Source: Candidatus Nomurabacteria bacterium RIFCSPHIGHO2_01_FULL_37_25
GTDB taxonomy: Bacteria; Patescibacteriota; Minisyncoccia; Phycocordibacterales; UBA9973
Assembly (NCBI GenBank): GCA_001786765.1
Contig: MFTH01000010.1
Location: forward strand, 34,105-98,104
Direction: 5' to 3'
Length of the DNA stretch: 64,000 bases
Shown here: positions 1 through 64,000 of the stretch, one piece after another
Layout of the letters: each line of letters starts with the position of its first letter
How positions within the stretch are numbered: the first letter of the stretch is position 1
Notes under the pieces: generated by a model
Database searches by the model: none
The model's input: the letters and a program-made list of their open reading frames with translations, nothing else
What the model was told of the DNA's origin: nothing
Position numbers and translations under genes: made by a program

Positions 1-188
1 ATGAAACACAATCTATTGATCAATTCTCTTATGGAGTTTCAGATCGAGGAGCATCTATCAGAATTCCAATTGCGTCAGTTCAAAATGGGTGGAAAGGTTG
101 GCTGGAAGACCGAAGACCGAATTCTGCCGCTGACCCTTATAAAGTTGCCGCTAGGATAATTAAAACAGTAAAAACTGTAAAACTATAA
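1..188 (+). CDS. Glutamine synthetase, C-terminal fragment (type II-like); 5' partial at window edge
   Basis: Frame 3 translates to ...FSYGVSDRGASIRIP...GWKGWLEDRRPNSAADPY..., ending at TAA 186-188; this matches the conserved C-terminal motifs of GSII-type glutamine synthetases. Confidence 0.5.
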   Translation, partial: ETQSIDQFSYGVSDRGASIRIPIASVQNGWKGWLEDRRPNSAADPYKVAARIIKTVKTVKL

Positions 189-332
189 ATTTGCAAAAAA
201 ATTATCTTTTGTGTAATCCCATTAGATACTCTAATAAAAAATTTATATAATATTTTCCCCTATATTTTACTTTTATTTATATCTCTGATACATTCTTTGA
301 TGAGTATCTAACGGGACAGATACTTAATTTTT

Positions 333-2618
333 ATGAAATTACTTATCGTTGAATCACCATCAAAAGCAAAAACAATTGAAAAATATTTAGAAAATATTTC
401 TACCTCAAGAGCGGACAGATTTACTGTGCGCGCATCTGTGGGACATATTCGCGATCTGCCAAAATCAAATAAAACAGCGATAGATATAGAAGCCGGTTTC
501 GTTCCACATTACGAAATTTCTAAGGGTAAAGAAAAAATTATCCACGAATTGCAAGAGTTAGCCGAAAAATCAAAAGAGATAATACTCGCGACTGATCCTG
601 ACCGTGAAGGAGAAGCTATCGCTTGGCATATAGAGACACTTTTGAAAAAAGATAAAAAAATAAATGCGCCAATACAAAGAGTGGCTTTTTATGAAATAAC
701 TAAAGAAGCGATAGAAGAAGCGCTCAAACACCCGCGCAAGATTGATACTAATTTACGCAAAGCTCAAGAAGCGCGTCGAGTATTGGACCGGCTCGTGGGA
801 TATGATCTCTCTGGTCTCATTTGGAAAAAAGTGCGATACGGACTTTCGGCCGGTCGTGTTCAATCTCCCGCATTGCGTATAATAATGGAACGCGAGCGTG
901 AAATTCGCGCATTTATTCCGGAGAAATTTTGGAGAATTCTCGGACTTTTTGAAACCGAAAAAGGCGAAAAGATTACTTTAGAATGCAGTGAAGAACCTCG
1001 CGATCAAAAATTAGTTGAAAAAATATTAGAGATAGGAAAAAAAGAAAGTTGGATAATAAAAGATGTGAAAGAGTCAGAACAAAAACGCTCCCCTCGCGCG
1101 CCTTTTACTACTTCTACATTACAACAAACGGCAAGTTCACGCTTAGGCTACTCTCCTTCACGCACTATGCAAATAGCCCAAAAACTCTACGAAGCTGGAC
1201 ACATAACATATATGCGAACTGACAGCACGAATCTGTCTCTGGTCGCTCAAACACAAATAATTGCATTCATTAAAAATAAATATGGTGAAGAATACGCAGA
1301 GTCAAGAATTTACAAAACTAAATCTAAAAACGCCCAAGAAGCCCACGAAGCAATACGTCCTACACATATAGAAAACCTTACCGCTCTCAGTGAAGACCAA
1401 GACAGATTATACAGATTGATCTGGGAGCGCGCTGTGTCTTCGCAAATGACTGATGCAAAATTATTAAAAACCAAAATTTTGGCAAATGTTAAAGTCGCGG
1501 AAGCTTCCGCAATTCCAGATTTTTATGCTAATGGTTCTCGTTTGCTTTTCCCCGGCTGGCTTGCGGTAGACAAGGATGCGCGGGGCGATGATGTAGAATT
1601 GCCTAAATGCAGTGTTGGAGAAAAATTAAAATTGTTAAACCTTATAAATGAAGAAAAATTTACTGAACCATTAGGCAGATACAGTGAAGCAGGATTAATT
1701 AAAGAACTCGAGGCTAGAGGCATAGGCAGACCGTCCACTTATGCGTCTATTATGAAAACAATTGAAGAGCGAGGTTATGTTAATAAAGAAGGAAAAACAT
1801 TGTTTCCCACAGATGTCGGTGAAGTTGTGTCGGATTTCTTGGAGAAACACTTTATGAATTATATCTCTGACAGCTTTACGGCTGAAATGGAGGATAAACT
1901 CGACGAAATATCAGAAGGTCAGCGTGAATACGAAAAAACGCTCAAAGATTTTTACGGACCATTTCTTAAAGACATAAAATTAAAAGAAAAACTAGAGAAA
2001 GCTACAAATCTAGGTGAGGCGCCAGAGAATATAAAATGTCCAAAGTGTGGAGAGAAAATGATTATAAAACTTTCTCGCGGAGGTAAATTTTATTCTTGTT
2101 CAAAATATCCAGACTGTGATGGAGCTCTGATGCTAGATGGCACAGAATTACAAGGTTCCAAAGAAACTGGAGAATTATGTCCTAAATGCGGTGTTGATGA
2201 AAAAGATTTGCCCCGCGAAGCTTCAGCGAAATGGGGCGGAAAACTCGTTATCAAAGAACGACGCGACGGCACTGGCACTTTTATCTCTTGTTCTCGCTAT
2301 CCAAAATGTAAATTTATAAAAAGCGATGAAGCTGACGAAATGAAAAAAAGGACGGGTGTGATGTGTCCTATCTGCAAAACTGACCTGCCTGCCGGTAGGC
2401 AGGGAGATATGAGTGAACGCCGTGGGAGATTTGGTATTTTTTATTCTTGTTCAAATTATCCTGAATGTAAATTCGCAATCAAAGCCAAACCGACAGGCGC
2501 AATATGCAAAGAGTGCGGAAGCCTGATGATGCAAGGCACAAAAACTATTCCCGAACGTTGTTCAAACAAGGCTTGCAAAATGCACAACCCTCATAAAATA
2601 ACAAAAATTGAAAAATAG
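333..2618 (+). CDS. topA: DNA topoisomerase I with four C-terminal C4 zinc-ribbon repeats
   Basis: Toprim N-terminus (LLIVESPSKAKTIEKYL), active-site region, repeated CPxC...SCSxYPxC ribbons; ends with TAG. Confidence 0.95.
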   Translation: MKLLIVESPSKAKTIEKYLENISTSRADRFTVRASVGHIRDLPKSNKTAIDIEAGFVPHYEISKGKEKIIHELQELAEKSKEIILATDPDREGEAIAWHIETLLKKDKKINAPIQRVAFYEITKEAIEEALKHPRKIDTNLRKAQEARRVLDRLVGYDLSGLIWKKVRYGLSAGRVQSPALRIIMEREREIRAFIPEKFWRILGLFETEKGEKITLECSEEPRDQKLVEKILEIGKKESWIIKDVKESEQKRSPRAPFTTSTLQQTASSRLGYSPSRTMQIAQKLYEAGHITYMRTDSTNLSLVAQTQIIAFIKNKYGEEYAESRIYKTKSKNAQEAHEAIRPTHIENLTALSEDQDRLYRLIWERAVSSQMTDAKLLKTKILANVKVAEASAIPDFYANGSRLLFPGWLAVDKDARGDDVELPKCSVGEKLKLLNLINEEKFTEPLGRYSEAGLIKELEARGIGRPSTYASIMKTIEERGYVNKEGKTLFPTDVGEVVSDFLEKHFMNYISDSFTAEMEDKLDEISEGQREYEKTLKDFYGPFLKDIKLKEKLEKATNLGEAPENIKCPKCGEKMIIKLSRGGKFYSCSKYPDCDGALMLDGTELQGSKETGELCPKCGVDEKDLPREASAKWGGKLVIKERRDGTGTFISCSRYPKCKFIKSDEADEMKKRTGVMCPICKTDLPAGRQGDMSERRGRFGIFYSCSNYPECKFAIKAKPTGAICKECGSLMMQGTKTIPERCSNKACKMHNPHKITKIEK

Positions 2619-2650
2619 ACAGTGTATAAATTTAGATATATAATTCTCTT

Positions 2651-4126
2651 ATGAAAAATGCATATGACGTCGGAGAAATACTAAAATTGATGGGAAAAAT
2701 AAATAAGAAAGAAGAAGAACTTATAATAAAAGCTTATAGGTTTGCGCAGCGCGCGCATGAAGGTCAAAAAAGATTAAGCGGAGAACCTCATTTCACTCAC
2801 CCTTTTGAAACAGCCAAAACTTTAGCTTCACTGGGTATGGACGCGGAAACAATCTCGGCCGGATTAATGCATGATGTTCTGGAAGATACTAAGACAGGAG
2901 AAGAAGAAATGAGAAAAGAATTTGGAGAAAATATAGTTTTTCTAGTAAATGGCGTGACAAAACTTGGAACTTTGAAATATAGAGGACACGAAAGACATGT
3001 GGAAAGTTTGAGGAAATTCTTTGTGGCGATGGCAAATGATCTACGCACAGTTATCATAAAGTTTGCCGACAGACTGCATAATTTAAAAACTTTGGAATTT
3101 TTAAGAGAAGATAAAAGACGTAGGATTGCCATAGAATCAATCGAAGTGTATGCGCCACTGGCTAACCGTCTAGGTATGGGAAAATTTAAAGGCGAACTGG
3201 AAGACGCCGCTTTTCCGTTTGCTTTTCCAGAAGAATATAAACAAACCGAAGAAATAATAAAAGAAAAAAAAGATTTATATGAAAAAAACTTAGACGAAAT
3301 ACAGAAAAAGCTTCGAAAAGAATTGAATAAAAACAAAATCAAAGTGGTGGAAATAAATTATAGAATGAAACATAAGTACAGCTTATGGAAAAAACTCTTA
3401 AAGCGCGAAATGGATATAGAAAAAGTATATGACCTGATCGCTTTGCGGGTGGTAGTAGAAAGCATAGAAGAATGTTATAGAGTGTTAGGAATAATACATT
3501 CCCTTTGGAATCCATTACCCGGCAGGATAAAAGACTACATCGCGGTGCCAAAACACAATGGCTACCGCTCCATTCACACCACTATTTTCACCGGTTCGGG
3601 CGGAATCGCAGAAATTCAAATACGAACAAAAGAAATGCATGCCGAAGCGGCTTATGGTATCGCGGCTCATTTCGCCTACAAAGAACAAGGAAATAAAAAA
3701 GTGGAAAATGATAAATCAAAATTCAAATGGATAGAAGAATTAAAAAATTTGAATTACTCTCCGGATGAACCAAAAAAATTCATTGAGCATTTAAAGATGG
3801 ATTTTTTTAATGATCGCATTTTCGTTTTTACACCCAAGGGGGATGTAATAGATATGCCAGAGGATTCGTGTTCGCTTGATTTTGCTTATTTGATACATTC
3901 GGATATCGGAGAACATACCTTTGGCGCAAAAGTCAACGGCAAAATGGTTCAGCTTTTTACAAAATTAAAAAACGGAGACATTGTGGAAATAATAACTAAA
4001 AAAGATTCCAGACCGTCCAGAAAGTGGTTAGAATTCGTAAAAACTTCTGTCGCTAAAAAACATATAAGATCATATCTGGAAAAAAACACCTTACTTGCTA
4101 GGCTTAAATCTTTCGGTCGTTCTTAA
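2651..4126 (+). CDS. rel: Small bifunctional (p)ppGpp synthetase/hydrolase (RelA/SpoT homolog; HD + synthetase + TGS, no ACT domain)
   Basis: HD motif HDVLEDT, synthetase motifs (YRSIHTTI), TGS-like C-terminus. Confidence 0.88.
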   Translation: MKNAYDVGEILKLMGKINKKEEELIIKAYRFAQRAHEGQKRLSGEPHFTHPFETAKTLASLGMDAETISAGLMHDVLEDTKTGEEEMRKEFGENIVFLVNGVTKLGTLKYRGHERHVESLRKFFVAMANDLRTVIIKFADRLHNLKTLEFLREDKRRRIAIESIEVYAPLANRLGMGKFKGELEDAAFPFAFPEEYKQTEEIIKEKKDLYEKNLDEIQKKLRKELNKNKIKVVEINYRMKHKYSLWKKLLKREMDIEKVYDLIALRVVVESIEECYRVLGIIHSLWNPLPGRIKDYIAVPKHNGYRSIHTTIFTGSGGIAEIQIRTKEMHAEAAYGIAAHFAYKEQGNKKVENDKSKFKWIEELKNLNYSPDEPKKFIEHLKMDFFNDRIFVFTPKGDVIDMPEDSCSLDFAYLIHSDIGEHTFGAKVNGKMVQLFTKLKNGDIVEIITKKDSRPSRKWLEFVKTSVAKKHIRSYLEKNTLLARLKSFGRS

Positions 4127-5142
4127 ACGCTAAAATTAGAAATATTATATAAATCACTATCATCCCCGCCTGCCAATTGGCGGGCAGGTTTTTTAATTTC
4201 TTCTTTTGATCTATCATCGATCGGCGTATCTTCAATTTCTATATCAGATTTGTTTTTATTGATGTAGTTTTGAAGCATTTCCGCTTGCGCCGGCAAGATG
4301 TTTGATTTATTTTCACTGTTTGATTTATTTATCAAACTCAAAATAGTCCGCAGGTCTTCTATGGAAAAATAATCTATCTTGATTTGTCCGCCTAATTCTT
4401 TTCTGTCAATATGCACGCGGGTGCCTAATTTTTCTTGAAATTCTTCTTCGAGTTCAGTTATTTCTGGATCTGGCATAAACTCTTTCTTGCGTACTCGGTC
4501 ATAAGCTATTTTCCTTGCTAGTCTTTCCGCTTCACGCACGGTAATTTTTTTATATACAATTTCTTTAAATAATACTAACTGCTCTTCTCCATGATCGGCT
4601 AACATTAGTAATGGTCGTGTATGACCTTCGGTAATTTTACCTTCAGACAAACCGGCTATTATTTCTTCGGGTAAAGTTAAAATACGCAAAGAGTTAGACA
4701 CATATTCCCTACTCCTGCCCATTTTTTTTGCAATCTCATTATGAGTAAATTTAAATTCATTAGCTAATCGAAAAAAAGCGCGAGCGCGATCAACAGCATT
4801 CAAATCTTCACGTTGCAAGTTTTCAATAATGGCGAGTTCAAGCTTCATAATAGCAGTGTCCCCAGCTCGGATTATAACTGGCACTTGCGAGACTCCAGCC
4901 AAAATAGCCGCGCGCAATCTGCGTTCACCTGCTATGAGCTCATATTCAGTAACTAGTCCACCTCCATCTTTTTCCACTTCCATGCGAGAAACTGTCAACG
5001 GCTGGAGCACTCCGTATTGTTTTATGGAATCAGATAAATCTTGCAGACGCATTTCATCAAAATCCCGTCTTGGTTGATATGGGTTGGGTTTTATTTTATC
5101 GGTGTCAATCCAGAAAATTGAATTTGAATATAAATTAGACAT
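4123..5142 (-). CDS. parB: ParB/Spo0J-like partition protein
   Basis: ParB box LIAGERRLRAA, HTH region, C-terminal extension. Confidence 0.82.
   Translation of the reverse strand: MSNLYSNSIFWIDTDKIKPNPYQPRRDFDEMRLQDLSDSIKQYGVLQPLTVSRMEVEKDGGGLVTEYELIAGERRLRAAILAGVSQVPVIIRAGDTAIMKLELAIIENLQREDLNAVDRARAFFRLANEFKFTHNEIAKKMGRSREYVSNSLRILTLPEEIIAGLSEGKITEGHTRPLLMLADHGEEQLVLFKEIVYKKITVREAERLARKIAYDRVRKKEFMPDPEITELEEEFQEKLGTRVHIDRKELGGQIKIDYFSIEDLRTILSLINKSNSENKSNILPAQAEMLQNYINKNKSDIEIEDTPIDDRSKEEIKKPARQLAGGDDSDLYNISNFSV
4164..4194. terminator. GC hairpin (CCGCCTGCC..GGCGGGCAGG) plus T-run between convergent rel and parB
   Basis: Stem-loop followed by TTTTTT; bidirectional position. Confidence 0.6.
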
Positions 5143-5215
5143 AAAGTCATTCTAACACATAAAGAATTTTTTAAAATTGATTTTTAAGTATTTTTGTGTA
5201 AAATGTGTGGATACT

Positions 5216-5302
5216 GCCCAGGTGGCGGAATTGGTAGACGCGATAGACTCAAAATCTATTGATGGCAACATCATGAGAGTTCGATTCTCTCCCTGGGCAC
5301 CA
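5216..5302 (+). tRNA. tRNA-Leu(CAA), long variable arm, CCA encoded
   Basis: Acceptor GCCCAGG/CCTGGGC, anticodon loop CTCAAAA, T-loop GTTCGATTC; preceded by TTGATT-17-TAAAAT promoter. Confidence 0.85.
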
Positions 5303-5437
5303 GAAAGGAAAAATTATGTTATACTAAATATAGTCACCAAAACCGCAAAAGAACCCGGAGAAAAACACTCGGCTCGCCTGCCCGCCTCTGGAGGGAACCA
5401 TATTTTGAATTTTGGGGGAAGAAAATTTTTTAATCAT

Positions 5438-6259
5438 ATGAATTCAAAAAAGATAATATTGATTATAGTTTCCTTAGTTCTTGTAGCTGGAGTTGGTTTT
5501 TATTTTTATGGCTTACCACCTATAAAATACTGGACTAAAAATCCGACCAACTTTGAAGAATGCAAAGAAGCTACACGAGGATTTATCATAAAAACATTAC
5601 CGGCCCAATGCGAGTTTCGAGGACAGAATTTTGTGGACCAATCGCAATAGACTCCACCAGTAACAACAAATAATCCTCCAGTAACCACGACAGAGAATCC
5701 TTCTCTATCAGCAGATAAAAAGAGTGTCGTTGCAGATGGTAAGGTTTTGTTAGCCATTGATAATGATACAATTTTTAATTGGTTCAAAACCGAAAGCCAG
5801 TTATGTGATGGATACAATCTAACCAGCAATCCTGATCGCAAGATGTTTTGTGAAAACAAAACATCTTTCAAGAACCAAACTAAATTTGCCTCAGTTGTTG
5901 TTTCTCCTGATAAAATGAAAATTGGTTTTACCATAGAAAGCGATACGTTGTCTCCTGATAAAGTTGTTGGCATTTTTTTACGCTCTACCAATAAAGTTAA
6001 TATTCTGACCAATTACTATCTCGGAAATGAATTTATTAGTTTTTCTCCGAGTGGTGCCAACTTTGTTTATCAAAGTGGCTGTTTTGAGGGAATATGCGGA
6101 CTGTTTGTCAAAAATTCCGAAACCTTTGCTATCAAAGCTAGTTTGAATAATCCCGAGTTTGCCGATTACAGAAGTCAGAATGCCATTTTTGTAAGATGGA
6201 TTTCAGACAATCAAGTTGAATATAAACTTGGGACAGAATTAAAACAAGAGTCGTTTTAA
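5438..6259 (+). pseudogene. Secreted membrane-anchored protein with PT-rich linker, interrupted by an in-frame TAG at 5648-5650 (N-terminal part 5438-5650, remainder 5651-6259 in the same frame)
   Basis: ATG 5438, TM anchor, in-frame amber stop, then TPPVTTNNPPVTTTENPS linker and a globular domain with no internal ATG before 5747. Confidence 0.4.
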
Positions 6260-6451
6260 TTCTGAATTTTAGTCGCCAAAGAAAAACTTGCCCGTCCGCC
6301 GAAGTTTTAACGAAGGCGGGAAATTGTCACTCGCCTCGCTAGCGCTATGGCGAAGCGGGTCGGTGCGGCTCCCCACCTGCGCCGAAATGCGTTCGGACTA
6401 ATTCAAGACTCTAAGTCGAAATTAATTATTAACTTTGCTATAATTAAACAT

Positions 6452-7051
6452 ATGAATCAAAAAGGATTTGTGAATATTGTTTTGATTGTGGTAATTGTAA
6501 CCGTTACCGCTATTGGTGGGTATTTTGCTTTTGTTAAAAAGTTGAGACCAATTGCTCAACAACCAACACAAACTCCTATTCAAACACCTACAGTATCTCC
6601 AACGTCTCCCCAGACCAAACCTGTCACTACCACAGTTCAAAATCCGGTAGTTAATAAATGGAAAACTTTCCAAAACAGCCGTTTTGCTTTTCAATTTGAA
6701 TATCCAACAGAATGGAGCGTGTTGGATAAGCTGGACGACCCATACGGTGTTAATTTTTGGTTGACGGAAAAGAATTCTGCTGCCGTAATCATGGATGTAG
6801 AAAGTGGGATAAATTTGTCGGTTATGGGGGTTTCTTATTGTGGCGCATACCCACAAGATAAAAGATGTGAATCTTTGAAAACTGAAAGCGATGGCTATGT
6901 AACCATTGACTGGAACGTAAGCGGAGGAGCCAACGCTATGTTTAGCTCGCAGAACGATACTTATGGGGTGAGTTTTACTTTGCATAAAATAAATTCTGAT
7001 ACAAAAGCTATTTTCAAAAAAGTTCTTTCGACTTTTAAATTCTTAAAATAA
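6452..7051 (+). CDS. Hypothetical secreted protein with prepilin-like N-terminus (QKGF...hydrophobic) and PT-rich linker
   Basis: MNQKGFVNIVLIVVIV... then QQPTQTPIQTPTVSPTSPQTKP linker; same architecture as the upstream gene; ORF-track start 6347 is probably too early. Confidence 0.5.
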   Translation: MNQKGFVNIVLIVVIVTVTAIGGYFAFVKKLRPIAQQPTQTPIQTPTVSPTSPQTKPVTTTVQNPVVNKWKTFQNSRFAFQFEYPTEWSVLDKLDDPYGVNFWLTEKNSAAVIMDVESGINLSVMGVSYCGAYPQDKRCESLKTESDGYVTIDWNVSGGANAMFSSQNDTYGVSFTLHKINSDTKAIFKKVLSTFKFLK

Positions 7052-7198
7052 TTTGCCGTCAAACCTGCCTGCCGGTAGGCAGGGAAAAACTTAAAATAAA
7101 GTAGCAAAAAAAAAACAGCAAATCCTGTAAAAAAGTTATCCCCACCAGTTGAATAATGATAAGTTGCATTATCTCGTATATGAGATATACTATTTGGT

Positions 7199-8716
7199 AT
7201 GCAAACACAAACAGAACAGCAAAAAATAGGCTATTTTATTAAAGAATTACGCGAACATCGCGGGATGACACAAAAGCAATTCGCCAAAATGTTAAACACT
7301 TCCCAAAGCTCAATTCCCCGAATGGAAAAAGGTGAGCAGAATTTCACGACAGAATTACTTTTAAAAATAAGCAATGTTTTAGACCACCAGATAGTTTCTA
7401 TAAATGATTCTATTGATTTCAAAGTTAATGGAGGAAAAAAATTAAATGGAACTATTAAAACAAATTTTTCAAAAAACGGTTCTGTCGGACTTTTGTGCGC
7501 TTCTCTTCTAAATAGTGGCAAAACGACACTCCATGGTATTGCCCGGATTGAAGAAGTTTATAGAGTAATTGAAATTCTAGAGAGTATCGGAGTGACAGTC
7601 AAATGGATTAATCAAAACACTTTGACAGTCATACCTCCAAAGAAATTTAATTTAGAAAATATTAATATTGACTCAGCAATAAAAACACGTTCAGTTGTTA
7701 TGCTAATAGGACCACTCATTCATAAGTTGTCTTCTTTTTCTCTTCCACATCCCCATGGTTGCAATCTAGGCAAACGCACAATTGCGGCGCATATATTTGC
7801 ATTAGAAAAACTTGGGGTAAAAATAAAAACTACCGCAAAAAATTATGAGATAACTAAAGGGAAACTCAAAAGAGGAGAAATAGTGATGTATGAATCCGGA
7901 GACACTGCTTGTGAAAACGTTTTGACAGCTTCTGCCCTTATTCCGGGTACTACAAAAATAAATTTCACCAGCGCAAACTACATGGTGCAAGAAGTATGTT
8001 TTTTTCTTGAGGTGTTAGGAGTAAAAATTGACGGAATTGGCGCCTCGAGTTTAACTGTTCATGGAATAGCTCATATAAATAAAGATGTTGAATATTGGAA
8101 CAGTGAAGACCCGATCGAATCCATGATGTTCATTTCCGCCGCAATCGGGACTGATTCACATATAACCATCACCCGCGCTCCTATAGATTTTTTGTCTCTA
8201 GAAATAGAAAAATTAAAGAGAATGAATTTGAAATATAAAATTTCAAAAATTTATCATTCTTATAATGGTCGTACTAAACTCGCTGATATAGAAATCTTTC
8301 CAAGTAAATTAAAAGCCTTAAATGACAAGCTTCATTCCAACCCTTACCCGGGAATAAATATAGACAACCTGCCATTTTTTGTGCCGATTGCCATAAAGGC
8401 CAAAGGTCAAACGATGATTCACGATTGGGTTTATGAAAATAGAGCAATATATCTGACAGAATTAAATCGTTTAGGCGCTGATATCACTCTGGCTGACCCT
8501 CATCGTCTATATATAAATGGCGGAACACCACTGAAAGGAGCTCAGGTCGTCTGTCCCCCAGCTTTGCGTCCATCAATGGTGATTCTTATTTCAATGCTAG
8601 GAGCTAGCGGAACTTCAATCCTGCGAAATGTTTATATGATAAATCGTGGTTATGAAGAAATTGCAGAGAGGCTGAATTCTATCGGCGCAGATATTAAAAT
8701 AATTAAAGGGAATTAA
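7199..8716 (+). CDS. murA: UDP-N-acetylglucosamine 1-carboxyvinyltransferase with N-terminal XRE-type HTH domain fused
   Basis: N-terminal HTH_3 (GMTQKQFAKMLNTSQSSIPRMEKG), then full MurA (active-site Cys in HPHGCNLGKR, C-terminal RGYEEIAERLNSIGADIKIIKG). Confidence 0.8.
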   Translation: MQTQTEQQKIGYFIKELREHRGMTQKQFAKMLNTSQSSIPRMEKGEQNFTTELLLKISNVLDHQIVSINDSIDFKVNGGKKLNGTIKTNFSKNGSVGLLCASLLNSGKTTLHGIARIEEVYRVIEILESIGVTVKWINQNTLTVIPPKKFNLENINIDSAIKTRSVVMLIGPLIHKLSSFSLPHPHGCNLGKRTIAAHIFALEKLGVKIKTTAKNYEITKGKLKRGEIVMYESGDTACENVLTASALIPGTTKINFTSANYMVQEVCFFLEVLGVKIDGIGASSLTVHGIAHINKDVEYWNSEDPIESMMFISAAIGTDSHITITRAPIDFLSLEIEKLKRMNLKYKISKIYHSYNGRTKLADIEIFPSKLKALNDKLHSNPYPGINIDNLPFFVPIAIKAKGQTMIHDWVYENRAIYLTELNRLGADITLADPHRLYINGGTPLKGAQVVCPPALRPSMVILISMLGASGTSILRNVYMINRGYEEIAERLNSIGADIKIIKGN

Positions 8717-9645
8717 TGCACCTTTTGAAAAATAACTTTTTGCGGGGTTTCGAGCCGGGCGGGGCGAGAATTATAGTTATCTTGGGCCAAACTGCCACAG
8801 GGAAAAGTGACTTGGCGGTAAAAATTGCCAAAAAAATAGGCGGAGAAATAATTTCAGCTGATTCAAGACAAGTTTATAAAGGACTCGATATTGGCACTGG
8901 TAAAATTACAGAAAAAGAAATGCAGACCATACCGCATTATCTGCTGGATGTTGCAAATCCCAAAAAACAATTTACTGTAGCGCAATATAAAATCCTGGCA
9001 GATAAAAAGATAAAAGAAGTAATTGATAGAGATAAAATACCGATACTTTGCGGTGGTACAGGATTTTATATTGATGCGGTAACAAAAGGTATGATTTTTC
9101 CAAAAGTTCCACCAAATAAAAAATTAAGAAAAGACTTGGAACAAAAAACAGCTGAGACTCTTTTTAATATCCTGAAAAAATTAGATAAAGATAGGGCAAA
9201 AAGTATAGATTCTAAAAACAAAGTCCGGTTGATAAGAGCAATTGAGATAGCTAAAGCTTTAGGTGAAGTCCCTAAAATTACGGAGGCAACGCCTCCGTAT
9301 AAATTTATAAAAATAGGGTTAAAAGTTCCAGAGAAAACTCTAAAAAGAAAAATAAGAATCAGACTACGCAAGCGCATACGAAGTGGTATGGCGATAGAGC
9401 TTTACAATCTTCGTAAAGCTGGAGTGCCGTGGAAAAGATTCATTGAATTAGGTTTCGATCAAAAGTATATTGCATTATTTTTGCAAGGGAAAATATCTAA
9501 TAAAGAAATGCTAGAAAAACTTTTTAAAAGTAATTGGCAATACGCAAAACGCCAGATGACTTGGTTCAAACGCGACAAAGAAATTAAATGGTTCTCCCCT
9601 GTTTCTTACAAAAAAATAAAAATCTATATAGAAAATAAACTTTAA
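8716..9645 (+). CDS. miaA: tRNA dimethylallyltransferase
   Basis: P-loop GQTATGKS, ADSRQVYKGLDIGTGK, HYLLDV motifs. Confidence 0.9.
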   Translation: MHLLKNNFLRGFEPGGARIIVILGQTATGKSDLAVKIAKKIGGEIISADSRQVYKGLDIGTGKITEKEMQTIPHYLLDVANPKKQFTVAQYKILADKKIKEVIDRDKIPILCGGTGFYIDAVTKGMIFPKVPPNKKLRKDLEQKTAETLFNILKKLDKDRAKSIDSKNKVRLIRAIEIAKALGEVPKITEATPPYKFIKIGLKVPEKTLKRKIRIRLRKRIRSGMAIELYNLRKAGVPWKRFIELGFDQKYIALFLQGKISNKEMLEKLFKSNWQYAKRQMTWFKRDKEIKWFSPVSYKKIKIYIENKL

Positions 9646-10241
9646 GATTTTCTTTCTTTTTTCTCTTTTATAGTTTCGTAAACAATAGGTAAAACTGAAA
9701 CTAAAACAATCAATATAACAACATACGAAAGATAATCTTTAATCTGTGGAAATATTTGGCCCAAAAAATATCCTAAAAGAGTAACACTTGTTGACCATAA
9801 AAAAGAACTTATTAAACTATATTTGATAAACAAACTATATTTCATATGCGCAATTCCCGCCACTATGGGTACGAATGTTCGCGCTATTGGCACAAAACGA
9901 GAAAATATTACAGTAAACTTTCCGTGTTTGTCAAAAAAATTATGTGTTTTATTTATGTGTTCTTCTTTTAGAATTTTTCTAAAAAAATAAAACTGGTTTA
10001 GTTTTTTTAAATTAATACCTATTTCATACCCCATTATTCCACCAAGAAAAGTACTAATAAATATAAGAGGAATTAAAAAATAAATTTTTAATTCAAAAGC
10101 GTAAGCCAAAAGCCCCGCAGTAAAAAGCAAACTATCCCCGGGTAAAGCAAAAAATATCCCAGATTCTAAAAAAACAATGATAAAAATTCCTAGATATCCG
10201 TAGGTGGTAATAAGATATGGAATGTTGAAAAGTTGAGTCAT
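9642..10241 (-). CDS. DedA/VTT-family membrane protein
   Basis: Polytopic membrane protein with DedA-like LPGDSLLFTAG motif. Confidence 0.75.
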   Translation of the reverse strand: MTQLFNIPYLITTYGYLGIFIIVFLESGIFFALPGDSLLFTAGLLAYAFELKIYFLIPLIFISTFLGGIMGYEIGINLKKLNQFYFFRKILKEEHINKTHNFFDKHGKFTVIFSRFVPIARTFVPIVAGIAHMKYSLFIKYSLISSFLWSTSVTLLGYFLGQIFPQIKDYLSYVVILIVLVSVLPIVYETIKEKKERKS

Positions 10242-10352
10242 AAAATAATTTCAAATCCTGGAATGGAACACTATACAAAACATTGTTCTTAGGTGAAATA
10301 ATATTTTTCGGGACTTTAATATTGTAAATTAATTTAATAAATCAGCCGAGAA

Positions 10353-10571
10353 TTATAAATCATCGACCTTCAAACCGGTATGTTTTGCTATGCGCGATAA
10401 CATTTTTGAACCAAGTTCATCGTTGTTGTTAAAAGCCCAAATATAATTCGCATAGCCCACTTTTTCGAGTACCATGTGCGACGAACTTTTATGCCTTTTT
10501 ATTTCCCAGCCAATTTTAATCAGAGCTCTAAAGACTTTGCCTGCTTTACTGCTTGGCCACTTATTATTCAT
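10353..10571 (-). CDS. hicA: HicA-family toxin (mRNA interferase)
   Basis: ~70 aa, GW..R..SHMVLEK...H.G pattern of the YcfA/HicA family; 4-nt overlap with upstream hicB. Confidence 0.7.
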   Translation of the reverse strand: MNNKWPSSKAGKVFRALIKIGWEIKRHKSSSHMVLEKVGYANYIWAFNNNDELGSKMLSRIAKHTGLKVDDL

Positions 10572-10792
10572 GACAAAGAGAAAGCAATATTAGAAAATCC
10601 AAAAACTTTATTACTTGTGTTTTCTTCTATTTCTTCCGCAATGATTCGAAACGTAAGCGCTTCCACATTTGCTTGAGCCTGTTCTTGAGTATCACCATAT
10701 GCAAGCACGCCCGGAATTTCGATAACTTCAGCAATCCACCTGCCATCTGTTTCTTGTTCTGTTTCTATTGTATATTTACGTTCGTTTAACAT
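10568..10792 (-). CDS. hicB: HicB-family antitoxin (UPF0150)
   Basis: YTIETEQETDGRWIAEVIEIPGVLAYGDTQEQA, typical HicB N-terminal domain. Confidence 0.7.
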   Translation of the reverse strand: MLNERKYTIETEQETDGRWIAEVIEIPGVLAYGDTQEQAQANVEALTFRIIAEEIEENTSNKVFGFSNIAFSLS

Positions 10793-10844
10793 AGGTATAT
10801 TTTAATATAGAAAAATTATTATTGCAAGCAACTTTTTTAATATG

Positions 10845-10915
10845 CGGGCGATGAGAGAATTGAACTCCCGACGTCGGTTTTGGAGACCGAAGTTATACCA
10901 CTTAACTAATCGCCC
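10845..10915 (-). tRNA. tRNA-Trp(CCA), CCA not fully encoded
   Basis: Reverse complement GGGCGAT...TCGGTCTCCAAAACCGA...GGGAGTTCAATTCTCTCATCGCCCG; anticodon CCA. Confidence 0.85.
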
Positions 10916-10984
10916 TTATTTTGAAAACCAAACAATAAAGAACGACCAAAGCCGTCTCTAGTATAACAGAAAAGTGAGCAAAAT

Positions 10985-11143
10985 CTACTTTTTGGCCTCT
11001 TTATGCTTAGTTTGTTTACGGCACCAATTGCAGTATTTTTTGAGCTCGATTTTTTTAGTAACGAGTTTCTTGTTTTTACTAGACCAGTAATTTATTCGTT
11101 TACAAGTCTCACAGGCAAGTTTTATAAGTCTATCTTGTGACAT
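10985..11143 (-). CDS. rpmG: 50S ribosomal protein L33
   Basis: 52 aa MSQDRLIKLACETCKRINYWSSKNKKLVTKKIELKKYCNWCRKQTKHKEAKK; classic rpmG/tRNA-Trp neighbourhood; below the ORF-track length cutoff. Confidence 0.8.
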   Translation of the reverse strand: MSQDRLIKLACETCKRINYWSSKNKKLVTKKIELKKYCNWCRKQTKHKEAKK

Positions 11144-11178
11144 AGATAGATATTAGTATAAAATTTTACTAAAAGCAA

Positions 11179-12321
11179 CTACTTAATGACCCTCGGCAGT
11201 AGCGAACTAATGCGAGTAGTTATCTCATAATTTATGGTGTCTAATTTGTTTGCTATTTCTTCTGCTGTAATTTCTTCCTTATTTTGGCATCCTAAAATTA
11301 CCACTTCATCTTCAATTTTTACATTAACCAAATGACTTATATCAACTGTGAACATATTCATTGATACTCTTCCAATAATTTCACATCTAGCGCCTTTTAT
11401 TAAAACTTCCCCCTTATTTGAAAGACCACGATCTACCCCGTCAGCATAACCTTGTGGAATTATAGCTATTTTTGTTGTTTTTTTTGTTTTATAAGTCAAT
11501 CCATATCCGATAGTGTTTCCTTTCGGTAAAATTTTAATTTGCGCGATTTTTGTTTTCCAAGACATTATCGGTTTTAAATTAAATTCAGAATTTTTATATG
11601 TAGATTTCAAGTATTCTGATGGCCACATACCATAAATAGAAAGACCGAGTCTCACAATAGAATTAATTCCTGTATTTTTTTCGTAAATTAAAGTACCAGA
11701 ACTTGCAGATATATGCGTCTCTAGATTTTTGAATCCATATGCATACGCAAGGCTTAAAGCTTTTTTATATTCGTTAATTTGCTTTTGCGCATGAGTAAAA
11801 TTGGCAGTGTCTTCGATGTTTGCAAAATGCGCGTATATGCCAGAAAATTTTATATATTTACTTTTTTTTATCTCTCGAAATAGTTCCGGTAAATCACACA
11901 ATAAAAACCCTTCCCGCCCCAGATACGCGTCAAATGGAATATGGATTTCTTGTCTTGTTTTAAGTTTTTGCGCTGTTTTGTTCAACTCTCTTAATTGTTC
12001 AATTGAAAAAATAGCCAATGTGCATCCTAGTTTCATTATCTCGATTAGATCTGTCTTTTGCACATACCCAAAAAGCAAAACTGATCTTTTGCTTACTTTA
12101 CGTAATAATTTTAATTCTTCGAGACTGTTTACAAAAAAGTAATCTACATATGGCTCAAGAATTTTGGCGACCTCATTCTGCCCATGACCATAAGCATTGC
12201 CTTTTATAACCACAGAAATTTTAGTTCCTTTTTTTATTAAATTCCTAAAATGCTTAACATTATGAATCAAATTTTTTTTAGAAATTTCAATATAAGAAAG
12301 TGGTAATTTTTTCTTTAACAT
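11179..12321 (-). CDS. alr: Alanine racemase
   Basis: PLP-lysine motif VVIKGNAYGHG, two-domain Alr architecture. Confidence 0.88.
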   Translation of the reverse strand: MLKKKLPLSYIEISKKNLIHNVKHFRNLIKKGTKISVVIKGNAYGHGQNEVAKILEPYVDYFFVNSLEELKLLRKVSKRSVLLFGYVQKTDLIEIMKLGCTLAIFSIEQLRELNKTAQKLKTRQEIHIPFDAYLGREGFLLCDLPELFREIKKSKYIKFSGIYAHFANIEDTANFTHAQKQINEYKKALSLAYAYGFKNLETHISASSGTLIYEKNTGINSIVRLGLSIYGMWPSEYLKSTYKNSEFNLKPIMSWKTKIAQIKILPKGNTIGYGLTYKTKKTTKIAIIPQGYADGVDRGLSNKGEVLIKGARCEIIGRVSMNMFTVDISHLVNVKIEDEVVILGCQNKEEITAEEIANKLDTINYEITTRISSLLPRVIK

Positions 12322-12334
12322 ATTGGTATGATAT

Positions 12335-14752
12335 TTAATATCCTTTATTTTTTATCAAAAGCTCTAAAAATTCTTTTGGAAATATTGGTTTTTTTTCAGC
12401 TAATGCTTGATGATATAAAACCGTTGAAGGAGTAAGCCCCGGTAGAGTATTAATTTCAATTATTATAATATTGCCTGTTTTAATATGAACAAAGATGTCT
12501 ATTCTCGCATAACTCTTAACACCGACTCTCTCAGCAACCATTTCAATCAAACTTTTAACCTTATTTAAATTCTTTTCTGAAATAATTTCTTTAGGTGGTG
12601 GAGTAATGTTCACACCAGTACCTCCTTGAAATTTTTCTTCTACGCTTAATATCGTGTCTTCAGCAATGGTAATGGACGGTGAAAATGATCTGATTTTACC
12701 GTTCTCTTCAAAAACTCCAACTGTCATTTCCACATATCCGCTTTTAGGAATGTGTTTGATTTTGCCCCCATGCACTTTTAATTTATCCGTCTCAATAAAT
12801 GATTCAAAAATAATGTCTTGCACTTTTCCTTCAGGCATATCAATACTATTGATCTGATTTGTGAAAGTGTGTGGCTTGGCCACTTTAACTTTGTTTTTTA
12901 TTAAAGAAATATAAGTAGCCAAATCTTTTTTATTAAAAAGTCTAACCACGCCGGCTGAACAACCATCGCCCCTAGGTTTGCCAATAATCGTTTTTGTGCC
13001 AAATCTCTTTATAAGCATGTTCCAATGTGACTCTATGAGAGTATCATCCATATTGTTCGGAACATCATTTATCTTAAAAAGGGCATGCGAAGCAATGCTC
13101 ACATGTTCAATTTCTTCACTTTCTATTTTTTCATTTATCGCCCATTTATCCATACACAAATGAGAAGTAACGCTATCAGGTCCGTTGAAGATAACTTTTT
13201 TATCTTCTAAAATTTTCTGGATAGTGCCATCTTCACCTATCCCCCCATGTAAAGCTAAGAAAATAAATTTATGCTTTGTTATGACTTCATCCAAAGAATA
13301 TTTTTTAGGTATAAAAAAATCTTCAGTGGTGTCGGATTTTTCTAAACATAATTTTATTTTTATTTTTTCAATAAGATAAGAAAGCCTCTTAACATTTTTT
13401 TTCGCATTTTTAGCATTTTGAATTATTTCCTCAACAGTGTGATTGAGAATGTATGAGTAAGGAAGCTCCCAGACTTCTTTTTTTGGACCCAATAAATAAG
13501 GATAAGGTTTATAAATAAAAGAGCTACGTAATTTAAGCCAGACATTTGTGCCACTCATCAGTGAGACTTGCCTTTCGGCTGTTTCTCCGCCAAAAAGCAC
13601 TGCTAAAGGCTTGCGTTTTTTAGTAATAAAAATATTCTCGACAGATGTTTTAATTTTTCGACGTATAAACGCATTGTTCACAATATAGCGAAAAATATCT
13701 TGATGTGAAAAGCCAATTCTAGAGGATTGCTGAAACAAGAAACTATTCTGCTCCATACCAGAAATAGGATTAAAATCAGAAAACCAAATATTCCCGTCCG
13801 GCATTAAAAAACCATCAAAACGCGCGAAATCCCGCATACCAAAAACAGAAAATAATTGTTCTGCTTCAATTTGAATTTTTTCAATAATTTCGTTGCTAAA
13901 TCTCGGGGGACAATGATAAGTAACTTGATTGGTCGGCAGATATTTTTTACGAAAATCAAAAAATTGATTTTGATCATACTTCATTTCTACCTCTGAAGGT
14001 ATAAGAGCAACAGGCCTATTAAATTTGTTTTGTAATATAATTACGGTAAATTCTTTTCCATCAACAAAAGGCTCTATCACTACGCGAGTGTCTATACGCT
14101 TACTAAATAAACTTAAAGTCGCCTCAACTGCGTCTTTAATGTTCTCCACAGAGAAAACACCAATACTAGACCCACCAGAAGCTGGTTTTACTATTGCGCG
14201 ATTTATTTTTTCTTTTTTCCAGAATTTATTTACCTTGTTGATAATTTCTTTTTTAGTATCAGTAATTTTTATAACAATAGAATTCGGAGCATAAAAATGA
14301 AGTGAACGAAGATATTCATTTGCTTTATATTTATCAAAAGATATTTTGCAACTTTTTGATGAAGATCCGATAAATTGAATCCGATGTTTTTCTAAAAAAC
14401 TTTGAATCTCTCCGTCTTCACCAAATGATCCGTGAATACAAGGGAAAACAATATCAACACTTTTTAAAATACGAACAAGCGCTGATTCTTTTAGTTTGGA
14501 TTTATTGTCCAACTTAAAATCAAAATCGCTTGGAGTATTGGAATACAATTGAGCAATGGATATTTTATAAGGCTTTTTATGTTCATTGAAATAAATTGGA
14601 ACAATTGTCACATTTTGACTTCCCAGGTGATCTAAGACACTTCGAGCAGAGTTCATAGATATACCCCTCTCTAGCGATGGCCCACCACATAATACAGCTA
14701 CAGAAACTTTTTCATCTTTATTTTTTATGGATTTTTTATACATTTTTTGCAA
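12335..14752 (-). CDS. ddl: Tandem D-alanine--D-alanine ligase fusion (two complete Ddl/ATP-grasp modules in one 805-aa protein)
   Basis: Two Ddl N-domains (VAVLCGGPSLERGIS...; LAVLFGGETAERQVS...) and two HG.FGEDG motifs; adjacent to alr. Confidence 0.75.
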   Translation of the reverse strand: MQKMYKKSIKNKDEKVSVAVLCGGPSLERGISMNSARSVLDHLGSQNVTIVPIYFNEHKKPYKISIAQLYSNTPSDFDFKLDNKSKLKESALVRILKSVDIVFPCIHGSFGEDGEIQSFLEKHRIQFIGSSSKSCKISFDKYKANEYLRSLHFYAPNSIVIKITDTKKEIINKVNKFWKKEKINRAIVKPASGGSSIGVFSVENIKDAVEATLSLFSKRIDTRVVIEPFVDGKEFTVIILQNKFNRPVALIPSEVEMKYDQNQFFDFRKKYLPTNQVTYHCPPRFSNEIIEKIQIEAEQLFSVFGMRDFARFDGFLMPDGNIWFSDFNPISGMEQNSFLFQQSSRIGFSHQDIFRYIVNNAFIRRKIKTSVENIFITKKRKPLAVLFGGETAERQVSLMSGTNVWLKLRSSFIYKPYPYLLGPKKEVWELPYSYILNHTVEEIIQNAKNAKKNVKRLSYLIEKIKIKLCLEKSDTTEDFFIPKKYSLDEVITKHKFIFLALHGGIGEDGTIQKILEDKKVIFNGPDSVTSHLCMDKWAINEKIESEEIEHVSIASHALFKINDVPNNMDDTLIESHWNMLIKRFGTKTIIGKPRGDGCSAGVVRLFNKKDLATYISLIKNKVKVAKPHTFTNQINSIDMPEGKVQDIIFESFIETDKLKVHGGKIKHIPKSGYVEMTVGVFEENGKIRSFSPSITIAEDTILSVEEKFQGGTGVNITPPPKEIISEKNLNKVKSLIEMVAERVGVKSYARIDIFVHIKTGNIIIIEINTLPGLTPSTVLYHQALAEKKPIFPKEFLELLIKNKGY

Positions 14753-14855
14753 AAAATTATTTTTAATACACCCTTTAATATAAAGGAAAAAATAAAAAAG
14801 TCAAAAAATAATGTGGATAACTTAATTTTTTTGCAAAAAAATAAGTAGAAAGTTT

Positions 14856-15578
14856 TTAAACATTTATTATTGCACTTTGAAGATCTCTAGGAACTTTAGT
14901 TAGATTCTTATAGCCATTTTTTGTAATTAAAATCATGTCTTCAATTCGCACTCCGCCGAAACCTTTTAAATATATTCCGGGTTCAACAGTCACCACACAA
15001 CCCGCTGGAAGAATATCTTCACTTTTTGGTTTTAAATTTGGCCATTCGTGAATGACGGTGCCTACCCCATGACCAAGACCGTGTTTAAAATTATTTTTAA
15101 ATTTTTTAGCCAAAAATTCTCTTGCTATTTTATCTATCACTTTTGCTCTTCTTTCCCCTTTTTGTATTTTCTTGATGGCTCTATTTTGGGCTTCTAACAC
15201 TGCTAAATATATTTTCTTTTGTTTAGCATTAGGTTCGCCAAAAAAATATGTACGGGTCATGTCGGAACAATAATGATTTACAGTTGTGCCAATATCAAAC
15301 ATTATTATGTCGCCTTTTTTTAACTTAGTTTTATTAGGTTCGTTATGAATGTTTGCTGTATTTTTACCAAAAGCAACTATAGGAGGGAAAGATAATACCG
15401 GCGCGCCTAACTTTATAAATCTTTTTGTTATAAATTCTGCTATCGCTGATTCTGTAACATTGATCTTTAATTTTCCTAAAGCTTCTCTTAGCACTCTCTC
15501 GCTGATTCTTTGCGCTCTAACTATGTTCGCCAGTTCCCTTTTACTTTTTACTGCCCTGACTTCCTGAATCAATTTCAT
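14856..15578 (-). CDS. map: Methionine aminopeptidase type I
   Basis: M24 motifs FDIGTTVNHYCSDMTRTYF, HGLGHGVG. Confidence 0.88.
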   Translation of the reverse strand: MKLIQEVRAVKSKRELANIVRAQRISERVLREALGKLKINVTESAIAEFITKRFIKLGAPVLSFPPIVAFGKNTANIHNEPNKTKLKKGDIIMFDIGTTVNHYCSDMTRTYFFGEPNAKQKKIYLAVLEAQNRAIKKIQKGERRAKVIDKIAREFLAKKFKNNFKHGLGHGVGTVIHEWPNLKPKSEDILPAGCVVTVEPGIYLKGFGGVRIEDMILITKNGYKNLTKVPRDLQSAIINV

Positions 15579-15641
15579 TTTTTATATTTTACTTACAACT
15601 CTGCGATAGCAGAGATATAAGTATTAAGGGTATATTAAATA

Positions 15642-16757
15642 TTAAAACAATTTAGTTACATCGTAATAAGTGATAATCAGCATCAAAAGTATTAAAATAC
15701 TAAAACCAATCATATTGATAGCATTGACTACCTTTGGATTAATGCGCGAACCTTTTATTTTTTCAATCAATAAAAAGAAAAGTCGCCCGCCATCTAACGC
15801 CGGGAAAGGAAGCAGATTTATAATTGCAAGATTAACAGAAATAAGCGCCATAAAAGACAGGAGATAAACAAAGCCGAATTCATAAGCATTGCCTACTATA
15901 CCCACTATGCCCACAGGACCTGTAACTGACGCAAAGCTACCTTTGCCGTATAATCCATCTACAACAAGCGTATAAAGTCCCAAAACTGTATCTTTAACCA
16001 CAAACAAAGTGAGACGCATTCCTTCTTTAAAAGCTGAAAAAATAGGTAATTTTGCTATTCCAATCATATCCATAGATATGCCTATTCTAATTTCTCCATC
16101 GATAGAATCTTTATGTGGTATTACTTTTGTAATATGAACATTTTTGTCTTTTCCTCGCAGATATCCTATTTCAATTTCTTCTTCTGGATGCAAAGTTATA
16201 AAAGATTTCAAAGTATTGGGATTAATATTATCCAAACCTGTCTGTCCATAGAGAGCAACTGGAGTTTTTACTGAAATTATTTTATCTCCTGACTTAAGAA
16301 GAGCTTTATCCGCAGGAGAATCAACCATAACAGAAACGACTGTCAAATTCACATCGTCTAGCTTATAACCTAACGGTTCACTGCCGACAGACGTCGGAAA
16401 TCCAGACATAAAACCAATAGAAAATAAAATCCAGGCCAATATAAAATTCGCAAATACTCCAGCAAATAAAACTATGGCTTGTTTCCATTTTGCTTTATTA
16501 ACAAAACTTCTTTCCTTGTCAGGACCACTTGTGTTTTCATCATCCGGATTTTCACCAAAAATTTTCACAAATCCGCCAAGCGGTAAAAGATTGAAAGTAT
16601 ATTCTGTCTCTCCATATTTGCGACCAAATAATTTCGGTGGAAAACCAAAACCAAATTCATCAACTCTAATATCAAACTTCTTCGCAGTAAAAAAATGTCC
16701 AAACTCGTGAACTACGACTAACACTAAAAGAATAATCAAAAAAATTAAAATATTCAT
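15642..16757 (-). CDS. rseP: RIP metalloprotease RseP (site-2 protease, M50)
   Basis: HEFGHF zinc motif, PDZ region, LAIINLLPFPALDGG. Confidence 0.85.
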   Translation of the reverse strand: MNILIFLIILLVLVVVHEFGHFFTAKKFDIRVDEFGFGFPPKLFGRKYGETEYTFNLLPLGGFVKIFGENPDDENTSGPDKERSFVNKAKWKQAIVLFAGVFANFILAWILFSIGFMSGFPTSVGSEPLGYKLDDVNLTVVSVMVDSPADKALLKSGDKIISVKTPVALYGQTGLDNINPNTLKSFITLHPEEEIEIGYLRGKDKNVHITKVIPHKDSIDGEIRIGISMDMIGIAKLPIFSAFKEGMRLTLFVVKDTVLGLYTLVVDGLYGKGSFASVTGPVGIVGIVGNAYEFGFVYLLSFMALISVNLAIINLLPFPALDGGRLFFLLIEKIKGSRINPKVVNAINMIGFSILILLMLIITYYDVTKLF

Positions 16758-16814
16758 CCTGTTAAAAATTCACTAATAAATAATATTTTATTGCGATATG
16801 TATTTTCCATGTTT

Positions 16815-17366
16815 TTATCCCATTACTTCCTTTTGTTTTTTCTCAAAACTTGCTTCTAAATTTCTGTTTATTTCATCAACAATCTTTTGTAATTCTTCTT
16901 TTGCTTTGAACTTTTCATCTTCTGTTAATTTTCCTTCTTTTTGTTTTGCCTGAATATCTTCCCAAATACGCTCGCGCTCGCGACGCGCTGTAATCCTCTC
17001 TCCCTCTAATTTTTCTTTTAAGACTTTTACTAGAGTCTGTCTCGTTTCCGTAGTTAACTGTGGAAAAATAACCCTAAGACCTAAATCATCAGTAGCAACT
17101 GAAAGACCTAAGTTAGCGCCAACTATAGCTTTTTCTATGTCTTTAATTTGACTTTTATCCCACGGCGCAATACGTAAAGTCTTCGGGTCTTCAATGGAGA
17201 TGTTGGCTATATTATTTAACGGAACATGCGAACCATACGATAAAACATTCACTCCATCAAGCACCATAGGCGACGCTCGTCCGATGTTTAATTGACTGTA
17301 TTCTTTGCCCAAAAATTCCTCTACTTTTTTTAATTCTATTTTAAAATTTGAAAAATTATATTGCAT
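16815..17366 (-). CDS. frr: Ribosome recycling factor
   Basis: Full-length RRF homology. Confidence 0.93.
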   Translation of the reverse strand: MQYNFSNFKIELKKVEEFLGKEYSQLNIGRASPMVLDGVNVLSYGSHVPLNNIANISIEDPKTLRIAPWDKSQIKDIEKAIVGANLGLSVATDDLGLRVIFPQLTTETRQTLVKVLKEKLEGERITARRERERIWEDIQAKQKEGKLTEDEKFKAKEELQKIVDEINRNLEASFEKKQKEVMG

Positions 17367-17378
17367 ATTTTTATTGTA

Positions 17379-18158
17379 TCACAAATTAGGAACTATTAAC
17401 GCCACAGATTCCATCAAAGTCTTAACGGAACTTCCGGGCATACGGAGAAATTCTCTAACTTTGAAAAAATGTTGCAAGCAAATTTGTAAAGAATTTTGAA
17501 CAATGTGGGTCCCGCTCGGTACTCCGAGAAGGGTCAAGCCGGAAAAATTCTTTACAAATTTGCTATGCAAAACAGCTTCTAATATATTTAAAAATTTTAG
17601 AGCTTTTGAACGAGTAGAATCTAAAGCAACAATTTCGTTGCCCTCCGCATCTTGCTCTTCTGTTTCGATTAATAATTCTTTAATAAAATCTATTCTTTTC
17701 TGTAAAGGCATACTGATAAATTTCTCTGCCTCTTGCCTTTCCATAGCTAGGTCTTCCATAGCTAGGTCTTGCCTAGCTGGAATTACGTAAAATCTAGAAA
17801 CAAGAGTCTTTAAGAGAGAATTAGCATCCGGCGCAACTAGAAAAAAATGCGTATTTTCTATTGGCTCCTCAAACATTTTCAGTAAAACATTTTGCGCATC
17901 TAAAGAAAAACTATTGACACAAATAACGAATATCTTTTTCTCGGAAGTAAAACTTTTATCCGTTGACATCGCGCGCAAATTAAATGCTTCATCTATTTTA
18001 AAATTATCAATTGTAATCTGACAAAAATCAGGGTTACCGGAAATTTTAATATTTAAATCTCTGCAGAATTTCAGTATTTCCGGCACAATGTTGTTTTTGT
18101 CCCCTTCAATAAGATAGGCGTGGTGTAAATTGTCTTTGTCTAAATGTTCTTTTATCAT
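17379..18158 (-). CDS. holB: DNA polymerase III delta-prime-like subunit (short)
   Basis: HAYLIEG motif and AAA-like N-domain; contains an in-frame DLAME-DLAME 15-bp tandem duplication. Confidence 0.65.
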   Translation of the reverse strand: MIKEHLDKDNLHHAYLIEGDKNNIVPEILKFCRDLNIKISGNPDFCQITIDNFKIDEAFNLRAMSTDKSFTSEKKIFVICVNSFSLDAQNVLLKMFEEPIENTHFFLVAPDANSLLKTLVSRFYVIPARQDLAMEDLAMERQEAEKFISMPLQKRIDFIKELLIETEEQDAEGNEIVALDSTRSKALKFLNILEAVLHSKFVKNFSGLTLLGVPSGTHIVQNSLQICLQHFFKVREFLRMPGSSVKTLMESVALIVPNL

Positions 18159-18188
18159 ACTGTTTATAAAATTGAAAACAATTTATTT

Positions 18189-19202
18189 CTACCTTTTATT
18201 TAAGAATGTTTTTTTGTACACATCCAAATGTTCGAGCGCTATGCCTGTGCCCTTAACTACGCAAAAAAGCGGATCCTCAGCCAAAGTCGCTTTCACCCCT
18301 ATTTTTTGATAAACCAAGTCAGTAATATTCCGCAAGAGAGATGACCCTCCAGTCATTATAATCCCTTGATCTATAATGTCCGATGCAAGTTCTGGCGGAG
18401 TTTCTTGCAACACATCTTTGATTGCTTTTATTATTTGTTTTAATTCTCCGTCTATCGCGCGCACTATTTCATTAGTTCCCACTCGCGCAGATCTAGGCAA
18501 CCCTTGAATGAAATCTCTGCCTTTTATGGTTACACTAAGTTCTTCCTCTAAAATTACAGCCGCGCCGATTTTTATTTTTACTTCTTCTGCTGTTCTGTCG
18601 CCTACTATTAAATTAAAAGTTTTTTTGATGTAATCAGCTATCGCTTGATCTATTTTATTCCCAGCGCATTTAACAGATGTAGAAGACACAATTCCACCGA
18701 GAGAGATAACTGCCACATCAGTTGTGCCCCCACCTATATCGACAACCATATGACCTTTTGATTCATAAATCGGAATACCAGCGCCAATGGCCGCCAATAT
18801 CGGCTCTTTTACCACATAAGCATTCTTTGCGCCTGCGCGTATTGTCGCTTCTATGACTGCTCTCCTTTCAGTAGAAGTAATACCGGCTGGAACCGAAACC
18901 ATCACATCCGGTTTTAAAAAATTAAACTGCCCCATCGCTTTATTTATAAAATAATACAACATCGCTTCTGTCACACGATAATCCGCAATGACGCCATCTT
19001 TCATCGGACAATAGACGATAATGGATTCTGGCGTTTTGCCAATCATGTCTTTAGCTTCAAAGCCAATAGCTAAAATCTTATTATCTTGTTCCGAAACTGC
19101 CACCACAGAAGGTTCATTTAAAACGATTCCCTTGCCGGGCAAAAGCACCAGAGTATTGGCTGTTCCTAAATCTATGCCTAATTTTTTTGTAAAAATACTC
19201 AT
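18189..19202 (-). CDS. mreB: Rod shape-determining protein MreB
   Basis: Actin-fold motifs GIDLGTANTLV, DIGGGTTD. Confidence 0.95.
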   Translation of the reverse strand: MSIFTKKLGIDLGTANTLVLLPGKGIVLNEPSVVAVSEQDNKILAIGFEAKDMIGKTPESIIVYCPMKDGVIADYRVTEAMLYYFINKAMGQFNFLKPDVMVSVPAGITSTERRAVIEATIRAGAKNAYVVKEPILAAIGAGIPIYESKGHMVVDIGGGTTDVAVISLGGIVSSTSVKCAGNKIDQAIADYIKKTFNLIVGDRTAEEVKIKIGAAVILEEELSVTIKGRDFIQGLPRSARVGTNEIVRAIDGELKQIIKAIKDVLQETPPELASDIIDQGIIMTGGSSLLRNITDLVYQKIGVKATLAEDPLFCVVKGTGIALEHLDVYKKTFLNKR

Positions 19203-19284
19203 CCCGTTAGAAGCAAGCCGCAGTCAAAAAACCACGACTAAACTCAATCATAGCTATTAAATTGCGACCACAGCTTCTAACGGG
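19203..19284 (-). promoter_or_regulatory. 5' leader inverted repeat CCCGTTAGAAG...CTTCTAACGGG enclosing ~60 nt, 3' arm abutting the mreB ATG
   Basis: 11-bp perfect inverted repeat; member of a family of five (see findings). Confidence 0.5.
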
Positions 19285-19326
19285 ACTCATAAAAGTAATA
19301 TATCATATATATGTTAAAATAAAAGT

Positions 19327-19662
19327 ATGAATGATGAAGAGAAAAATGACGCAAAAGATGGACTCGAAAATCCTTTCAAAGGATACTTGGCAAATTTGCA
19401 AAAACATAAATCTGCTATCAACCCAGTTCACGAGATCGTGAACTGCTACTACAAAATGAACGGATGGGAAAAAATGCCGAAAGAATTTTATACAGGAAGA
19501 TACGCTTACAACAAGCTAGCAAGTGAAGCTAAAAAATTATATGAAGCATGCAATGAAGTTTTAGATGACTGTATTTGGGCTTTAGATAAAATGAAGTATT
19601 TGGCAGAAAAAGGAAAATTCGACTGGTCTATCATTACCTGCTTGAAACATAAGTTGAAATAG
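19327..19662 (+). CDS. Hypothetical protein
   Basis: ORF with coding-like composition; no recognisable motif. Confidence 0.35.
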   Translation: MNDEEKNDAKDGLENPFKGYLANLQKHKSAINPVHEIVNCYYKMNGWEKMPKEFYTGRYAYNKLASEAKKLYEACNEVLDDCIWALDKMKYLAEKGKFDWSIITCLKHKLK

Positions 19663-19712
19663 TTTGCGAATTTTTTTATGTGTGTTATAGTCCTAATGAA
19701 AGGAGAGTAGAT

Positions 19713-19907
19713 ATGCAACATTATTTGTACATACTCTATGATGGGGGAAACCCCCGGGTGGTTTTCTTTGAGGGAGAAAAAAACGTAATTCTAGCTCGGC
19801 AACGAGCCGAGCGAGAATACGGAGAAGGAGGGAGGTTGTTCGTGGAGCTGGAGAAAGAGGAACAACCTCCAGCAACTGATGAAGAAATGATGGAGGAGCA
19901 TTATTAA
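19713..19907 (+). CDS. Hypothetical small acidic protein (GC-richer)
   Basis: ORF followed by a strong nested terminator; ATG at 19713 is the likely start. Confidence 0.3.
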   Translation: MQHYLYILYDGGNPRVVFFEGEKNVILARQRAEREYGEGGRLFVELEKEEQPPATDEEMMEEHY

Positions 19908-19918
19908 TACTCAAACAC

Positions 19919-19970
19919 ACCCGCCCGGGTGGGAGAGAACCTTCTCCCAACGGAGCGGGTTTTCTTTTTG
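19919..19970 (+). terminator. Rho-independent terminator (nested GC stem ACCCGC...GCGGGT plus TTTTCTTTTT)
   Basis: Inner hairpin TGGGAGAGAACCTTCTCCCA, outer stem, T-run. Confidence 0.65.
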
Positions 19971-20025
19971 TACTACGAAACATAAATTGAGATAACTTCT
20001 TAAGATTTCCGCATATGCAGAAATC

Positions 20026-20817
20026 TCACGAAACAATCACCGTAAACTCCCCTTTTTGTTTAACAGGGTTTTGAATTAAGTAATCTAAAATTTCTTTCGG
20101 CGTACCGGTTTTCAATTCTTCATAAATTTTTGTCAGTTCACGGGCGATACAGACTTTTTTATTGGGGCAAAATTTAGTGAGTGATTCTAAAGTTTTTAAA
20201 ATTCGATGTGGAGATTCGTAAAATACCATTGTTCTTTTTGATTCGGCAATTTCCTTAAATAAAGTTTCTCTGCCTTTTTTATGCGGTAAAAATCCTAAAA
20301 AAGTAAATTCGTGTGTCGGCAATCCAGAAGCAGAAAGCGCAGTGATAACAGCACTTGGTCCTGGTATAGGAATCACATCTACGACTATGTTAACATTCTC
20401 TGCGATAGCAGAGTTTGTTAAAAAGTTAAATTTTTCTCTAAACCCTTTAGAAGAAGGGTGAAGCGATTCAGCTTTGTTGAATTTAGCTTTTATCTCTGAG
20501 ACAAGCATAGCGCCAGGGTCTGATATCGTGGGAGTGCCAGCGTCAGAAACCAATGCCAAATTTTTCCCCCCTTCCAATAACTCAAAAATCTTTGCTAATT
20601 TACTGTTTTGTCTAGAGTTTTTCCCGGCAACATCGTCAGACGGATAGCTCATCGTTGGCGTATTAATATTGTATTTTTCTAAAATTTTTTTCGTCTGTCG
20701 CGTATCCTCACACAATATCAGATCAACACTTTTTAGTGTTTCAATCGCTCGGAGTGTGATATCCTGCAAATTCCCTATCGGCGTGGCAATAACATAAAAT
20801 TTAGACATTTTGATCAA
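20026..20817 (-). CDS. rsmI: 16S rRNA 2'-O-methyltransferase RsmI (tetrapyrrole-methylase family)
   Basis: YVIATPIGNLQDITLRAIETLKSVDLILCEDTR N-terminus. Confidence 0.85.
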   Translation of the reverse strand: MIKMSKFYVIATPIGNLQDITLRAIETLKSVDLILCEDTRQTKKILEKYNINTPTMSYPSDDVAGKNSRQNSKLAKIFELLEGGKNLALVSDAGTPTISDPGAMLVSEIKAKFNKAESLHPSSKGFREKFNFLTNSAIAENVNIVVDVIPIPGPSAVITALSASGLPTHEFTFLGFLPHKKGRETLFKEIAESKRTMVFYESPHRILKTLESLTKFCPNKKVCIARELTKIYEELKTGTPKEILDYLIQNPVKQKGEFTVIVS

Positions 20818-21071
20818 TTATACACATCATGGTCTCCTATAGCCAACAAAACTATTTCTTTTTTAGATTCATATTCAAATACAATACGTATTTTATAATT
20901 TACAGAAAAACTCCATTTATCTTTCATCGGTCCATGAAGTTTGTGAATTTTTAATACTGTCTGATCAGTAGAATTTTTAAAAATATCAATCTTAGATAAT
21001 ACTTCATCAAAAAGACTTTGCTCTAATTTATTAATTTGCTTAATAAACGAAGGCTTGAAAGATACTTGCAT
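20814..21071 (-). CDS. RelE/ParE-family type II toxin
   Basis: 85 aa, KIHKLHGPMKDKWSFSVNYKIRIVFEY...IGDHDVY pattern. Confidence 0.7.
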   Translation of the reverse strand: MQVSFKPSFIKQINKLEQSLFDEVLSKIDIFKNSTDQTVLKIHKLHGPMKDKWSFSVNYKIRIVFEYESKKEIVLLAIGDHDVYN

Positions 21072-21078
21072 AACATTA

Positions 21079-21288
21079 TTATTTAAATTTTTTCACTAAA
21101 TCCTTTAAATCCCCACGAAGAGTTGACTCTCGTTCAGCGCGAAGAACAGCGGCGACTGCTTCTTCTTCTGTAAGACGCTCTAAAGCTTTGCGCATAACTG
21201 CGGCTCTATTATTCGCGACACCAGACTTTACTAAATAATCCAAAGATAATTCTAATTTTGAATTCAAAGGCACAGATATTGTTGACAT
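21079..21288 (-). CDS. Ribbon-helix-helix (CopG/ParD-like) antitoxin
   Basis: 69 aa, ISVPL beta-strand plus helices; directly upstream of the RelE-like gene. Confidence 0.6.
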   Translation of the reverse strand: MSTISVPLNSKLELSLDYLVKSGVANNRAAVMRKALERLTEEEAVAAVLRAERESTLRGDLKDLVKKFK

Positions 21289-21379
21289 ATGATTATATAA
21301 TATTAACTTATAATACTATTATATAGTATAGTTTGATTATGAAATAGTCAAGTTAATCAGTACACTTTCATTCATATCT

Positions 21380-21871
21380 TTATCTCCTATATTTTCTAGC
21401 GCGCCATTTATCAGCGATTTTTACACGAGTAAGTGATCGCTCGAGTTCCGCTTCAAAATGTTCAAAATCTACATGTTCTTTATTCTGCATAGCCACCTTC
21501 ATCTCTTCTGCTCGAGTTTTTGCTTTTTCTATTTTCTCGTCTGAAATTTCAAATACATGTTCTGCAAAATCAGCCAAAATAGCCACTTCTGTCACATAAT
21601 CTAAACTTTTCCCCGACGCTTCTGGTCGGGGTTCCGACCCTTCTAGGCATCGGGATTTTATTTCCACAAAACCACCAGAAACTGCCATTGGTATATTCTC
21701 GCCTTTTGAGATTCCCACCACATCTCCCGAAGCAAGACCCACAATAAGAGGTATGTGCCCCGGCAAAACAGAGATTTCACCCTCCGTAGTGGGTATAACA
21801 ACTTCATCCACCATCTCTTCTAACACAAGACGTTCTGGGGTAACTATTTTTAATTTTAATTGTTTTGCCAT
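21380..21871 (-). CDS. atpC: ATP synthase F1 epsilon subunit (probable start MAKQLKLKIV; ORF track extends to 21949); carries a 17-aa in-frame insertion encoded by a GC-rich double hairpin
   Basis: Epsilon beta-sandwich and C-terminal helices; inserted SRCLEGSEPRPEASGKS segment encoded by 21611-21655. Confidence 0.85.
   Translation of the reverse strand: MAKQLKLKIVTPERLVLEEMVDEVVIPTTEGEISVLPGHIPLIVGLASGDVVGISKGENIPMAVSGGFVEIKSRCLEGSEPRPEASGKSLDYVTEVAILADFAEHVFEISDEKIEKAKTRAEEMKVAMQNKEHVDFEHFEAELERSLTRVKIADKWRARKYRR
21611..21655. repeat. GC-rich double-hairpin palindromic element (family P2), in-frame inside atpC
   Basis: CCCCGACgcttctgGTCGGGG plus a second CCGAC..TCGGG hairpin; ~60% GC in an AT-rich gene; copies at 47574-47618 and 36083-36122. 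Confidence 0.7.
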
Positions 21872-21997
21872 ATGTTTTTTGAAAATAAAATAGTTCTTTA
21901 GAAAAGCCTTGCGCAGGCTGTCGAGCCGAGCAGTTCGCTGGCGTAGCAACGCCAGATAGATTGCTTTTATAAAGAATCTATTTTATTTTCAAAGAAA

Positions 21998-23377
<1,380 letters not shown>

Positions 23378-23401
23378 TTATAATAAATTATTGTGTTCAT
23401 A

Positions 23402-24298
23402 TCAGCTAACTGATGCCATTCCAGCGCTAATTTCTGATATTTCCCGCGTAATATTCGACTGACGGGCTTTGTTAAACACTAAAGTTAAATCATCTATCAT
23501 TTCTCCACTTGCCTCTGATGCGTTTTTCATAGCTATCATTCTACTAGACTGTTCGGAAGCGTTTGATTCAAGAAACATTTGGTATATCTGCATTCTGGTT
23601 AATTTCTCCGCTAAACTTTCGATTAATTTTTCTTTATCTCCCTCAAATAAATAATCAATCTTAGTATTTTTTGCGAGATCTTCTTCTTTGTCCAAGGATT
23701 CAATTAGGTTTTTTAAATCTGTTTTATGAACGGGCAATATTTGTTTCAAATTTGGTTTTTGGGTCAAAGCAGAAATAAAATCCGTATAAGCAACTAAAAC
23801 TTTGTCATAATTTTCTTTTTTGTATTCATCAATCACCATTTTCGAAACAGGTAGAATACTAGAGAGAGTTATATCATCTGCCAAGTCAGTAAAACTCGCG
23901 ACAATGTTCCTGCCTAAACGACGCATGCCGACATCTCCCTTTTTCCCGATTGAAAGAATGTCTATATTAATATTTTTATTCTCTGACTTCAATAATAAAA
24001 TAGCTTTCTTGATGACTTGCGCATTATAGACTCCACACAAACCCCTGTTTGAGGTTATCAACACTAGTAAAACATTTTTTATTTTTCGTTCTGTAAAAAG
24101 CGGGTGAGCTAACTCTTCTAAATTTTTAGCAATAGAAGTTAAAATCTCCCAAGAATATTCGGCATATAGTCGGCTAGCCAAAGCGCTAGAAACTGCGCGC
24201 TTCATCTTTGAAGCCGCCACCAACTCCATCGCCTTGGTGATTTTTTTTGTATTTTTGATACTCTTTATTCTTCTTTTTATTTCCTTTGTGCCTGCCAT
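23402..24298 (-). CDS. atpG: ATP synthase F1 gamma subunit
   Basis: Gamma-subunit homology. Confidence 0.9.
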   Translation of the reverse strand: MAGTKEIKRRIKSIKNTKKITKAMELVAASKMKRAVSSALASRLYAEYSWEILTSIAKNLEELAHPLFTERKIKNVLLVLITSNRGLCGVYNAQVIKKAILLLKSENKNINIDILSIGKKGDVGMRRLGRNIVASFTDLADDITLSSILPVSKMVIDEYKKENYDKVLVAYTDFISALTQKPNLKQILPVHKTDLKNLIESLDKEEDLAKNTKIDYLFEGDKEKLIESLAEKLTRMQIYQMFLESNASEQSSRMIAMKNASEASGEMIDDLTLVFNKARQSNITREISEISAGMASVS

Positions 24299-24302
24299 AA
24301 AA

Positions 24303-25823
24303 TTATATAAAAGATTTTTTGAAATCTGCTATCACTTTTTTTAACTCTTCTTCTCCTTTTTCACTCCACATTTTCTGTTCTTTTATTTCTTTATAAAAGT
24401 TCTTGGCATTAGCTTCGCTATAATCTATCAATCCAGCCTCAAAAGTTTTAATTTTTTCTACTGGAACATCATCCATAAAACCTTTAGTCAAAGCATAAAA
24501 CACCACAATCTGATGCTCCATTTTCATTGGAGAATATTGAGATTGTTTTAATATTTCTATTGATCTTTTTCCCCTTTCGAGTTGGCGTTTTGTAGATTCA
24601 TCTAAATCAGAACCGAATTGCGCAAAAGCTTCAAGCTCTCGATACTGCGCAAGGTCTAGTTTCAAAGTTCCAGCCACTTTTTTCATAGCTTTTATTTGCG
24701 CATTTGAGCCGACACGAGACACAGAACTTCCGACATTGACCGCCGGACGAATACCTTTATAAAATAAATCAGTTTCTAAGAAAATCTGTCCATCAGTGAT
24801 AGAAATCACATTTGTCGGAATATAAGCTGTAATGTCTCCCGCTTGGGTTTCAATAATTGGAAATGCGGTGATTGACCCTCCGCCATATTTTTCATTTCTT
24901 CGACAAGCGCGTTCAAGCAAACGAGAATGTAAATAAAAAACATCTCCCGGATAAGCTTCACGCCCCGGCGGACGACGAAGAAGCAGAGAAATTTCACGAT
25001 AAGCTACCGCATGTTTTGAAAGGTCATCATAAATAATTAACACATCTTTGCCTTGATCCATAAAATATTCCGCAATTGAAACTCCGGTATACGGAGCAAT
25101 ATAAGAAAAAGCGGCTGATTCAGAAGCGCCAGCTGACACGATGACCGTATAGGCCATCGCTCCGCCTTCTTCTAAACGGACTTGGAGTTTTCTAAGTTTA
25201 GAATCTTTTTGACCGATTGAAACATAAACACAAATCATATTTTGACCTTTTTGATTTAAAATCGCATCGATTACAAGCGCAGTTTTCCCAGTCTGACGAT
25301 CGCCAATGATAAGTTCACGCTGACCACGACCGACGGGAATAATAGCGTCAATGGCTTTAATCCCAGTCGCGACAGGCTCACTCACGCTTTGTCTGGTTAT
25401 AACCCCGGGCGCAACTTTTTCAATCGGATAAGCCGAAGGTCCTGAGTTTTTCGAAGGATTATCTGCTTTTATAATTCCCTTGCCATCAATCGGGGTACCG
25501 ATAGCGTTCACCACTCTACCTATGATAGAATCAGAAACCGGAACTTCAAGAATTCTGCCAGTTGCTTTGACTTGATCGCCTTCTTTTATTTTTGAATAAT
25601 CTCCTAATATGATAACTCCCACGGAGTCTTCTTCAAGATTCAACACCACACCCACTTCAGCATTCGGAAAAGTAACCATTTCAGAAGATTTAACATCAGA
25701 AAGACCAGAAATTTTGGCAATACCGTCAAAAACCTCAATCACATTGCCGACTTTTTCTACTTTGAGAATAGATTTGAAGTTTTCAATTTCCTTTTTTAAG
25801 TTTTCTACAATGTGATTATTCAT
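24303..25823 (-). CDS. atpA: ATP synthase F1 alpha subunit
   Basis: Walker A GDRQTGKT and full homology. Confidence 0.97.
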
Positions 25824-26229
25824 ATTCAGTTTTTAAATGTTCTTGTAATTTATAAATTTTATTTTTAAGAGTCAAGTCGATTAATTCATTGTTCACTTCC
25901 ATATTGAATCCTCCTAATAATTTATCGTCGAGGTATTCTAAAAAAATAAATTCTTTGTCTCCGTAACGCTTTTTTAATATTTTTTCCAAATGGTCTTTAT
26001 GGTCATGACTTAATTTATATTTGCTCCAAATTTTTACTTCCACAACACCATTTGCATGATTGACTATATTATTCAAACTCTGAAGTATGTTTTTACTTTT
26101 AGACAACATCCTGCGACGAAATAAAAAATTCACAACATTTTTTATAACGGTGTGTTGTTCTGTGGTATGTTTATCCTTCACCGCCAAATATATGGCGCGA
26201 GCTATGTTATTGTTTGAAACAGTAGCCAT
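25816..26229 (-). CDS. atpH: ATP synthase delta (OSCP) subunit, short
   Basis: Operon position between atpF and atpA; OSCP-like helical protein. Confidence 0.7.
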
Positions 26230-26231
26230 AA

Positions 26232-26723
26232 TTATAAATCTTTTAATTCTTGCAATACTTTTTCATCGAAATTCTTGTCGTTTTTGGCGCCCAGTAATTT
26301 TTCCGTAGCCAACATAACCAAAGACACAATTTCATTTTTAGCTCCTTCGACTAATGCTTTTTTGTCAATTTCCATTTGCTCAATTCTCTTTTTTGTCCAC
26401 TGCTCATTATCCATTTTTATTCTATCCAGATTTTTTGCTCTCAATTGTTCTAAATCTTTTTGAAGTTCTTTTTGGGCGTCTATGCTTATTTGTCTTAATT
26501 TTATTGTATTCTTGTCATATTCTAGAGTAGCTTTTTGCAACAACTCGTTAGATTTTTTTGCATCGCTAAGACCCATTTCTATCTTTTCTCCCCGCTCTTT
26601 CATAAGTTTACCAAGAGGCTTGAGCGCGTAAAAATACAAAACAACAAAAACAACTCCGAAATTAATCGCCTGAGTTATAATTATTTTCCAATCTATGTGA
26701 AATGTGGAAATAATTGATTCCAT
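26232..26723 (-). CDS. atpF: ATP synthase Fo b subunit
   Basis: N-terminal TM then long charged helix. Confidence 0.85.
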   Translation of the reverse strand: MESIISTFHIDWKIIITQAINFGVVFVVLYFYALKPLGKLMKERGEKIEMGLSDAKKSNELLQKATLEYDKNTIKLRQISIDAQKELQKDLEQLRAKNLDRIKMDNEQWTKKRIEQMEIDKKALVEGAKNEIVSLVMLATEKLLGAKNDKNFDEKVLQELKDL

Positions 26724-26733
26724 TTCACTTTTA

Positions 26734-26973
<240 letters not shown>

Positions 26974-27046
26974 TTAAATAATAATATTTTTTTCCAACAA
27001 AGACGAGCAAACGCCTTTGGAGGAAACTTCGACTAATAATTTATAA

Positions 27047-27892
27047 CTAAACTGAAACTAATTGTTTTTCGTGATGTTCGGCATCATGCTCATCATGGTC
27101 TGTAGCTGAAATCGTAAAATAAACAACTAGCAACATTGAGAATATGAGCGCTTGAATCACTCCCACAAGTATTTCCAAAAAAAGAAAAGGTATCGGAATG
27201 ACATATGCCACGAGGGCTGCCATAGATGCCAATAAAACTTCCCCGGCAAATACATTGCCAAAAAGACGAAAAGAGAGTGAAGCGATTTTGGCAAATTCAC
27301 CGATAATCTCTAACAAGCCAACAAAGAACGTGACTGGAGCTGTAACAATCACCATTTTATCTCTTTTTATTTTGGTAAATATTTCTCCAAGCACCTTTAG
27401 ATTAACATATTTGTTAAAAGTTTTCCAGATGCCAATCGAAAAAATGCCAAAGAGGTTCGCTCCCACCACCGCCATCACCGCAAGCGCGATTGTTGTGTTC
27501 ATGTCCGCTGTGCCTCCGCGAAGAAATGGAATAAAAGAAAGTCCGTGTTCCCCTTCTTCTATAAGTCCAAAACCGCCAAGTGGAAGTATCCCGAGCCAAT
27601 TATTAATAAGAATAAAAAAGAAAACCGAAATAGCAATGGGGAAAATTTTCATAGAAAGCGCACGGCTATTTGTCACTTGGTCACACAGTGACAAAGCGCC
27701 ATCCACAATAATTTCAAAAATACTTTGTAATTTGTTGGGAATTTCTTTTAGTTGAATTCGTAAGACAAATGCTAAAATTATAATAATCCCCACAACTATC
27801 CAAGAAGAAAAGAGCGCGTTAGTGACAGTAAAATTTCCAAAGTGAAATATCGGTTCCGCAAATAATGTAATTTCGTGAGATATTTTTTCCAT
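27047..27892 (-). CDS. atpB: ATP synthase Fo a subunit
   Basis: Polytopic membrane protein with conserved Arg region (FRLFGNVFAGE). Confidence 0.9.
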   Translation of the reverse strand: MEKISHEITLFAEPIFHFGNFTVTNALFSSWIVVGIIIILAFVLRIQLKEIPNKLQSIFEIIVDGALSLCDQVTNSRALSMKIFPIAISVFFFILINNWLGILPLGGFGLIEEGEHGLSFIPFLRGGTADMNTTIALAVMAVVGANLFGIFSIGIWKTFNKYVNLKVLGEIFTKIKRDKMVIVTAPVTFFVGLLEIIGEFAKIASLSFRLFGNVFAGEVLLASMAALVAYVIPIPFLFLEILVGVIQALIFSMLLVVYFTISATDHDEHDAEHHEKQLVSV

Positions 27893-27895
27893 AAA

Positions 27896-28144
27896 TTATT
27901 TTTCCTTATTTAAATCTTTTAATTCTTTAACATATTTTCGGATAACTCGCACAATGCCAAAACATGAAAACAAAAAACCAAACAGAGCCAGAACGAGGAA
28001 TATGACCGGCTTCGTCCCGTAATGTTTGTCTAACATCTTACCAAATATTAGAGCTAAAACAATAGGAAATGCGATCCATGTAGAAACTTGAGTAAATAAA
28101 AAAACAGCTGGTTGCCAATATCTTTTATTTTTATTTTCTTCCAT
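27896..28144 (-). CDS. AtpZ/AtpI-like small membrane protein preceding the atp operon
   Basis: 82 aa, two TM helices, position upstream of atpB. Confidence 0.45.
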   Translation of the reverse strand: MEENKNKRYWQPAVFLFTQVSTWIAFPIVLALIFGKMLDKHYGTKPVIFLVLALFGFLFSCFGIVRVIRKYVKELKDLNKEK

Positions 28145-28149
28145 GTGAA

Positions 28150-28365
28150 CTAATTATACACTTTGCACAAACTTTTTTCGAGGGGAATTGGTCTAGTTTT
28201 TAAGTAGTGAAAATAATCCTTATCACTCTTGAAAGTATTTTCGCCGTGTATTATGAATAGTTGTGTTTTCTTTTTCATAAATCTAATATATCTATCTTGG
28301 AACGGCTTAACTTCTAATTTTTTCTTTCCATCTTTCATTATATTCTGCTCGTGTTTCTGATTCAT
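28150..28365 (-). CDS. Hypothetical small protein (possibly a gene fragment)
   Basis: 71-aa ORF, no clear domain. Confidence 0.25.
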   Translation of the reverse strand: MNQKHEQNIMKDGKKKLEVKPFQDRYIRFMKKKTQLFIIHGENTFKSDKDYFHYLKTRPIPLEKSLCKVYN

Positions 28366-28370
28366 TCATA

Positions 28371-29336
28371 TTATTTCAGCATCTGTGTTATCAAAGAAAC
28401 CATCAAATCTTTTTTGTTGGGATTACTCTCAGCAATTAGAAGTGTGAGTGCTGTAAGCGCATTTGGATTTATTTTTCTTATGGTTTTTATTCTCGTCTTC
28501 TTTAGAAACCAAATAAAAGCAAAAGCGCCAGAGCGTTTGTTGCCATCTATAAACGGATGATTTTTTACCATAAAATACAGCAAATGCGCCGCCTTTTCTT
28601 CAATGGTTTTATAAACTGGATTTCCGTCAAATGCTTGCATTACATTACCAACTATCCCTTCAACGCTCCCCTTCTTTCTTTCTTGAGCAAAAATATCTGT
28701 CATGTCGCCAGTTTTCATTAATTCTTTGCGTAAATTCAAAATTCCATTCATCAATTCTTCACCATTCAACTTGATTGATTTTTTATTCACACCAATCGGG
28801 CTTAAAGTCTCTTTATCGTACGCATCAAGCGATACCCAAGTACTAGAAAATTCTTTAATTAATTCAATCACTGCTTTTGGGTCAAGTGTAATATGCTCTG
28901 GTAATAACATTTGAATATCACCCACCGACTTCATAAAGGCATCATAATTATTCCCAATTTGTTTGCGATTTATTGTATAACCTTTAACAATATGTTCACG
29001 AATAATTTTCGTAGCCCATTTACGAAATTCCATTGCGCGTTTTGAATTAGTTCTGTAACCAACGGCTAGGATAATATCAAGAGAATAAACATTCACTGGT
29101 TTATCTGAATTTGTAATGTGCATTTTTTGCACATTGCTTTTTCCATCAATTTCCCGATCTTTGAGAATGTTCTTTATATGTTTTGTAACAACGGAACGAT
29201 CGGTTTGAAAAGCTTTAGCAATTTGAGCTTGTGTGGCCCAAATTGTCTCTTTCTTAAAATCCCCCCGAAGTTCTATAGCTCCGTTTTTTGCTTGATAAAT
29301 TACAATATTATTTTGTATAATTTTCTTCTTCATCAC
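28371..29336 (-). CDS. RhuM-family virulence protein with C-terminal Fic/DOC domain
   Basis: RhuM N-domain (TQAQIAKAFQTDRSVVTKHIKNIL), Fic motif HPFIDGNKRSGAFAFIWFL. Confidence 0.75.
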   Translation of the reverse strand: MMKKKIIQNNIVIYQAKNGAIELRGDFKKETIWATQAQIAKAFQTDRSVVTKHIKNILKDREIDGKSNVQKMHITNSDKPVNVYSLDIILAVGYRTNSKRAMEFRKWATKIIREHIVKGYTINRKQIGNNYDAFMKSVGDIQMLLPEHITLDPKAVIELIKEFSSTWVSLDAYDKETLSPIGVNKKSIKLNGEELMNGILNLRKELMKTGDMTDIFAQERKKGSVEGIVGNVMQAFDGNPVYKTIEEKAAHLLYFMVKNHPFIDGNKRSGAFAFIWFLKKTRIKTIRKINPNALTALTLLIAESNPNKKDLMVSLITQMLK

Positions 29337-29549
29337 ATAATTTTTACCACATTAAATCATTACTGTAAATGCTTCATCTGGTGCATTCAACCACTATAAA
29401 ATCAAGAATTATGTGTGTAAAATCCATAGTTTTGTTGGGTGATGTTATCTTAACCTTTACGCGAAATTATTTCAAATAAGGTGAAGTGTTTTCTTCAGGG
29501 ATTGGTTTTTGGGCTGTATTTTGGTCATTGGGTATATTTTATATATTAT

Positions 29550-30398
29550 CTATTCACAAAACACCACTTCTTCTACGGGAATTTCTAATTGCTCCGCAAA
29601 CCAAGCTCTTGCCGTTTCCTGATCACCCAATGCATCAACCAATTTATTTTCAAGCGCAAGTGCGCCGGGCATTGAAGAACCATCAGCAAGTTTCGCAACT
29701 TGCTCAACTGGTAAATTTCTATTTTCCGCGACTTCTTTTATAAATTGCTCGTGATAGATTTTTAAATCGCGTTCAATCAAATCTCGCTCCGCAGGTGTAA
29801 GTGGCTTATCAGGATTTCCATAATCTTTAAATTTTGCGGATGCAAGCGAAACATATTGCAACCCTTCTTTAGTATTTTTGGCAGTATTTTCTAAATAAGA
29901 CAGGGTGATGCCGATACTTCCCACATCAGAAAGAGGAGAAGCGATTATTTTTTCAGCGCCTGTGGCTAAGAGATACGCGCCCGAAGTTCCCATTTCCCGT
30001 ATAAGAGCTACAACTGGTAATGAAGAATTTTTGAATCCATTTGCAATAATTTCTGAAGCAACTGGCGAACCACCACTAGAATCAATGCGAGCTAAAACAC
30101 CTAGGACATTCGGATCACTTTCAGCCCATCGAAGTGTATCCAGTGTATCGTCAGGATTCGTTGAAGGGGGCATTTCGTTTCCACTTCCGTCCTCATAAAC
30201 TCCAGCATAAGGGACAATATCTCCAGTTATTGGAATTACAGCAATGTTGCAAGAACCATCACTTATCATTGTGCTTGCGTTATATCCACTCCATTCGTCA
30301 TGCCATGAACCAAATATTCGAAGTCCAACAGCAAATACGACAATTATCGCTAAAGCCCATAGCGTAATTATTTTTAGTTGTGGCTTAATTGTTTCCAT
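29550..30398 (-). CDS. sppA: Signal peptide peptidase SppA (S49, 36K type)
   Basis: N-terminal TM, S49 catalytic-serine region (IASPLSDVGSIGI). Confidence 0.8.
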   Translation of the reverse strand: METIKPQLKIITLWALAIIVVFAVGLRIFGSWHDEWSGYNASTMISDGSCNIAVIPITGDIVPYAGVYEDGSGNEMPPSTNPDDTLDTLRWAESDPNVLGVLARIDSSGGSPVASEIIANGFKNSSLPVVALIREMGTSGAYLLATGAEKIIASPLSDVGSIGITLSYLENTAKNTKEGLQYVSLASAKFKDYGNPDKPLTPAERDLIERDLKIYHEQFIKEVAENRNLPVEQVAKLADGSSMPGALALENKLVDALGDQETARAWFAEQLEIPVEEVVFCE

Positions 30399-30705
30399 AA
30401 GGTTAATTTTAGCATTTTTAATGCTTACATAAAAGTTTGATTTAAAAAAGATACAATTTCTCTATATCATTATTTTTTCTTTCTGATATACTTTAGAAGT
30501 ACTTTTATGCTTTCTAAAACATCATTAATTTCTAAATTTTCAAAATTATTACTCACCATAGAATTTTTAGTGGCAATTTGCTTGACATTGCACCTGTGGG
30601 AAACTTTGACTTTTGAATTAAATTTTGTTAGTATTTAGGTAAGCAAGTAATTCCCCGAACGTGAGGCTCCGTATGGTTCCTCTATATAGCGTTCGGGGAT
30701 TTGCT

Positions 30706-31356
30706 TTATCCAAAAAGTGGATTTTCCTCAACAATATCAGATTTAATAATATTGTAATAACTCTCATCTCCATGTTCATATTTCCTAAATATCGCCCACG
30801 ACAACATATCAACAACCTGTAAGGCCTTTTCTTGTGTTGTAGATTTTATTTCAATATCTATATCAATTTTGTGATTATTTTTTGTCTGACTTTTTAGGTA
30901 AGTAGTGAAATTTTGATTCAAAAACTTGTTTGTCTCTCGTCGTGAAGCAATCAGAGAAATTTTCTCGTCAGTGGGAATAAGTTTTTTAGTATAAACACGA
31001 TCTAAAAGAATATTTGTGACATAATTATATAAAACCTGTTTCTCATCTTGTAGTTTTGTATATACTTTTTTCTTATTCAAATATATAACTAGAACATTTG
31101 ACATGTTTTTCTCTCTAAATAAATTCAGCAATTTTTGTCTTGTCTTTGGAGTTTCCTTGAAAGCATGCAAGACCCCGTTATGATTTTTGACTTCAGTTTT
31201 TGAAAAACCTTTAAAAATCTTTTTTACAATTCTTTCGATTAAAACCTTCTCTTTTACAAATAAAAAAGTGATAATAAAATATTTTGAAGTTTTTTTCTTC
31301 TTAAAATTAAAACCAAGATCCCCGCTTTCGTCTAGGAATATATACGCCATTGTCAA
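30706..31356 (-). CDS. DUF3800-family protein
   Basis: N-terminal IFLDESGDLGF motif characteristic of DUF3800. Confidence 0.6.
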   Translation of the reverse strand: MTMAYIFLDESGDLGFNFKKKKTSKYFIITFLFVKEKVLIERIVKKIFKGFSKTEVKNHNGVLHAFKETPKTRQKLLNLFREKNMSNVLVIYLNKKKVYTKLQDEKQVLYNYVTNILLDRVYTKKLIPTDEKISLIASRRETNKFLNQNFTTYLKSQTKNNHKIDIDIEIKSTTQEKALQVVDMLSWAIFRKYEHGDESYYNIIKSDIVEENPLFG

Positions 31357-31376
31357 ATATTTCTTGAAACTCTTTT

Positions 31377-31943
31377 TTAACTACCTATTTTTATTGATAA
31401 TATTTTTTCAAAAAAACTAATAATGGAATAAGTCATTAAACCAACAAAAAAATTTATAGATGGTAAGAGGTGGTAAAATAATATAGACTTAGGTTCAGAT
31501 ATATTTTCATTAAAAATTACAAATATCAACAACGATGAAAATAATATAAATATTGAATAAGAAAAATAGGCTAATTCTATGTCTTTCCCAGATTTTTCCT
31601 TAAAACCACTTGAAATAAAAATAAAATTACGAACAAGTAAACCAAGTAATCCTGTTGCTAAACTTAATACAAACCAGCCAATTAAGGTAAAATCAATAAT
31701 GAAATTCCAGGGACATAAAATAACTAATGCAAATAAAAATAAAGCGATAATTATACTAACTAACCATTTCGAAACTTTGTCACGCTCGGGCTTATAATCT
31801 TTTTTCTTATCCCAATTTTCGCACTGTTCTTTTATAAACTTCTTTATAGACTTTTCTTCGCCTTCAATTTCAATGATATTTTTGTTTTTATCTATCTTAA
31901 TTTTGGTCATATGTGTGCATAAATTTCTTTTAATATTTAACAA
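31377..31943 (-). CDS. Hypothetical 4-TM membrane protein
   Basis: Charged N-terminal region then four hydrophobic helices; co-operonic with the flanking genes. Confidence 0.45.
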   Translation of the reverse strand: MLNIKRNLCTHMTKIKIDKNKNIIEIEGEEKSIKKFIKEQCENWDKKKDYKPERDKVSKWLVSIIIALFLFALVILCPWNFIIDFTLIGWFVLSLATGLLGLLVRNFIFISSGFKEKSGKDIELAYFSYSIFILFSSLLIFVIFNENISEPKSILFYHLLPSINFFVGLMTYSIISFFEKILSIKIGS

Positions 31944-31949
31944 ACAATT

Positions 31950-34418
31950 CTATTTCAGCAGTTCGTATTCAAACAATTTTGGCTGGATTTTTGTTTCATA
32001 ATATTTATTAAGTTTTGTTTTTAAAGCTAATAGTTTTGTATTTAGTTGAGGATGATCATAAATTATTATTTCATTTTCATCTTTATGGTTAGTATTGAGC
32101 TCATTGTCTATTTGATATGTTCCATAAGTGTATTTGAAATTGTAATTTTTGATTTTCTTAGCCTCACTTAACACTTCCTTGAATGAAGCTAAAAGTTCTT
32201 TTTCTGATTCTAAAAGTTTAAATGATTTCAATTTTTCCGTGGCAACCGTTTTACCATCAAAACATAATTCATTTCGATAAAATCTGCCATCGGAACCATC
32301 GAATGATCTGCACTTATTGAAATAAGATAGACACGTATAAATTAAACAGGATTTTAGAAAATCCTTATCATACGTATAAGCACTGCCACCATCAGATGTC
32401 TTGAAAATGGTACCTTTCTCCCACCAACGACTACCTGAATCATATTTACCAGCCGCAAAAAGTGGTAACTTTTCTAAATAATTACCGGTATGTATATAAA
32501 AACCATGACCATCATACAATCCGCAACGAACCATTGTTGTTGCCAGTCTAGGATGATCAAACCCGAACTCTCTTGAAACTAAATAACCGAGTATGGATTT
32601 ATTGAAGATTGGTTTAATCGAGGCCTTAGTATACTGCTTTTGTGTTTCTCTCCCATCTAACTCAAGTAGAACTCCGACATCATCACTGTTTGTTGCTTCA
32701 TATTTATCATATAATTTACTAATAAGATTATGCGCTTTTTTTACTTTAACCTTATGTAGAGGTGAGATATTCAAAACATTGGTATTTGAGGTACCTTGTA
32801 TATCTATATCGTAAGCCATTAATATAAGTTCTTCCTTTTTCTCATCTAAGTTTTGCCATAAAATACAACTGATTGCCGATGGACCAGCATGAAAATGTAC
32901 ACGATTAAACAAGAATCCATCAATAAATTTATGATCTCCGAGACTAAGCGATTTCCAGTACTTGATAGGACTAAACAATATAAAATAATCATCTGTTTTA
33001 TTTAGATAATATTTATAAGCACTTGAAATAAAAAGATTGGATAAGTCATTTAGTGCTGGTCCTTTTAACTCTCCTCGCAATTGTTCTTTTACATAACTCG
33101 TATAACCCTTAGTTGCATTGGTATGGCTATTGCTTGCAGTATCACGAAATGGTGGATTTTCTAATAAAATAATATTAATTTTTTTATCTTTTACAAAATT
33201 ATTCAACTCAAAAATAGAGTTAATATACTCCTTACTCATTTTTATTTTTCCTTTGCCGAGTATAAATTGCTCACTCAGTGCATCACCCCCATTAACTAAG
33301 GCCTCCTTACCAGAAATTTCACCTGGAGGCGGAATAATCATTTTTACTTTGTTGCCGATGCGTTCATTTAAAACAACCCATTCTTTCAATTCATAGGTGT
33401 TAACAATGGCGTGAGATAATTCATTGTCAAAAATATAATCTCTGATTTTAGTTTTTGTTGGAAATTTTTCAAGGTATTTAAGAGTTATTTGATTAACATC
33501 ATCAAGTTTTAATCTTTTTAGTATGTGGGGGATAAAGTTTGCTTTTTCTGAAATATATTTTTCAATAAACTCATCTGATAAATATTTTTGCAATTCACCA
33601 ATAGTAATATCATTTACCTGTTTATCAGTTAAGAATTCCAAAAGATTGCCGGTTCCAGCGCAACGATCAAGAATAATATAATCATTACTTTTCGGAATCT
33701 GAGCAATAGCTTTACGCACAAGCTCAATGGCTTTTTTGCAGTAGCTAGGAGGCGTATAAAAAGCACCGAGCTCCTTGCGGTGCATCTTATCATTTAGAAG
33801 ATCCATTATATATTTAAAGTCTTTTTCTTCTCCTTTCCATGGATAAATGAACCTTTTAAAATATTTTGGCTCACGAAATTCTTCAAATAATTTAATCTTA
33901 GTGGCTTTAGGATTTTCAGAATAAAAACGATTGGACCAACCGACAACGTCATAGATATCGATAGTCACTTTAGTAAAATTGTTTGTTTGCACTAATTCAA
34001 TGATGCGTTGAATTCCGACTGGTTTATCGTATTTAATAACCTCCGGTTTTATTATTGTACTAAACTTATCATTGCCCTTACTAGCAGCGCCGATAAAAGG
34101 AGGACAGTTAATATATTTATTGGCAAAATCTTGAGACTTAAAGAGGTAGGCAATTTCTTGATTCAGATCTACTAATAAAATGTTTGCAGGAATACTAACA
34201 CCCTTGACACGCATATGGTTTAGATATTTTAGCGCTTGAAAAAGGGTGGTATTGATATTATTTATGTTAAGTTTAAATTCAAATATATTTCCATTATAGA
34301 TACCGTCAGTATTGTTGCTAAGTTCGGTATCTGTAATACCAAATTTACCAAAAAATTCAATTTGCCCTTCGCGCTCAGATAGAAAATTATTTACAGATTT
34401 AAATGTTTTTTTTATCAT
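31950..34418 (-). CDS. MmeI-like type IIG restriction-modification enzyme (N-terminal PD-(D/E)xK-like D-x8-EFK, gamma-class N6-adenine methyltransferase core, C-terminal TRD-like region)
   Basis: Motif X GAFYTP, motif I DRCAGTGNLL, motif IV LLENPPF; N-terminal DGIYNGNIFEFK resembles the MmeI D-x9-ExK nuclease motif. Confidence 0.65.
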   Translation of the reverse strand: MIKKTFKSVNNFLSEREGQIEFFGKFGITDTELSNNTDGIYNGNIFEFKLNINNINTTLFQALKYLNHMRVKGVSIPANILLVDLNQEIAYLFKSQDFANKYINCPPFIGAASKGNDKFSTIIKPEVIKYDKPVGIQRIIELVQTNNFTKVTIDIYDVVGWSNRFYSENPKATKIKLFEEFREPKYFKRFIYPWKGEEKDFKYIMDLLNDKMHRKELGAFYTPPSYCKKAIELVRKAIAQIPKSNDYIILDRCAGTGNLLEFLTDKQVNDITIGELQKYLSDEFIEKYISEKANFIPHILKRLKLDDVNQITLKYLEKFPTKTKIRDYIFDNELSHAIVNTYELKEWVVLNERIGNKVKMIIPPPGEISGKEALVNGGDALSEQFILGKGKIKMSKEYINSIFELNNFVKDKKINIILLENPPFRDTASNSHTNATKGYTSYVKEQLRGELKGPALNDLSNLFISSAYKYYLNKTDDYFILFSPIKYWKSLSLGDHKFIDGFLFNRVHFHAGPSAISCILWQNLDEKKEELILMAYDIDIQGTSNTNVLNISPLHKVKVKKAHNLISKLYDKYEATNSDDVGVLLELDGRETQKQYTKASIKPIFNKSILGYLVSREFGFDHPRLATTMVRCGLYDGHGFYIHTGNYLEKLPLFAAGKYDSGSRWWEKGTIFKTSDGGSAYTYDKDFLKSCLIYTCLSYFNKCRSFDGSDGRFYRNELCFDGKTVATEKLKSFKLLESEKELLASFKEVLSEAKKIKNYNFKYTYGTYQIDNELNTNHKDENEIIIYDHPQLNTKLLALKTKLNKYYETKIQPKLFEYELLK

Positions 34419-34524
34419 AAATTTATTTCAAAAGTTCATCCGCAGAAACCCCTAACGCTTTTGCTAATCTCATAAAAAAACGGATTCGTTTCATATTTTA
34501 CCCTAGTTTTTGATTCGTTCATAA

Positions 34525-35676
34525 TTATTTTTCGGCGCCACTAAACAAGCTAACATATTCATCATAAATATATGATTGACCATATTTCTTATCTTTATCT
34601 TTTGGAGTAAGAATCCCTATTTTTATAAATCTATCAATAACAGTCTGTGCTCCTGCGCGAGTAAACCCTGTCCATTTTTGAACGACAGTATTGTTTACGA
34701 TCGGTTGTCCGTAAAGTTTAGGTAAAACTTTAATGGCGCTTTCTGATGCTCGCTTACCCAATGTCTGTACTTTTCCCATATCCTGTTGGCGTAGCATGGT
34801 GATTTTGCCAACAATATCAATCGCCTCATTAGCAATCTCAATAACTCCATCAAGAAAAAAATCCACCCAATCAGACACAACCCCATGATGATAACCAAAA
34901 AGCTTCTCGTAATAGAGTTGCTGATGTTTCTTGAAGTAAGATGATAAGAAAAGTACCGGCTTCTCAAGAAATTTTTCTTTCCATAAATAGAAAGTGATGA
35001 GCATGCGACCCGTCCTGCCATTTCCATCAAGAAAAGGGTGGATTGTCTCAAATTGCGCGTGCAAAAGACCCGCCTTGATAACGGTCAAGGTCCCATCTTC
35101 ATCGTGCATATAATTCTCAAGATCGGTAAGCGCTTTATGCATCGCATCTACCGGAGGCGGTACAAATCGCGCGTTGTCGGGCCGAGTTCCTCCAATCCAG
35201 TTTTGAGTTTTACGAAACTCGCCAGGATCAGAAAAGTGAGTAGCTCTGGCTTTGTGCATCAATTTTTCGTGAAGTTCTCGGATGAACCGCAGAGTTAAGG
35301 GAAAGTCATCCGCCACTATGCGCTTCATTCCATAATTTAAAGCCTTAATGTAATGCAAAATATCATCAACATCTTCAGGAATGTTTGTATTGATTTTGAC
35401 TTCCGCCTCAATGGCATCAATCATCGTCGCCATAGTGCCCTCGATTTGGCTTGACGAGGCGGCGTCTTTGCGTAAGTACATAAGCAAGAAAAAATCAGCG
35501 TCAGGCAAAAGCTTGGTGATGCCATCTAATTTGCCAAGGAGCCGTGTTGCTTCGTTGTTTTTCTTAAGAATTTTTGAATCAAAATCAAAATTCTCTTTTG
35601 GCGGAAAAGGATTAGGAATAAAGGCTTTAAATCCTTCTTTTTGCTCTTTATTTATGCCAATTTGTATTGATTTCAT
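34525..35676 (-). CDS. Fic-family protein (AMPylator-type)
   Basis: HPFLDGNGRTGRMLITFYLW Fic motif, Fic_N region, C-terminal wHTH. Confidence 0.85.
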   Translation of the reverse strand: MKSIQIGINKEQKEGFKAFIPNPFPPKENFDFDSKILKKNNEATRLLGKLDGITKLLPDADFFLLMYLRKDAASSSQIEGTMATMIDAIEAEVKINTNIPEDVDDILHYIKALNYGMKRIVADDFPLTLRFIRELHEKLMHKARATHFSDPGEFRKTQNWIGGTRPDNARFVPPPVDAMHKALTDLENYMHDEDGTLTVIKAGLLHAQFETIHPFLDGNGRTGRMLITFYLWKEKFLEKPVLFLSSYFKKHQQLYYEKLFGYHHGVVSDWVDFFLDGVIEIANEAIDIVGKITMLRQQDMGKVQTLGKRASESAIKVLPKLYGQPIVNNTVVQKWTGFTRAGAQTVIDRFIKIGILTPKDKDKKYGQSYIYDEYVSLFSGAEK

Positions 35677-35712
35677 AAGGTTTGTTTCTATCTTTTTTAT
35701 AATGTATACAAC

Positions 35713-35860
35713 TTTGAATTACGAAACTCGTCGAAGGCATGTCTTTTTTAGGGGGTTTCGAGGCTGTCGAGCCGAGAACTTCAGGATTTTTTAAGCTTAA
35801 AAAAATCCGTACCCTAGAAAAAGACATGCCTAGAAAGAGTTTTGTAATTCATGATATACA
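35713..35860. mobile_element. MITE-like element copy 1 (~148 bp, 17-bp TIRs TTTGAATTACGAAACT / AGTTT[TC]GTAATTC[AA])
   Basis: TIRs flank a core with GGCTGTCGAGCCGAG and the perfect palindrome GGATTTTTTAAGCTTAAAAAAATCC. Confidence 0.75.
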
Positions 35861-35979
35861 AAGTATAGCAGTTTGTATCTTTTTGGTCAAGAGATGTATA
35901 CAAACCTACGATTCCCCACTAAACGCCTTATTCATCGTGAATTACCTCATTTTTCACTCGTTCCCTCTGAAGTTTCGAT

Positions 35980-36054
35980 TGGTGAGCGTGGATGGAATCG
36001 GACCATCGGCCTCTGTCTTATCAGGACAGCGTTCTACCACTGAACTACACGCTC
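35980..36054 (-). tRNA. tRNA-Ile(GAT) with atypical T-loop (TCCGATT), CCA encoded
   Basis: Reverse complement GAGCGTGTAGTTCAGTGGTAGAACGCTGTCCTGATAAGACAGAGGCCGATGGTCCGATTCCATCCACGCTCACCA; canonical cloverleaf but C at the usually invariant U55. Confidence 0.65.
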
Positions 36055-36082
36055 ATACTTAAATTTTAAAATGACACTGAAA

Positions 36083-36122
36083 GCCGACGATTCTGTCGGC
36101 TCCCCGACCAAATGCGTCGGGG
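36083..36122. repeat. Intergenic copy of the GC-rich double-hairpin element (family P2)
   Basis: GCCGACgattctGTCGGC and CCCCGACcaaatgcGTCGGGG. Confidence 0.65.
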
Positions 36123-36147
36123 CTACACGCTCAAAACTTGTGAATTA

Positions 36148-36300
36148 CGAAACTCGTCGAAGGCATGTCTTTTTTAGGGGGTTTCGAGGCTGTCGAGCCG
36201 AGAACTTCAGGATTTTTCAACCTGCCTGCCGGCAGGCAGGGCTTCGAAAAATCCGTATCCTAGAAAAAGACATGCCTAGAAAGAGTTTCGTAATTCAAAG
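36148..36300. mobile_element. MITE-like element copy 2 with nested CCTGCCTGCCGGCAGGCAGGG palindrome replacing the central AAGCTT hairpin
   Basis: Same TIRs and core as copy 1; 36221-36241 carries the P1 palindrome. Confidence 0.75.
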
Positions 36301-36335
36301 TCAAAACATAAACAAATATAACATAAACAAAACAA

Positions 36336-36365
36336 AAAACCACCCAAGGTGGTTTTTTGTTTAAT
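36336..36365. terminator. Bidirectional rho-independent terminator (AACCACCCAAGGTGGTT flanked by A and T runs)
   Basis: Perfect hairpin with poly-T on both strands, downstream of the RRM gene. Confidence 0.7.
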
Positions 36366-36404
36366 CTTTTGTCTAAATATAAACCCACGCTAAGCGTGAT
36401 AAGT

Positions 36405-36725
36405 TTAGTATTCTCGGCGTCCACCTCCTCCCCCATAACCTCCTCGGTCATTGCCTCCACTTCTTGGTGGTCGAGCTTCCATAGGGCGAGCTTCATTGAC
36501 AGTAAGTTTACGTCCTTCGAATTCTTGGTCATTAAACATAGAGATAGCTTTTGTTGCTTCATCCTGTGTTGCCATTTCTACGAATCCAAAACCTTTTGAA
36601 CGACCAGACATCTTGTCCATAATAATCACAGCAGATACAACTGATCCTGCTTGCGCGAAGAGCTCTTTCAGAGCGTCTTCTTGAGTGCTGTAAGGGAGTC
36701 CCCCTACATATAGCTTTGTAGCCAT
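36405..36725 (-). CDS. RRM-domain RNA-binding protein with Gly/Arg-rich tail
   Basis: RNP-2 LYVGGL, RNP-1 KGFGFVEM, C-terminal RGGYGGGGG. Confidence 0.85.
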   Translation of the reverse strand: MATKLYVGGLPYSTQEDALKELFAQAGSVVSAVIIMDKMSGRSKGFGFVEMATQDEATKAISMFNDQEFEGRKLTVNEARPMEARPPRSGGNDRGGYGGGGGRREY

Positions 36726-36972
36726 ATTGTTACTTCTTCCTTTTTTACGAAAAAGGACAAAAAACTACTTAATAAAACGTAGAAACTCTTTCGCTTAAGT
36801 GAGAAACTACCTAGATAGTGTAATATAAAATAAATTAAAACGCAAACAATTTACTAACTTTCTATTTCTCATCTTAAAGAACTTTTACACAACTAGCGAG
36901 TACATTAAAAAAAGTTATTTTTTTGTTTTTGTTTCTTTTTTCATACGACTAAAACTAAGCAGAAATTCTGGT

Positions 36973-37449
36973 TCATTCTTTCATGCAAACATCCCTACAA
37001 ACTTTTACACCGTCCTCATTGGCGCAAGACAAACATTCAGAGGAAAGTTTACAGTTGTAAGTAACCTCTGTGGGTTTATAGCCCTTTAACATATTAATTG
37101 TAATATCTTCTGCTGGATATTCATATTGTTGCGCAGTAATATACCCGGCCTTTTTTGACATCAAATTGGCAGAACTCCCAACCCTGTATAAAATCTGAAA
37201 ATAACCTAAAGAATCTGTGTGTACGCTATTCACATACATTTTATCCCACACAATGTTGCCATTTTGGAAACCCCAACCAACTTGGTTTACAGAAACTTCT
37301 GCATTATTTATAACTTCGTTAGTCCCACAATCGCGTACATAGCCACTAATAACTTTCTCGCGACGAGTGTAAATAAAAAATACTGTAATAACCAAGATAA
37401 GAATTAATCCTAGAAACAATCTTGTTTTTGAAGTAAATAGTAAATTCAT
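36973..37449 (-). CDS. Hypothetical membrane-anchored Cys-rich secreted protein
   Basis: N-terminal TM, eight Cys in the C-terminal part. Confidence 0.4.
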   Translation of the reverse strand: MNLLFTSKTRLFLGLILILVITVFFIYTRREKVISGYVRDCGTNEVINNAEVSVNQVGWGFQNGNIVWDKMYVNSVHTDSLGYFQILYRVGSSANLMSKKAGYITAQQYEYPAEDITINMLKGYKPTEVTYNCKLSSECLSCANEDGVKVCRDVCMKE

Positions 37450-37461
37450 AAGAATGTAATT

Positions 37462-37535
37462 GACTCAATAAATTTCTGAATTACTTTGAATTATATCACA
37501 CCCATCTATAAGGGATACTAAAAGATAAAGTGGAT
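37462..37535. promoter_or_regulatory. Repeated promoter/5'UTR cassette, copy A (GACTCAATAAATTTCTGAATTACTTTGAATTATA..CACAC..ATAAGGGATACTAAAAGATAAAGTG)
   Basis: ~75-bp near-identical copy at 38860-38934, partial copy at 38090-38127; contains TTGAAT..TATAAG promoter-like hexamers. Confidence 0.5.
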
Positions 37536-37538
37536 AAA

Positions 37539-37829
37539 TTATTTCAGATTTATTTCAAGCTTCTCTACCCGCACAGTTAGATTATCTATTTTTCTATCAT
37601 AAGCTACATGGTCAGTATACAAAGTGGAAATATTGTCTCTGAAAGATTTACTATCTTCGTGTACCGCTTTAATTTCTTTCAACACTACTTGCAATACATC
37701 TCCTTGAGTTTTTTGTGTTTTCAAGTCTGCTTTTGTAGCCATCTTATTTTCTAACCTCTCAAAACTATTATTCATTATAATAACTAGTTTATCGATGGTC
37801 ATCTTTTTAGTTTTTGTTTCTTTTTTCAT
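37539..37829 (-). CDS. Hypothetical coiled-coil protein
   Basis: 96-aa ORF, heptad-like pattern; its 5' end and upstream region are partly duplicated at 36925-36951. Confidence 0.35.
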   Translation of the reverse strand: MKKETKTKKMTIDKLVIIMNNSFERLENKMATKADLKTQKTQGDVLQVVLKEIKAVHEDSKSFRDNISTLYTDHVAYDRKIDNLTVRVEKLEINLK

Positions 37830-38207
37830 ACTCCTGAATCATACTAAACACTATTTTTTATGCAAACTATGGATTACTCTTCCTTCTTCTCTACTTGATG
37901 ACTTAGAAAAGGAATAACGTGCATCTTGAGACGCACGTCATTAAAAACTACCACCGTAGAGTCCTGAAAAAGAATATTACGGCGAGATAAAAAACGACAC
38001 TAAAAACCACAATACCTAGAATTTCCATCACAAAAAACCCCTTTCTTCTGGATGTACTGTGTTGTTTTTTTGTTACATCCGCCGGTTAATATATCACAAA
38101 GATACTAAAAGATAAAGTGGATTACTCAATGTCTTTCGTAATATGCTCGATATTTTATACTCCGCTAAGCCATATCTTATTTTGATTTTTTGTAAATCTG
38201 ATCATGA

Positions 38208-38831
38208 TTACTTAGTAAATTTAAAGGTTTTAGCTATCTGGCGGGCCACATTTATTCTTTCCTCCCCATCTTTAGAAGGAAAGGTGCCAAAACTATAACC
38301 CGTGTTATCCTTTACAAAGATTGTCGAAATACTAATATTCTGAAATCTATCCGTTACAACTATTTCTTTTGCTGGCAGTCCAGAAAAGATACTTTCTTTC
38401 CAATTTAAACTGGCATCATATTTATTTTTTAGAAACTCTTGTAAATTTGTCTGATCAGGATAAACACTTAAGCCTATATGAAACTTATATGTTGGCTCAC
38501 TTGATGGACGAAGAGTAACAATAGTAGATCTAACACCATAATTGTCATTATCTTCTAGCCAATCATCCGGATACTTAAACTCAAACCCATACTTTTCATT
38601 GCGATAGGTTTTCCAATTTACGGTTTCATCTTTAATAGGATCAATAAGTAGTAATGTTTCACCACTTTTCTTCTCAACCACATCATCTGATACTTGAACA
38701 TTATCCCCTATTGGTACTTGAGTACCTTTGCCCCCATTTAGAAAAAAACCCATCTTCAAAACTCCCACACCTAAAATGGCTACAATGCCGACTACGACGA
38801 GTATGCCGATAAAGCCAAATCCTTTTTGCAT
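38208..38831 (-). CDS. Hypothetical secreted protein with prepilin-like N-terminus
   Basis: MQKGFGFIGILVVVGIVAILG resembles a class III (type IV pilin) signal but lacks Glu5. Confidence 0.45.
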   Translation of the reverse strand: MQKGFGFIGILVVVGIVAILGVGVLKMGFFLNGGKGTQVPIGDNVQVSDDVVEKKSGETLLLIDPIKDETVNWKTYRNEKYGFEFKYPDDWLEDNDNYGVRSTIVTLRPSSEPTYKFHIGLSVYPDQTNLQEFLKNKYDASLNWKESIFSGLPAKEIVVTDRFQNISISTIFVKDNTGYSFGTFPSKDGEERINVARQIAKTFKFTK

Positions 38832-38859
38832 AAAATAAAAAATAATTTGTTAATAATAC

Positions 38860-38934
38860 GACTCAATAAATTTCTGAATTACTTTGAATTATACCACACA
38901 CATCCATAAGGGATACTAAAAGATAAAGTGTATT
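38860..38934. promoter_or_regulatory. Repeated promoter/5'UTR cassette, copy B
   Basis: See 37462-37535. Confidence 0.5.
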
Positions 38935-39913
38935 ACTCGTCTTCCCCCACTAATCCAGAATCAAGTGTGGCAATGATCTCCCCCATGTCGCCTTCCATGA
39001 TTTTTGGCAAATTGTGCCAAGATTTTTTGATACGATGATCGGTCACACGATCTTGTGGAAAGTTATAGGTGCGAATTTTCTCTGATCTATCGCCAGTGCC
39101 TATTTGGTCTTTACGCTCTCCCGCATACTTTTTTGCTTCTTTTTCTTCTTCTAACTGCTGTAATTTCGCAGATAAAATTTGCATCGCTTTTTCACGATTT
39201 GCGAGCTGACTTCTTTGATTACTTGAACGCACATCAATGCCAGTAGGCTTATGAATTAACCGCACAGCTGTTTCAACTTTGTTCACATTTTGTCCGCCTT
39301 TTCCTCCTGAGCGAGAATATTCCATTTCCAGATCAGCCGGATTAATTTCAAAATTTACTTTTTTTCTAATTGGAAGCACCGCCACCGACGCAGTGGAAGT
39401 ATGCACTCGGCCATTTTTCTCCGTCGCAGGTATTCTCTGCACTCGATGCACGCCTTGCTCATAACGCATTTTTTTATACACATTGTTATTTTTGTCTTTG
39501 CCTTTAATTTCAAAACTCGCTTCTTTATAACCACTCAAGTCGCTTTTGGATTCATAATTTGTTTTCCATTCCCAATTTTCCATTTCAGAAAATTTTTCAT
39601 ACATATGCGCTAACTCCCAAGCAAATAAAGAGGCTTCATCTCCACCGGCTCCAGCTCTCACCTCAAGCACTATTTCATTTGAAAAATCTTCCTTTGCTTC
39701 TTCTTCTTTATCTTTATCTAAAATTTCTTGTATTTGTTTTTCTACTCCTTCTTTTTCCTCCTGAATTGATTTCAGTTCGGCTGCCGCCATTTCATGCAAA
39801 GTTTCATCACTTGCCAACATTTCTCGCACTTCAGATTCTTGACGTTCTAAACGCTGAAGCGACTCCGCAAGATAACTCGTACGGTGGTCTTTTTTTAATT
39901 CTTCAATATTCAT
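38933..39913 (-). CDS. prfA: Peptide chain release factor 1
   Basis: GGQ motif, PAT tripeptide (RF1 type). Confidence 0.93.
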
Positions 39914-40132
39914 TTATTTTTTTATTTTCGCAGTTGCGGCGCTACGTTTTTTAAATCTTTCCACACGTCCAGCGGTGTCTATGATTTTTTCATTACCAGT
40001 ATAAAAAGGGTGGCATTGACTACAAATTTCTATTTTTATTTCAGGCATAGTTGAACCAACTTCAAAAACCGCTCCGCAGGCGCAAGTGGCTTTAGTCTTT
40101 ATATCATATTTAGGGTGTATGTCTTTTTTCAT
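39914..40132 (-). CDS. rpmE: 50S ribosomal protein L31
   Basis: [10 protein letters not shown]-terminus, CxxC zinc motifs. Confidence 0.9.
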
Positions 40133-40252
40133 CCCGTTAGAGATAGGAAACCTTTGGATTTCCGTACATAAAATTATTTTTTATAAACCGAATCAACCAT
40201 TATTATTAAATATTTCTCCTTGACCCCATTAAACTAATTGATCTTTAACGGG
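40133..40252 (-). promoter_or_regulatory. 5' leader inverted repeat (CCCGTTAAAGA...TCTCTAACGGG-ATG) of rpmE
   Basis: 11-bp arms (one mismatch) enclosing ~100 nt; 3' arm abuts the start codon. Confidence 0.45.
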
Positions 40253-40281
40253 ATTCATTATCTAGAGAGATTATCATGATT

Positions 40282-41637
40282 TTAGTTGGAAAGCAAATCA
40301 ATGTTCGCTTGAATATTTTCTTTTAATTTTTTAACACTTCGACTATAACTGCAGGAAGAGCCCCCAGAACCATAATATTTACAAGCTGCTTTATTCTGCG
40401 CGCTCTGACTTGCGCCTACAGCTCCAAGATCAGTAAGATACATACTAGAAGCCATAAAAGCGTCTTCTGGAGACCATGGATTCGGATAATGTTTTAGAAT
40501 ATCTTGCAAACGATCAATAAATAACTTCCATGTAGAAGGTATAAATTGGGCTGGCCCCATGGCTCCACCCCACCCCACAACCCCGGCAATCGGACAAGAA
40601 ACTGCTGTTTGGAAAGCATTTAATTTAAGCTCTGTCGTGATTTCTAAAAATGGCCCTACATCACGAGTGGGTTTCATCACATTTGAAAATGGTGTTCCTG
40701 TATTTTTCCCTACACCTGCTCCTGTTTCAGTATTTGTCAAATAACATTGTCCAACATTTGCGCCAAGATTGCTCTCTTGAGTAAGAATTGCGAGCAAGAA
40801 AGCAGGGTCAATGCCTAGACTTGCTTTTGCAACATTGGCATATGAAAGCGCTGTACCGAAATCAATTTTTTGTGAAATACCAGCCAAATTAAAGAGGGCG
40901 CTACGAATTTTGTCAGCTTGGATTTTTTTCTGCGTCGCCAGTTTCTGATATTCCATTTCTTTATTTTTAGAAATAGCTAAAAGTTGTTTTTTTTGAGCTT
41001 CAGACTTAGCGACGGTTTTTTGCGTGCTCTCTAATTCTTCTTTTGCGTCAGTTTCAGCGTCTTGTTTTTTTTCTAAATCTTGTTTAACAACTTCATTTTG
41101 AGTTTTGATGCCTCTGATAATATCCACTGAATCTTTAACCGCTTGTTTAATGGAAGCGTAAGATTCTAAATCACCATAAAAATCCGAAATATCTTCATTG
41201 GATAAAATCAAATGCACTAGATTTTCTTCGCCAAATTCATTAGTTTTGCGTAAAAGTTGAGCGAGCGACTCATGTTCGCGCTCTATTTTATTTGTTAGTG
41301 ATTTAATGGTGCTTACCCTCTCCGCAATATTTACTTTTAATTGAGCGATGATGAGCGCTCGCGCTTTTATTTTTGTTTTGAGAGCATTAATCTGGCTAGT
41401 CAAATAATCCACATCCCCTTTGATAGTACCGGTTTGCTTTTGCTGTTCTTTTTGTTTATTTAATAAATCTGCAAGTTGAGCTTCAATCTGTGTAAGTTCA
41501 CTGCGACAATAATCTTTTTCAGACTGAGTAGAAGATGTTTTTAAAGTTAAACAATCAAAAACGGCTCCCGCTTTATATATGGATATGCTTAAAAAAAGGA
41601 AAAAAATAAAAATAAAAACCATGGTTCTTTTCACCAT
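40282..41637 (-). CDS. Secreted coiled-coil protein with C-terminal lytic-transglycosylase-like domain
   Basis: Signal/TM, long coiled coil, C-terminal AILTQESNLG...GAMGPAQFIPSTW resembles SLT-type catalytic regions. Confidence 0.5.
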   Translation of the reverse strand: MVKRTMVFIFIFFLFLSISIYKAGAVFDCLTLKTSSTQSEKDYCRSELTQIEAQLADLLNKQKEQQKQTGTIKGDVDYLTSQINALKTKIKARALIIAQLKVNIAERVSTIKSLTNKIEREHESLAQLLRKTNEFGEENLVHLILSNEDISDFYGDLESYASIKQAVKDSVDIIRGIKTQNEVVKQDLEKKQDAETDAKEELESTQKTVAKSEAQKKQLLAISKNKEMEYQKLATQKKIQADKIRSALFNLAGISQKIDFGTALSYANVAKASLGIDPAFLLAILTQESNLGANVGQCYLTNTETGAGVGKNTGTPFSNVMKPTRDVGPFLEITTELKLNAFQTAVSCPIAGVVGWGGAMGPAQFIPSTWKLFIDRLQDILKHYPNPWSPEDAFMASSMYLTDLGAVGASQSAQNKAACKYYGSGGSSCSYSRSVKKLKENIQANIDLLSN

Positions 41638-41663
41638 AGTCTTTATTATAGCATAAAATTATA

Positions 41664-42344
41664 TTATTTTTTTTCTGTCTTTTCTTCTTTGGTTGATGTA
41701 GCGACAGCTTCTGCGTCTTCAGCTCCTTTCTCTTCTTTTTTGCCCTTCTTTTCAACCTCAATGGCAGATAAATCAACCGATGCGGTAACTTCTTTTTCTT
41801 CTACTTGCGCAATAATAGAAGCGACAACTTCAGCGCCGGAAGTGACAGCCACAACACCGTCCGGCAATTTTATATCGGAAACTAAAATATTATTTTCAAG
41901 ACTTTTAAGCGAAGAAATATCGACTGTTAAATTATGCGGCAAGTCTTTCGGTAATGCTTCTATCTCAATCTCATGAAGCACTTTAACGAGATTCCCAATT
42001 CCACTTTTAACAGCGCCGGCTATGCCTTCAAAAACAAGTGGCGCTTTAATGCGTATCTTCTTTTTCATATCTATAGCCAAAAAATCTACATGTATCGGCT
42101 CGTCTGTCACTGGGTCAACTTGAACTTCATGAATAAGCGCGTCTACATCGCCATTTGCAGTTGAGATTTTGATAGCAGAAGACTCCCCCGCATCTCGCCA
42201 GATTTTTTTAAATTCAATATTCGATAGCGTTACAGAAGTGGTAGTTTCTCCCGCGCCATAAAACACAGCTGGAATTTTCCCGGATTTTCTTAAAAAACTT
42301 AATTTAACATCTTTGTCTCTCTTGTCAGCTTTGATTATAAACAT
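41664..42344 (-). CDS. rplY: 50S ribosomal protein L25 (Ctc form) with K/E-rich tail
   Basis: L25/Ctc N-domain homology. Confidence 0.85.
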   Translation of the reverse strand: MFIIKADKRDKDVKLSFLRKSGKIPAVFYGAGETTTSVTLSNIEFKKIWRDAGESSAIKISTANGDVDALIHEVQVDPVTDEPIHVDFLAIDMKKKIRIKAPLVFEGIAGAVKSGIGNLVKVLHEIEIEALPKDLPHNLTVDISSLKSLENNILVSDIKLPDGVVAVTSGAEVVASIIAQVEEKEVTASVDLSAIEVEKKGKKEEKGAEDAEAVATSTKEEKTEKK

Positions 42345-42438
42345 AAAAATAGTATACAGAAAAAAAAGAAAAAAGCAACTTTATACGCTTAATAAATAAC
42401 TTTTATTTTAATTCTTATGTTATATTAATTAAGCTTGT

Positions 42439-42515
42439 CCCGTTAGAGATAACGGAATTAATGCTATGTTATATAATTAACTCACAAAAAAATATTTATG
42501 AAAATCTCTAACGGG
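42439..42515 (+). promoter_or_regulatory. 5' leader inverted repeat (CCCGTTAGAGAT...ATCTCTAACGGG-ATG) of rnr
   Basis: 12-bp perfect inverted repeat enclosing ~55 nt; 3' arm ends at the rnr ATG. Confidence 0.5.
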
Positions 42516-44564
42516 ATGAAAAAAAACCAAATAAAAAGACTCGAGGGTATCATGTCTATTTCCTCAAAAGGCGTTGGATATGTAAAAGTTCCAGAATTGA
42601 AAGAAGATATAGAAATTGATTCAAAATACTTGAATACTGCTATGCATGGAGATACTGTGGAAATCATTTTACATCCTAAAGAAAAAAGTCGCTCCGCTTA
42701 TGCCAAAGGCTACGGCGAGAGAAAACAAACAGCCGAAGTATCAAAAATAATTTCTCGTATTAAAACTTGTTTTGCCGGGGTTTTAGAATCGGAACCCTCT
42801 AAGTTTGGAACAAAAAATAATATTTATTTTTTGAAACCAGACGATACGAAAATGTACACAGATATTTTGATACCTGAAAGAGCGTTGCACGAAGCGAAAG
42901 CGGGGCAAAAAGTTTTTGTGGAAATAGTTTCATGGGAAAATGCAAACAAAGCGCCAGAGGGAAAAGTAATTAAAATTTTAGGTCAACCCGGAGATAATGA
43001 TACAGAAATGCATGCAATCGCCATGGAAAAAGGTTTTGATAGCGAATTTCCAAGAAAAGTGAAAGATGAGGCTAAAAATATCTCCGCCCACAATAAACAC
43101 GCGTCAGACAAAAAAGAAAATGATTATGCGGAACGACGCGATTTTAGAAAAATCTTAACTTTCACTATTGACCCAATAGACGCAAAAGACTTTGATGATG
43201 CAATTTCTTTCCAAGAATTAAAAAATAGCGAATACGAAATAGGTATTCATATCGCTGACGTTTCGCATTATGTAAAAGTCGGTAGCGCTCTTGATGATGA
43301 AGCGCGCCAGCGTGGAACTTCGGTGTATTTAGTAGATAGAACAATACCCATGCTCCCAGAAGAACTATCAAACGATTTATGCAGTTTAGTGCCAAATAAA
43401 GACAGACTCACAATGAGCGCAGTTTTTATAATAGACAAAAATGCCAAAATAAAAAGTGAGTGGTATGGACGCACTGTGATACATTCTCAAAAAAGATTTA
43501 CTTATGAAGAGGCTGGCGAGACAATCAAAAAAGCTAATGCTCCGCTCCATAAAGAATTATCAATCTTAAACAATCTGGCAAAAAAATTAACTTTAGATCG
43601 ATTTGCGCAGGGAGCAATATCTCTAGACCAAGAAGAAGTAAAATTTGTATTAGATCCTAAAGGAGTACCGATAAAAGTGGTGGTGAAAGAGCGTGGTGAT
43701 TCAAATAAGTTAATTGAGGAATTTATGCTTTTAGCTAATAAAAAAGTGGCTGAAGTATTATCTCCAAAATTATTTCAAGAGCGTCCTGATAAAAAAGCGG
43801 AAAAAGAAAATAGCGTATCTCTTTATCGCATACACGATTTACCCAGTAAAGAAAAAATGGCGGATTTGGCTTTTTTCTTACAAAGCTTGGGACACAAAGT
43901 AACTCTCCGAGATGGAATTATCCCCAGTTATGAGATAAATAATCTTCTGAAAAAATTAGCGGGGAAAAATGAAGAAAATACTGTGCAACGAGCAGTAGTG
44001 AGGTCTATGGCTAAAGCAATTTATTCCACTAAAAATATAGGACATTATGGGCTCGCATTTCCTTATTATACTCATTTTACTTCTCCAATTAGAAGATACC
44101 CAGACATTGTGGTGCATAGATTGCTCAATGATTATCTTGCAAAGAAAAAAGTTGGAAAAACCTCGCCCGACTCCCCCGTAAATATATGGCCAAAAGAAAA
44201 ATTGCTTGAATATGAAAAAATTGCCAGAATTTCATCCGAACAAGAAAAGCGCGCTTCTGACGCCGAAAGAATTTCAATAAAATACAAACAGGTTGAATAT
44301 ATGAGCAAACGTCTTGGAGAAAGTTTTGTGGGAGTGATAAGTGGCATAACAGAATGGGGTATTTATGTGGAAGAGATAGAAACCAAATGTGAAGGATTAG
44401 CGCGAGTGCGAGATATGAAAGACGACTTTTACATTTTTAATGAAAAAAAACTTGAATTGACTGGACAAAAAAACAAAAATAAATACCGTTTGGGTGATCG
44501 TGTTAAAATAAAAGTAAAGGGAGTTGATTTAGAAAGAAAAACAATAGACTATGTTTTGATATGA
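42516..44564 (+). CDS. rnr: Ribonuclease R (cold-shock, RNB and S1 domains)
   Basis: RNB catalytic motifs, C-terminal S1; ORF track begins at 42498, the second ATG at 42516 is more likely. Confidence 0.88.
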   Translation: MKKNQIKRLEGIMSISSKGVGYVKVPELKEDIEIDSKYLNTAMHGDTVEIILHPKEKSRSAYAKGYGERKQTAEVSKIISRIKTCFAGVLESEPSKFGTKNNIYFLKPDDTKMYTDILIPERALHEAKAGQKVFVEIVSWENANKAPEGKVIKILGQPGDNDTEMHAIAMEKGFDSEFPRKVKDEAKNISAHNKHASDKKENDYAERRDFRKILTFTIDPIDAKDFDDAISFQELKNSEYEIGIHIADVSHYVKVGSALDDEARQRGTSVYLVDRTIPMLPEELSNDLCSLVPNKDRLTMSAVFIIDKNAKIKSEWYGRTVIHSQKRFTYEEAGETIKKANAPLHKELSILNNLAKKLTLDRFAQGAISLDQEEVKFVLDPKGVPIKVVVKERGDSNKLIEEFMLLANKKVAEVLSPKLFQERPDKKAEKENSVSLYRIHDLPSKEKMADLAFFLQSLGHKVTLRDGIIPSYEINNLLKKLAGKNEENTVQRAVVRSMAKAIYSTKNIGHYGLAFPYYTHFTSPIRRYPDIVVHRLLNDYLAKKKVGKTSPDSPVNIWPKEKLLEYEKIARISSEQEKRASDAERISIKYKQVEYMSKRLGESFVGVISGITEWGIYVEEIETKCEGLARVRDMKDDFYIFNEKKLELTGQKNKNKYRLGDRVKIKVKGVDLERKTIDYVLI

Positions 44565-46504
44565 AACAAAATCTAAATCAAAAAACTTTACAGATAATTA
44601 AATTATTTTTTTGGACGCTATTTCCTATCATCTTAGGTGTTTTTCTTGTTTCACTTGTAATAATCATTTTTAATAAAATTAATTATGCGAAAATACAGGA
44701 AACAGGAAACAACACAGCAATAGCCATACAATCTCTAACTCCAGAAGAAATAAAAGAAGAAAAACCCAGATATTTCTATTTAAATAATGCTAGTGAAGAG
44801 CCTAAGGTCGGAGCCATTGCGTACTTGGTCGGAGACTTGAATACAGGCGAAGTAATACTGTCAAAAAATCAGAATCAGAAATTTCCAATCGCTTCTGTTT
44901 CTAAACTTATGACTGCATTGGTTACAAGAGAGATAACAAATCAAAATGATGTTGCGCAAGTAAGCAAAAAAGCTTTAGCCACAAAGGGCACAAATGGCAA
45001 TCTCCGGGTAGGAGAAAAAATAAAAACTACAGATTTATTATATCCCCTTCTTTTAGAATCAAGCAACGATGCCGCAGAAGTGCTCGCAGAACATTTTGGA
45101 CGAGACATTTTTATAAAAAAAATGAACCAACAATCTGAAATATTAAAAATGTCAGAAACATTCTATAAAGACCCGAGCGGGCTGTCAGAGAAAAATCAAT
45201 CAACCGTTTCAGATATATTTAAGTTAGTTGGATACTTGAATCAGCAAAAGAAAGATTTATTAGAGATAACAACAAAGCGAAGTTATTCAAATAAAAAACA
45301 CAGCTGGTCAAATATCAACCAATTCATACAAAAAGACGGATATTTTGGCGGCAAAAGCGGATATACAGACCCCGCTAAACAAACTGTCGTTTCTCTTTTC
45401 AATCTACCCCTTGGCCAAACGGGCTATCGCCCTATCGCTATCACTTTATTGCAAAGCGCTGATCGACAGAGGGACGTGGAAACTATTTTAAAATATTTAA
45501 ATAAAAATATATATTATGGAGGATCAGCCGATGCGAATACAAACTGGGTGGAAGAAAGGGTTGGTATGCCAAATATTAAAGACTTGGATTTCGTAACACT
45601 AGCTTTCGGGGGTGATATAATGCTTGATCGCGGAGTAAAAAATTCAGTCAGAAAAAATTTCAACAATGATTACTCTAAACTTTTTGAAAAACCAGATTTG
45701 GTTAACTTATTAAAAAAAGTTGACATTATCTTTGCTAATCTGGAAGGCGCAGCCTCAGATAAAGGCGCGGATTTAAAAAATTTATATTCTTTCAGGATGG
45801 ATCCGACGGTTGTCCCAGCTTTAAAAAATGCAGGTATGAGTATCTTGTCAGTAGCTAATAATCATATCGGGGACTTCGGTCGTATTGCTTTTATTGACAC
45901 ACTTGGGCTCTTAAAAGAAAATGAAATACTTTACACCGGAGGAGGAATAGATAAAACAGAAGCCGAAAAGCCTGTGATTATTGAAAAATACGGAATAAAA
46001 ATTGGATTTCTTGGTTTCTCAGACAAAGGACCGGACTACATGATAGCGGATAAAGAAAAAGCGGGCATACTTCTTGCAAATGATCCAAACTTTGATGAAA
46101 TAATAAAAAATGCTAGCGAACAAGTTGACTACCTGGTTGTCTCATTTCACTTTGGCGAAGAATATCAAACAAAACACAATGAAAGACAGAAATATCTGGC
46201 TCATAAAGCCGTGGACAATGGCGCAAAAATAATAATAGGACACCACCCGCATGTTATACAAGACACAGAAATTTATAAAAATAGTTTCATCATTTATTCA
46301 CTCGGAAATTTTATTTTTGATCAAACATTCAGCGCTGAAACCATGGAAGGTATGCTCCTTAATATTAAATTATGGAGAGACAGAAATATGACAGTTAGAA
46401 AAGACATACTAAAATTAAATAAAACTTTCCAACCGGATAAAATCATCAAAGGCAAAGAGGAAAAGATAAAATTTGAAGATACAAAAATACAAGAAAGATT
46501 ATGA
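44561..46504 (+). CDS. Fusion of D-alanyl-D-alanine carboxypeptidase (S11) with CapA/PgsA-type metallophosphatase domain
   Basis: SxxK motif (ASVSKLMTALV) in the N-half; CapA-like GGDIMLDRGV, HHPH motifs in the C-half. Confidence 0.7.
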   Translation: MKQNLNQKTLQIIKLFFWTLFPIILGVFLVSLVIIIFNKINYAKIQETGNNTAIAIQSLTPEEIKEEKPRYFYLNNASEEPKVGAIAYLVGDLNTGEVILSKNQNQKFPIASVSKLMTALVTREITNQNDVAQVSKKALATKGTNGNLRVGEKIKTTDLLYPLLLESSNDAAEVLAEHFGRDIFIKKMNQQSEILKMSETFYKDPSGLSEKNQSTVSDIFKLVGYLNQQKKDLLEITTKRSYSNKKHSWSNINQFIQKDGYFGGKSGYTDPAKQTVVSLFNLPLGQTGYRPIAITLLQSADRQRDVETILKYLNKNIYYGGSADANTNWVEERVGMPNIKDLDFVTLAFGGDIMLDRGVKNSVRKNFNNDYSKLFEKPDLVNLLKKVDIIFANLEGAASDKGADLKNLYSFRMDPTVVPALKNAGMSILSVANNHIGDFGRIAFIDTLGLLKENEILYTGGGIDKTEAEKPVIIEKYGIKIGFLGFSDKGPDYMIADKEKAGILLANDPNFDEIIKNASEQVDYLVVSFHFGEEYQTKHNERQKYLAHKAVDNGAKIIIGHHPHVIQDTEIYKNSFIIYSLGNFIFDQTFSAETMEGMLLNIKLWRDRNMTVRKDILKLNKTFQPDKIIKGKEEKIKFEDTKIQERL

Positions 46505-46536
46505 GTAGACTCTGTATATGATAAAATTACTCATCT

Positions 46537-46570
46537 GTCTAAGATTTCCGCATATGCGGAAATCTTAGAC
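46537..46570. repeat. 34-bp perfect palindrome GTCTAAGATTTCCGCATATGCGGAAATCTTAGAC (family P3) between convergent genes
   Basis: Perfect dyad; related copies at 20003-20026 and 52081-52106 with half-site 51429-51447. Confidence 0.8.
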
Positions 46571-46572
46571 TC

Positions 46573-47181
46573 TTAGACATGGTATCCGGCTTTTGTAAGC
46601 AATTCTTTTAATAAGTGTATCGGCATACCAACGATACTTTCTTCGTTACCCTCAATTTTTTTAACATAGGGTCTTAAAATGGGATGCTGAACACCAAAAC
46701 CACCAGCTCGACCAAGCGGATCTCCAATTTTTATAAAATTTTCAATTACAGACTCTGAAAATGGATTCCAAAAAACTTGCGCCTTAGCAACACCCTCATA
46801 ATATACTCCTGTGGCAGTGTTAAAGATAACAATGGCTGTTACCCCTTCCGGAGCCACGCCTGCGCTATATTCTCTCAGAAATTTACGCGCTTCTTCTTCC
46901 GACTCCGGTTTTTCCCTCAGTTTTCCATTACACACTGCAACAGCATCAGAAGTAATAAGAAGGGCTGGCTCGTTAATTTTTGATATAAGAACATTCGCCT
47001 TAGCCCTCGCTAGCAAAAGCGGTCTTTTATATGGATCATTCTCTATGATTTCTTTTTCATCTAACTCAGGAATTAAAACTTCAAAAACATAACCCGCTTT
47101 TTCCATGAGATCCTTTCTATATTTAGAAGATGAGCCAAGAATTAATTTCATAAAATTATTTCGCAATTTGTGTAGCTTCAT
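46573..47181 (-). CDS. maf: Maf-like nucleoside triphosphate pyrophosphatase
   Basis: Maf-family homology (LILGSSSKYRKDLM...). Confidence 0.82.
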   Translation of the reverse strand: MKLHKLRNNFMKLILGSSSKYRKDLMEKAGYVFEVLIPELDEKEIIENDPYKRPLLLARAKANVLISKINEPALLITSDAVAVCNGKLREKPESEEEARKFLREYSAGVAPEGVTAIVIFNTATGVYYEGVAKAQVFWNPFSESVIENFIKIGDPLGRAGGFGVQHPILRPYVKKIEGNEESIVGMPIHLLKELLTKAGYHV

Positions 47182-49339
47182 TAAATTTTACAGAGAGAAG
47201 TTTAGAGGCTCCATTTGCGCCTATTGTGACTCCATAAAGCACTCCAGCGCGAGACATCGTCTCGCGGTTGTGAGTAACGACAATAAGCTGTGAATGTTTA
47301 GAGAGTTTCTCTAACATATCACCGTATTTGCGCGAATTTGCTTCGTCAAGCGCGGCATCGGTTTCATCCAATACCAAAAACGGTGGCGGATTTACTTGAG
47401 ACATAGCGAAGAGAAGGGCTATAGATGTGAGCGACCTCTCTCCGCCTGAGAGCGCATGAAGCTCTTTGACTTTTTTGTGAGGAAGCTTCACATTTATTTC
47501 TATTCCCTGTTCGAGCACGGATTCTTCTTCATCAATAAAGTCTTCCTCTAATTCTATATCTTCATAATTTTTTCCCGACGCTTGCGGTCGGGACCCCGAC
47601 TCCTCTGGGCGTCGGGACTTTTTATTTTCAACAACAATAGCAAGAGAACCTGTACCCCCATCGAACATTAGAGAAAAGAATTCTTGAAATTCCACATTTA
47701 TCTTTTTGATACCCTCTTTAAACTCTACATCAATTTTCTCTTTCAATTCTGCTATAAGCTTTTGTAATGATTCAACGCTTTTTGTTAAATCTTCTAATTC
47801 TTTTGCTAAAAATTGGTCCCGTTCTGAGACTTCTTTAAATTCTTTCAAAACCTCTGCTCCACTACCAACACCGGTATCTTCTAATTTTATTTTTAGGCGT
47901 TCAATTTTTTTCTTTAGTTCTTCTTGAGTAATTTCTTCTGCATTACCCTTTTTAATTTCATAATCTTTATAAGACAAAACAAGAGCTCCAATGAGCGCGA
48001 CGCCTTCTTTGATCTCATTATGAAAAGCTTCTGTCCGATTTTTTAAATTTCCCTCTTTGATAATTACCAACTCTAAAGCCGAAGACAGCTCCTGATGCTT
48101 AACTTTGAATTTAAATTTTTCTTTTTCAAGATCACGCAAAGATTCTATTTCTTTGTTTATCTCTTGCTTTAATGCTTCTATTTGCGCATTTAATTCTTTT
48201 TCTTTATTTTCTATATCTCGCGCCTCCTCTAGAAGACTAGACTGCGAAACTTTTAATTCTATTAGTTCTTTCTCGTTATTCTCTTTATTTTCTATTTGTT
48301 CTTTATTTATTTCTCCTAATTCTTTTCCGCATGTTGGACATCTGCCTAAGAGACCTCCGAGTTTTACTCTATTATTTTTCGCTTCTATCATTCCTTCTAT
48401 TCTGCCGAGCTTGCGTTCTATCTCATTCTTTAGCACTCTAATTCCACTCATTTTTTTCTCAACAATTTTTAATTCTTCAATTTTCTTATTCCCCTTAATA
48501 GAATTGCCGACTTCAATATCATGAATCTTGGGAGTTATCTGTTTTAGTTCATCGTTAATTTTATTTCTTTCGACTAACAAGCCAGATAATTCTAAATCTA
48601 AATAAATACTTTCTTTCTTGAAATATTCTCTATAGAAAGTCGAGAGCTCAATCTGCATTTCTTTCACTTTCTCAAGCTTCTCTACTTGTTTCTTCAAAAA
48701 ATTAAAATGCGGGGCGTTTTCTCTTCGTAACATTACTACTTCTTTCATATTATTAGATGTTCGTTCCAACTTGCGCTCGGATTCTTTTATTTTATATTGA
48801 TATATCTTAAGCCCGAGCGCATCTTCCACCATTTCTTTTCTATCTTTTGGACTCGCATTTAAAATCCTATCCGCTTCGCCTTGCGAAATAATATGATGCC
48901 CAGAGGAGCCGATGTTTACAGAAGCTAAAAGATTATGAACATCTTTTAACCTTACTTCTTCTCCATTTAGAATATATTTATTTAATCCGTCAGAATGCAC
49001 CTCGCGAGAAATAATGATGGTGTCATAATTTAGATTTATATTTTCCCCCGTATCATTTTCAAGTTTAAAAATTTTATCGGAATTATTGAAATATATCGCG
49101 ACATTTGCTCTGGAGCCTTTAGACAAGCTTTTTGACCCTTTGAAAATAAGATCAAGTCCCGACTTTCCACGCATTGACTTCATTGATTGTTCACCTAAGA
49201 CATAACGAAGAGCCTCCACTACATTAGATTTTCCAGAACCATTGGGACCGACGATGCAAACAATAGGACTCTCAAATTCCAAAACAGTTTTTTGAGCAAA
49301 AGATTTAAAACCATTTATTTCAAGAGTTTTGAGCCTCAT
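47156..49339 (-). CDS. smc: Short SMC-type ATPase (727 aa) with CxxC (CPTCG) at the coiled-coil apex in place of a canonical hinge; contains an in-frame GC-rich element insertion
   Basis: SMC N-head (FKSF, GPNGSGKSN), C-head LSGGERSLTSIALLFA...LDETDAALD...LYGVT; CPTCG near residue 335 of 727; inserted SRRPEESGSRPQASGK encoded at 47574-47618. Confidence 0.75.
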   Translation of the reverse strand: MRLKTLEINGFKSFAQKTVLEFESPIVCIVGPNGSGKSNVVEALRYVLGEQSMKSMRGKSGLDLIFKGSKSLSKGSRANVAIYFNNSDKIFKLENDTGENINLNYDTIIISREVHSDGLNKYILNGEEVRLKDVHNLLASVNIGSSGHHIISQGEADRILNASPKDRKEMVEDALGLKIYQYKIKESERKLERTSNNMKEVVMLRRENAPHFNFLKKQVEKLEKVKEMQIELSTFYREYFKKESIYLDLELSGLLVERNKINDELKQITPKIHDIEVGNSIKGNKKIEELKIVEKKMSGIRVLKNEIERKLGRIEGMIEAKNNRVKLGGLLGRCPTCGKELGEINKEQIENKENNEKELIELKVSQSSLLEEARDIENKEKELNAQIEALKQEINKEIESLRDLEKEKFKFKVKHQELSSALELVIIKEGNLKNRTEAFHNEIKEGVALIGALVLSYKDYEIKKGNAEEITQEELKKKIERLKIKLEDTGVGSGAEVLKEFKEVSERDQFLAKELEDLTKSVESLQKLIAELKEKIDVEFKEGIKKINVEFQEFFSLMFDGGTGSLAIVVENKKSRRPEESGSRPQASGKNYEDIELEEDFIDEEESVLEQGIEINVKLPHKKVKELHALSGGERSLTSIALLFAMSQVNPPPFLVLDETDAALDEANSRKYGDMLEKLSKHSQLIVVTHNRETMSRAGVLYGVTIGANGASKLLSVKFNEATQIAK
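47574..47618. repeat. GC-rich double-hairpin palindromic element (family P2), in-frame inside smc
   Basis: CCCGACgcttgcgGTCGGG and CCCCGACtcctctgggcGTCGGG. Confidence 0.7.
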
Positions 49340-49354
49340 ATTCTGTATTTTCTA

Positions 49355-50050
49355 TTAATCCATCCAATTTTTGACTTTTAATGCCATTTCAGCGGCTTTT
49401 TGTTCCGCTTCCTGTTTTGATTTACCACGACCTTCAGCTATCAAATTAGACCCAAAAAAAATACCGACTGTAAAATGTTTATCATGGTCTGGACCTGATT
49501 CACTGAGAACTCTGTACGCTGGCGTAAGGTTTATAAATTCCTGCGCTTTTTCCTGCACTAGAGATTTTGCATCACGCCAAAGTTTCTTTGCCACTATTTC
49601 TTCTGTTTTAGGTAAAAGAGATTCGCGTACAAATTTATCTACTGCCTTTATTCCTTGATCCAGATATAAAGCCCCGATATACGCTTCATATGTATTTGCT
49701 AAAATATATTGCCTTGCTTTGCCATTGTCCTTTTTCTCACCCTTGGATAAAAGCAGATAATCATTCATGCCCATAACTGTCGCAACCTCAGAAATAATGA
49801 CAGCGTTGACCAAAGCTGAACGCAAAGCGGTCAATTCCCCTTCTGTGCAATTTGGATATTTTTTGTAAAGAAAATCAGTTACGATAAGTTCCAGCACAGC
49901 ATCACCCAAGAATTCTAAACGCTCATTGTGTGACAGCTTGGTTGATGCATTCTCATTTATGTAAGAACGATGTATAAAAGCCTGCTCTAACAAACTCTTA
50001 TTTTTAAAAATTATCTTAGTTTTTTTCTCAAAATTTGAAAACTGAATCAT
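49355..50050 (-). CDS. rnc: Ribonuclease III
   Basis: ERLEFLGDAVLEL signature plus dsRBD. Confidence 0.92.
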   Translation of the reverse strand: MIQFSNFEKKTKIIFKNKSLLEQAFIHRSYINENASTKLSHNERLEFLGDAVLELIVTDFLYKKYPNCTEGELTALRSALVNAVIISEVATVMGMNDYLLLSKGEKKDNGKARQYILANTYEAYIGALYLDQGIKAVDKFVRESLLPKTEEIVAKKLWRDAKSLVQEKAQEFINLTPAYRVLSESGPDHDKHFTVGIFFGSNLIAEGRGKSKQEAEQKAAEMALKVKNWMD

Positions 50051-50061
50051 ATTTTTTATTT

Positions 50062-51072
50062 TTATTTTTTAAGCTTATCAACTTTTTTTTCATTCCCCTT
50101 TAATATATGAACTGCTTTTGCAATAAGCGGAATAATATCATTATAAATACGAAGCTCCGGCACTTCTGTCATCTCAAACCACCTAGCGCCATCAAGTCCA
50201 CCAGACTTTTCTAGCTCCAATTCTTTATACTCGCTATATGCCAAAAAGTAAACAACCTTCTTCAGACTTTTACCACGCTCTGGATGTGTCGCCACATATT
50301 CATTCCTTCCAAGTTCTTCTTTTATTACAATATCCAACCCAATTTCCTTTTTAATCGTTTTTATCGTGGCTTCTTTTATATCTTGATATTCTTCAGCTTT
50401 GCCTTTAGAAAGAGTCCAGTAGCCAAAGACGTCGTGCACAAATGCAAATAAAATAGTATTATCGGTTCCTGATTCTGAACTATTATATGAACCAGTAGGC
50501 TTTTTCGCATATACTAATGCGCCCACTAGATTCTCAACTGGCAATTGAGTAACATCTATTACTTCTTTCTGCTTTTTAGATTCAACATCATTTATATTTT
50601 TTTGATATGTTTTTTTATGTCCTTTGTCGGGCTCGCCTATTTCTTTGTAAACTGCGCCGAGCACACCATTTACAAATTTACCAGAATTTTCCCCGCCGAA
50701 AGTTTTAGCTAATTCTATAGCTTCATTGATTGCCACTTTCGGAGGCACCTGGGACCTATCACCAAACAAAAGTTCAGTTAACCCAATTCGTAGGATATTT
50801 CTATCAACAATAGAGATTTTATCTACCGGCCAGTCTGGCGCAGCCTTTTCCATAATCTCATCAATTATCACTCGCTTTTTTAAAATTTTATCGATTAAAG
50901 AAAATACAAAGGGATCTTCCTCAATCCCAGGAGCAAATTCTTTTAAATTTCTATTTAATGCCGTCTTTATATAGTCGTCAACAAAACTATCCCCTTTTTT
51001 TTCTATAGGTAAGAAATCCCACTCAAAAAGCGTTTGAAGCACTATTGATCTTGAAAGGTGCCTATTTGCCAT
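50062..51072 (-). CDS. nusB: NusB-like N-terminal domain fused to C-terminal NUDIX hydrolase
   Basis: NusB motifs (VDRNILRIGLTELLF, KFVNGVLGAV), then NUDIX box GKAEEYQDIKEATIKTIKKEIGL. Confidence 0.75.
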   Translation of the reverse strand: MANRHLSRSIVLQTLFEWDFLPIEKKGDSFVDDYIKTALNRNLKEFAPGIEEDPFVFSLIDKILKKRVIIDEIMEKAAPDWPVDKISIVDRNILRIGLTELLFGDRSQVPPKVAINEAIELAKTFGGENSGKFVNGVLGAVYKEIGEPDKGHKKTYQKNINDVESKKQKEVIDVTQLPVENLVGALVYAKKPTGSYNSSESGTDNTILFAFVHDVFGYWTLSKGKAEEYQDIKEATIKTIKKEIGLDIVIKEELGRNEYVATHPERGKSLKKVVYFLAYSEYKELELEKSGGLDGARWFEMTEVPELRIYNDIIPLIAKAVHILKGNEKKVDKLKK

Positions 51073-51094
51073 AAATTAATGAACAAAATGAGAT

Positions 51095-51319
51095 TTATTT
51101 TTCTGCTTGTTTTGCCTTTTCTTTCTTTTGTTTCTTTTCTGCTTTTTTGACTAAATCTAAAACTTTCTTTCCTCGATAAAAACCACAAGACGGACACACT
51201 ACGTGACGTCTTTTCAAAGCTTTGCAATTTTCACATTTGGAAAAACTTGTACTAGCTAAAGCGTGGTGAGAACGCCTATTTCCTGTATGCGATTTTGTGC
51301 TCCTCATTCGTACTACCAT
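51095..51319 (-). CDS. rpmF: 50S ribosomal protein L32
   Basis: MVVRMRSTKSHTGNRRSHHAL plus CxxC. Confidence 0.85.
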   Translation of the reverse strand: MVVRMRSTKSHTGNRRSHHALASTSFSKCENCKALKRRHVVCPSCGFYRGKKVLDLVKKAEKKQKKEKAKQAEK

Positions 51320-51459
51320 AATATTTATATCCTAACATATTAGAAGCGAAATGCAATTTTTTTTCAATTTTCTATAAGTTTATGATTGCCAGAAAGTAAA
51401 CGTCTTCTTATTTTTTCCCAACTTTTACGCATATGCTAGAATCTTATGAAAAAGATAAA

Positions 51460-52080
51460 TTAAAATAAATGAAAATTTTTCTTTAACTTTTCTTCTCTTA
51501 AGAAGTTTTCTACAGTCAAAACCTCCACATATTTCCCCACTCCAAAGAAATCAGCAATAAAGATTATTTCGTCTTCACAAGGATAAGGATAAATCCAAGC
51601 GGATTTTTGAAATTGGAAAAAATTTAATTCTTTCAAATGATACCGTAATGCTTCTCTACCTTTTGTAAATCTCATCGGAATATCAAACATAACTAATCTC
51701 CATTTGCTATCCCATCTTTTTGGCTTGTTAATCTTCATCAGCTCAATATCGAAAGCTCTGAGTCTCGTATTTCCTTTTTTAGTAATTTTTACTATAGTTT
51801 TTCCGTTCTTGTCAGCGACATATTCTATGAGTTTTTGACGTCTAATATTATCAATAGCGCTTTGTATTTGTTTTTTAGAATACTTTTTAGATCCTTCAAA
51901 CATCTTAAAACATTGCACTGCATTACCCATAACTCCTGCGCCCAACACCAGCATAGGCATTAAAGATACAGCCAACACACAAAGAGCAACTGTGGAAATT
52001 TTTGCTTCAGTTGTATCAGACTCTAAAAAATCTTTTAATCTCTTTGAATACCCTGCTTTATTATTTTTTCCCATATACAT
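51460..52080 (-). CDS. PaaX-family-like regulator (N-terminal TM segment, wHTH, PaaX_C-like W..W.L..FDIP...LR..L...F.....S.W..P) bracketed by inverted half-palindromes
   Basis: RWDSKWRLVMFDIPMRFTKGREALRYHLKELNFFQFQKSAWIYP matches the PaaX C-terminal pattern; IRs at 51429-51447 and 52081-52099. Confidence 0.45.
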   Translation of the reverse strand: MYMGKNNKAGYSKRLKDFLESDTTEAKISTVALCVLAVSLMPMLVLGAGVMGNAVQCFKMFEGSKKYSKKQIQSAIDNIRRQKLIEYVADKNGKTIVKITKKGNTRLRAFDIELMKINKPKRWDSKWRLVMFDIPMRFTKGREALRYHLKELNFFQFQKSAWIYPYPCEDEIIFIADFFGVGKYVEVLTVENFLREEKLKKNFHLF

Positions 52081-52107
52081 AAGATTCTAGCATATGCGGA
52101 AATCTTA

Positions 52108-52245
52108 GGTAAATAATGCCTCCTTTTTATAGCTCATATGGAGGGCAGGGGCTTGCGCCCCTGCCCTAGAGAGGAAGGGGAAAGTCGATTGAATGGGCTA
52201 GGGGGGTCAGCAACTATTGTTGCTGACCCCCCCCTCCCAAAATAT
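52108..52245 (+). other. GC-rich highly structured element upstream of thrS (two perfect long hairpins inside a GGAGGG/CCCTCC outer stem)
   Basis: GGGCAGGGGCttgcGCCCCTGCCC (10 bp) and GGGGGGTCAGCAACtattGTTGCTGACCCCCC (14 bp). Confidence 0.5.
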
Positions 52246-52264
52246 TATTAACAAAAAATAGATA

Positions 52265-54043
52265 ATGTGTGATATTATAAATAACATAAATTATATGAAC
52301 GAAAATAATAAACTGCAAAATTTAAGACATACTTTAGCCCACTTACTCGCCGCATCTATAAGGGCAATTTATAAAGATTCTCAAAATGCCATTGGTCCGG
52401 CCATAGACGATGGCTTTTATCAGGATTTTGAGTTGGTTGAACCAATTTCCGAAAATGATTTACCAAAAATAGAGAAAAAAATGCGAGAGCTTTTGAAAAA
52501 GTGGAACGCTTTTGAAAAACGAGAAGTAACCCCGCAAGAAGCAAAAAAAGAGTTTGCTTGGAATAAATACAAAGTTGAATTAATTGAAGAATTTGCAAAA
52601 GACGGGAAAAATCTGACTTTCTACACTTGTGGTGATTTTATAGATTTGTGCAAAGGAGGACATTTAGAAAATCCTAGTAAAGAACTTCCGTTTGACGCTT
52701 TCAAACTAGACCGTGTGGCCGGAGCTTACTGGCGTGGAGATGAAAAGAATAAAATGCTTACGCGTATTTATGGTTTAGCCTTTGAAACCAAAGAAGAATT
52801 AGACGCATACATAATGCAAAGAATAGAAGCAGAGAAAAGAGACCACAGAGAGTTGGGCAAAAAATTAGAATTATTCACTTTTGATGAAGAGGTCGGGAAG
52901 GGTCTGCCTATTTGGTTGCCAAAGGGAAATATAATTAAAGAAGAATTAGAAAATTGGGCAAAAGAGACAGAAAAAAAATGGAATTACCAAAGAGTCACGA
53001 CCCCAATAATCACAAAAGAAAATTTGTTTTACACCTCTGGGCATTTGCCTTTATACAAAGAAAGCATGTATGCGCCTATATCTATCGAAGAAGAAAATTA
53101 CTATATAAAACCGATGAATTGTCCTTTTCATCATAAAGTATTTTCTGCCCTTCCCAGAAGTTATAAAGATTTGCCTCTTCGTCTGGCAGAATACGGATGG
53201 TGTCATAGATATGAAGATTCTGGAAGTCTTTTTGGGCTGATGAGAGTGCGTGGAATGCAAATGAATGATGCTCACATATATACAACACAAGAGCAAGCGA
53301 TAAATGAATTTGTGGATGTAATAAGATTGCACGAATATTATTACAAAGTGCTTGATATAGATAAATATGAGATGGAATTGGCTTTGCGAGATCCAAAAAA
53401 AATAGATAAATATCATGGCGAAGAAAAAGATTGGAAAATGGCAGAAGAAATGACAATAAAAGCTATGGAACTCTCAGGAGTGCCGTTTAAGATAGTCCAT
53501 GAAGGAGCCGCCTTTTACGGACCAAAAATGGATTTCCAAATATATTCTTCTATCGGCAGATCTTTCACTGCTTCAACAAATCAATTAGATTTATACATGG
53601 GTAAAAGATTCAAGTTAGAATATACAGACAAAGATGGGTCTAGAAAAACACCATTTATAATACACCGAGCTCCGCTTGGAACCCACGAAAGATTTATTGG
53701 ATTTTTAATAGAACACTTTGGCGGCGCCTTCCCTCTTTGGCTTTCGCCTGTACAGGTCAAGGTCATACCCGTGCGGGAAAATCATAATGAATACGCGAGA
53801 AAAATTTTTGAATCATTAAGAGAAAATAATATCCGCGTAGAACTTGACGAAGGAGACCAAAACCTAGGCACGAAAGTTCGTGACGCTAAAAATAACAAGC
53901 TACCCTACTGGATAGTCGTCGGTGATAAAGAAATTGAAGCGAATAAAATAACTTTAGAATCACGCGATTCCGGTCAGCTTGGGCAAATGAGTCGCGAAGA
54001 ACTCATAAAAAAACTTTTGGAAGAAATAAAGAATAAAAAATAA
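52265..54043 (+). CDS. thrS: Threonyl-tRNA synthetase lacking the N-terminal TGS domain
   Basis: Editing/SAD HxxxH (HTLAHLL), class II motifs, anticodon-binding domain. Confidence 0.9.
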   Translation: MCDIINNINYMNENNKLQNLRHTLAHLLAASIRAIYKDSQNAIGPAIDDGFYQDFELVEPISENDLPKIEKKMRELLKKWNAFEKREVTPQEAKKEFAWNKYKVELIEEFAKDGKNLTFYTCGDFIDLCKGGHLENPSKELPFDAFKLDRVAGAYWRGDEKNKMLTRIYGLAFETKEELDAYIMQRIEAEKRDHRELGKKLELFTFDEEVGKGLPIWLPKGNIIKEELENWAKETEKKWNYQRVTTPIITKENLFYTSGHLPLYKESMYAPISIEEENYYIKPMNCPFHHKVFSALPRSYKDLPLRLAEYGWCHRYEDSGSLFGLMRVRGMQMNDAHIYTTQEQAINEFVDVIRLHEYYYKVLDIDKYEMELALRDPKKIDKYHGEEKDWKMAEEMTIKAMELSGVPFKIVHEGAAFYGPKMDFQIYSSIGRSFTASTNQLDLYMGKRFKLEYTDKDGSRKTPFIIHRAPLGTHERFIGFLIEHFGGAFPLWLSPVQVKVIPVRENHNEYARKIFESLRENNIRVELDEGDQNLGTKVRDAKNNKLPYWIVVGDKEIEANKITLESRDSGQLGQMSREELIKKLLEEIKNKK

Positions 54044-54047
54044 CCTA

Positions 54048-54190
54048 GTTTGAATTACGAAACTCTTACTTGGCATATCTTTTTCTAGGGTACAGATTTT
54101 TTGAAGCTTAAAAAATCTTGAAGTTTGCTCGCCGTCGCTCGCAAAACCCCCTAAAAAAGACATGCCTGCGACAAGTTTCGTAATTCAAAG
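54048..54190. mobile_element. MITE-like element copy 3 (opposite orientation, ~85% identity to copy 1), followed by a degenerate partial copy at ~54205-54275
   Basis: Same 17-bp TIRs TTTGAATTACGAAACT...AGTTTCGTAATTCAAAG and AAGCTT-centred internal hairpin. Confidence 0.75.
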
Positions 54191-54337
54191 TTAATTAGTA
54201 TAAATTCCAAAAAAACTCGTCGCAGGTGTAGTTTTTGGTAGACATTGCGCAGGCTGACGAGCCGAGCATAGCAAATTTTCAGCAGAAAATTATGCGTGTC
54301 TAACAAAAATTATACCGAGAAAGAGTTTTTTTGGAAT

Positions 54338-55249
54338 TTACAAACTTAAAGCCATTTTTGATTTCCAAAAAAAGAAAGCAATTATGAACATTGTCATAAG
54401 CGGAGATAAATATTCTGGAATATGAAAATCAAAACTATGCAATATCATAATAATACCTAGCACCAATATAGAATACATCGCGCCATTTTTTAAATAAACA
54501 TATTTTTTAATTCGTTCTATATTGCTGATGGTGACCTGTCGCACCAATAACGCGCCAAAACCATTTCCAATTAAAATCAAAGGCACAGAGAGAGTAAAAG
54601 CAAAAGCGCCGAGCACTCCGTCAATAGAAAAAGTGGTATCAATTATTTCTAAAAAGAAAAGTTTGCTCAAATCCGAATGCGCGCTACCAAGCAATTTCCT
54701 TTCCTGTTCTTCGGCATTTTGTTTGAAACCATGAGTAATAAAAAATAAACTTGAGCCGACGACAGCTCCAAAGCCCATTATGTTACTCTCTTTGAGCGCA
54801 AACCAAGAAATAATTGCAAGTAAAACAGAAACTACAGCATAAAACCAAACTCCTTTTGACATGAAAAATTTCTCTGTCCTCGGTAAACCAAGCTTTTTAT
54901 CTTCTAGAAACAGCCAATGTAAAAATAAAAACAAAAGAAAAACTCCGCCAGCGACGAGCAAAATTGGCGCGGATTTTTCTATGGATTCCAGAACCACAGG
55001 GTCAGAAGACCAAGCCGCTGAAAAAATCTGCATTGGGCTAAGACTTGTGTTAAAAGCCCAAATTATAGCAAAAGGTAAAAGCCCACGAACTAAAAATACC
55101 GCAATAAACATTCCCCAAGTTAGAAACCACCTCCGAGCGCGAGAGCCCATGGTGGAGAGCACCTCGGCATTTATAATAGCATTATCCACAGACGAAACTG
55201 CTTCAAAAAGCGAGAGACCAATGATAGTAATAAGGGCGGAAAATAGCAT
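54338..55249 (-). CDS. TerC/DUF475-family integral membrane protein
   Basis: SVDNAIINA motif, ~8 TM helices. Confidence 0.65.
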   Translation of the reverse strand: MLFSALITIIGLSLFEAVSSVDNAIINAEVLSTMGSRARRWFLTWGMFIAVFLVRGLLPFAIIWAFNTSLSPMQIFSAAWSSDPVVLESIEKSAPILLVAGGVFLLFLFLHWLFLEDKKLGLPRTEKFFMSKGVWFYAVVSVLLAIISWFALKESNIMGFGAVVGSSLFFITHGFKQNAEEQERKLLGSAHSDLSKLFFLEIIDTTFSIDGVLGAFAFTLSVPLILIGNGFGALLVRQVTISNIERIKKYVYLKNGAMYSILVLGIIMILHSFDFHIPEYLSPLMTMFIIAFFFWKSKMALSL

Positions 55250-55466
55250 TTAAATATTAATATATAAATTTTTTGCCAAGATTTTTATAAAAACTCTTTT
55301 ATTTTTTCCTGAAAAAAAACCTGCATATCGCTCTTTGACTCTTGCTTTTTAATCCATATAATATTTTCATCGTCTAAATCTTCAGGTGATGTTAATTGCT
55401 CACAAAAAAGCGCATTTATCCCAAACTTTTTTTGTTTCTTGATTTAGAGATTCATAATGCATATTA

Positions 55467-55709
55467 TTATGATTTAAACATTATATTTGCTAATTTTATT
55501 GCGGAAGGTCTGATAGCTGAAACAGAGATATTGTTGAGTGTTTTTTGAACTTCAGAAACACCATAAAAAGATTTTATCCATCGCCAATGGTCTAAATCCC
55601 CATACGCAATGGTATTTGTAATAATCGTATTCTTCATCGTTTTTGGATCGCATTTTTCAAAATCATATGACCAAAGAATGGAGCGAAATATTTCGGGTAG
55701 CCTTTTCAT
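55467..55709 (-). CDS. Hypothetical small protein (possible remnant)
   Basis: 80-aa ORF, no motif. Confidence 0.2.
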   Translation of the reverse strand: MKRLPEIFRSILWSYDFEKCDPKTMKNTIITNTIAYGDLDHWRWIKSFYGVSEVQKTLNNISVSAIRPSAIKLANIMFKS

Positions 55710-55747
55710 ACTTGTATATTATAACAACAAATAAGCGGCAAAAATAC

Positions 55748-55952
55748 TTGACTTTTTCATTTTATTGTGCTATACTATAAGGGTAATAAGGTCTTTGAAA
55801 ATATAATATGTTTCGAGTTATTCTTGAGTGGTTCGCCCATCAAGTAGCTAAAGAAATTTAGCTCTTTGCTCGGCGAACGACTCGAAAAATAAATCCATTC
55901 CGACGAAAGTCGGAATACAACATGCGTCTATGAGGCGCAAAGGGAGAAGGAA
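55748..55952 (+). promoter_or_regulatory. Promoter (TTGACT-17-TATACT) plus ~170-nt structured leader, copy 1
   Basis: Near-identical promoter and colinear leader at 57351-57556, with compensatory stem changes. Confidence 0.65.
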
Positions 55953-56672
55953 ATGGAAACCAAGAAAAGACGGCGGAATCCCTGGGGCCCAGTTTTAAAA
56001 AATCCAAAGGCAACACAGGACACTGCAGTTGGGACTGCAGTTCCACCGCCACAGAAGAAACAAAAGATGGTGGAATGGCTGGTGGGGGGGATATTTATTT
56101 TTCTGGTCCTGGTATGCGGATTCTACTTTGAGTTCGCGTACCGAGTCCTGGCTGTAGTTGGGCTCGGGATCACCATGGCTGTACTCATGGTACAGTCTAT
56201 CTTCTCCGAGAAAGAGGTGAGTTTTTGGACCACCTTGGGAAAGGTTGTTGGAAACAACAACTGGATTTACTGGTGGATCTTCTTGTCTGGGATGGCTTGT
56301 CTCCTGATAGGATTTTTCTCAAACAACATTCCGAGAAAAATCTATACGGTGCTTGTCATAATAGACAATCCTGTAAGTCCCGGTAATTGGAGTAAGGCCG
56401 CAGAGAGTCTTACTCTAGAGGACCCTTTTAAAAACAACGACGACAACCCCTTCCTCGCAACAAACGAAGGAACTCAAGGCAGTTCCCTCTTCGCAGGAGA
56501 GGAGGCGAAATGGGGTTTCGCCGGTCTTCAATTCCTCTTGCTGGCTCTGCCAGCAAGGTTCGTCTCTTACTGGGACGAAATGAAGAGGAAGGCGAAAAAA
56601 AAGGAGAAGGGCCAGAGCTGGATTAGCTGGTTCTTCAGCCACGTCCTCTTTGAATTAATCTGGCCTGGGTAG
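55953..56672 (+). CDS. Hypothetical polytopic membrane protein (GC-rich island)
   Basis: GC-rich ORF with SD AAGGGAGAAGGAA before the ATG; several TM helices. Confidence 0.5.
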   Translation: METKKRRRNPWGPVLKNPKATQDTAVGTAVPPPQKKQKMVEWLVGGIFIFLVLVCGFYFEFAYRVLAVVGLGITMAVLMVQSIFSEKEVSFWTTLGKVVGNNNWIYWWIFLSGMACLLIGFFSNNIPRKIYTVLVIIDNPVSPGNWSKAAESLTLEDPFKNNDDNPFLATNEGTQGSSLFAGEEAKWGFAGLQFLLLALPARFVSYWDEMKRKAKKKEKGQSWISWFFSHVLFELIWPG

Positions 56673-56693
56673 GTAATAGAGGAGACCAAAAAT

Positions 56694-57206
56694 ATGCCGA
56701 GAATCTTCATAATGTTGGTGGTGTTGGTGCTTTCAATTTACTCTTTTGGATGCGGGGGGGAGAATAAGTATGAAAAGACCATAAGTTCTGCTGAAAAGCA
56801 GGACAGGGATAGCCCCCCTGCAAATTATGAAGAGGCGCAAAAACGCTTCAACCAAGTAGCCAAGTATCTTGACTACTTGGAGAAGCATCCGGAGAGTTCT
56901 TCCCCAGAACTCACAGCAAGGGCAAAGGCCCTGCTGGATAGCCGTAAAGCGGCGGCTATGGCTAAAGGATGGAATGTCGCCGCCGGAGCGCTAGAGAAGG
57001 TAGTGCAAAAGGCGAAGGAAGTGGCGAAGGAAGTGCTGGGCACCATTGGCGTCACAGACCTACCCAGCGCTGCCAAAAAGGTCGAGGAGGCAAGAGATTG
57101 GGTCCTTAGGGACCCGGAAAGAGAAGAACAGTTCTCCTGCAAGGATATCGACGGTAACCCCGTCGACGTCACGAAGGAAGGTTTTGCCCATCTCTGCGTA
57201 AGGTAG
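56694..57206 (+). CDS. Hypothetical lipoprotein (GC-rich island)
   Basis: Signal peptide with lipobox-like ...YSFGC, helical body. Confidence 0.5.
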   Translation: MPRIFIMLVVLVLSIYSFGCGGENKYEKTISSAEKQDRDSPPANYEEAQKRFNQVAKYLDYLEKHPESSSPELTARAKALLDSRKAAAMAKGWNVAAGALEKVVQKAKEVAKEVLGTIGVTDLPSAAKKVEEARDWVLRDPEREEQFSCKDIDGNPVDVTKEGFAHLCVR

Positions 57207-57264
57207 AAAGGAGGAAAAAACTTACGCAGGTGGGGAGGGTGCGCGACCCTATAACGCGCAAATT

Positions 57265-57298
57265 GGGCGGACTCAGAAATGAGTACCGCCCTTTTTTT
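57265..57298 (+). terminator. Rho-independent terminator
   Basis: GGGCGGactcagaaatgagtaCCGCCC plus TTTTTTT. Confidence 0.75.
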
Positions 57299-57350
57299 AT
57301 TTTAATATTATAAAATAAGGATAAAATAGCTTTTTTGTCAAGATTAAACC

Positions 57351-57556
57351 TTGACTTTTTCATTTTATTGTGCTATACTATAAAGGTAATCAGGTCTTTG
57401 AAAATATAATATGTTCTGAGTCATTCTTGAGCAGTTTGCCTATCAAGTAGCTAAAGAGATTTGGCTCTTTGCTTGGCAAACGAGCTCAAGGAATGGAAAC
57501 TTCTCTGGTGAAAGCCAGAGTACAAATGCGTCATCTTGACGCGAAAGGAGTCCACA
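57351..57556 (+). promoter_or_regulatory. Promoter (TTGACT-17-TATACT) plus ~170-nt structured leader, copy 2
   Basis: See copy 1; the ORF-track ORF 57469-57702 lies inside the leader and is probably not coding. Confidence 0.65.
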
Positions 57557-58654
57557 ATGTGGACATTGATTATTTTATTAGCGGCCAGTTACTGGGCATC
57601 CACTGGGATACCCGGGTGGCCGTTGTCAACATGGCAGACGTCCCTGGTGGCGGGAGCCCTATATGGGCTCTATCGACTGGCGTGCTGGATGCAGTGGATT
57701 GATGGTGGCCATCATACCACCACACCAGTTAGCACCGCCGCCGGACACAGTGGAGGAAGTGGTGGTATGTGGGGAGGGATACCAAAGCTAGGACTTTGGT
57801 ACGTTCTCACAACCGCCCTAATGATGATAGGTACATACATAGTCAACGTGCAAAACGTTGACATGTTTATGTATTTCATAACATTAGGGGGACGGTCGTG
57901 GATTTATCCTTTATCCACAACGGATGCTATCCTCTGGACGTCTACCCTGGCTCTCATGTCAGCGGTCGCCTGGCTAGCAGTGGAGGGGAGATGGCGACCG
58001 GCTGGATGGATATTCGGGATAACCTTTATAACTCTCCTTGTTTTTAGGGAGTTCGGTCCGTTCTTCGAGGCGATCCGGCCGATCCCGAGCTCCGGTCCTG
58101 TCACGCCGGGCATCGGCGAAAGTCAAGAGAGGGCGGACCTGAACGCCGCCCTAGTCAAGCGAGGAGCGCTCCCCGTAGCGGGGGAGGTGGTGGCCAAGTT
58201 TGGGTTCGGGGAGGTAGACCCAAAGGAAGGTTTCCTCCTCGGCCTGGTTTCCCGAGGGTGGGTGTGGTGGATGGGCGCACCCACCTACGACCCCAAGAAG
58301 GGGGCAGTCCTGGGGAGATTGTATCAGTTTTGGGAATGGGCGGCTGGAGAAAGCCCACTCCCATCTCGCGCGCCGGCGGTAGTGTTTTCCCCCACCCCTG
58401 CGCCGGCGGGACCGCTGAGAAGCTGTTCCGTCCCCTGCGAGATGTGGGTGGATTGGGAGGAGGACATCAAAACGGGTGGGCGAGACGTTTTGGTCCTCTT
58501 CCACGGAAAGGAGGAATGGTTCCGCCTTTCCGGAGGGAATGAAAAGGATATCCCCAGGGAGGTTTTCTCCCCCGGCAAGGCAAAGTTTGCTTTGCCGGAC
58601 GACGGCGACGACGCGTCGCCCATAATGGTAAAAATTTTCGCGGCGAAAAAATAA
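57557..58654 (+). CDS. Hypothetical polytopic membrane protein with Pro/Gly-rich C-terminal region (GC-rich island)
   Basis: ATG at 57557 preceded by AAAGGAG; ~8 TM helices; ORF-track start 57536 is a TTG upstream. Confidence 0.5.
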   Translation: MWTLIILLAASYWASTGIPGWPLSTWQTSLVAGALYGLYRLACWMQWIDGGHHTTTPVSTAAGHSGGSGGMWGGIPKLGLWYVLTTALMMIGTYIVNVQNVDMFMYFITLGGRSWIYPLSTTDAILWTSTLALMSAVAWLAVEGRWRPAGWIFGITFITLLVFREFGPFFEAIRPIPSSGPVTPGIGESQERADLNAALVKRGALPVAGEVVAKFGFGEVDPKEGFLLGLVSRGWVWWMGAPTYDPKKGAVLGRLYQFWEWAAGESPLPSRAPAVVFSPTPAPAGPLRSCSVPCEMWVDWEEDIKTGGRDVLVLFHGKEEWFRLSGGNEKDIPREVFSPGKAKFALPDDGDDASPIMVKIFAAKK

Positions 58655-58740
58655 AAATTTTTACCGCGAGCGCCTGACCAGCGCAAACGAGGTCAGAAAG
58701 GAGAAAGGCCACAATCGCGTCTGGCCAACGCACACAAAAG

Positions 58741-58773
58741 GGCGTCTCAACGAGACGCCCTTTTCTATTTTTA
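58741..58773 (+). terminator. Rho-independent terminator
   Basis: GGCGTCTCaacgGAGACGCC plus TTTTCTATTTTT. Confidence 0.8.
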
Positions 58774-58783
58774 CTAAACAGAA

Positions 58784-59107
58784 TTATGGATAATCAGGTA
58801 AATCTACTATCCCTTGTTCAGGATCTATCCCTTCTATGTTTGGGAAGGTGCTCAATATAACTCCAAGAATAGTCCAGACACCCATCATGATAGTCAATCC
58901 GACAACACCCCAAAGCATATGGCTCTTCCCGGTTGTCTTTTTCTCGTCATTACTCTGATTGTTAATGAATTGAAACATACCGAAAAGAAAATACGCCAAC
59001 GCTAAAGCGAAGAGCAACAGAATAAGCGGGTTTATAATTTCTCTATTAACATTCGCTATAAAACTATTCACGCTCGCATAAGCTATCTTTGTTTCAAATA
59101 AATCCAT
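58784..59107 (-). CDS. TrbC/VirB2-like pilin-family small membrane protein (paralog 1, no signal peptide)
   Basis: Two TM helices separated by a short charged loop; shares its core with the four downstream paralogs. Confidence 0.5.
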   Translation of the reverse strand: MDLFETKIAYASVNSFIANVNREIINPLILLLFALALAYFLFGMFQFINNQSNDEKKTTGKSHMLWGVVGLTIMMGVWTILGVILSTFPNIEGIDPEQGIVDLPDYP

Positions 59108-59118
59108 TGATTCTAAAA

Positions 59119-59511
59119 CTAGAAAGGAGTGGTTGGAAAAGTGATAGTTTGAGGATTTGTATCAATTCCAAAAGTGTTTGTTAGAATCTTTACGAGTCCC
59201 CATACGGTAACAATAACAGCCAAGCCAATTATGCCAAATATTATTCTGTCTCGTCCTTTCTTTTTTGCTTCTGCATCATCTCCAATAACATAAGAAATTA
59301 CTCCCCATACAAAGTAAATGACCCCTAAGATAATTATAATAGGAACAATTTGAGTAAAAAGTTGAGCTATCTTACATAAGATAGCTTCAATTGTGCCTGT
59401 ACCCACACTAGCACAATTAGTAGAAGTACCCCCCGTCGTCACCTGCGCCAATGCCATAACAGGCGCTAGACCTAAAACAAAACCCGACAAAACAATTAAT
59501 TTCTTTTTCAT
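59119..59511 (-). CDS. TrbC/VirB2-like pilin-family protein (paralog 2, with signal peptide)
   Basis: Signal peptide, then IIILGVIYFVWGVISYVIGDDAEAKKKGRDRIIFGIIGLAVIVTVWGLV core. Confidence 0.55.
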   Translation of the reverse strand: MKKKLIVLSGFVLGLAPVMALAQVTTGGTSTNCASVGTGTIEAILCKIAQLFTQIVPIIIILGVIYFVWGVISYVIGDDAEAKKKGRDRIIFGIIGLAVIVTVWGLVKILTNTFGIDTNPQTITFPTTPF

Positions 59512-59622
59512 CCCGTTTAGAAATTATGATATCCGTACATTACCTTTAGGTATATAAAGAAACACAATTCTTACTTTTATAATTTCTCCCGTTTTCTAAA
59601 TTTCTAACGGGATTCAAAACGA
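59512..59622 (-). promoter_or_regulatory. 5' leader inverted repeat (CCCGTTAGAAATT...AATTTCTAAACGGG-ATG) of pilin paralog 2
   Basis: 13/14-bp arms enclosing ~80 nt; 3' arm abuts the ATG. Confidence 0.45.
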
Positions 59623-59726
59623 CTTTGATAATAATTAATAATACTTAATAAAGAACTACCATGCTATTGTACCACAAACAGTATCAAAAAAGAAAGCAAG
59701 CCCCGTCTGAATAAAGACGCTGAAAG

Positions 59727-60302
59727 TTATGGGGGTGGTGTCTTAACTTGTGGAATAAAACTAGTGTTAATCCCAAAGGTAGTACCTAGTATTTCAACCA
59801 ACCCCCAAACGGAAACCATCACCGTCAAAGCAATCAACCCCCAAAGCATAAATTGCTTGCCTTTTTGCTTTTTCGCCTCTTCGTCGCTTTTGATAACATA
59901 CTGCACCACACCCCAGACAAACATCACCATCGCTAAAGCGAAAATAAGAGGAATGATAGCGTTGTTAATAATGGTGGTGATATAACACACAAGGTCTTGA
60001 AATCTCGGATAGGGACCAAGAGTTTGGCAAGTGTCTATGGGCTCAAAGACGGGCCCAGTTGCATTTGTAAGCCCGAAAGTTTCAGCAATAATGCTTACAA
60101 GTCCCCATACAGACACAATAACAGTCAAGCCAATGATGCCATATATTATTCTATCTCTCCCTTTCTTTTTTGCTTCATCACCGCCCCCTATAACATACTG
60201 CACCACGCCCCAGACAAAATAGACCACTCCTAAAGCAACCAAAACAGGAATGATTGAACTAAGAATATTATACGCCTCAAATATTAAATCCTCTATGGTC
60301 AT
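59727..60302 (-). CDS. Tandem-duplicated TrbC/VirB2-like pilin-family protein (two complete core modules in one ORF)
   Basis: Two copies of ...LGVVYFVWGVVQYVIGGGDEAKKKGRDRIIYGIIGLTVIVSVWGLV... / ...LAMVMFVWGVVQYVIKSDEEAKKQKGKQFMLWGLIALTVMVSVWGLV... Confidence 0.55.
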   Translation of the reverse strand: MTIEDLIFEAYNILSSIIPVLVALGVVYFVWGVVQYVIGGGDEAKKKGRDRIIYGIIGLTVIVSVWGLVSIIAETFGLTNATGPVFEPIDTCQTLGPYPRFQDLVCYITTIINNAIIPLIFALAMVMFVWGVVQYVIKSDEEAKKQKGKQFMLWGLIALTVMVSVWGLVEILGTTFGINTSFIPQVKTPPP

Positions 60303-60320
60303 GATTTTAATTCTTAAATT

Positions 60321-60731
60321 TTACGGTCCAAGCTCGGTAACGGTAGCTGATATGAGTTCTGCGATAGCCCACGACCCTAAGAGTATCGCCGCGCCGATCA
60401 AAGTATATAAGAGAGCGTTTTTAGCTTTAGTTAATTTTTCTGAATTGCCCATCGCTGATACAAAAAGAAAACCGCAATAAATGACAGCCAGAGCGACAAT
60501 GGGAATGCCTATTTTTAGCACACCTTCTAAAAGAACCTTGATAAATTCCTGAATGGTATTTGTGCTTATTGGGTTGCAAATTTTATCTTTACAAAGGTCA
60601 GAAGGAGTAGTACCCTGAATAGGTTCAGGAGAAGTAGTCTCTGCAAAAGAAAGAGCTGGCGCCGTAATCAAAAAAGCCATTAAAATTATTCGAAATAAAT
60701 TTTTAGTCAGATTTTTCTTAAAAAAATTCAT
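60321..60731 (-). CDS. TrbC/VirB2-like pilin-family protein (paralog 4; likely start MNFFKKNL)
   Basis: Signal peptide, core IPIVALAVIYCGFLFVSAMGNSEKLTKAKNALLYTLIGAAILLGSWAIAELI. Confidence 0.5.
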   Translation of the reverse strand: MNFFKKNLTKNLFRIILMAFLITAPALSFAETTSPEPIQGTTPSDLCKDKICNPISTNTIQEFIKVLLEGVLKIGIPIVALAVIYCGFLFVSAMGNSEKLTKAKNALLYTLIGAAILLGSWAIAELISATVTELGP

Positions 60732-60759
60732 ATTTAGATTACTTATATTATACATCATT

Positions 60760-61170
60760 TCAAAAAAATCTATCAATATCCTTATAACCTAAAATTGATA
60801 GTAAGGTTTTAACAATAAGCCAAGCGGCGGCGGCAAGGACAAGCCCGATAACGGCATTAGTAAAAATATTCTTTGCTTTTCCCCTAGCTTCTGTACTACC
60901 GCCAGAAGTTACGAGTTTAAAACCAGCGTAAAAGAACATTATGGCGGCGATAGGTATAGCCATATAGAAAAGAATAAAATCAATAATATTGTTTATAAGC
61001 TTCATAAAAGCGGTGAAATTGCATGGCTCCGCAATTGTTCCACTATCATCTGGAGTATTATTGCAAGGAACCAACCCTTTTAATGGATCAAAAGCGGCAA
61101 AAGAAATAACAGGCGCCACAAGCATTAAAAACACAGCGAGGGAAATAAAAAATTTTGTTGTTTTTGTCAT
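60760..61170 (-). CDS. TrbC/VirB2-like pilin-family protein (paralog 5)
   Basis: Signal peptide, core IPIAAIMFFYAGFKLVTSGGSTEARGKAKNIFTNAVIGLVLAAAAWLIV. Confidence 0.5.
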   Translation of the reverse strand: MTKTTKFFISLAVFLMLVAPVISFAAFDPLKGLVPCNNTPDDSGTIAEPCNFTAFMKLINNIIDFILFYMAIPIAAIMFFYAGFKLVTSGGSTEARGKAKNIFTNAVIGLVLAAAAWLIVKTLLSILGYKDIDRFF

Positions 61171-61217
61171 ATGATTTTATGAAATCATTTTATACAATCG
61201 TCCATTAAAGCGCTACA

Positions 61218-62516
61218 TTATCTTAATAATAACAACCCCAACTTGGAGCTTGCGTCAGAAATCGCATTTTCAACGGTCAGATTATTTGAGAGCACTTTAT
61301 CAATCATATTGCGAAAAATGTTGTCTGTGTCTGCGGGTGACGGGTCAAGCCAGCTCCTCGCATAAAGCGCTGAATCATAAAAAATTGAAGAATAGCTATC
61401 AGTCGGCTTCACCTTGAGTAAATCTCGGCGCGCTGGCGCCGTCCCGGTGGCTAAAGCGAACTTGGAAGCAAAATCCCCGGCAGACAAGAGTCCAGCCGCT
61501 GTAAAAGCAGTGTTGAAGTTCTTCGAAGAAGAGAGTATTGCTATCCCTGTTACATTAGCGCCAGTTAACTTAAAAGTAGAATCTTTTATTTGAGGCATTG
61601 GAGCAACTCCAAAATTTTGATTTGGATTTTTATTTACCAAAGACGCAAGCTCGCTCGCAAATCCAAAATAAAATATTAAATCTTCTCTTGAAAATACATT
61701 ATTAGAATTCGAAAATGACCTATTCCAAGAATATACGTCTTTATTTGGGTCAGCGAAATCCGTATAGAATTTTAAAATTTCGCTAAGATTATATTTTGGA
61801 TTAGCTGAAAGGGCGCTCAAACTAGAATTAAAAATTCCATTTTTCTCCAAAACGATTTTATTTCCTGCCTGCATAAAAAGAGTAGTTAAAATAGTTTTGG
61901 CATTAATAACATTTGAAAAATGTCCAAACGCAATCGCGCTTTTTATTATTTTATTTGAATCATCTTTTTTAGTAAGTTTCAGCGCAAGGCTAGTCAAATC
62001 ATCCCAAAAAGCCGGAGGATACACTACCCCATCCGCATCAAGAAGACTTCGATTATAATACATCATAAGAGGGTCAATAGATAAGGGAAAAGCTAGAACA
62101 CCTTTGGAGGTCAAAAATACTTCCCCTGCGCCGGCAAAATTATTCTTAAATGAAGCAAGTGGATAACTAGCATATGGAATGGAAATAATTCTATCAATAT
62201 AATGAAGGGCTAAATTGTCCGGCAAGAGAAACATATCAGGCCCAGAACCCGATGCTAAAGCTTCAAGTAAATCTTGGTCAAAACTTTCCGCTCTTTTTTG
62301 CGTATATTTCACAATAAAAGTAGGATTAGCTTTATTAAATTCCTCGAGAAGTGGAGACATGATATTGTCACCTACCGTTCCCCATAAGACAACAGTGCCG
62401 AGAACTCCCGGTTTGTTTTGCTCTCCAATTGGTATCGCGCCAGAAAAAACTAAAACACCAAAAATAGCTAAGACGATGAAAACAATTGTTATTATAAGTT
62501 GAAAATTTTCTTTCAT
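61218..62516 (-). CDS. ABC transporter substrate-binding protein (family 1, sugar-type)
   Basis: N-terminal TM/signal, SBP_bac_1-like fold motifs. Confidence 0.75.
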   Translation of the reverse strand: MKENFQLIITIVFIVLAIFGVLVFSGAIPIGEQNKPGVLGTVVLWGTVGDNIMSPLLEEFNKANPTFIVKYTQKRAESFDQDLLEALASGSGPDMFLLPDNLALHYIDRIISIPYASYPLASFKNNFAGAGEVFLTSKGVLAFPLSIDPLMMYYNRSLLDADGVVYPPAFWDDLTSLALKLTKKDDSNKIIKSAIAFGHFSNVINAKTILTTLFMQAGNKIVLEKNGIFNSSLSALSANPKYNLSEILKFYTDFADPNKDVYSWNRSFSNSNNVFSREDLIFYFGFASELASLVNKNPNQNFGVAPMPQIKDSTFKLTGANVTGIAILSSSKNFNTAFTAAGLLSAGDFASKFALATGTAPARRDLLKVKPTDSYSSIFYDSALYARSWLDPSPADTDNIFRNMIDKVLSNNLTVENAISDASSKLGLLLLR

Positions 62517-62634
62517 CCCGTACGAAATAGGACGCGTACGCTTGCACTACAGTTGTCCTTTTTATTATTTATAATATATTTAATCGGTTTCATAATTTTG
62601 TTTACTTTCATGCGTCCGCGATTTCGTTCGGGAT

Positions 62635-63150
62635 TCATTTCTTTATAAATATCATACCATAATGATGCTCGCCGGCGTTAATATCTCTATCAAAAACAAA
62701 ACCTTTTTTTTCAAACATTTCACGAGCTTTATTTTTTGGAATAATGGTTGTTGCATTCATAATTTGAGACTGCGACCAATCAATCAACAATACTCGCCCA
62801 TTTTGTTTTAATATTCTTTTTATTTCTTCGATGAACACCTCTTTGTTTTCCACTTGGAAAAGAACGTTGGAAGCAATAACCGCATCTACGATACTATTAC
62901 CTATTTTTGTTCCTTCAATTTTTTCAACATCACCCCAGAGAATTTCTACATTATTTAAACGGGCTTCTGTTATTTTGTTTTTTATTGTGTTCAAAAAATC
63001 TTTATTTATCTCAACAGCATAGACTTTTCCTTGAGGTACCATCGCCCCCGCGGCGACAGAGTAAAAACCAGTTCCTGCGCCCAAATCCGCCACAATGTTA
63101 TTTTCCTTTAGTCCAAAAGCTTTTAAATTTTTTATTGGATCGGTGAACAT
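62635..63150 (-). CDS. Class I SAM-dependent methyltransferase
   Basis: Motif I DLGAGTGFYS, small Rossmann MTase. Confidence 0.75.
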   Translation of the reverse strand: MFTDPIKNLKAFGLKENNIVADLGAGTGFYSVAAGAMVPQGKVYAVEINKDFLNTIKNKITEARLNNVEILWGDVEKIEGTKIGNSIVDAVIASNVLFQVENKEVFIEEIKRILKQNGRVLLIDWSQSQIMNATTIIPKNKAREMFEKKGFVFDRDINAGEHHYGMIFIKK

Positions 63151-63212
63151 CTATACATTATAGTATTAAAAAACTTAATTTGCATTGAAGTTATTAACAA
63201 AAAACCTTGATG

Positions 63213-63880
63213 TCAAAGAGACACTTTGACATAATACAGTGAATGAGTAATAGAGATTATAAAAAATTTAATATTGGATCAATAGCTCACATTTACAACA
63301 GAGGAAATAACAAGGAAAAAATATTTTTTGATGATCAAGATTACAGAGCTTTTCTTTTTAGACTTGCTTTAGTTTTAGGATTTGACCAAAAAGAATTACA
63401 AAACGAAAACTTGTTAAGTATGCCTTATTCCAGAATACGAATTGAATTTAAAGGAAAAAATAAATTCAAAATACATGCTTTTTGTCTTATGCCAAATCAT
63501 TTTCATTTATTAATTGAGCAAGTTGGAGATACCTCAATTTCAAAATTAATTTCAAAAGTCTGTTCAAGTTATTCTAAATATATAAATAAAAAATATAAAC
63601 GTGTTGGACATACTTTTCAAGATTGTTTTAAAGCTGTAATTATTGAGAATAATCCTCAACTAATGTGGGTTTCGTCTTATATCCACATGAATGCAGTAAA
63701 AGATGGTTTGGTAAAACACCCTTCTGAATATTTATGGAGTAGTTACAACGATTACACTTCCCTCAGAAATTTACCGTTAGTTACAAAAGAATTATTAATA
63801 GAAACTTTTGGCGATGAGAAAAATTTTATAGAACAAACATTGAATTTTAGTGTCAAAGTGTCTCTTTGACACCCTTACCT
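63213..63880 (+). mobile_element. IS200/IS605-type element carrying a RAYT-like Y1 transposase, flanked by complementary hairpins
   Basis: Left hairpin TGTCAAAGagacacTTTGACA (63215-63235); right GTGTCAAAGtgtctcTTTGACAC (63855-63877), the reverse complement of the left. Confidence 0.7.
63243..63869 (+). CDS. tnpA: IS200-like / REP-associated tyrosine transposase (HuH Y1)
   Basis: HuH motif LMPNHFHLL, catalytic Tyr region (WSSYNDY), ~200-aa RAYT-length form. Confidence 0.78.
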   Translation: MSNRDYKKFNIGSIAHIYNRGNNKEKIFFDDQDYRAFLFRLALVLGFDQKELQNENLLSMPYSRIRIEFKGKNKFKIHAFCLMPNHFHLLIEQVGDTSISKLISKVCSSYSKYINKKYKRVGHTFQDCFKAVIIENNPQLMWVSSYIHMNAVKDGLVKHPSEYLWSSYNDYTSLRNLPLVTKELLIETFGDEKNFIEQTLNFSVKVSL

Positions 63881-63898
63881 TTGACATATATGCACTAT

Positions 63899-64000
63899 TT
63901 AAAGCTTTTTGTAAATATCCCAATTCTTGTTTGAATCTCGAATAAATCCATCTATTTGAAAAGATAAAAATTCTAAAGCACCAAAATAAATTCCTCCGTG
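63899..64000 (-). CDS. C-terminal end of an unidentified gene (3' partial at window edge)
   Basis: Open frame ...HGGIYFGALEFLSFQIDGFIRDSNKNWDIYKKL ending at TAA 63899-63901. Confidence 0.25.
   Translation of the reverse strand, partial: HGGIYFGALEFLSFQIDGFIRDSNKNWDIYKKL

Follow-up and report, generated by a model that had tools for sequence, protein, structure and literature searches.

A species-specific pair of perfect GC-rich hairpins upstream of thrS in a Candidatus Nomurabacteria bacterium, possibly a young palindromic DNA insert

What is a conspicuous GC-rich structure in front of an aminoacyl-tRNA synthetase gene of an AT-rich genome for? A 64-kb stretch of Candidatus Nomurabacteria DNA, called the window throughout, carries such an element immediately upstream of thrS. 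An earlier note on this DNA had found it unexplained and had offered a small RNA, a thrS leader regulator or a member of a palindromic-element family as possible identities. The placement given in that note, between a palindrome-flanked PaaX-like gene and thrS, agrees with both the gene calls and the 21-nt inverted repeats. The reading that we prefer, with a probability of about 0.4, is that the element is a young, species-specific palindromic DNA insert that has no dedicated role for thrS. The features discussed below are collected in Table 1.

Table 1. Features of the thrS upstream region and of the window mentioned in the text (positions are those of the window).
Feature	Position	Strand	Details
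Left inverted repeat, PaaX-like cassette	51428-51448	+	21 nt; promoter-like TTCCCA-16-TAGAAT with TG
PaaX_M-domain (PaaX-like) gene	51460-52080	-	
Right inverted repeat, PaaX-like cassette	52078-52098	-	21 nt; extended -10 TGCTAGAAT of the PaaX-like promoter
Predicted PaaX-like promoter	52113-52084	-	TTTACC-18-TAGAAT; proximal, probably leaderless
5' flank of PaaX-like cassette	52099-52141	-	AT-rich; outer operator half-site GGAAATCTTAG; -35 TTTACC at 52108-13
H1	52142-52167		perfect 11-bp GC-rich palindromic hairpin, AGGGCAGGGGC / TTGC / GCCCCTGCCCT
Linker	52168-52200		33 nt; + strand purine-rich, - strand C/U-rich
H2	52201-52232		perfect 14-bp palindromic hairpin, GGGGGGTCAGCAAC / TATT / GTTGCTGACCCCCC
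CCTCCC tail	52233-52238		right end of the GC-rich core; complementary to GGAGGG at 52140-45
Predicted thrS promoter	52248-52278	+	-35 TTAACA at 52248-53, TG at 52270-71, -10 TATTAT at 52273-78
thrS	52295-54043	+	ThrRS, 582 aa from ATG 52295
RAYT-like Y1 transposase	63243-63869		Pfam Y1_Tnp 1.4e-13; NCBIfam REP_Tyr_transpos 6.8e-19

The twin hairpin structure is real and statistically exceptional. The GC-rich core (52142-52238) is about 97 bp long and has about 66% GC, against 36% for the genome. H1 and H2 are the only perfect GC-rich hairpins with a stem of at least 10 bp in the 64-kb window, and the same scan returned none in 100 block shuffles. Among 50-nt folds across the window, H2 ranks first in stability (-37.4 kcal/mol) and H1 eighth. 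When the region 52100-52260 was folded, the minimum energy was -73.2 kcal/mol on the + strand (z = -6.4) and -73.1 kcal/mol on the - strand (z = -6.8); in neither case did any of 200 shuffles fold as well. The earlier description, twin perfect hairpins of 10 and 14 bp, holds for H2; the stem of H1 is actually 11 bp long and includes the 10-bp stem given before (GGGCAGGGGC, 52143-52152). An outer stem of GGAGGG (52140-45) and CCCTCC (52232-37) had also been described. The complementarity exists, but the pairing competes with H1 and H2 for bases, and the minimum-energy folds lengthen H2 by UGGG/CCCA and do not contain it. The linker is edged by CTAG at 52166-69 and 52198-201, where CCCTAG and CTAGGG may form an alternative inner stem.

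The stems of H1 and H2 contain neither G-U pairs nor mismatches, and for this reason the two strands fold equally well. Perfect strand-symmetric stems of this kind are typical of DNA-level palindromes. The two units, in this single example, read 5'-CTAGGG...CCCTCC-3' on opposite strands. Since GC-rich stems should decay under AT-biased mutation in a genome of 36% GC, their perfection would mean either youth or selection. These two are inseparable here, because all 16 assemblies recovered for the species are at least 99.5% identical.

Where the element lies relative to the promoters bears on any role in thrS expression. Judging from the sequence, thrS is more likely to start at ATG 52295 than at 52265, as the former gives the N-terminus that aligns with the ThrRS of relatives. 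The distance from the 3' end of the element to this start codon is 57 nt. Window positions 52239-52278 are homologous to the thrS promoter of relatives, and since the homology begins 3' of the core, the likely thrS promoter is to be placed downstream of the element. On the other side is the predicted proximal promoter of the PaaX-like gene, and the gap of 134 nt between the divergent -35 boxes (52108-13 and 52248-53) holds the hairpins. The element is thus upstream of both divergent core promoters, and is probably outside the main mRNA of either thrS or the PaaX-like gene.

The 34 thrS loci from related species and the closest retrievable sister, L071, served for comparison; ThrRS proteins at 96% and 90% identity have no contig on record. 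In the usual layout rpmF and thrS lie back to back with about 100 nt between them. The rpmF gene of the relatives has a conserved extended -10 promoter, and their thrS promoter has the form AAA(A/T)GCAA...TGTG(C/G)TAT(G/T)AT with the ATG 6-8 nt further on, so that thrS in relatives without a T-box is essentially leaderless. None of these 34 loci has the element. In L071, whose ThrRS is 88% identical, there are neither the hairpins nor the PaaX-like gene, and the rpmF-thrS spacer is the compact ancestral one. A different GC-rich insert is found in the rpmF-thrS spacer of L026. The element is species-specific.

These data weaken the suggestion, made in the earlier note, that the element regulates thrS from its leader, for instance through hairpins that bind ThrRS, like the operator of E. 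coli thrS, or through a new riboswitch-like attenuator that replaced a T-box. The element does lie directly upstream of a synthetase gene that some relatives control by a T-box, and + strand transcription from upstream promoter-like sites is plausible. The predicted thrS promoter, which aligns with those of relatives, is nevertheless downstream of it, relatives without a T-box are effectively leaderless, and L071 does without the element. The structure involves neither a Shine-Dalgarno sequence nor a start codon, and it shows no U-tract and no alternative pairing tied to thrS. An E. coli-type thrS operator would have 7-nt anticodon-like loops, whereas the loops here are of 4 nt (UUGC and UAUU) and there is no Shine-Dalgarno sequence. 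With no conservation and no Rfam match in addition, a leader regulator is the least probable of the explanations considered here, and we give it very little credence.

The earlier note had also stated that the element does not look like a T-box, and this is borne out. Across 51950-52400 no T-box covariance model matched, whether the limit was the gathering score or the looser E<=10. An HMM of the thrS T-box leaders of six relatives (L016, L017, L019, L020, L028 and L032), which have a Thr (ACC) specifier and a U-tract terminator, gave no nhmmer match at the element, and the element contains no GGTGGAACCGCG-like T-box sequence, no Stem I and no specifier. The fact that these six relatives keep T-box leaders before thrS leaves room for the idea that the element is a relic of an expression platform and retains remodelled pieces of terminator arms. 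The terminator of L020, GGGCAGGGG-N8-CCCCTGCCC, has a 9-bp stem in common with H1; the terminator arms of L016 and L019, CCCCGCCCTAG...CTAGGGCGGGG, resemble 52158-69 and 52198-206; and the antiterminator apex of L016, CAACTATTAAGTTGC, resembles the apex of H2. Architecture-preserving randomisation on the + strand gave p of about 0.03-0.05 for such resemblance, a borderline value that is uncorrected for several statistics. The order of the pieces is unlike that of a T-box, however, and the element is upstream, not downstream, of the conserved promoter. The closest relatives, with 78-88% ThrRS identity, have no T-box at all. Descent from a T-box therefore seems improbable to us given the position of the element and the blank searches.

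The statement of the earlier note that no known RNA family explains the element also stood. At gathering scores Rfam found three tRNAs in the whole window and no family at the element, and at E<=10 it returned for 51950-52400 only spurious, far sub-threshold matches to microRNA and sRNA hairpins. A tRNA/tmRNA scan found nothing at the site. Two further candidates were rejected. The open reading frame at 52138-52251 (37 aa) is called as a gene nowhere, and its translation shares no words with a database of 5.8 billion proteins. A replication origin was discarded as the GC skew merely tracks the coding strand.

The small RNA proposed in the earlier note found no clear support. The terminator scan of the element returned 0 sites, and no U-tract follows H1 or H2 on either strand: behind the hairpins the + strand reads UAGAGAGG and CCUCCCAAAA, and the - strand UAGCCCAU and CCAUAUGA, while the genuine terminators of this genome carry T-runs. 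The GC-rich stem-loop of an intrinsic terminator is thus present and its 3' U-rich tract is not. Matches to promoters are weak (7 found, against 4.8 expected from shuffles), and there is no conservation, nor are there homologues in which covariation could be seen. A more specific form of the idea places the RNA on the - strand, where it would be either the structured 5' UTR of a PaaX-like mRNA that starts at a distal promoter or an sRNA with a C/U-rich seed resembling an anti-Shine-Dalgarno sequence. The H1 loop, TTGC on the + strand, is there GCAA, a GNRA tetraloop closed by C-G. The pyrimidine-rich linker CCCAUUCAAUCGACUUUCCCCUUCCUCUCU pairs with a downstream AGGAGG in the minimum-energy fold, and promoter-like sites are found at 52319-52290 (10/12 matches) and 52273-52244. 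These matches barely exceed the shuffles and no terminator is present; the AGGAGG is 40 nt from the AUG of the PaaX-like gene, and no suitably spaced ORF lies downstream of it. In addition, the predicted proximal, probably leaderless promoter of the PaaX-like gene is kept in all orthologous cassettes, and the hairpins are not. A - strand RNA is accordingly doubtful. Somewhat less probable still is a new lineage-restricted cis-regulator that assumed control of thrS or of the PaaX-like gene once the T-box was lost, as an RNA or DNA hairpin bound by ThrRS or by the PaaX-like protein, or as a new sRNA with a C/U-rich seed of the type just described. The PaaX-like protein, described as wHTH/Cas2-like, might be the hairpin binder in such a cis-regulator.

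The left neighbour of the element is a cassette found in many places. Its PaaX-like protein is 70-85% identical across many Nomurabacteria and Zambryskibacteria, and its neighbourhoods vary (rpsB/tsf, sigma-70, iPGM/PRPP synthetase). Every such cassette is flanked by common inverted repeats, (C)CGCATATGCTA(G/T)AAT..., and in four other genomic contexts these repeats were present and GC-rich hairpins beside them were absent. The cassette flank at 52099-52141 is homologous to the equivalent flank of the orthologous cassette in L064, and this homology stops at about 52141. Homology to the ancestral thrS promoter region begins at about 52236-39. Between the cassette block and the ancestral promoter block lies a gap, which the GC-rich core fills. 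From this alignment the core looks like DNA gained at or after integration of the cassette into the rpmF-thrS spacer.

The cassette also bears on the strongest functional rival, a passive barrier, in which the hairpins are kept as an insulator that stops or stabilises read-through between the divergent units. The promoter-like site in the left repeat faces rightwards, across the cassette to the element and thrS, and a thrS-promoter-like older copy lies at about 51345-51390. Given the rightward site, some + strand RNA is likely to cross the element, and a role at the RNA level is possible. On the + strand, RNA from the left repeat, and from about 51345-51390, would be antisense to the PaaX-like gene and would reach H1 and H2 just short of the thrS promoter. 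Antisense RNA that comes from the thrS side would, on the - strand, run into H2 first and H1 second, ahead of the PaaX-like promoter. It fits this idea that the + strand site is an extended -10 TG promoter-like site with the same -10 as the PaaX-like promoter, that the hairpins, the strongest local structures of the window, lie exactly between the two -35 boxes, and that intergenic twin GC-rich palindromes resemble the BIMEs of E. coli. However, the hairpins are followed by no U-tract on either strand, unlike the terminators of this genome, other PaaX-like cassettes have the outward promoter-like repeat without such hairpins, and evidence from conservation is absent. We consider a barrier unlikely on balance, although it comes ahead of every other functional explanation.

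The third identity proposed in the earlier note, a palindromic-element family, is still a live option, but further copies have not turned up. In the search for copies at unrelated loci that the note had called for, each stem was found to occur once in the 64-kb window, which is about 9% of a genome assumed to be about 0.7 Mb, and no second copy was present in the window or in about 261 kb of relatives' DNA. None was found in IMG/VR, phage and plasmid collections, nor in the JGI metagenomes, a collection evidently without this species, as the thrS locus was not returned. Matches to the H1 stem came from eight IMG/VR contigs, three Staphylococcus phages and one plasmid; all of them are generic intergenic hairpins with unrelated flanks. 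The linker is absent from IMG/VR, and the one match to H2 in the JGI metagenomes is an ordinary terminator in a GC-rich contig. The element is single-copy in all data searched, and a single known copy does not establish that it belongs to a mobile family.

The window holds other palindromic inserts. A MITE-like family with terminal inverted repeats of about 45 nt (CTTTGAATTACGAAACTC...) is present in at least 2.5 copies, at 36138-36300 and 54048-54190, with a solo end at 35712-29; the copy at 54048-54190 stands directly after the thrS stop codon. The copy at 36 kb has an additional perfect 20-nt GC palindrome, CCTGCCTGCCGGCAGGCAGG, at its apex, and the copy at 54 kb does not. The presence of CCTGCCTGCCGGCAGGCAGG in one copy and not in its paralogue shows directly that insertion of GC-rich palindromes takes place in this genome. 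A second family of hairpins, CCGAC-N4-12-GTCGG, has 7 copies in the window against 0.06 expected. It forms in-frame double hairpins of 46 nt in atpC (KSRCLEGSEPRPEASGK) and smc (KSRRPEESGSRPQASGK), and the smc segment amounts to about 10 residues more than in 15 homologues. The RAYT-like gene is flanked by inverted hairpins, TGTCAAAG-N5-CTTTGACA; the NCBIfam REP_Tyr_transpos score of its product is 68 bits, under the 80-bit cut-off. A direct tie between the element and the RAYT-like gene, the MITE-like family or the CCGAC family was considered and dropped, there being no sequence relation. As none of these families is related in sequence to H1 or H2, the element could at most be called an orphan of like kind.

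It follows less easily that the element belongs to a dispersed mobile family of its own, REP/BIME-like or MITE-like, with copies in the unsampled 90% of the genome. Two different inverted GC-rich palindromes, each with 5' CTAGGG and 3' CCCTCC and separated by about 30 nt, would suit such a family, and so would the RAYT-like Y1 transposase (REP-associated tyrosine transposase) in the window and the several palindromic families of the genome. Against it, a second copy is missing from the window, the relatives, IMG/VR, and the phages and plasmids, as is H2 from the JGI metagenomes apart from that terminator; no called protein contains the translation of the element; and the hairpins beside the RAYT-like gene are unrelated to H1 and H2. 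The ends of the element show no terminal inverted repeats, direct repeats or target-site duplications, so that of the marks of a MITE (terminal inverted repeats, a target-site duplication and several copies) none was found. We rate this possibility as low.

An orphan palindromic DNA insert agrees better with these observations. The core 52142-52238 would then consist of two DNA palindromes inserted at the seam of the PaaX-like cassette and the ancestral thrS promoter. It most likely originated as insertional or selfish palindromic DNA, or else as filler picked up during integration of the cassette, since palindromic inserts have plainly built up in this genome. Its sole likely physical effect would be passive: transcripts that read into it, from the promoter-like site in the left repeat on the + strand or from the thrS side on the - strand, would form hairpins of great stability. 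Cruciform extrusion by the DNA itself, between the two divergent promoters, is conceivable as well.

Data from the population might seem to speak for mobility. The window region is 100% identical to contig MFTZ01000008.1 of GCA_001786875.1. In 7 of the 16 assemblies of the species the element is read through with identical sequence, and 9 end inside it or at its edges. The contig ends are at 52099, 52147, 52153, 52176, 52186, 52208, 52222, 52236, 52247 and 52280, with four contigs from three assemblies ending at 52099. The contig tip of L077 differs by 17 mismatches in 125 nt, 15 of which are transversions. The mismatches grow with distance beyond the hairpins, and the operator, otherwise invariant, is destroyed as well. 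Inverted repeats and GGC motifs trigger sequence-specific Illumina errors (PMC3141275), and the error pattern of the L077 tip fits such errors after inverted repeats (PMC3141275), so the tip was rejected as a natural allele. An indel or invertible segment, which the recurrent contig ends might have indicated, was rejected too, since its sole "variant allele" was this tip. Because the L077 pattern fits known Illumina errors, we treat the contig breaks as a sequencing or assembly artefact and not as mobility; this explains the recurrent break exactly at 52099 only in part.

The element can be set beside several known systems. REP and BIME elements of Enterobacteria and Pseudomonads are short GC-rich extragenic palindromic units that are associated with RAYT and occur in many dispersed copies. 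REPs have a conserved 5' GTAG tetranucleotide, and their units are inverted across a linker of about 30 nt. The element likewise consists of different GC-rich units inverted across a linker of about 30 nt, and in this single example both units have CTAG at the 5' end, where REPs have GTAG; a RAYT-like gene is in the same window. It differs in being single-copy, in having perfect stems where REP stems are imperfect, and in having no relation to the hairpins on either side of the RAYT-like gene. Rickettsia palindromic elements (RPE), too, are inserted palindromes of a bacterial genome that is reduced and AT-rich. The in-frame double-hairpin family of atpC and smc in the window is reminiscent of them; the element upstream of thrS, in contrast, is intergenic and has no sequence in common with that family.

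Among regulatory structures, the thrS T-box (RF00230) shares with the element its position 5' of thrS, and its terminator arms in relatives are weakly similar to parts of the element. A T-box has a Stem I, a specifier, a T-box sequence and a U-tract, all of which the element lacks, and the element is upstream of the promoter. Intrinsic terminators are similar in their GC-rich perfect stem-loops with tetraloops, and hairpins identical to H1 are found between genes in phage contigs; the element differs from them in having no U-tract and in lying between divergent gene starts, not after a gene. Outside bacteria, the GC clusters of yeast mitochondria are multi-copy GC-rich hairpin inserts with short direct repeats (AG/ACT) (PMC4478555), and double-hairpin elements are described in Allomyces mtDNA (Paquin et al. 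2000, as cited in PMC4478555). They resemble the element as GC-rich hairpin inserts in an AT-rich genome that are present or absent between close relatives, and composite elements can arise from merged hairpin units. They are multi-copy and organellar and have direct repeats, whereas the present element is a single copy whose flanks show no clear repeat. Of the features of GC clusters, the element thus has a GC-rich insert that is present or absent, and a repeated mobile family does not appear in the data searched. We file the element as an orphan GC-rich palindromic insert of an AT-rich genome, with an architecture like that of BIMEs and GC clusters but without their copy number.

If the preferred reading is right, a conspicuous structure beside an aminoacyl-tRNA synthetase gene need not be a leader regulator. 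If the element did regulate thrS, it would be a case in which an unrelated structure has taken the place of a T-box in a narrow lineage. Elements of this kind also break short-read assemblies: of the 16 for this species, 9 stop inside the element or at its edges. The neighbouring finds are probably more rewarding subjects than the element itself: the PaaX-like cassette, the double hairpins inserted in frame, and a RAYT-like gene encoded by a CPR genome. A small Nomurabacteria genome hosts several families of palindromic inserts, and this wider context is of more interest than the element.

The PaaX-like gene is a conserved cassette, found in the window and in other genomic contexts (L064, L065, L066/L069 and L070). 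Its orthologues share 80-85% identity and lie in neighbourhoods that are unrelated to each other. The encoded protein has a wHTH and a Cas2-like PaaX_M domain, and its N-terminal hydrophobic segment is possibly transmembrane. Both cassette ends were readable in four contexts (window, L064, L065 and L066/L069), and the flanks there have the inverted repeats (C)CGCATATGCTA(G/T)AAT in common. Within each repeat an extended -10 promoter is predicted, one in the sense and one in the antisense direction. Each repeat also forms one side of an operator-like pseudo-palindrome that is about 26 bp long, with AAGATTnnnGCAT on one side of the centre and ATGCnnnAATCTT on the other. A perfect 34-nt palindrome of the same family (GTCTAAGATTTCCGCAT joined to ATGCGGAAATCTTAGAC) occurs elsewhere in the window together with a degenerate version; these two sites may indicate that the PaaX-like protein controls a regulon, or may instead be a hairpin element.

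Coordinates of repeats, genes and related features in the window
Feature	Window positions	Remarks
PaaX-like cassette	51428-52098	Inverted repeats 51428-51448 and 52078-52098
Second ancestral-thrS-promoter-like sequence	51345-51390	Beside rpmF
Perfect 34-nt palindrome	46537-46570	Separates convergent PGA_cap/S11-peptidase and maf genes
Degenerate version of 34-nt palindrome	20000-20029	
138-nt direct repeat	55747-55883, 57350-57487	90% identical
ORFs, function unassigned	55953-56672, 57536-58654	Each preceded by a copy of the 138-nt repeat
GC-rich island	about 56000-59000	GC 0.45-0.48 vs 0.36 for window
T4SS-pilin gene cluster	58784-61170	Adjoins GC-rich island
RAYT-like Y1 (IS200-like) transposase gene	63243-63869	Within 63211-63871
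MITE-like family	36138-36300, 54048-54190, 35712-35729	
Extra 20-nt perfect GC palindrome	36221-36240	In 36-kb MITE-like copy; not in 54-kb copy
CCGAC-N4-12-GTCGG copies	16384, 21613, 36084, 36104, 47575, 47596, 55900	
CCGAC double hairpin in atpC	21606-21655	46 nt, in frame; KSRCLEGSEPRPEASGK
CCGAC double hairpin in smc	47573-47618	46 nt, in frame; KSRRPEESGSRPQASGK

Upstream of thrS, six related Paceibacteria (L016, L017, L019, L020, L028 and L032) carry a T-box leader whose specifier is ACC (Thr). In the closest relatives of the window the T-box has gone, and thrS is compact, apparently leaderless and divergent from rpmF. The window has a second sequence that resembles the ancestral thrS promoter (GAAATGCAATTTT...TATGAT), oriented rightwards into the PaaX-like cassette. 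This promoter-like remnant suggests that the cassette and the GC-rich core of the twin-hairpin element (52142-52238) were inserted within the old thrS promoter region, or duplicated that region.

In one contig (L061, ERZ27254756 k141_2360467), 52098 on the plus strand is fused to 51427 on the minus strand, which is the junction predicted for an inverted cassette. Since the evidence is a contig tip of 119 nt, and folding back at the inverted repeats could create an identical junction as an artefact, inversion of the cassette is possible and unproven. Contigs break in or at the twin-hairpin element, between 52099 and 52280, in 9 of 16 independent assemblies of this species, and contig L077 ends in a tip with 15 transversions among its 17 mismatches. 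These observations fit Illumina errors of the sequence-specific kind that arise after GC-rich inverted repeats. Such errors do not fully explain a break at exactly 52099 that recurs in three assemblies (four contigs).

The 138-nt direct repeat comprises a consensus promoter (TTGACT-17-TGCTATACT) and a structured leader, and may be a cis-regulatory leader. The GC-rich island contains ORFs that gave no Pfam matches, and is probably acquired DNA.

The RAYT-like gene is bordered by the inverted hairpins TGTCAAAG-AGACA-CTTTGACA and TGTCAAAG-TGTCT-CTTTGACA. Another species (L064, 4299-4345) has two tandem copies of this hairpin, and a strain variant (L004/L075) has a single one 3' of thrS. Members of the MITE-like palindromic family are about 145-165 nt long, with terminal inverted repeats that span about 45 nt and begin CTTTGAATTACGAAACTC; one copy lies immediately 3' of the thrS stop codon and another adjoins tRNA-Ile. 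Another family, the GC-rich CCGAC-N4-12-GTCGG hairpins, is present in 7 copies in the window, against 0.06 expected. In smc its double hairpin accounts for about 10 residues that are extra relative to 15 homologues. The double hairpins in atpC and smc of this CPR genome are similar to the Rickettsia palindromic elements.

Follow-up and report, generated by a model that had tools for sequence, protein, structure and literature searches.

The 294-nt spacer between thrS and terC probably contains two complete, adjacent and opposite-facing members of one superfamily of palindromic, non-autonomous MITEs that is specific for Patescibacteria of the Paceibacteria/Parcubacteria type. The elements represent a kind of bacterial MITE that is already known, the Correia/ERIC/bcr1 type being the closest; the family itself appears to be undescribed and is spread through Patescibacteria. 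Five copies, termed here copies 1 to 5, are found in the window (the whole stretch of 64,000 nt that was analyzed), which amounts to about one per 13 kb over its 64 kb. They are devoid of coding capacity, are intergenic and fill the spacers between genes.

Organization of the thrS-terC spacer and of the other copies in the window

The spacer is preceded by thrS (52265-54043, forward strand) and followed by terC, a DUF475/TerC gene defined with Pfam (54338-55249, reverse strand). Over 98% of its length, the ThrS of the window has 100% identity to the protein of Candidatus Nomurabacteria bacterium RIFCSPHIGHO2_01_FULL_37_25, and contigs encoding an identical ThrS have a spacer of the same length. 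Copy 3 (54048-54190, canonical strand reverse) belongs to the GAATTAC subfamily of MITEs, is 143 bp long and has a type A core. A 10-nt stretch (54191-54200), which opens with the 7-mer TTAATTA flanking copy 3 on its right-hand side, separates it from copy 4 (54201-54340, forward strand), a complete hairpin element of 140 nt with a type B core (the core types are defined in the next section). The two adjacent elements lie in opposite orientation between convergent genes and the terC stop codon (54338-54340) is formed by the last 3 nt of copy 4.

Copy 3 has the features attributed to it in the preliminary description of this DNA, namely its boundaries at 54048-54190, an identity of about 85% to the reverse complement of copy 1 and an AAGCTT-centred hairpin. 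The arms 54051-54192 and 35710-35851 are 85% complementary over 142 nt, the unit coordinates are identical and the hairpin is seen in the sequence. The 16-mer TTTGAATTACGAAACT is found exactly at both ends of copy 3 (54049 on the forward strand and 54174-54189 on the reverse strand) and also in copies 1 and 2. The fold of copy 3 has an energy of -59.6 kcal/mol (z = -9.6) and its score against a covariance model of the core (see next section) is 31.2 bits (54080-54157, minus strand). Its hairpin B is of the short type, GC-GACG-GC. The 7-mers on either side of the element, TAACCTA and TTAATTA, agree at 4 of 7 positions and form a worn target duplication.

Two other segments had been interpreted as leftovers of the same family, one at 54205-54275 as a degenerate remnant and one at 21905-21960, in the atpD-atpC spacer, as a core fragment. 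That they share a core is correct: the motif GCAGGCTGWCGAGCCGAGCA is exact at 54249-54268 and at 21913-21932, has 3 mismatches at 35759 and 36185, and has no match in any of 100 shuffled sequences. They are not leftovers, however. The first is the 5' half of the intact hairpin 54201-54340 (copy 4), whose arms 54201-54244 and 54297-54340 are 82% complementary over 44 nt, whose fold reaches -62.4 kcal/mol (z = -10.5) and whose core scores 92.7 bits at 54232-54309. The internal-loop module of copy 4 is GUCGCA/GAGAAA, the sequence AAATTCCAAAAAAAC at its terminus is a divergent form of GAATTACGAAAC and a close relative is found at locus L139 (6561-6639). The second segment is the centre of an intact hairpin of 116 nt, copy 5 (21878-21993, forward strand, type C core; -48 kcal/mol, z = -8.2; 77.1 bits at 21896-21974). 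It fills the 126-nt spacer between atpD (21998-23359, reverse strand, stop codon at 21998) and atpC (21380-21871, reverse strand, start codon at 21871), both identified with Pfam, antisense to the atp genes, and its left arm stops 6 nt from the atpC start codon.

The "ongoing decay" proposed from these two segments does not fit elements that are intact, possess terminal stems of their own and show good conservation throughout the Patescibacteria. Copies 4 and 5 outscore copies 1 to 3 (59.2, 26.4 and 31.2 bits, respectively) in a model built from copies of other genomes. They are members of two sister subfamilies, with a type B and a type C core, respectively. The window shows little sign of decay, namely the worn duplication (4/7) and the shortened hairpin B of copy 3, and a marginal half-match at 8735-8808. 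The latter, a sixth match (forward strand, 13.7 bits, E = 0.21), overlaps the 5' end of miaA (8716-9645, forward strand, Pfam) in the region of its first ~30 codons. Only its 5' half (8737-8770) resembles the type A core, with 79% identity to copy 1 over 34 nt, while its 3' part encodes the MiaA P-loop. This match may be an element relic taken into an N-terminal extension of MiaA or a chance match.

The remaining copies lie close to each other on the forward strand. Copy 1 (35712-35854) is a 143-bp MITE with a type A core, bordered by the 7-bp duplication TATACAA (35705-35711 and 35855-35861). Copy 2 (36138-36300) is an element of the same type with a 20-nt GC-rich mini-hairpin in the apex of its hairpin C, and is flanked by the 7-bp duplication TCAAAAC (36131-36137 and 36301-36307). 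A tRNA-Ile gene (35980-36054, reverse strand) is found between them, and copy 1 neighbours a Fic gene (34525-35676, Pfam). In the window (36218-36247) and at three other loci (L126, L042 and L059), GC-rich perfect mini-hairpins, e.g., CCTGCCTGCCGGCAGGCAGG, are inserted either in the apex of hairpin C or between it and hairpin B. These mini-hairpins within elements may be a second, smaller kind of insertion.

In relatives whose ThrS is 81-83% identical, 1-31 nt separate thrS from a different downstream gene and the spacer has no match to the model. Since these relatives have a short spacer, another next gene and no element, copies 3 and 4 occupy a synteny break that is specific for the source lineage. 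The gene order reveals a local rearrangement of the thrS region whose breakpoint lies at copies 3 and 4. Note that a PaaX_M gene is found upstream of thrS in the window and downstream of it in the relatives (51460-54340 in the window compared with L133-L138). Two copies of the palindrome AAGATTTCCGCATATGCGGAAATCTT bracket this PaaX_M-domain gene (51460-52080). The palindrome recurs at 20003-20026, 46540-46567, 51420-51445 and 52080-52105, and is probably an operator for the PaaX_M-domain regulator.

Anatomy of the elements and covariation of their core

Each element is an imperfect palindrome of 93-189 nt whose terminal inverted repeats form a long basal stem; in elements of the window, arms of 34-44 nt are 82-89% complementary. 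All five window copies fold alike, with a basal stem, an internal loop (copies 1 to 4), a second stem and a three-way junction. The internal-loop module, 5'-GUCGMA opposite 5'-DAGWAA, is present in copies 1 to 4 and in many copies of the family, and the three-way-junction core is conserved in every copy. Two hairpins, B and C, emerge from the junction. Hairpin B (UUKC-GA-GGCU-GWCG-AGCC-GA-GMA) has a stem broken by tandem G.A pairs and a GWCG loop on top. Hairpin C exists in three versions that define the core types: type A in copies 1, 2 and 3 (GGAUUUUUU-AAGCUUC-AAAAAAUCC), type B in copy 4 (AAAUUUUC-AGCA-GAAAAUU) and type C in copy 5 (CUGGCGU-AGCA-ACGCCAG, followed by AUAGAUUGC). Loop and junction bases are conserved as sequence, namely GWCG, the tandem G.A pairs and AGCA, as well as GUUCG and AUAGAUU in type C.

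The covariance model derives from 61 cores of types B and C. In this alignment the 7 core pairs of hairpin C are 100% paired, both sides being changed in 16-31 of the 61 sequences per pair, and four types of pair are seen at most positions; U-A replaces the closing pair G16-C36 in 15 sequences. The covariation score of hairpin C is 0.52 compared with 0.17 in column shuffles, 500 of which never gave so high a value, and with no more than 0.20 when partners were slid. The stem of hairpin B is invariant in the 61-sequence set only because the search pattern fixed its sequence. Copies that were found by other routes show compensating versions of this stem (GGCU/AGCC, GGCC/GGCC, GCGC/GCGC and, in copy 3, GC/GC). 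Pairwise counts of compensatory change among orthologous copies were too noisy to be used. The covarying core is a candidate new structured nucleic-acid motif.

The core is not bound to one type of ends. One terminal shell with its internal-loop module occurs with core types A, B and C (copies 1 to 3; L041, L082 and L139:6561; L143:1174). The converse situation, a terminal shell or a hairpin of this outer module that lacks a core, was sought and none was found, and the outer module was discarded as an independent element.

Known motifs were compared by eye with the core and rejected. A hammerhead or box C/D reading of CUGACGAG fails on an A that is W in the family and on unfit flanking helices; the CUGACGA of hairpin B is not a hammerhead core, its A being U in ~40% of the copies; a kink-turn would have a 3-nt bulge before the G.A pairs, which is missing. 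The Rfam search over the window, covering hammerhead, twister and other ribozymes, retrieved only tRNAs at gathering thresholds, and permissive scans of all three element regions returned only plant miRNA-precursor hairpins far below threshold.

The two strands of an element are not equivalent. In 99 of 106 elements the GGCUGWCGAGCC strand has a more stable fold than its complement, the mean difference being 6.4 kcal/mol, and it has 114 G.U pairs in outer stems compared with 44 on the complement (2.6 times), an asymmetry that is present in every gene context. Where the neighbours are co-directional, the better-folding strand runs antisense to both of them in 44 of 61 cases, and in 21 of 28 when the context is tight (p = 0.013), a rule that copies 3, 4 and 5 all fit; GC skew is confounded with the coding strand in these counts, in which biases related to replication and to transcription are inseparable. 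The ends are likewise uncoupled from the asymmetric interior: relative to the latter, 6 loci have the terminal tetranucleotides CTTT..ACGA and 9 have the reverse-complement arrangement, TCGT..AAAG. Both classes contain the same internal variants, therefore the interior has flipped repeatedly relative to the ends, which would most simply be accounted for by an exchange of the arms with each other. A better-folding strand, its antisense bias, the flipping of the interior, the exchange of cores among shells and the recurrence of adjacent pairs in inverted orientation are not predicted by a passive MITE model.

Distribution in Patescibacteria and mobility

A 23-mer that includes the closing helix is found at more than 111 loci of species-representative genomes. 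Among the matches listed almost all are from Patescibacteria, with hosts labelled as Nomurabacteria, Paceibacterota, Zambryskibacteria, Minisyncoccia, Parcubacteria and Saccharibacteria-labelled assembled genomes, and one weak match is in a genome of Amoebophilaceae. About 105 of the 111 genome matches listed fold to hairpins of 93-189 nt with the common layout. The covariance model gives 125 matches in 737 kb of fetched loci; its significant matches in the window are exactly copies 1 to 5, with the miaA segment as the single marginal one. Scanning of viral contigs with the 23-mer gave no match, and matches of a bare 17-mer in such contigs, confined to GC-rich coding DNA, were discarded as chance. 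In the literature searched there is no description of a MITE, REP or hairpin RNA of this kind in Patescibacteria, and the phylum is absent from a survey of prokaryotic MITEs published in 2024; as far as this literature goes, the element family appears to be undescribed.

The term MITE, used in the preliminary description, is appropriate for the type of copies 1 to 3, which combines terminal inverted repeats, 7-bp duplications, many near-identical copies and the absence of coding capacity. One metagenome scan, queried with the terminus of copies 1 to 3 and covering related metagenome bins, yielded 22 loci, of which ~20 are distinct. One bin alone accounts for at least 8 copies; the loci are unrelated and the copies nearly identical to each other. 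A 7-bp direct repeat is found exactly 4 nt outside GAATTAC...GTAATTC, perfect (7/7) in 11 of 21 distinct loci including copies 1 and 2, and direct repeats of at least 7 bp are present in 25 of 40 strand views compared with 2% in controls. The position of this duplication defines the mobile unit as one of 143 bp. Elements of the copy 1 to 3 type thus move as a 143-bp unit and duplicate 7 bp of the target. A duplication of this length implies a transposase that acts in trans and makes cuts with a 7-nt stagger, and the conserved core with its maintained pairing would reflect recognition of one strand by the mobilizing enzyme or by another protein.

The sister types of copies 4 and 5 may have spread in the same way. 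Clear duplications are found only in the GAATTAC subfamily and are decayed at copy 3 and absent, decayed or indistinct at copies 4 and 5; in the broad set, direct repeats of at least 7 bp (14 observed, 8.3 expected) are not above chance. Spread into operon spacers, as had been suggested, is seen in ~10 independent orthologous gene pairs, whose spacer either holds an element or is empty with a length of -1 to 18 nt. The atpD-atpC spacer hosts a type C element in antisense orientation in the window and a type B element in sense orientation at L023. At L040/L096/L122 and L057/L061/L088, too, one spacer is occupied by elements whose core type or orientation differs from genome to genome. Two other origins of the palindromes were considered. 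Insertion into pre-existing terminator hairpins was rejected, the empty orthologous sites having -1 to 18 nt and no palindrome. Outgrowth of a palindrome by copying of its flanks, proposed from overlaps between arms and gene ends (L091 compared with L060 and L026), was set aside, deletion at microhomologies explaining them equally well.

The outermost stems differ greatly between genomes, and many seemingly unique stems are diverged versions of the subfamily consensus ends. Such divergence would be unusual if a transposase read the terminal sequence. No pair of ends enclosing a gene, as expected for an autonomous partner or its transposase, was found in the fetched loci. At L146/L147 (L147: 3763-3830) a truncated copy, in which the left end and the internal-loop module are followed by only the beginning of the core, lies immediately upstream of a gene judged Fic-like by eye.

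Some arrangements of copies recur. Inverted adjacent pairs such as copies 3 and 4 are also found at L099, L049, L074, L112 and L121. One contig (L148, compared with L139 and L158) connects the left-hand flank of a MITE insertion with the right-hand flank of a different one, a junction that results either from recombination between copies or from an assembly chimera across the repeat. A type B element with diverged stems is found at the same site of two genomes, between the genes for tRNA-Lys and tRNA-Leu (L056: 2728-2828; L066: 895-1011). A general association with tRNA genes was not retained: the only cases are copies 1 and 2 in the window and, among the 60 loci scanned, L056/L066.

Known systems, alternative readings and possible role in operons

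The ends of Correia elements come in two variants that are found in all combinations, which resembles the CTTT and TCGT ends of the present elements. The Correia/NEMIS elements of Neisseria are alike in being non-coding palindromes of ~100-155 bp with long terminal inverted repeats and a duplicated target, in which the central part is conserved and internal segments give rise to size variants. They differ in duplicating TA instead of 7 bp, in carrying an IHF site in place of a three-way junction with covarying helices and in belonging to another host phylum; no sequence relationship was detected. They lie near genes and are co-transcribed with them, giving long RNA hairpins that are proposed targets of RNase III (PMC2229807, PMC2649163). 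ERIC/IRU of enterobacteria is an imperfect palindrome of ~127 bp from transcribed intergenic regions, with variants caused by internal insertions and an orientation-dependent effect on mRNA stability (PMC2229807). The palindromic structure, the location in transcribed intergenic DNA and the internal-insertion variants are shared with the present family, whereas the TA termini and the short 7-bp terminal repeats of ERIC are not, and no sequence similarity was detected. TA targets or termini of the Correia/ERIC type are absent here, the duplication being 7 bp of varied AT-rich sequence.

The bcr1-type repeats of the Bacillus cereus group are MITE-like, ~155 bp long, and have a target duplication and a predicted stable RNA structure, for which compensatory changes are reported. 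They are distinct in sequence, in their TTTAT duplication and in a host range that is narrow, whereas the present family is class-wide. The stems of TIGR arrays are organized in tandem beside a Tas gene with a Nop domain, carry box C/D motifs and are found in phages and parasitic bacteria (PMC12045711). They were rejected as a counterpart: the present elements are dispersed singly or in pairs and are not arrayed.

The elements abut start and stop codons and must consequently be co-transcribed within operons. In the transcripts they would form hairpins with folding energies of about -50 to -65 kcal/mol and 20-40 bp in their stems, which by analogy would be substrates of RNase III and could alter the processing or stability of the mRNA. 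The window codes for a putative enzyme of this type (49355-50050, located by its correspondence with L001). An effect on mRNA processing or stability is plausible, the RNA-level effects of Correia and ERIC elements providing a precedent (PMC2229807). Promoter scans of both scanned regions gave no excess over shuffled sequences, and the only strong promoter- or terminator-like sites lie outside the elements.

A further step would be to regard the three-way-junction core as a functional single-strand module of which the MITE shell is only the vehicle, an idea that we consider possible if doubtful. The core might then be the recognition site of an undescribed structure-specific mobilization system or, alternatively, a domesticated RNA or DNA element serving, e.g., transcript processing in streamlined genomes.

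It is unlikely that the elements are mainly a structured RNA or single-stranded DNA module that benefits the host, such as an mRNA processing or stability element, a protein-binding site or an antisense RNA, for which mobility would be only a means of distribution or a matter of history. The class-wide conservation of loop and junction nucleotides, the strong covariation of hairpin C, the maintenance of one core in different terminal shells, the strand-specific folding with its G.U excess on one strand and the location in a housekeeping operon (atpD-atpC) and in a tRNA operon (L056, L066) all argue for such a module. However, presence and absence vary at orthologous sites of close relatives, so no site needs its element. 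The better-folding strand is, moreover, usually not the mRNA strand, no Rfam family is matched and no conserved promoter or terminator is found inside the elements, while covariation could also result from selection for mobility or from template switching at palindromes.

Mobilization of the elements as single-stranded DNA hairpins of the REP/REPIN or IS200/IS605 type by an HUH (Y1/RAYT) transposase is highly improbable. The RAYT-mobilized REP, BIME and REPIN sequences do offer parallels, being extragenic palindromes that are often paired in inverted orientation, lie inside operons and are recognized through their structure. A function that seems to depend on the hairpin, the strand-asymmetric folding, the orientation bias and the inverted adjacent pairs (copies 3/4 and the five loci listed above) would all be accommodated. 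REPs are nonetheless GC-rich, 20-40 nt long and without duplication, whereas the present elements are AT-rich, reach 93-189 nt, i.e., 3-5 times the length of REPs, and show a clear 7-bp target duplication in the best-sampled subfamily. To our knowledge, HUH single-strand transposition makes no target duplication. In addition, the better-folding strand would be the template strand of co-directional genes, the opposite of targeting to the lagging-strand template, and an unsystematic look revealed no Y1 gene.

It is scarcely credible that the elements are intrinsic terminators of the ordinary sort, or GC-rich stretches of low complexity that have no relation to each other: the placement of copies 3 and 4 between convergent genes and the many basal stems with an A-rich 5' side and a T-rich 3' side would suit terminators, but none was predicted in the region of copies 3 and 4 (53900-54500), the canonical bidirectional terminator adjoining copy 2 (36330-36362) looks quite unlike the elements, and many copies lie inside operons or between divergent genes. 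The low-complexity origin, raised in the preliminary description as the case against relatedness, is refuted by the absence of GCAGGCTGWCGAGCCGAGCA from shuffled sequences, by a distribution that is Patescibacteria-specific among the matches listed, by the covariation and by the covariance-model matches.

Patescibacteria have tiny, gene-dense genomes that are thought to be poor in repetitive and mobile DNA. If the MITE superfamily is general among them, it would provide a handle for strain typing and help to explain breaks of assembly and rearrangements in metagenome-assembled genomes, such as the thrS synteny break and the flank-joining contig L148. It would also point to a transposase acting on the family and, by analogy, be likely to modify the expression of operons by means of long hairpins in their RNA.

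The window contains other repeats as well. Five tandem paralogues of T4SS_pilin (PF18895) at 58784-61170 (minus strand) are the source of the direct repeats D1 and D2, and the stretch at 56-60 kb has a raised GC content (0.47 compared with ~0.35). Two 134-nt copies (55747-55880 and 57350-57483) that are 90% identical, with differences that are compensatory, each contain a leader hairpin downstream of a near-consensus promoter (TTGACT, 17 nt, TATACT), and precede the ORFs 55953-56672 and 57536-58654, respectively. Neither ORF has a Pfam match and the leaders have no Rfam match; the 134-nt repeat may be an undescribed cis-regulatory leader.

Follow-up and report, generated by a model that had tools for sequence, protein, structure and literature searches.

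A candidate cis-acting structured 5′ leader, duplicated with its promoter, on a GC-rich envelope operon of Nomurabacteria

Why are two genes for unrelated membrane proteins preceded by the same promoter and by the same kind of structured leader? The question is raised by two colinear segments (55747-55952 and 57350-57556) of the window, i.e. the whole 64-kb stretch of DNA analysed here, each of which consists of one promoter and a leader of ~170 nt. An earlier note on this DNA had seen in them a duplicated strong promoter followed by an RNA conserved in structure rather than in sequence, possibly a riboswitch or a thermosensor. As judged from sequence, the leader is a cis-acting structured 5′ leader of a Nomurabacteria-specific, persistently GC-rich envelope operon composed of genes P1, P2 and P3 (Table 1).

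The 64-kb window contains the 34-nt string CTTGACTTTTTCATTTTATTGTGCTATACTATAA at exactly two places (55747 and 57350), and none of 100 shuffles matched this. A repeat finder aligned 55747-55880 with 57350-57483 (134 nt, 90% identity), and a weaker likeness reaches as far as both start codons (55953 and 57557). Identity between the two copies (A and B) drops from 5′ to 3′, being 62/64 over the promoter and the first leader bases, ~86% over the long hairpin and ~55% beyond it. The promoter scan returned TTGACT-17-TATACT with an upstream TG (TGcTATACT) at both sites. The identical promoters and colinear leaders described in the earlier note are confirmed. The -35 box, the T-run after it and the -10 box are kept at the orthologous loci L009, L064, L065, L067 and L070. 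The leader is transcribed from this near-consensus sigma-70 promoter, and its position +1 is probably the G of a conserved GUAA, 5–6 nt past the -10 box. A second promoter proposed by the scan inside the leader (TTGAAA-18-TATTCT) was rejected because it is not conserved in the homologs. A leader peptide was rejected as well, the 17-codon ORF of copy A being unconserved and reduced in copy B to 2 codons before a stop. Covariance models R1 and R3 detected just these two copies within the 64-kb window. With two copies in 64 kb and one or two per related locus, always 5′ of gene P1 or P3 orthologs, the segment was also rejected as a dispersed repeat, MITE or REP element.

Table 1. Positions of the promoters, leaders, genes and 3′ modules in the window, and of homologous leaders at other loci
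Feature	Position	Strand	Remarks
Promoter A	55748..55776	+	-35 TTGACT 55748-55753; 17-nt spacer; TG 55768-55769; -10 TATACT 55771-55776
Promoter B	57351..57379	+	Same sequence as promoter A
Leader A (5′ UTR of gene P1)	55783..55952	+	R1 206 bits; R3 120.7 bits
Leader A, 5′ motif	55792..55810	+	UCUUUGAAAAUAUAAUAUG; boxA-like; predicted single-stranded; same in both window copies
Leader A, hairpin P1	55824..55885	+	Long, irregular; GAAA apical loop; invariant G.U wobble; 24 modelled pairs
Leader A, hairpin 2	55897..55916	+	AUUCCGAC-GAAA-GUCGGAAU; fold and pair check
Leader A, hairpin 3 (GC clamp)	55923..55939	+	Fold and pair check
Leader A, SD run	55942-55946	+	GGGAG; 2 nt past hairpin 3 end; start codon 55953
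Leader B (5′ UTR of gene P3)	57386..57556	+	R3 112.2 bits
Leader B, 5′ motif	57395-57413	+	
Leader B, hairpin P1	57427-57490	+	GAGA loop
Leader B, hairpin 2	57503-57520	+	
Leader B, hairpin 3	57527-57543	+	
Leader B, SD	57547-57550	+	GGAG
Gene P1	55953..56672	+	239-aa multi-pass membrane protein; GC 48%, GC3 0.58; 57%-identical homolog in L009
Gene P2	56694..57206	+	170-aa predicted lipoprotein (signal peptide + Cys); GC3 0.59
3′ UTR module after gene P2	57207..57299	+	SD-like AAAGGAGG, then terminator hairpin 57265-57291 + T-run
Gene P3	57557..58654	+	365-aa membrane protein, C-terminal beta-rich domain; GC 57%, GC3 0.63
3′ UTR module after gene P3	58655..58775	+	SD-like GAAAGGAG, conserved block, terminator 58736-58764
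rnc (RNase III with dsRBD)	49355..50050	-	Candidate trans-acting enzyme for hairpin P1; putative link
NusB-NUDIX fusion gene	50062..51072	-	NusB domain 2e-32; candidate binder of the boxA-like motif; putative link
Homologous leader, L009	9733-9898		
Homologous leader, L063	1-131		
Homologous leaders, L064	617-857 and 3203-3355		
Homologous leaders, L065	about 2789-3097 and about 4706-4997		
Homologous leader, L067	1655-1886		Plus 3′ fragment 1-61
Homologous leader, L069	1-266		
Homologous leader, L070	3611-3839		

Direct comparison showed that proteins P1 and P3 are unrelated. One promoter-leader module therefore serves non-homologous genes, and gene duplication is excluded as the source of the repeat since the two proteins are not paralogs. 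Searches of Pfam and NCBIfam gave nothing for proteins P1, P2 and P3, and no RNA-binding domain was found in these membrane proteins or lipoproteins. A word-indexed protein search returned no match for protein P3 and one homolog for protein P1; an exhaustive HMMER search returned 45 protein P3 relatives (counted as cluster representatives). The AlphaFold model of protein P3 (pLDDT 48.6) was too poor for a fold search. Genes P1, P2 and P3 form an island of 48–57% GC within a genome of ~35% GC. This excess is seen at synonymous sites (GC3 0.58–0.63 versus 0.27–0.42 in the neighbours), and across species the operon has a GC3 of 0.58–0.75 in genomes near 0.3. Five T4SS_pilin (VirB2-like) genes in an array make up the right flank of the island, and the operon adjoins a pilin array in every locus with visible flanking genes; VirB2-like pilin arrays are a known CPR feature (bioRxiv 10.1101/2025.01.22.634366). 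The 3′ UTR modules that follow genes P2 and P3 are homologous to each other and to modules in the other loci.

Both window leaders display the same order of elements, as the earlier note had it: first the long, irregular hairpin P1, whose apical loop is of the GNRA type (GAAA in A, GAGA in B), then a GAAA-capped hairpin 2, a GC-rich hairpin 3, the SD and the ATG. Their predicted folding energies are -57.0 and -64.6 kcal/mol (z = -5.29 each; 0/200 shuffles as good). When 32 pairs were checked between A and B, none was broken in either copy and five showed double compensatory changes. A structure-guided alignment that moves the 3′ strand of copy B by a single nucleotide brings out a further compensatory change at the base of hairpin P1, from U-A to C-G. 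The compensatory change previously claimed for the first hairpin (TTCGCC/GGCGAA versus TTTGCC/GGCAAA) is indeed a double change from C-G to U-A, and the GAAA loop reported for hairpin 2 is present in A and B alike. Hairpin 2 shows three double changes and one single change among 7 shared pairs, and hairpin 3 one double and two single changes. Hairpins 2 and 3 had also been said to combine a common geometry with entirely different stem sequences; the geometry and the pairings hold, but the latter part is overstated, since about half of their pairs are identical.

Relatives were sought on the contigs of the protein P3 matches and in two GTDB genomes, and the same operon was found in seven more genomes. 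In keeping with the covariance-model search suggested in the earlier note as a check on this RNA, homologous leaders were found in seven other genomes, with covariation on hairpin P1. In total there are 11 leader copies in eight genomes, each directly 5′ of a gene P1 or P3 ortholog and identified either with a covariance model or by visual inspection. Copies that bear insertions escaped models R1 and R2 and were recovered by R3; this last model detects all of them and scores 30–121 bits on the + strand versus 28–57 bits on the - strand. The leader was found with this operon only, in a Nomurabacteria/Patescibacteria clade represented by 8 genomes so far. Weak covariance-model matches at 21867-22003 of the window and at 681-815 of L009 proved unrelated on inspection. 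An exact 23-mer scan of the contigs of GTDB representative genomes, to which the source genome does not belong, gave 0 matches, and an exact-pattern scan of viral contigs gave 0 matches plus one chance match. A two-block pattern scan of metagenomes returned 53 stretches, the sole true one being L029 (same contig as L009). A phage collection searched with blastn and tblastn contained no match, so an origin as a phage moron is not supported.

Structure statistics were computed on an alignment of the nine best + strand matches (24 modelled hairpin P1 pairs, 212 cells). Standard pairs occupy 96.7% of the cells, and 9 of the 24 pairs show double changes (18 cells). None of 500 column shuffles reached these values, and sliding the 3′ partners by 1–3 columns left 25–50% of cells paired with 0–3 covarying pairs. 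The compensatory changes within and between genomes, together with the homologs themselves, bear out the earlier proposal of a functional RNA with conserved structure. One G.U pair is invariant (9/9 hairpin P1 sequences) and several others recur; these wobbles and the higher + strand scores identify the + strand as the transcribed one. The middle of hairpin P1 is strongly conserved in sequence (GUUUGCC, AAG.AGCU, GGCU.UUUG and GGCAAAC), and in one lineage of leaders (the P1-type leaders L064a, L069 and L070) the hairpin has at least 26 nearly continuous base pairs. Its internal loop varies between C.C / A-U / U.C and C-G / A-U / U-A. Five copies have a GNRA or UUUA tetraloop at the hairpin apex and six have GC-rich insertions of 47–130 nt there, the stem not being lost with insertion. 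A second copy of the apical inserted element lies just upstream of the promoter in L070.

In these leaders the invariant nucleotides occupy stem positions and the single-stranded motif near the 5′ end rather than junctions or loops. The first 27–40 nt of the leader are predicted to be unpaired or weakly paired. A small hairpin P0 at the 5′ motif (window copy B, L064b and L065) was rejected as a conserved element, as it is absent from L009, L069 and L070. The distal part of the leader comprises one or two GC-rich hairpins, and in hairpins 2 and 3 the loop sequence is not conserved (GAAA, CUAA, GCAA, UUCG and others). The final GC-rich hairpin stops 3–6 nt short of the SD in 9/11 copies, and the unsplit operons L066 and L070 show this layout of GC hairpin and SD in the spacer between genes P2 and P3 as well. 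The predicted probability that the SD is unpaired is 0.6–0.9 in 9/11 folded copies. No U-tract follows any leader hairpin, and the leaders contain no terminators.

The operon exists in two forms. It is unsplit (leader-P1-P2-P3) in L009, L069 and L070, and in L066 too gene P2 is followed directly by gene P3. It is split into leader-P1-P2-terminator and promoter-leader-P3 in the window, L064, L065 and L067, where each unit has its own promoter, leader and 3′ module; a complete leader is kept on gene P3 whenever this gene is split off. The homologous 3′ module on each split unit suggests a duplication of the entire transcription unit, followed by reciprocal gene loss. Two leader lineages can be distinguished: ‘P1-type’ (AAGGAGCUAA...UUGGCUUUUUGAUGGGCGAAC, usually with an apical insertion) and ‘P3-type’ (CAAGUAGCUAAAGAAAUUU.GCUCUUUGCU.GGC.AAC). 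Locus L064 has one of each, whereas both window leaders are P3-type with nearly identical 5′ halves; the homogenised parts are the 5′ halves in L065 and the 3′ ends in L067. The leader core is 55–85% identical between species and the P3 proteins 26–47%, which makes the leader the best-conserved part of the locus.

The 5′ motif has the form (G)UU(C/A)UUUGAAAAU.UAAU and starts ~9 nt past the conserved +1 GUAA, with the boxA-like UCUUUGAAAAU at +10. It is unpaired in the centroid folds of both window copies, and GAAAA(U/C) is found in 10/10 copies that keep their 5′ end. The window copies carry GGUCUUUGAAAAUAUAAU, the core of which (UCUUUGAAAA) equals the conserved rRNA-spacer block targeted by a Mollicutes primer; the motif of L070 (GACCUUUGAAAAUUGAAU) matches this mycoplasma rRNA-spacer primer (GTTCTTTGAAAACTGAAT; PMC3019172) at 15/18 positions. 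The motif also agrees at 9/11 positions with GYTCTTTAANA, the gamma-proteobacterial consensus (PMC5725501). In 4/9 leaders (GUUAUUU, GUUAAUU, GUUACUC) the motif deviates in its 5′ half, the equivalent of E. coli boxA C4 included; GAAAAU is invariant. C4 is functionally critical in the E. coli boxA. We take the rRNA-spacer block matched by the leader core to be the Gram-positive boxA, an identification for which the literature gives indirect support through the mycoplasma spacer primer.

What could such a leader do? Tentatively, and with a confidence that stays short of an even chance, we favour a constitutive expression module in which hairpin P1 would serve as an RNase III-type stem followed by a GC clamp, with cleavage, stabilisation and an effect on expression as its predicted consequences. 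The hairpin P1 helix (24–30 bp) would be the processing stem, and its apex would be irrelevant to function, so that insertions would be tolerated there. Cleavage in hairpin P1 would take off the 5′ segment; the GC-rich clamp hairpin, 3–6 nt before the SD, would then shield the new 5′ end and would keep the SD from capture by the GC-rich coding RNA. Hairpin P1 has the features expected of an RNase III helix (~20 bp or more, two turns, dispensable apex), and the predicted helix of at least 26 bp in P1-type leaders, the permissive apex and the rnc gene in the window fit a processing stem. Likewise, the conserved 3′ UTR module on each unit would fit selection on mRNA-level properties. Three observations sit less easily with processing. 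The conserved middle of hairpin P1 and the invariant G.U seem to point more to a sequence-specific partner than to RNase III, which needs little sequence specificity; the processing model gives the conserved 5′ single-stranded motif no role; and the restriction of the leader to this operon would also fit gene-specific regulation. A 5′-terminal stabiliser of the ompA or aprE type was rejected, as 27–40 nt at the primary 5′ end are unpaired; protection by the leader would therefore be possible only after processing.

The nearest parallels to a processing leader are the RNase III hairpins of mRNA leaders (phage T7 R1.1-type, B. subtilis phage SP82 early-RNA and E. coli rnc/pnp). In the phage T7/SP82 and E. 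coli rnc/pnp leaders an RNase III processing stem is combined with a protective hairpin. The present leader resembles them in its irregular hairpin just past a strong promoter, long enough for about two helical turns or more, with small internal loops and a dispensable apex; this hairpin is repeated before different genes of one element and is followed by structure that could stabilise the processed mRNA. It differs from them in the lack of sequence similarity, in a cleavage that is here only predicted, in a stem far more conserved than RNase III needs and in the extra 5′ single-stranded motif. With known 5′ stabilisers (ompA 5′ UTR, aprE leader, cry3A STAB-SD, S-layer leaders) it shares its length, its association with envelope-protein genes and a stable hairpin adjoining the ribosome-binding site, and SD-like GAAAGGAG is also present in the 3′ modules. 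Unlike in those systems, however, the primary 5′ end is unpaired over 27–40 nt and STAB-SD-like sequences are in the 3′ UTR rather than in the 5′ UTR.

CPR bacteria (Patescibacteria) are uncultivated and almost nothing is known of their gene regulation. The leader is of interest as a cis-acting RNA that has covariation support, is specific to a single clade and belongs to an operon beside VirB2-like pilin arrays, which are thought to mediate host contact. It is also part of a compositional puzzle, that of an operon whose GC3 is high across species and which has conserved mRNA modules at its 5′ and 3′ ends. Should the leader provide for processing, stability or antitermination, this would be the means by which a streamlined genome expresses compositionally foreign genes, and the leader could then be a portable expression element for CPR genetics.

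The proposal of a processing and stability leader has to be weighed against several others. One is that the RNA has no function, the promoter having been recently duplicated with flanking DNA and the hairpins being incidental. The near-identity of the window copies along the promoter and the initial 64 nt would agree with this, as would the unrelated proteins downstream of A and B, but we consider it extremely improbable. L064, L065 and L067 have the two-copy architecture too, and their P1-type and P3-type leaders are lineage-specific; compensatory changes have occurred within and between genomes, and conservation is higher in the leader than in the coding sequences. The duplication of the leader is old and common to several species, and gene conversion accounts better than a recent origin for the near-identity within genomes (window and L065, 5′ parts); a recent duplication followed by drift, which the earlier note had named among the findings that would refute it, therefore does not account for the two copies. 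A riboswitch or RNA thermometer, in which a ligand or temperature would refold the leader and thereby gate transcription or translation, would draw on its length and its stable covarying fold, and on details of the two window copies: the minimum-energy fold of copy A allows base pairing between the SD region and a UUCUU stretch, and the start codon of copy B lies at the edge of a 6-bp hairpin. Like riboswitches and thermometers (ROSE, fourU), this is a structured covarying 5′ UTR directly upstream of an SD. However, an expression platform is missing, there being no U-tract terminators and a predicted open SD in most copies; the candidate anti-SD is unconserved in L064b, L009 and L069; and an AUG near or inside a small hairpin is seen in copy B and L009 only. 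Conserved nucleotides lie in stems and not in a binding core, internal loops alternate between mismatches and Watson-Crick pairs, and loop sequences as well as the number of distal hairpins (1–2) vary, with insertions of 47–130 nt at the apex. Thermometers pair the SD, and small-molecule aptamers show the reverse conservation pattern. The comparison with Rfam called for in the earlier note points the same way, as no family matches any leader copy. Rfam 15 at the gathering threshold finds tRNAs only in the 64-kb window, and again tRNAs only at the L064, L065, L067, L069 and L070 loci with homologous leaders. Even at E ≤10 the best matches within 55600-57700 are at 12–22 bits versus thresholds of 50–100. 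A switch is thus very unlikely, and the riboswitch or thermosensor label of the earlier note is not supported, since it does not fit the architecture. The leader belongs to an RNA family not yet catalogued, of a known sort (a cis-acting leader or processing element).

Two further readings give the conserved nucleotides a larger part than processing does. In one, the leader would be the operator of a sequence-specific RNA-binding protein: a dedicated regulator, or else a product or partner of the operon, would recognise hairpin P1, either alone or together with the 5′ motif, with coordinated translation or stability of the P1-P2 and P3 mRNAs as the outcome. Such an operator would best explain the invariant G.U (9/9) and the conserved sequence inside the stem, and the conserved 5′ motif, the strict tie of the leader to the operon, the complete leader kept on the split-off gene P3 and the combination of a permissive apex with a constrained helix middle, as for a helix-recognising protein, are in keeping with it. 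Nevertheless, we hold it to be unlikely, albeit credible: no regulator is conserved nearby, the divergent upstream genes differing among loci (DUF6922, HicB-like, RelE-like, tRNAs), the membrane proteins or lipoproteins P1, P2 and P3 lack an RNA-binding domain, the SD is already free in the predicted ground state, and conserved alternative pairings are lacking. In the other, the leader would be an rRNA-like (nut-like) antitermination signal. The motif from about +10 to +27, with UUUGAAAA as the segment at issue, would be a boxA bound by NusB (here the NusB-NUDIX fusion) and S10, hairpin P1 would act as boxB or processing stem, and RNA polymerase would become resistant to Rho and pausing on a codon-atypical operon. 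This too we regard as an unlikely, albeit credible, reading. The core match to the rRNA-spacer block and the 9/11 match to GYTCTTTAANA speak for it, as do a NusB encoded in the window and the order of promoter, boxA-like motif and long stem, which mirrors rrn leaders. The GC3 of the island (0.58–0.75 versus about 0.3 in neighbours) may be added, on the argument that it would cause slow translation and poor coupling. Moreover, co-option of boxA beyond rRNA is known from suhB (PMC5725501) and from CRISPR arrays (PMC7665894). On the other hand, the 5′ half of the motif with its C4 equivalent is unconserved in 4/9 leaders, the motif is of low information in an AT-rich genome, and each split unit ends in an intrinsic terminator before a fresh promoter, which would be odd for processive antitermination.

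The likeness to rRNA operon leaders and lambda nut sites extends to the strong promoter, the U-rich/A-rich single-stranded boxA-like motif and the stem; as in lambda nutL/nutR there are two copies, one behind each promoter, and as with rRNA the RNA downstream is GC-rich relative to the genome. In contrast to those systems, the leader drives translated membrane-protein genes, its boxA 5′ half is poorly conserved, its hairpin is about 60 nt or longer versus the 15-nt boxB, and its units end in intrinsic terminators. A fuller version, in which an rRNA-operon-like signal (a boxA 9 nt from the 5′ end, the NusB-NUDIX protein and an RNase III stem) has been co-opted for protein genes, strikes us as distinctly improbable. 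If it were true, it would explain how an AT-rich reduced CPR genome transcribes and keeps a permanently GC-rich, codon-atypical envelope operon, and a common logic of GC-rich RNA, Nus complex and RNase III would link rRNA biogenesis with the expression of host-interaction genes. Rfam found no rRNA genes in the window or in the fetched loci. The pattern YYTTTGAAAAY has 7 matches in the window versus 2.95 expected, and a similar string, GUAAUUUGAAAAUUUAAAC, is present in a tRNA-tRNA spacer of L070, as a single case.

At synonymous sites, the three-gene island formed by P1 (a membrane protein), P2 (a predicted lipoprotein) and P3 (a membrane protein) is GC-rich, with GC3 values of 0.58-0.75 versus 0.27-0.48 in the flanking genes. 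The same high GC3 was seen in all orthologous operons examined, even though their proteins now share just 25-57% identity. Since the anomaly persists across these operons, it does not stem from recent transfer; possible causes include biased gene conversion and selection acting at the mRNA level.

In six copies, the apical loop of the long irregular hairpin of the leader holds GC-rich hairpin elements, namely CCYCC..GGRGG followed by GCUAGGGG-like runs. In L070, one of the related loci, a further copy of this element (3465-3545) lies directly upstream of the promoter, as if the element were a small repeat able to move or duplicate. The transcription units also share a conserved 3' UTR module in which an SD-like GAAAGGAG(G) is followed by the block AUCGCG..GGCC..CGCACACAAAAGGG and then by an intrinsic terminator; it follows both P2 and P3 in the window and, in relatives, the last gene of each unit.

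Coordinates of the conserved features in the window and in related loci
Feature	Window	Related loci	Remark
GC-rich three-gene island	55953-58654	L009 9899-12236; L064 858-4360; L065 about 3098-6002	
Apical GC-rich elements		L070 3676-3745; L064 about 687-760; L065 about 2905-3000 and 4790-4880; L067 1741-1787; L069 about 68-195	
3' UTR module	57207-57299 and 58655-58775	L009 12237-12335; L067 1469-1580; L064 2003-2075	
NusB domain fused to NUDIX hydrolase domain	50062-51072 (minus strand)		336-aa protein
P3 C-terminal domain	58340-58651		residues about 263-363

The gene for the NusB-NUDIX fusion directly adjoins rnc (49355-50050). It is unusual for one protein to pair a boxA-binding module with what could be an RNA 5'-pyrophosphohydrolase or decapping module, and this combination may have a bearing on the boxA-like motif near the 5' end of the leader.

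An exhaustive protein search revealed that the C-terminal ~100 residues of P3 constitute a separate domain, found in many otherwise different proteins (matches P0006, P0013 and P0017-P0036); no match to it was found among Pfam models. At the other end of the gene, in copy B of the promoter-leader, the start codon falls where loop and stem meet in a 6-bp hairpin (57551-57565; GUCCAC-AAU-GUGGAC), which has no counterpart in copy A, before P1.

In one relative (L064), P2 is separated from the second promoter-leader by an inserted IS element, an rve-family integrase (2155-3102, minus strand). The window itself encodes a 208-aa homolog of Y1 (IS200-like) transposases (63243-63869, plus strand), flanked by two methyltransferase genes.

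Other repeats were also observed in the window. A perfect 24-bp palindrome, AGATTTCCGCATATGCGGAAATCT, is a candidate operator or terminator present in three copies (about 20001-20026, 46540-46565 and 52080-52105), one of them between a PaaX-like gene and thrS. Directly upstream of thrS, the GC-rich and apparently structured region 52114-52264 (GGGGCTTGCGCCCC...GGGCTAGGGGGG) matched no Rfam family above the gathering threshold. An inverted-repeat element of ~150 nt (TGAATTACGAAACTCG...GACATGCC...) occurs at 35698-35858 and 36124-36304, flanking a tRNA gene (35983-36054), and at 54034-54330, between thrS and a TerC-family gene; positions 21905-21925 hold a GC-rich core related to this element, GGCTGTCGAGCCGAG.

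Follow-up and report, generated by a model that had tools for sequence, protein, structure and literature searches.

A conserved five-gene array of T4SS_pilin-family proteins, one of them a two-module fusion, in a Nomurabacteria genome

The stretch of Candidatus Nomurabacteria DNA analyzed here (the window, 64,000 nt) carries five consecutive minus-strand genes (58784–61170) encoding small proteins with six helix-loop-helix modules in all (Table 1). They are referred to as P5 to P1, P5 being the first in the array. The intergenic gaps range from −17 to 215 nt, and the ORF coordinates are exactly those given in an initial annotation made from the sequence alone. For P4, the mechanical ORF (60321–60776) opens with a TTG at 60776 and would encode 151 aa; the ATG at 60731 (136 aa), which matches the gene call of the NCBI record, is the likely start. 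In a Pfam scan, all five proteins exceeded the gathering score of PF18895 (T4SS_pilin, 26.6 bits), with E-values from 2e-6 to 1e-20. Because of these values and the orthologues found in 38 other genomes, the array is far beyond chance. Relatives of these proteins carry the name "pilin" in public records.

Table 1. Coordinates of the array, its operon, and associated sequence elements
Feature	Position	Strand	Description
Methyltransferase gene	62635..63150	-	Small, SAM-dependent; first of conserved block; Pfam Methyltransf_31/11/25
SBP-like gene (SBP_bac_1)	61218..62516	-	Membrane-anchored; PF01547, E 1.5e-19; N-terminal hydrophobic anchor
P5 (position 1)	60760..61170	-	136 aa; signal peptide, Cys pair, two-helix hairpin; PF18895 43.1 bits
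Promoter-like site before P4	60747..60776	-	TTGATA-18-TATAAT; 11/12 consensus match; consensus match only
P4 (position 2)	60321..60731	-	136 aa from ATG 60731; PF18895 28.0 bits
P3 (position 3)	59727..60302	-	191 aa; two modules; PF18895 73.8 bits, two stretches
P3 N-type module	about 60075-60302	-	
P3 Cys-containing linker	about 60003-60074	-	
P3 C-type module	about 59778-60002	-	
Extended -10 element, P3-P2 spacer	59666..59674	-	TGgTACAAT; read from sequence
P2 leader inverted repeat	59512..59614	-	5' arm AATCCCGTTAGAA (59602-59614), 3' arm TTCTAAACGGG (59512-59522)
P2 (position 4)	59119..59511	-	130 aa; signal peptide, Cys pair, N-type module; PF18895 40.2 bits
P1 (position 5)	58784..59107	-	107 aa; without signal peptide; PF18895 31.5 bits
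Terminator-like G+C-rich hairpin closing operon	58736..58764		13-bp stem between A and T runs

Each module is predicted to consist of two hydrophobic helices flanking a short loop of net positive charge. P2, P4, and P5 begin with signal peptides of the ordinary Sec type, ending in A-x-A (e.g., VMALA/Q and LSFA/E), which P1 and P3 lack. Hydropathy and charge analysis places the signal peptide, or a short acidic N-terminal tail, outside and the basic loop inside, and the positive-inside rule is satisfied in 6/6 modules. Two helices, with the basic loop in the cytoplasm and the termini exported, are thus predicted throughout, from hydropathy and charge and, for P3, from AlphaFold2. The core motif FVWGV..YVIG..EAKKKGRDRII.GIIGL.VIV.VWGLV, which the initial annotation ascribed to all five proteins, is common only to P2 and the two P3 modules (42–53% identical; 53% for P2 and the P3 N module). 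P1 shows 20–29% identity to the other modules; P4 and P5 share 27% with one another and 15–25% with the rest.

P3 holds two complete modules, as first proposed. It has two PF18895 stretches, and its AlphaFold2 model (pLDDT 67.8) contains four helices (3–38, 42–75, 101–137, and 142–175) arranged as two helical hairpins. Two modules were present in 112 of 120 P3 homologues and three in the remaining eight. N-type and C-type modules are 68–72% identical to their counterparts in other species and 44% identical to each other, and the two types showed no cross-clustering (224/224). Since the modules are closer to their cross-species counterparts than to each other, P3 is an ancient, conserved fusion, not the recent internal tandem duplication that had been suggested.

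The five PF18895 genes follow genes for a methyltransferase and a membrane-anchored solute-binding-like (SBP-like) protein in a conserved chromosomal operon. The SBP-like gene, whose N-terminal hydrophobic anchor is conserved, lies immediately upstream of the array in 36/38 related loci, with a median gap of 3.5 nt to the first pilin gene (≤10 nt in 26/36, including 4-nt overlaps). In 35 related loci, the gene directly ahead of the SBP gene is a methyltransferase orthologue; the median gap from its stop to the SBP start is 12 nt (≤10 nt in 17/35). The homologues retrieved with the SBP-like protein were close relatives only (67–100% identity), and its linkage to the pilins was seen within Paceibacteria. 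The SBP-like gene comes without accompanying ABC permease or ATPase genes. The neighboring genes are housekeeping genes, and the context is not that of an ICE.

The last two genes, P2 and P1, have a separate, conserved promoter and leader. The sequence TGnTATAAT occurs in the P3–P2 spacers of related loci at the same place as the extended −10 element here, together with a leader motif, ATTATTA..AAGGTCG. A TTGATA hexamer precedes the P2 −10 element by 10 nt, too short a spacing for a −35 box, and was not accepted as one. The inverted repeat that the initial annotation noted in the P2 leader is real: CCCGTTAGAA, within 59602–59614, pairs with TTCTAAACGGG (59512–59522), which the P2 ATG abuts. 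Three other leaders in the window, those of mreB, rpmE, and rnr, are bracketed by the same inverted-repeat core, and the same arms precede the P2 orthologue in related locus L011. The fold z-score of the P2 leader alone was not significant (−1.2). An Rfam scan of the array gave nothing credible; a MicX match (58651–58775), at 25.8 bits, fell short of the gathering score of 75 and was rejected.

The proteins were initially described as TrbC/VirB2-like pilins. Their place in a T4SS pilin family is upheld by PF18895 and by the naming of their relatives; membership in PF04956 (TrbC/VirB2) is not. P4 (21.7 bits), P5 (15.5), and P2 (13.1) fall below the PF04956 gathering score of 27.9 bits, P1 and P3 gave no match, and a 721-aa relative likewise gave a sub-threshold TrbC/VirB2 match. 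When 120 true VirB2 proteins were made into a profile and compared by hhalign, the alignment was colinear (LINNIIDFIL against MVNNICTFIL) but non-significant (probability 2–9%, E = 0.004–0.03), scarcely better than that of reversed-sequence controls (E = 0.12–0.76). Compared with TrbC/VirB2 of diderm T4SS (A. tumefaciens VirB2, RP4 TrbC), the proteins are alike in signal peptide, two helices, short basic loop, and a length of about 100–130 aa, but they differ in the monoderm host, in the Cys pair before helix 1, and in two members without a signal peptide. Another relative in kind is Mbov_0395/MMCAP2_0565, the pilin-like conjugal transfer protein of Mycoplasma ICEs (NCBIfam NF045849, cutoff 40 bits), which is likewise small, has two helices, and comes from a monoderm T4SS. 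Only P3 passes that cutoff, its two modules together giving 48 bits, whereas the other four proteins score 20.9–30.7 bits, and the context here is non-ICE.

Profile searches of PDB sequences with alignments of P3 (A1) and of P4/P5 (A2) found no pilin; the weak matches returned, such as chemokine receptors and PsaF, are unrelated membrane proteins. When the P3 model (pLDDT 67.8) was compared with the PDB using Foldseek, nothing was found at E ≤ 0.001 and the helical-bundle matches were non-significant, the A. pernix conjugation pilus (8dfu) ranking 33rd (E = 5.4, TM 0.55, 79 columns). Against 72,556 plasmids, tblastn gave no match for P3 and one weak match for P4 (E = 0.06), to a Natrinema plasmid gene annotated as "pilin."

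The notion that these are instead holins, bacteriocin immunity proteins, CvpA-like proteins, or another unrelated family of small membrane proteins, or else type IV pilus, Flp, or competence pilins, is scarcely credible, and at the level of family assignment it is already refuted. All five proteins lie above the PF18895 cutoff, and the sole point on the other side is a weak match of P2 to Colicin_V production protein (E = 0.0056; 17.1 bits against a cutoff of 29.3). In the Pfam scan of the five proteins, no holin, immunity, Flp, or N-methyl pilin family matched at E ≤ 1, and PHROGs returned nothing for P2 and P3. The signal peptides are Sec-type A-x-A and not of the class III prepilin type. 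Kinship with competence pilins, which the initial annotation entertained, or with Flp or type IV pili is not supported, and the holin or immunity assignment that it had named as grounds for withdrawing its pilin reading did not emerge.

The five-gene set has positional orthologues in 38 Paceibacteria species genomes, with gene order fixed; the orthologues of P5, P4, P2, and P1 occupy ranks 1, 2, 4, and 5 in related loci. At each position, orthologues in the closer loci are 50–75% identical (50–73% for P1), as against 15–53% between paralogues. In rate of divergence, the pilin genes are roughly on a par with their SBP and methyltransferase neighbors. Some P5 orthologues have large N-terminal ectodomains, of up to 929 aa (locus L034).

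The initial annotation regarded the family as expanded and possibly phase variable or diversifying. Recently expanded pilins of this kind would serve antigenic or host-range variation, as proposed for the VirB2 paralogues of Bartonella and Anaplasma. The presence of several divergent paralogues in tandem fits such a reading, and a 2025 survey raises the same idea for Patescibacteria generally (PMC12102498). We consider it very improbable, and largely refuted already, given that each of the five positions is matched by an orthologue of its own across 38 species, that orthologues are more alike than paralogues, that the pilins keep pace with the neighboring genes in divergence, and that N- and C-type modules never cross-cluster. 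Tandem repeats and homopolymers are sparser in the array (0.84 per kb) than in the window (1.8 per kb), and no long inverted repeats suggestive of invertible segments were found in the array. Nor does the array sequence differ among six assemblies, although their complete identity makes the strain comparison itself uninformative. The marks of a contingency locus (simple repeats or invertible segments, strain variation, and paralogues more alike than orthologues) were thus not observed. The arrays of VirB2-type genes in Bartonella, Anaplasma, and Rickettsia are similar in their several tandem copies but have been interpreted in terms of antigenic or host-range variation; the array here is ancient, its paralogues being conserved as positional orthologues, and is not a recent or variable expansion.

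VirB2-like pilin arrays are already known from Patescibacteria, and in this respect the finding is largely ordinary. The survey reported 441 of them, defined as at least two PF18895/PF04956 genes in tandem or one gene apart, with a mean paralogue identity of 25% and a maximum of 54% (PMC12102498). Five consecutive same-strand genes fall within this definition, and the present array resembles the others in PF18895, tandem divergent paralogues (here 15–53%), chromosomal location, and a VirB4-positive genome. In Southlakia epibionticum ML1, six pilin genes (SEML1_0014–0019) that adjoin T4SS genes are essential (PMC10633639); they belong to the same Pfam family, PF18895, and their number may be set against the six modules here. 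The Nomurabacteria array differs from such arrays in that it is neither inside nor near a T4SS gene cluster, in its operon with an SBP-like protein and a methyltransferase, and in one pilin being a fusion of two modules, or of three in some relatives. The emphasis of the survey was on Microgenomatia and Saccharimonadia (PMC12102498); the block described here is conserved in Paceibacteria.

No VirB4 or VirD4 was found among the ~50 window ORFs scanned against Pfam, which bears out the initial annotation, or in the 10 kb past either end. In this genome, T4SS ATPase and VirB6 genes are absent from about 68 kb to one side of the array and about 9 kb to the other, and in the 38 related loci no VirB4-like gene, T4SS ATPase, or VirB6 occurs within 10 kb of the array. 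Genetic linkage to VirB4, VirB6, or VirB3 was not found within ±10 kb, here or in the 38 loci. GCA_001786875.1, taken as this Nomurabacteria genome, is listed as VirB4 "Yes," and four other array-bearing genomes are likewise VirB4-positive (PMC12102498, Table S1). We stress that VirB4 in this genome rests on the published table; the gene itself was not seen. Because of this listing, a genome wholly devoid of secretion or pilus ATPases, which the initial annotation had named as a second ground for withdrawal, is not what was found.

We propose that the locus is probably the Nomurabacteria (Paceibacteria) version of the Patescibacteria VirB2-like pilin array, encoding T4SS pilus or channel subunits. 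Several observations favor this reading: PF18895 in all five proteins, the NF045849 match of P3, sub-threshold TrbC matches of P4, P5, and P2, positive-inside topology, the hairpins of P3, the T4SS-adjacent family of S. epibionticum, the 441 arrays of the survey and its VirB4-positive entries for this and four other array-bearing genomes, orthology across 38 loci, and the SBP/methyltransferase coupling. Against it stand the lack of a nearby T4SS ATPase or VirB6, the non-significant similarity to VirB2, and the want of a significant pilin match in the PDB sequence and fold searches. To our knowledge, a pilus has never been seen in any Patescibacterium.

The same gaps lend some weight to a T4SS-independent explanation, in which the two-helix proteins are not pilus subunits but form an envelope complex around the co-transcribed SBP-like protein, such as a device for uptake or sensing. 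In 36 loci the SBP-like gene is joined to the operon with almost no intervening sequence; the 10 kb around the array contain no VirB4-like gene in any of 38 loci; and comparison with solved pilins, whether by sequence or by fold, gave nothing significant. We nevertheless regard this explanation as unlikely. In S. epibionticum, PF18895 genes form part of the essential T4SS cluster, and 1135 assemblies have the family close to virB4 (PMC12102498); the SBP-like gene lacks an accompanying ABC permease or ATPase gene, and the sub-threshold TrbC matches recur among independent paralogues. By inference, the proteins are most likely pilus or channel subunits of a Patescibacteria-type T4SS.

As T4SS subunits, the five proteins would insert into the cytoplasmic membrane, from which VirB4/VirB6-type machinery encoded elsewhere in the genome would extract and assemble them. 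Assembly would yield a heteromeric pilus or channel touching the host cell, as proposed for the six-pilin array of S. epibionticum. The fused P3 would provide a covalently linked N-type/C-type pair; because its linker and both termini are predicted to lie outside, every basic loop would have the same orientation.

Patescibacteria (CPR), to which this ultra-small bacterium belongs, make up a large share of bacterial diversity and apparently live on other cells. They possess a T4SS with an unusual pilin array; this system proved essential in the single species in which the question was tested. What is new here is a fixed five-gene set in 38 species, its coupling to SBP and methyltransferase genes, the lack of a VirB4-like gene within 10 kb, and an ancient fusion. 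The Paceibacteria pilin set is thus a fixed, ancient five-gene unit, away from the ATPase genes and co-transcribed with an SBP-like protein and a methyltransferase, in which pilin modules can be covalently fused. A more speculative and rather doubtful extension is that the methyltransferase/SBP/five-pilin operon constitutes a distinct Paceibacteria-wide module, in which a VirB2-type filament or channel and an anchored binding protein capture or import host-derived molecules; the five fixed paralogues, the fused double and triple pilins, and the ectodomains of up to about 900 aa on some pilins would belong to it. If true, this would mean that a T4SS pilus has been re-purposed for nutrient acquisition in a monoderm. 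The array offers handles (subunits, stoichiometry, and partner proteins) for predicting how the assembly is built and for the choice of targets once a Paceibacterium becomes tractable.

The five minus-strand pilin-like genes, called P5 to P1 in order of transcription, lie where the initial annotation had placed them, as the ORF check bore out. P4 starts at the ATG at 60731 in the NCBI record, and an 11/12 promoter-like site precedes this codon. The signal peptides of P5, P4 and P2 are of the Sec type and end in A-x-A; after them comes a net-acidic segment that contains a Cys pair. In P1 and P3 a short tail, acidic in P3, precedes the first helix. Each module consists of two hydrophobic helices joined by a loop of 9–15 residues with a net charge of 0 to +2. 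The 31-residue linker between the modules of P3 is acidic and bears a Cys pair, so all four helices fit the positive-inside rule, with termini and linker predicted to lie outside. An AlphaFold2 model of P3 (71-sequence alignment) has helices at residues 3–38, 42–75, 101–137 and 142–175, with moderate confidence (pLDDT 67.8, pTM 0.40). The consensus motif proposed in the initial annotation describes P2 and both P3 modules (42–53% identity) but does not extend to P1, P4 and P5: P1 is 20–29% identical to the other modules, and P4 and P5 share 27% with one another and 15–25% with the others.

Coordinates of the array and of other features of the window
Feature	Position	Strand	Product	Remarks
P5	60760-61170	minus	136 aa	signal peptide
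P4	60321-60731	minus	136 aa	signal peptide; mechanical ORF reaches TTG 60776
P3	59727-60302	minus	191 aa	two modules, without signal peptide
P2	59119-59511	minus	130 aa	signal peptide
P1	58784-59107	minus	107 aa	without signal peptide
SBP-like gene	61218-62516	minus	432 aa	upstream partner
Methyltransferase gene	62635-63150	minus	171 aa	upstream partner
P3-P2 gap	59512-59726			215 nt
Extended -10 element	59666-59674	minus		TGgTACAAT; conserved as TGnTATAAT in P3-P2 spacers
Terminator-like hairpin	58736-58764			strong; after P1
Leader inverted-repeat sites	19203-19284, 40133-40252, 42439-42515, 59512-59611			topA variant about 217-320
IS200-like Y1 transposase gene	63243-63869			between two methyltransferase genes, upstream of operon
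G+C-rich block	55850-58700			48-64% GC; immediately downstream of array
ORFs of G+C-rich block	55953-56672, 56694-57206, 57536-58654	plus		
Direct repeat	55747-55880, 57350-57483			134 nt, 90% identical; -10-like TGcTATACT
Low-GC island	28371-35676			about 30-32% GC at 30-34 kb
ORF in low-GC island	31950-34418		822 aa	
Unusual fusions	12335-14752, 7199-8716			

The P3 product is 100% identical on contig MFTZ01000008.1 (GCA_001786875.1, a 752-kb genome of the class Paceibacteria of Patescibacteria/CPR) and in five further assemblies. Ten kilobases compared between the window and this 121.7-kb contig are identical, and by arithmetic the window corresponds to its positions 34117–98116. The remaining window genes are housekeeping genes (topA, relA/spoT, murA, ddl, F-type ATP synthase, mreB, rnr, smc, rnc, nusB and thrS). 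Two of the encoded proteins are unusual fusions: one of 805 aa, encoded at 12335-14752, combines two complete D-Ala-D-Ala ligase units, and the other, encoded at 7199-8716, is a MurA with an N-terminal HTH_3 domain. A possible defence or mobile region is the low-GC island, in which a DUF3800 gene accompanies two genes with Fic domains, one of them also with a RhuM domain. The 822-aa ORF of the island matches nothing in Pfam, and its sole PHROG match, to a DNA methyltransferase, is weak.

By profile searches, the array is a firm member of PF18895 (Pfam T4SS_pilin), which P3 matches in two stretches. The NCBIfam model NF045849, for a pilin-like conjugal transfer protein of Mycoplasma ICEs, is exceeded by P3 (48 bits against a cut-off of 40), and the other four proteins come near. 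The family had been guessed correctly in the initial annotation. Matches to PF04956 (TrbC/VirB2) itself stayed below the cut-off of 27.9 bits (P4, 21.7; P5, 15.5; P2, 13.1). The Pfam search with the five proteins gave no match to Flp, N-methyl pilin, holin or immunity families at E ≤ 1, and readings as an unrelated family are essentially excluded. Profiles of P4 and P5 orthologues were aligned by hhalign with 120 PF04956 proteins retrieved with A. tumefaciens VirB2 as the seed. Support was weak (2–9% probability, E values of 0.004–0.03, against 0.12–0.76 in reversed controls), and the alignments are colinear through the signal peptide, LINNIIDFIL against MVNNICTFIL, helix 1, the loop and helix 2. 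Neither sequence-profile searches of the PDB nor Foldseek matched a pilin significantly; in Foldseek, the A. pernix conjugation pilus came at rank 33 with a non-significant E value of 5.4. Homology to classical VirB2 is no more than plausible.

When one genome was scanned for each species, 38 related loci emerged, almost all labelled as Paceibacteria/Nomurabacteria-type MAGs. With the module HMM, nearly all complete loci have five same-strand genes, and best-hit analysis placed the orthologues of P5, P4, P3, P2 and P1 at ranks 1 to 5, respectively, in most loci; only the most distant or truncated ones depart from this order. Orthologues are 50–75% identical in the closer loci, in step with the neighbouring SBP-like gene (58–77%) and methyltransferase gene, whereas paralogues share only 15–53%. 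The array is identical in six assemblies, has fewer homopolymers than the window as a whole (0.84 versus 1.8 per kb) and shows no excess of tandem repeats. These comparisons essentially exclude the earlier suggestion of a phase-variable or diversifying array; as judged from the sequences, the set of five is fixed and ancient.

The internal tandem duplication described for P3 is present as two modules, but it is an old fusion, to judge from module classes kept across species. Among the best 120 P3 homologues, 112 have two modules and eight have three. Across species, identity is 68% among N-type modules and 72% among C-type modules, whereas the two types share only 44% (45% inside one protein); the nearest neighbour from another protein belonged to the same position class in 224 of 224 cases. 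P2 is N-type (55% identity to N modules versus 40% to C modules). The more distant loci have a single C-type module at position 3, and the closer loci have gained an N-type module ahead of it, or two modules in the case of two loci. The short form of P3, which lacks a signal peptide, recurs in about 14 of the 120 homologues; in the rest, a signal peptide and a Cys loop precede module 1.

The first array gene or genes are large in loci L034, L009, L013, L019, L025, L026, L029 and L035 (products of 320–929 aa). Positions 1 and 2 of L034 (L034:1472-4261 and L034:4242-6407) encode 929 and 721 aa with a C-terminal PF18895 domain confirmed by Pfam, the 721-aa protein also having a weak, sub-threshold fn3 match; in the other seven loci, the C-terminal module was assigned by our own module HMM rather than Pfam. 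This arrangement suggests that the pilin module can anchor or display ectodomains.

The P3-P2 gap is the only sizeable one in the array and is kept in most related loci, commonly at 64–242 nt. In most spacers of loci L007–L044, a leader motif, ATTATTA..AAGGTCG(C/T), lies 25–45 nt downstream of the extended −10 element. Given this conservation, P2 and P1 are probably expressed as a second unit under a promoter of their own, and we infer that P2 could be the major subunit. Many spacer leaders have no obvious Shine-Dalgarno sequence beside the ATG. The inverted repeat reported in the P2 leader is real, with a 5′ arm CCCGTTAGAA and a 3′ arm TTCTAAACGGG abutting the ATG, and recurs ahead of the P2 orthologue in L011; the fold alone is not significant (z = −1.2). 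Its core also brackets the leaders of mreB, rpmE (L31) and rnr, with a looser variant before topA, in the layout CCCGTTAGA[AG], 60–100 nt, [CT]TCTAACGGG directly abutting the ATG. The stem extensions are site-specific yet complementary, and a long stem would thereby enclose the start codon. Eight matches to the 13-mer of the repeat were counted against 2.8 expected, and no Rfam family matched. The repeat could represent a translational control element that is as yet undescribed in Nomurabacteria.

Directly upstream of the array in 36 of the 38 loci is a gene for an SBP_bac_1 protein whose N-terminal membrane anchor is conserved, preceded in 35 loci by a class I methyltransferase gene. Conserved synteny alone means little because gyrA, farther upstream, is also syntenic (34 loci). 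The spacing argues for co-transcription and translational coupling: the median distance from SBP stop to pilin start is 3.5 nt (≤10 nt in 26 of 36 loci, often a 4-nt overlap), and that from methyltransferase to SBP gene is 12 nt. The downstream side differs among loci (infB, DUF4446, clpB or an aminotransferase gene). No VirB4-, VirB6- or VirD4-like gene lies within 10 kb in any of the 38 loci. This linkage and distance are what the main rival reading would draw on, in which the pilin-like proteins of Paceibacteria would form part of an envelope complex with the SBP-like protein, independently of a T4SS; we consider it rather unlikely, and the VirB4 records and S. epibionticum genes described below point toward T4SS.

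Two further features flank the operon. The IS200-like transposase gene is found at its site in only 11 related loci. The G+C-rich block stands out from the 35% GC genome; its three ORFs, the first and third preceded by the direct repeat, match nothing in Pfam and nothing credibly in PHROG and are absent from all 38 related loci. The block is probably a lineage-specific acquisition.

The array is a real feature, but an instance of a published kind. In PMC12102498 (Microbial Genomics 2025), PF04956 and PF18895 were used to screen 3,035 Patescibacteria genomes. VirB2-like pilins turned up in 1,948 VirB4-positive assemblies, near virB4 in 1,135 of those, and there were 441 arrays of 2–11 pilin genes with a within-array identity of 25% on average and 54% at most. 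The initial annotation had tied its reading to a secretion ATPase somewhere in the genome, and one is on record: Table S1 of that study enters GCA_001786875.1 as VirB4-positive, along with four other genomes in which we found the array. Southlakia epibionticum ML1 has six genes, SEML1_0014-0019, all PF18895 like those of the array; they adjoin T4SS genes, and epibiotic growth depends on them (PMC10633639; review PMC12857230). Several relatives are already named 'pilin' by NCBI. Modest new details, with no mention in the searched text of PMC12102498, are that the array has a conserved link to the SBP and methyltransferase genes and is separated from virB4, and that its multi-module pilins are ancient.

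What the sequence comparisons show are the family assignment, the predicted topology, the operon structure and the antiquity of the array. On the basis of established VirB2 biology and the S. epibionticum data, the reading we favour, with some reserve, is that the pilin-like proteins would insert into the membrane, from which a VirB4-driven machine encoded elsewhere would extract and polymerise them. The product would be a heteromeric pilus or channel used for host contact, to which the fused gene P3 may supply a covalent N/C pair.
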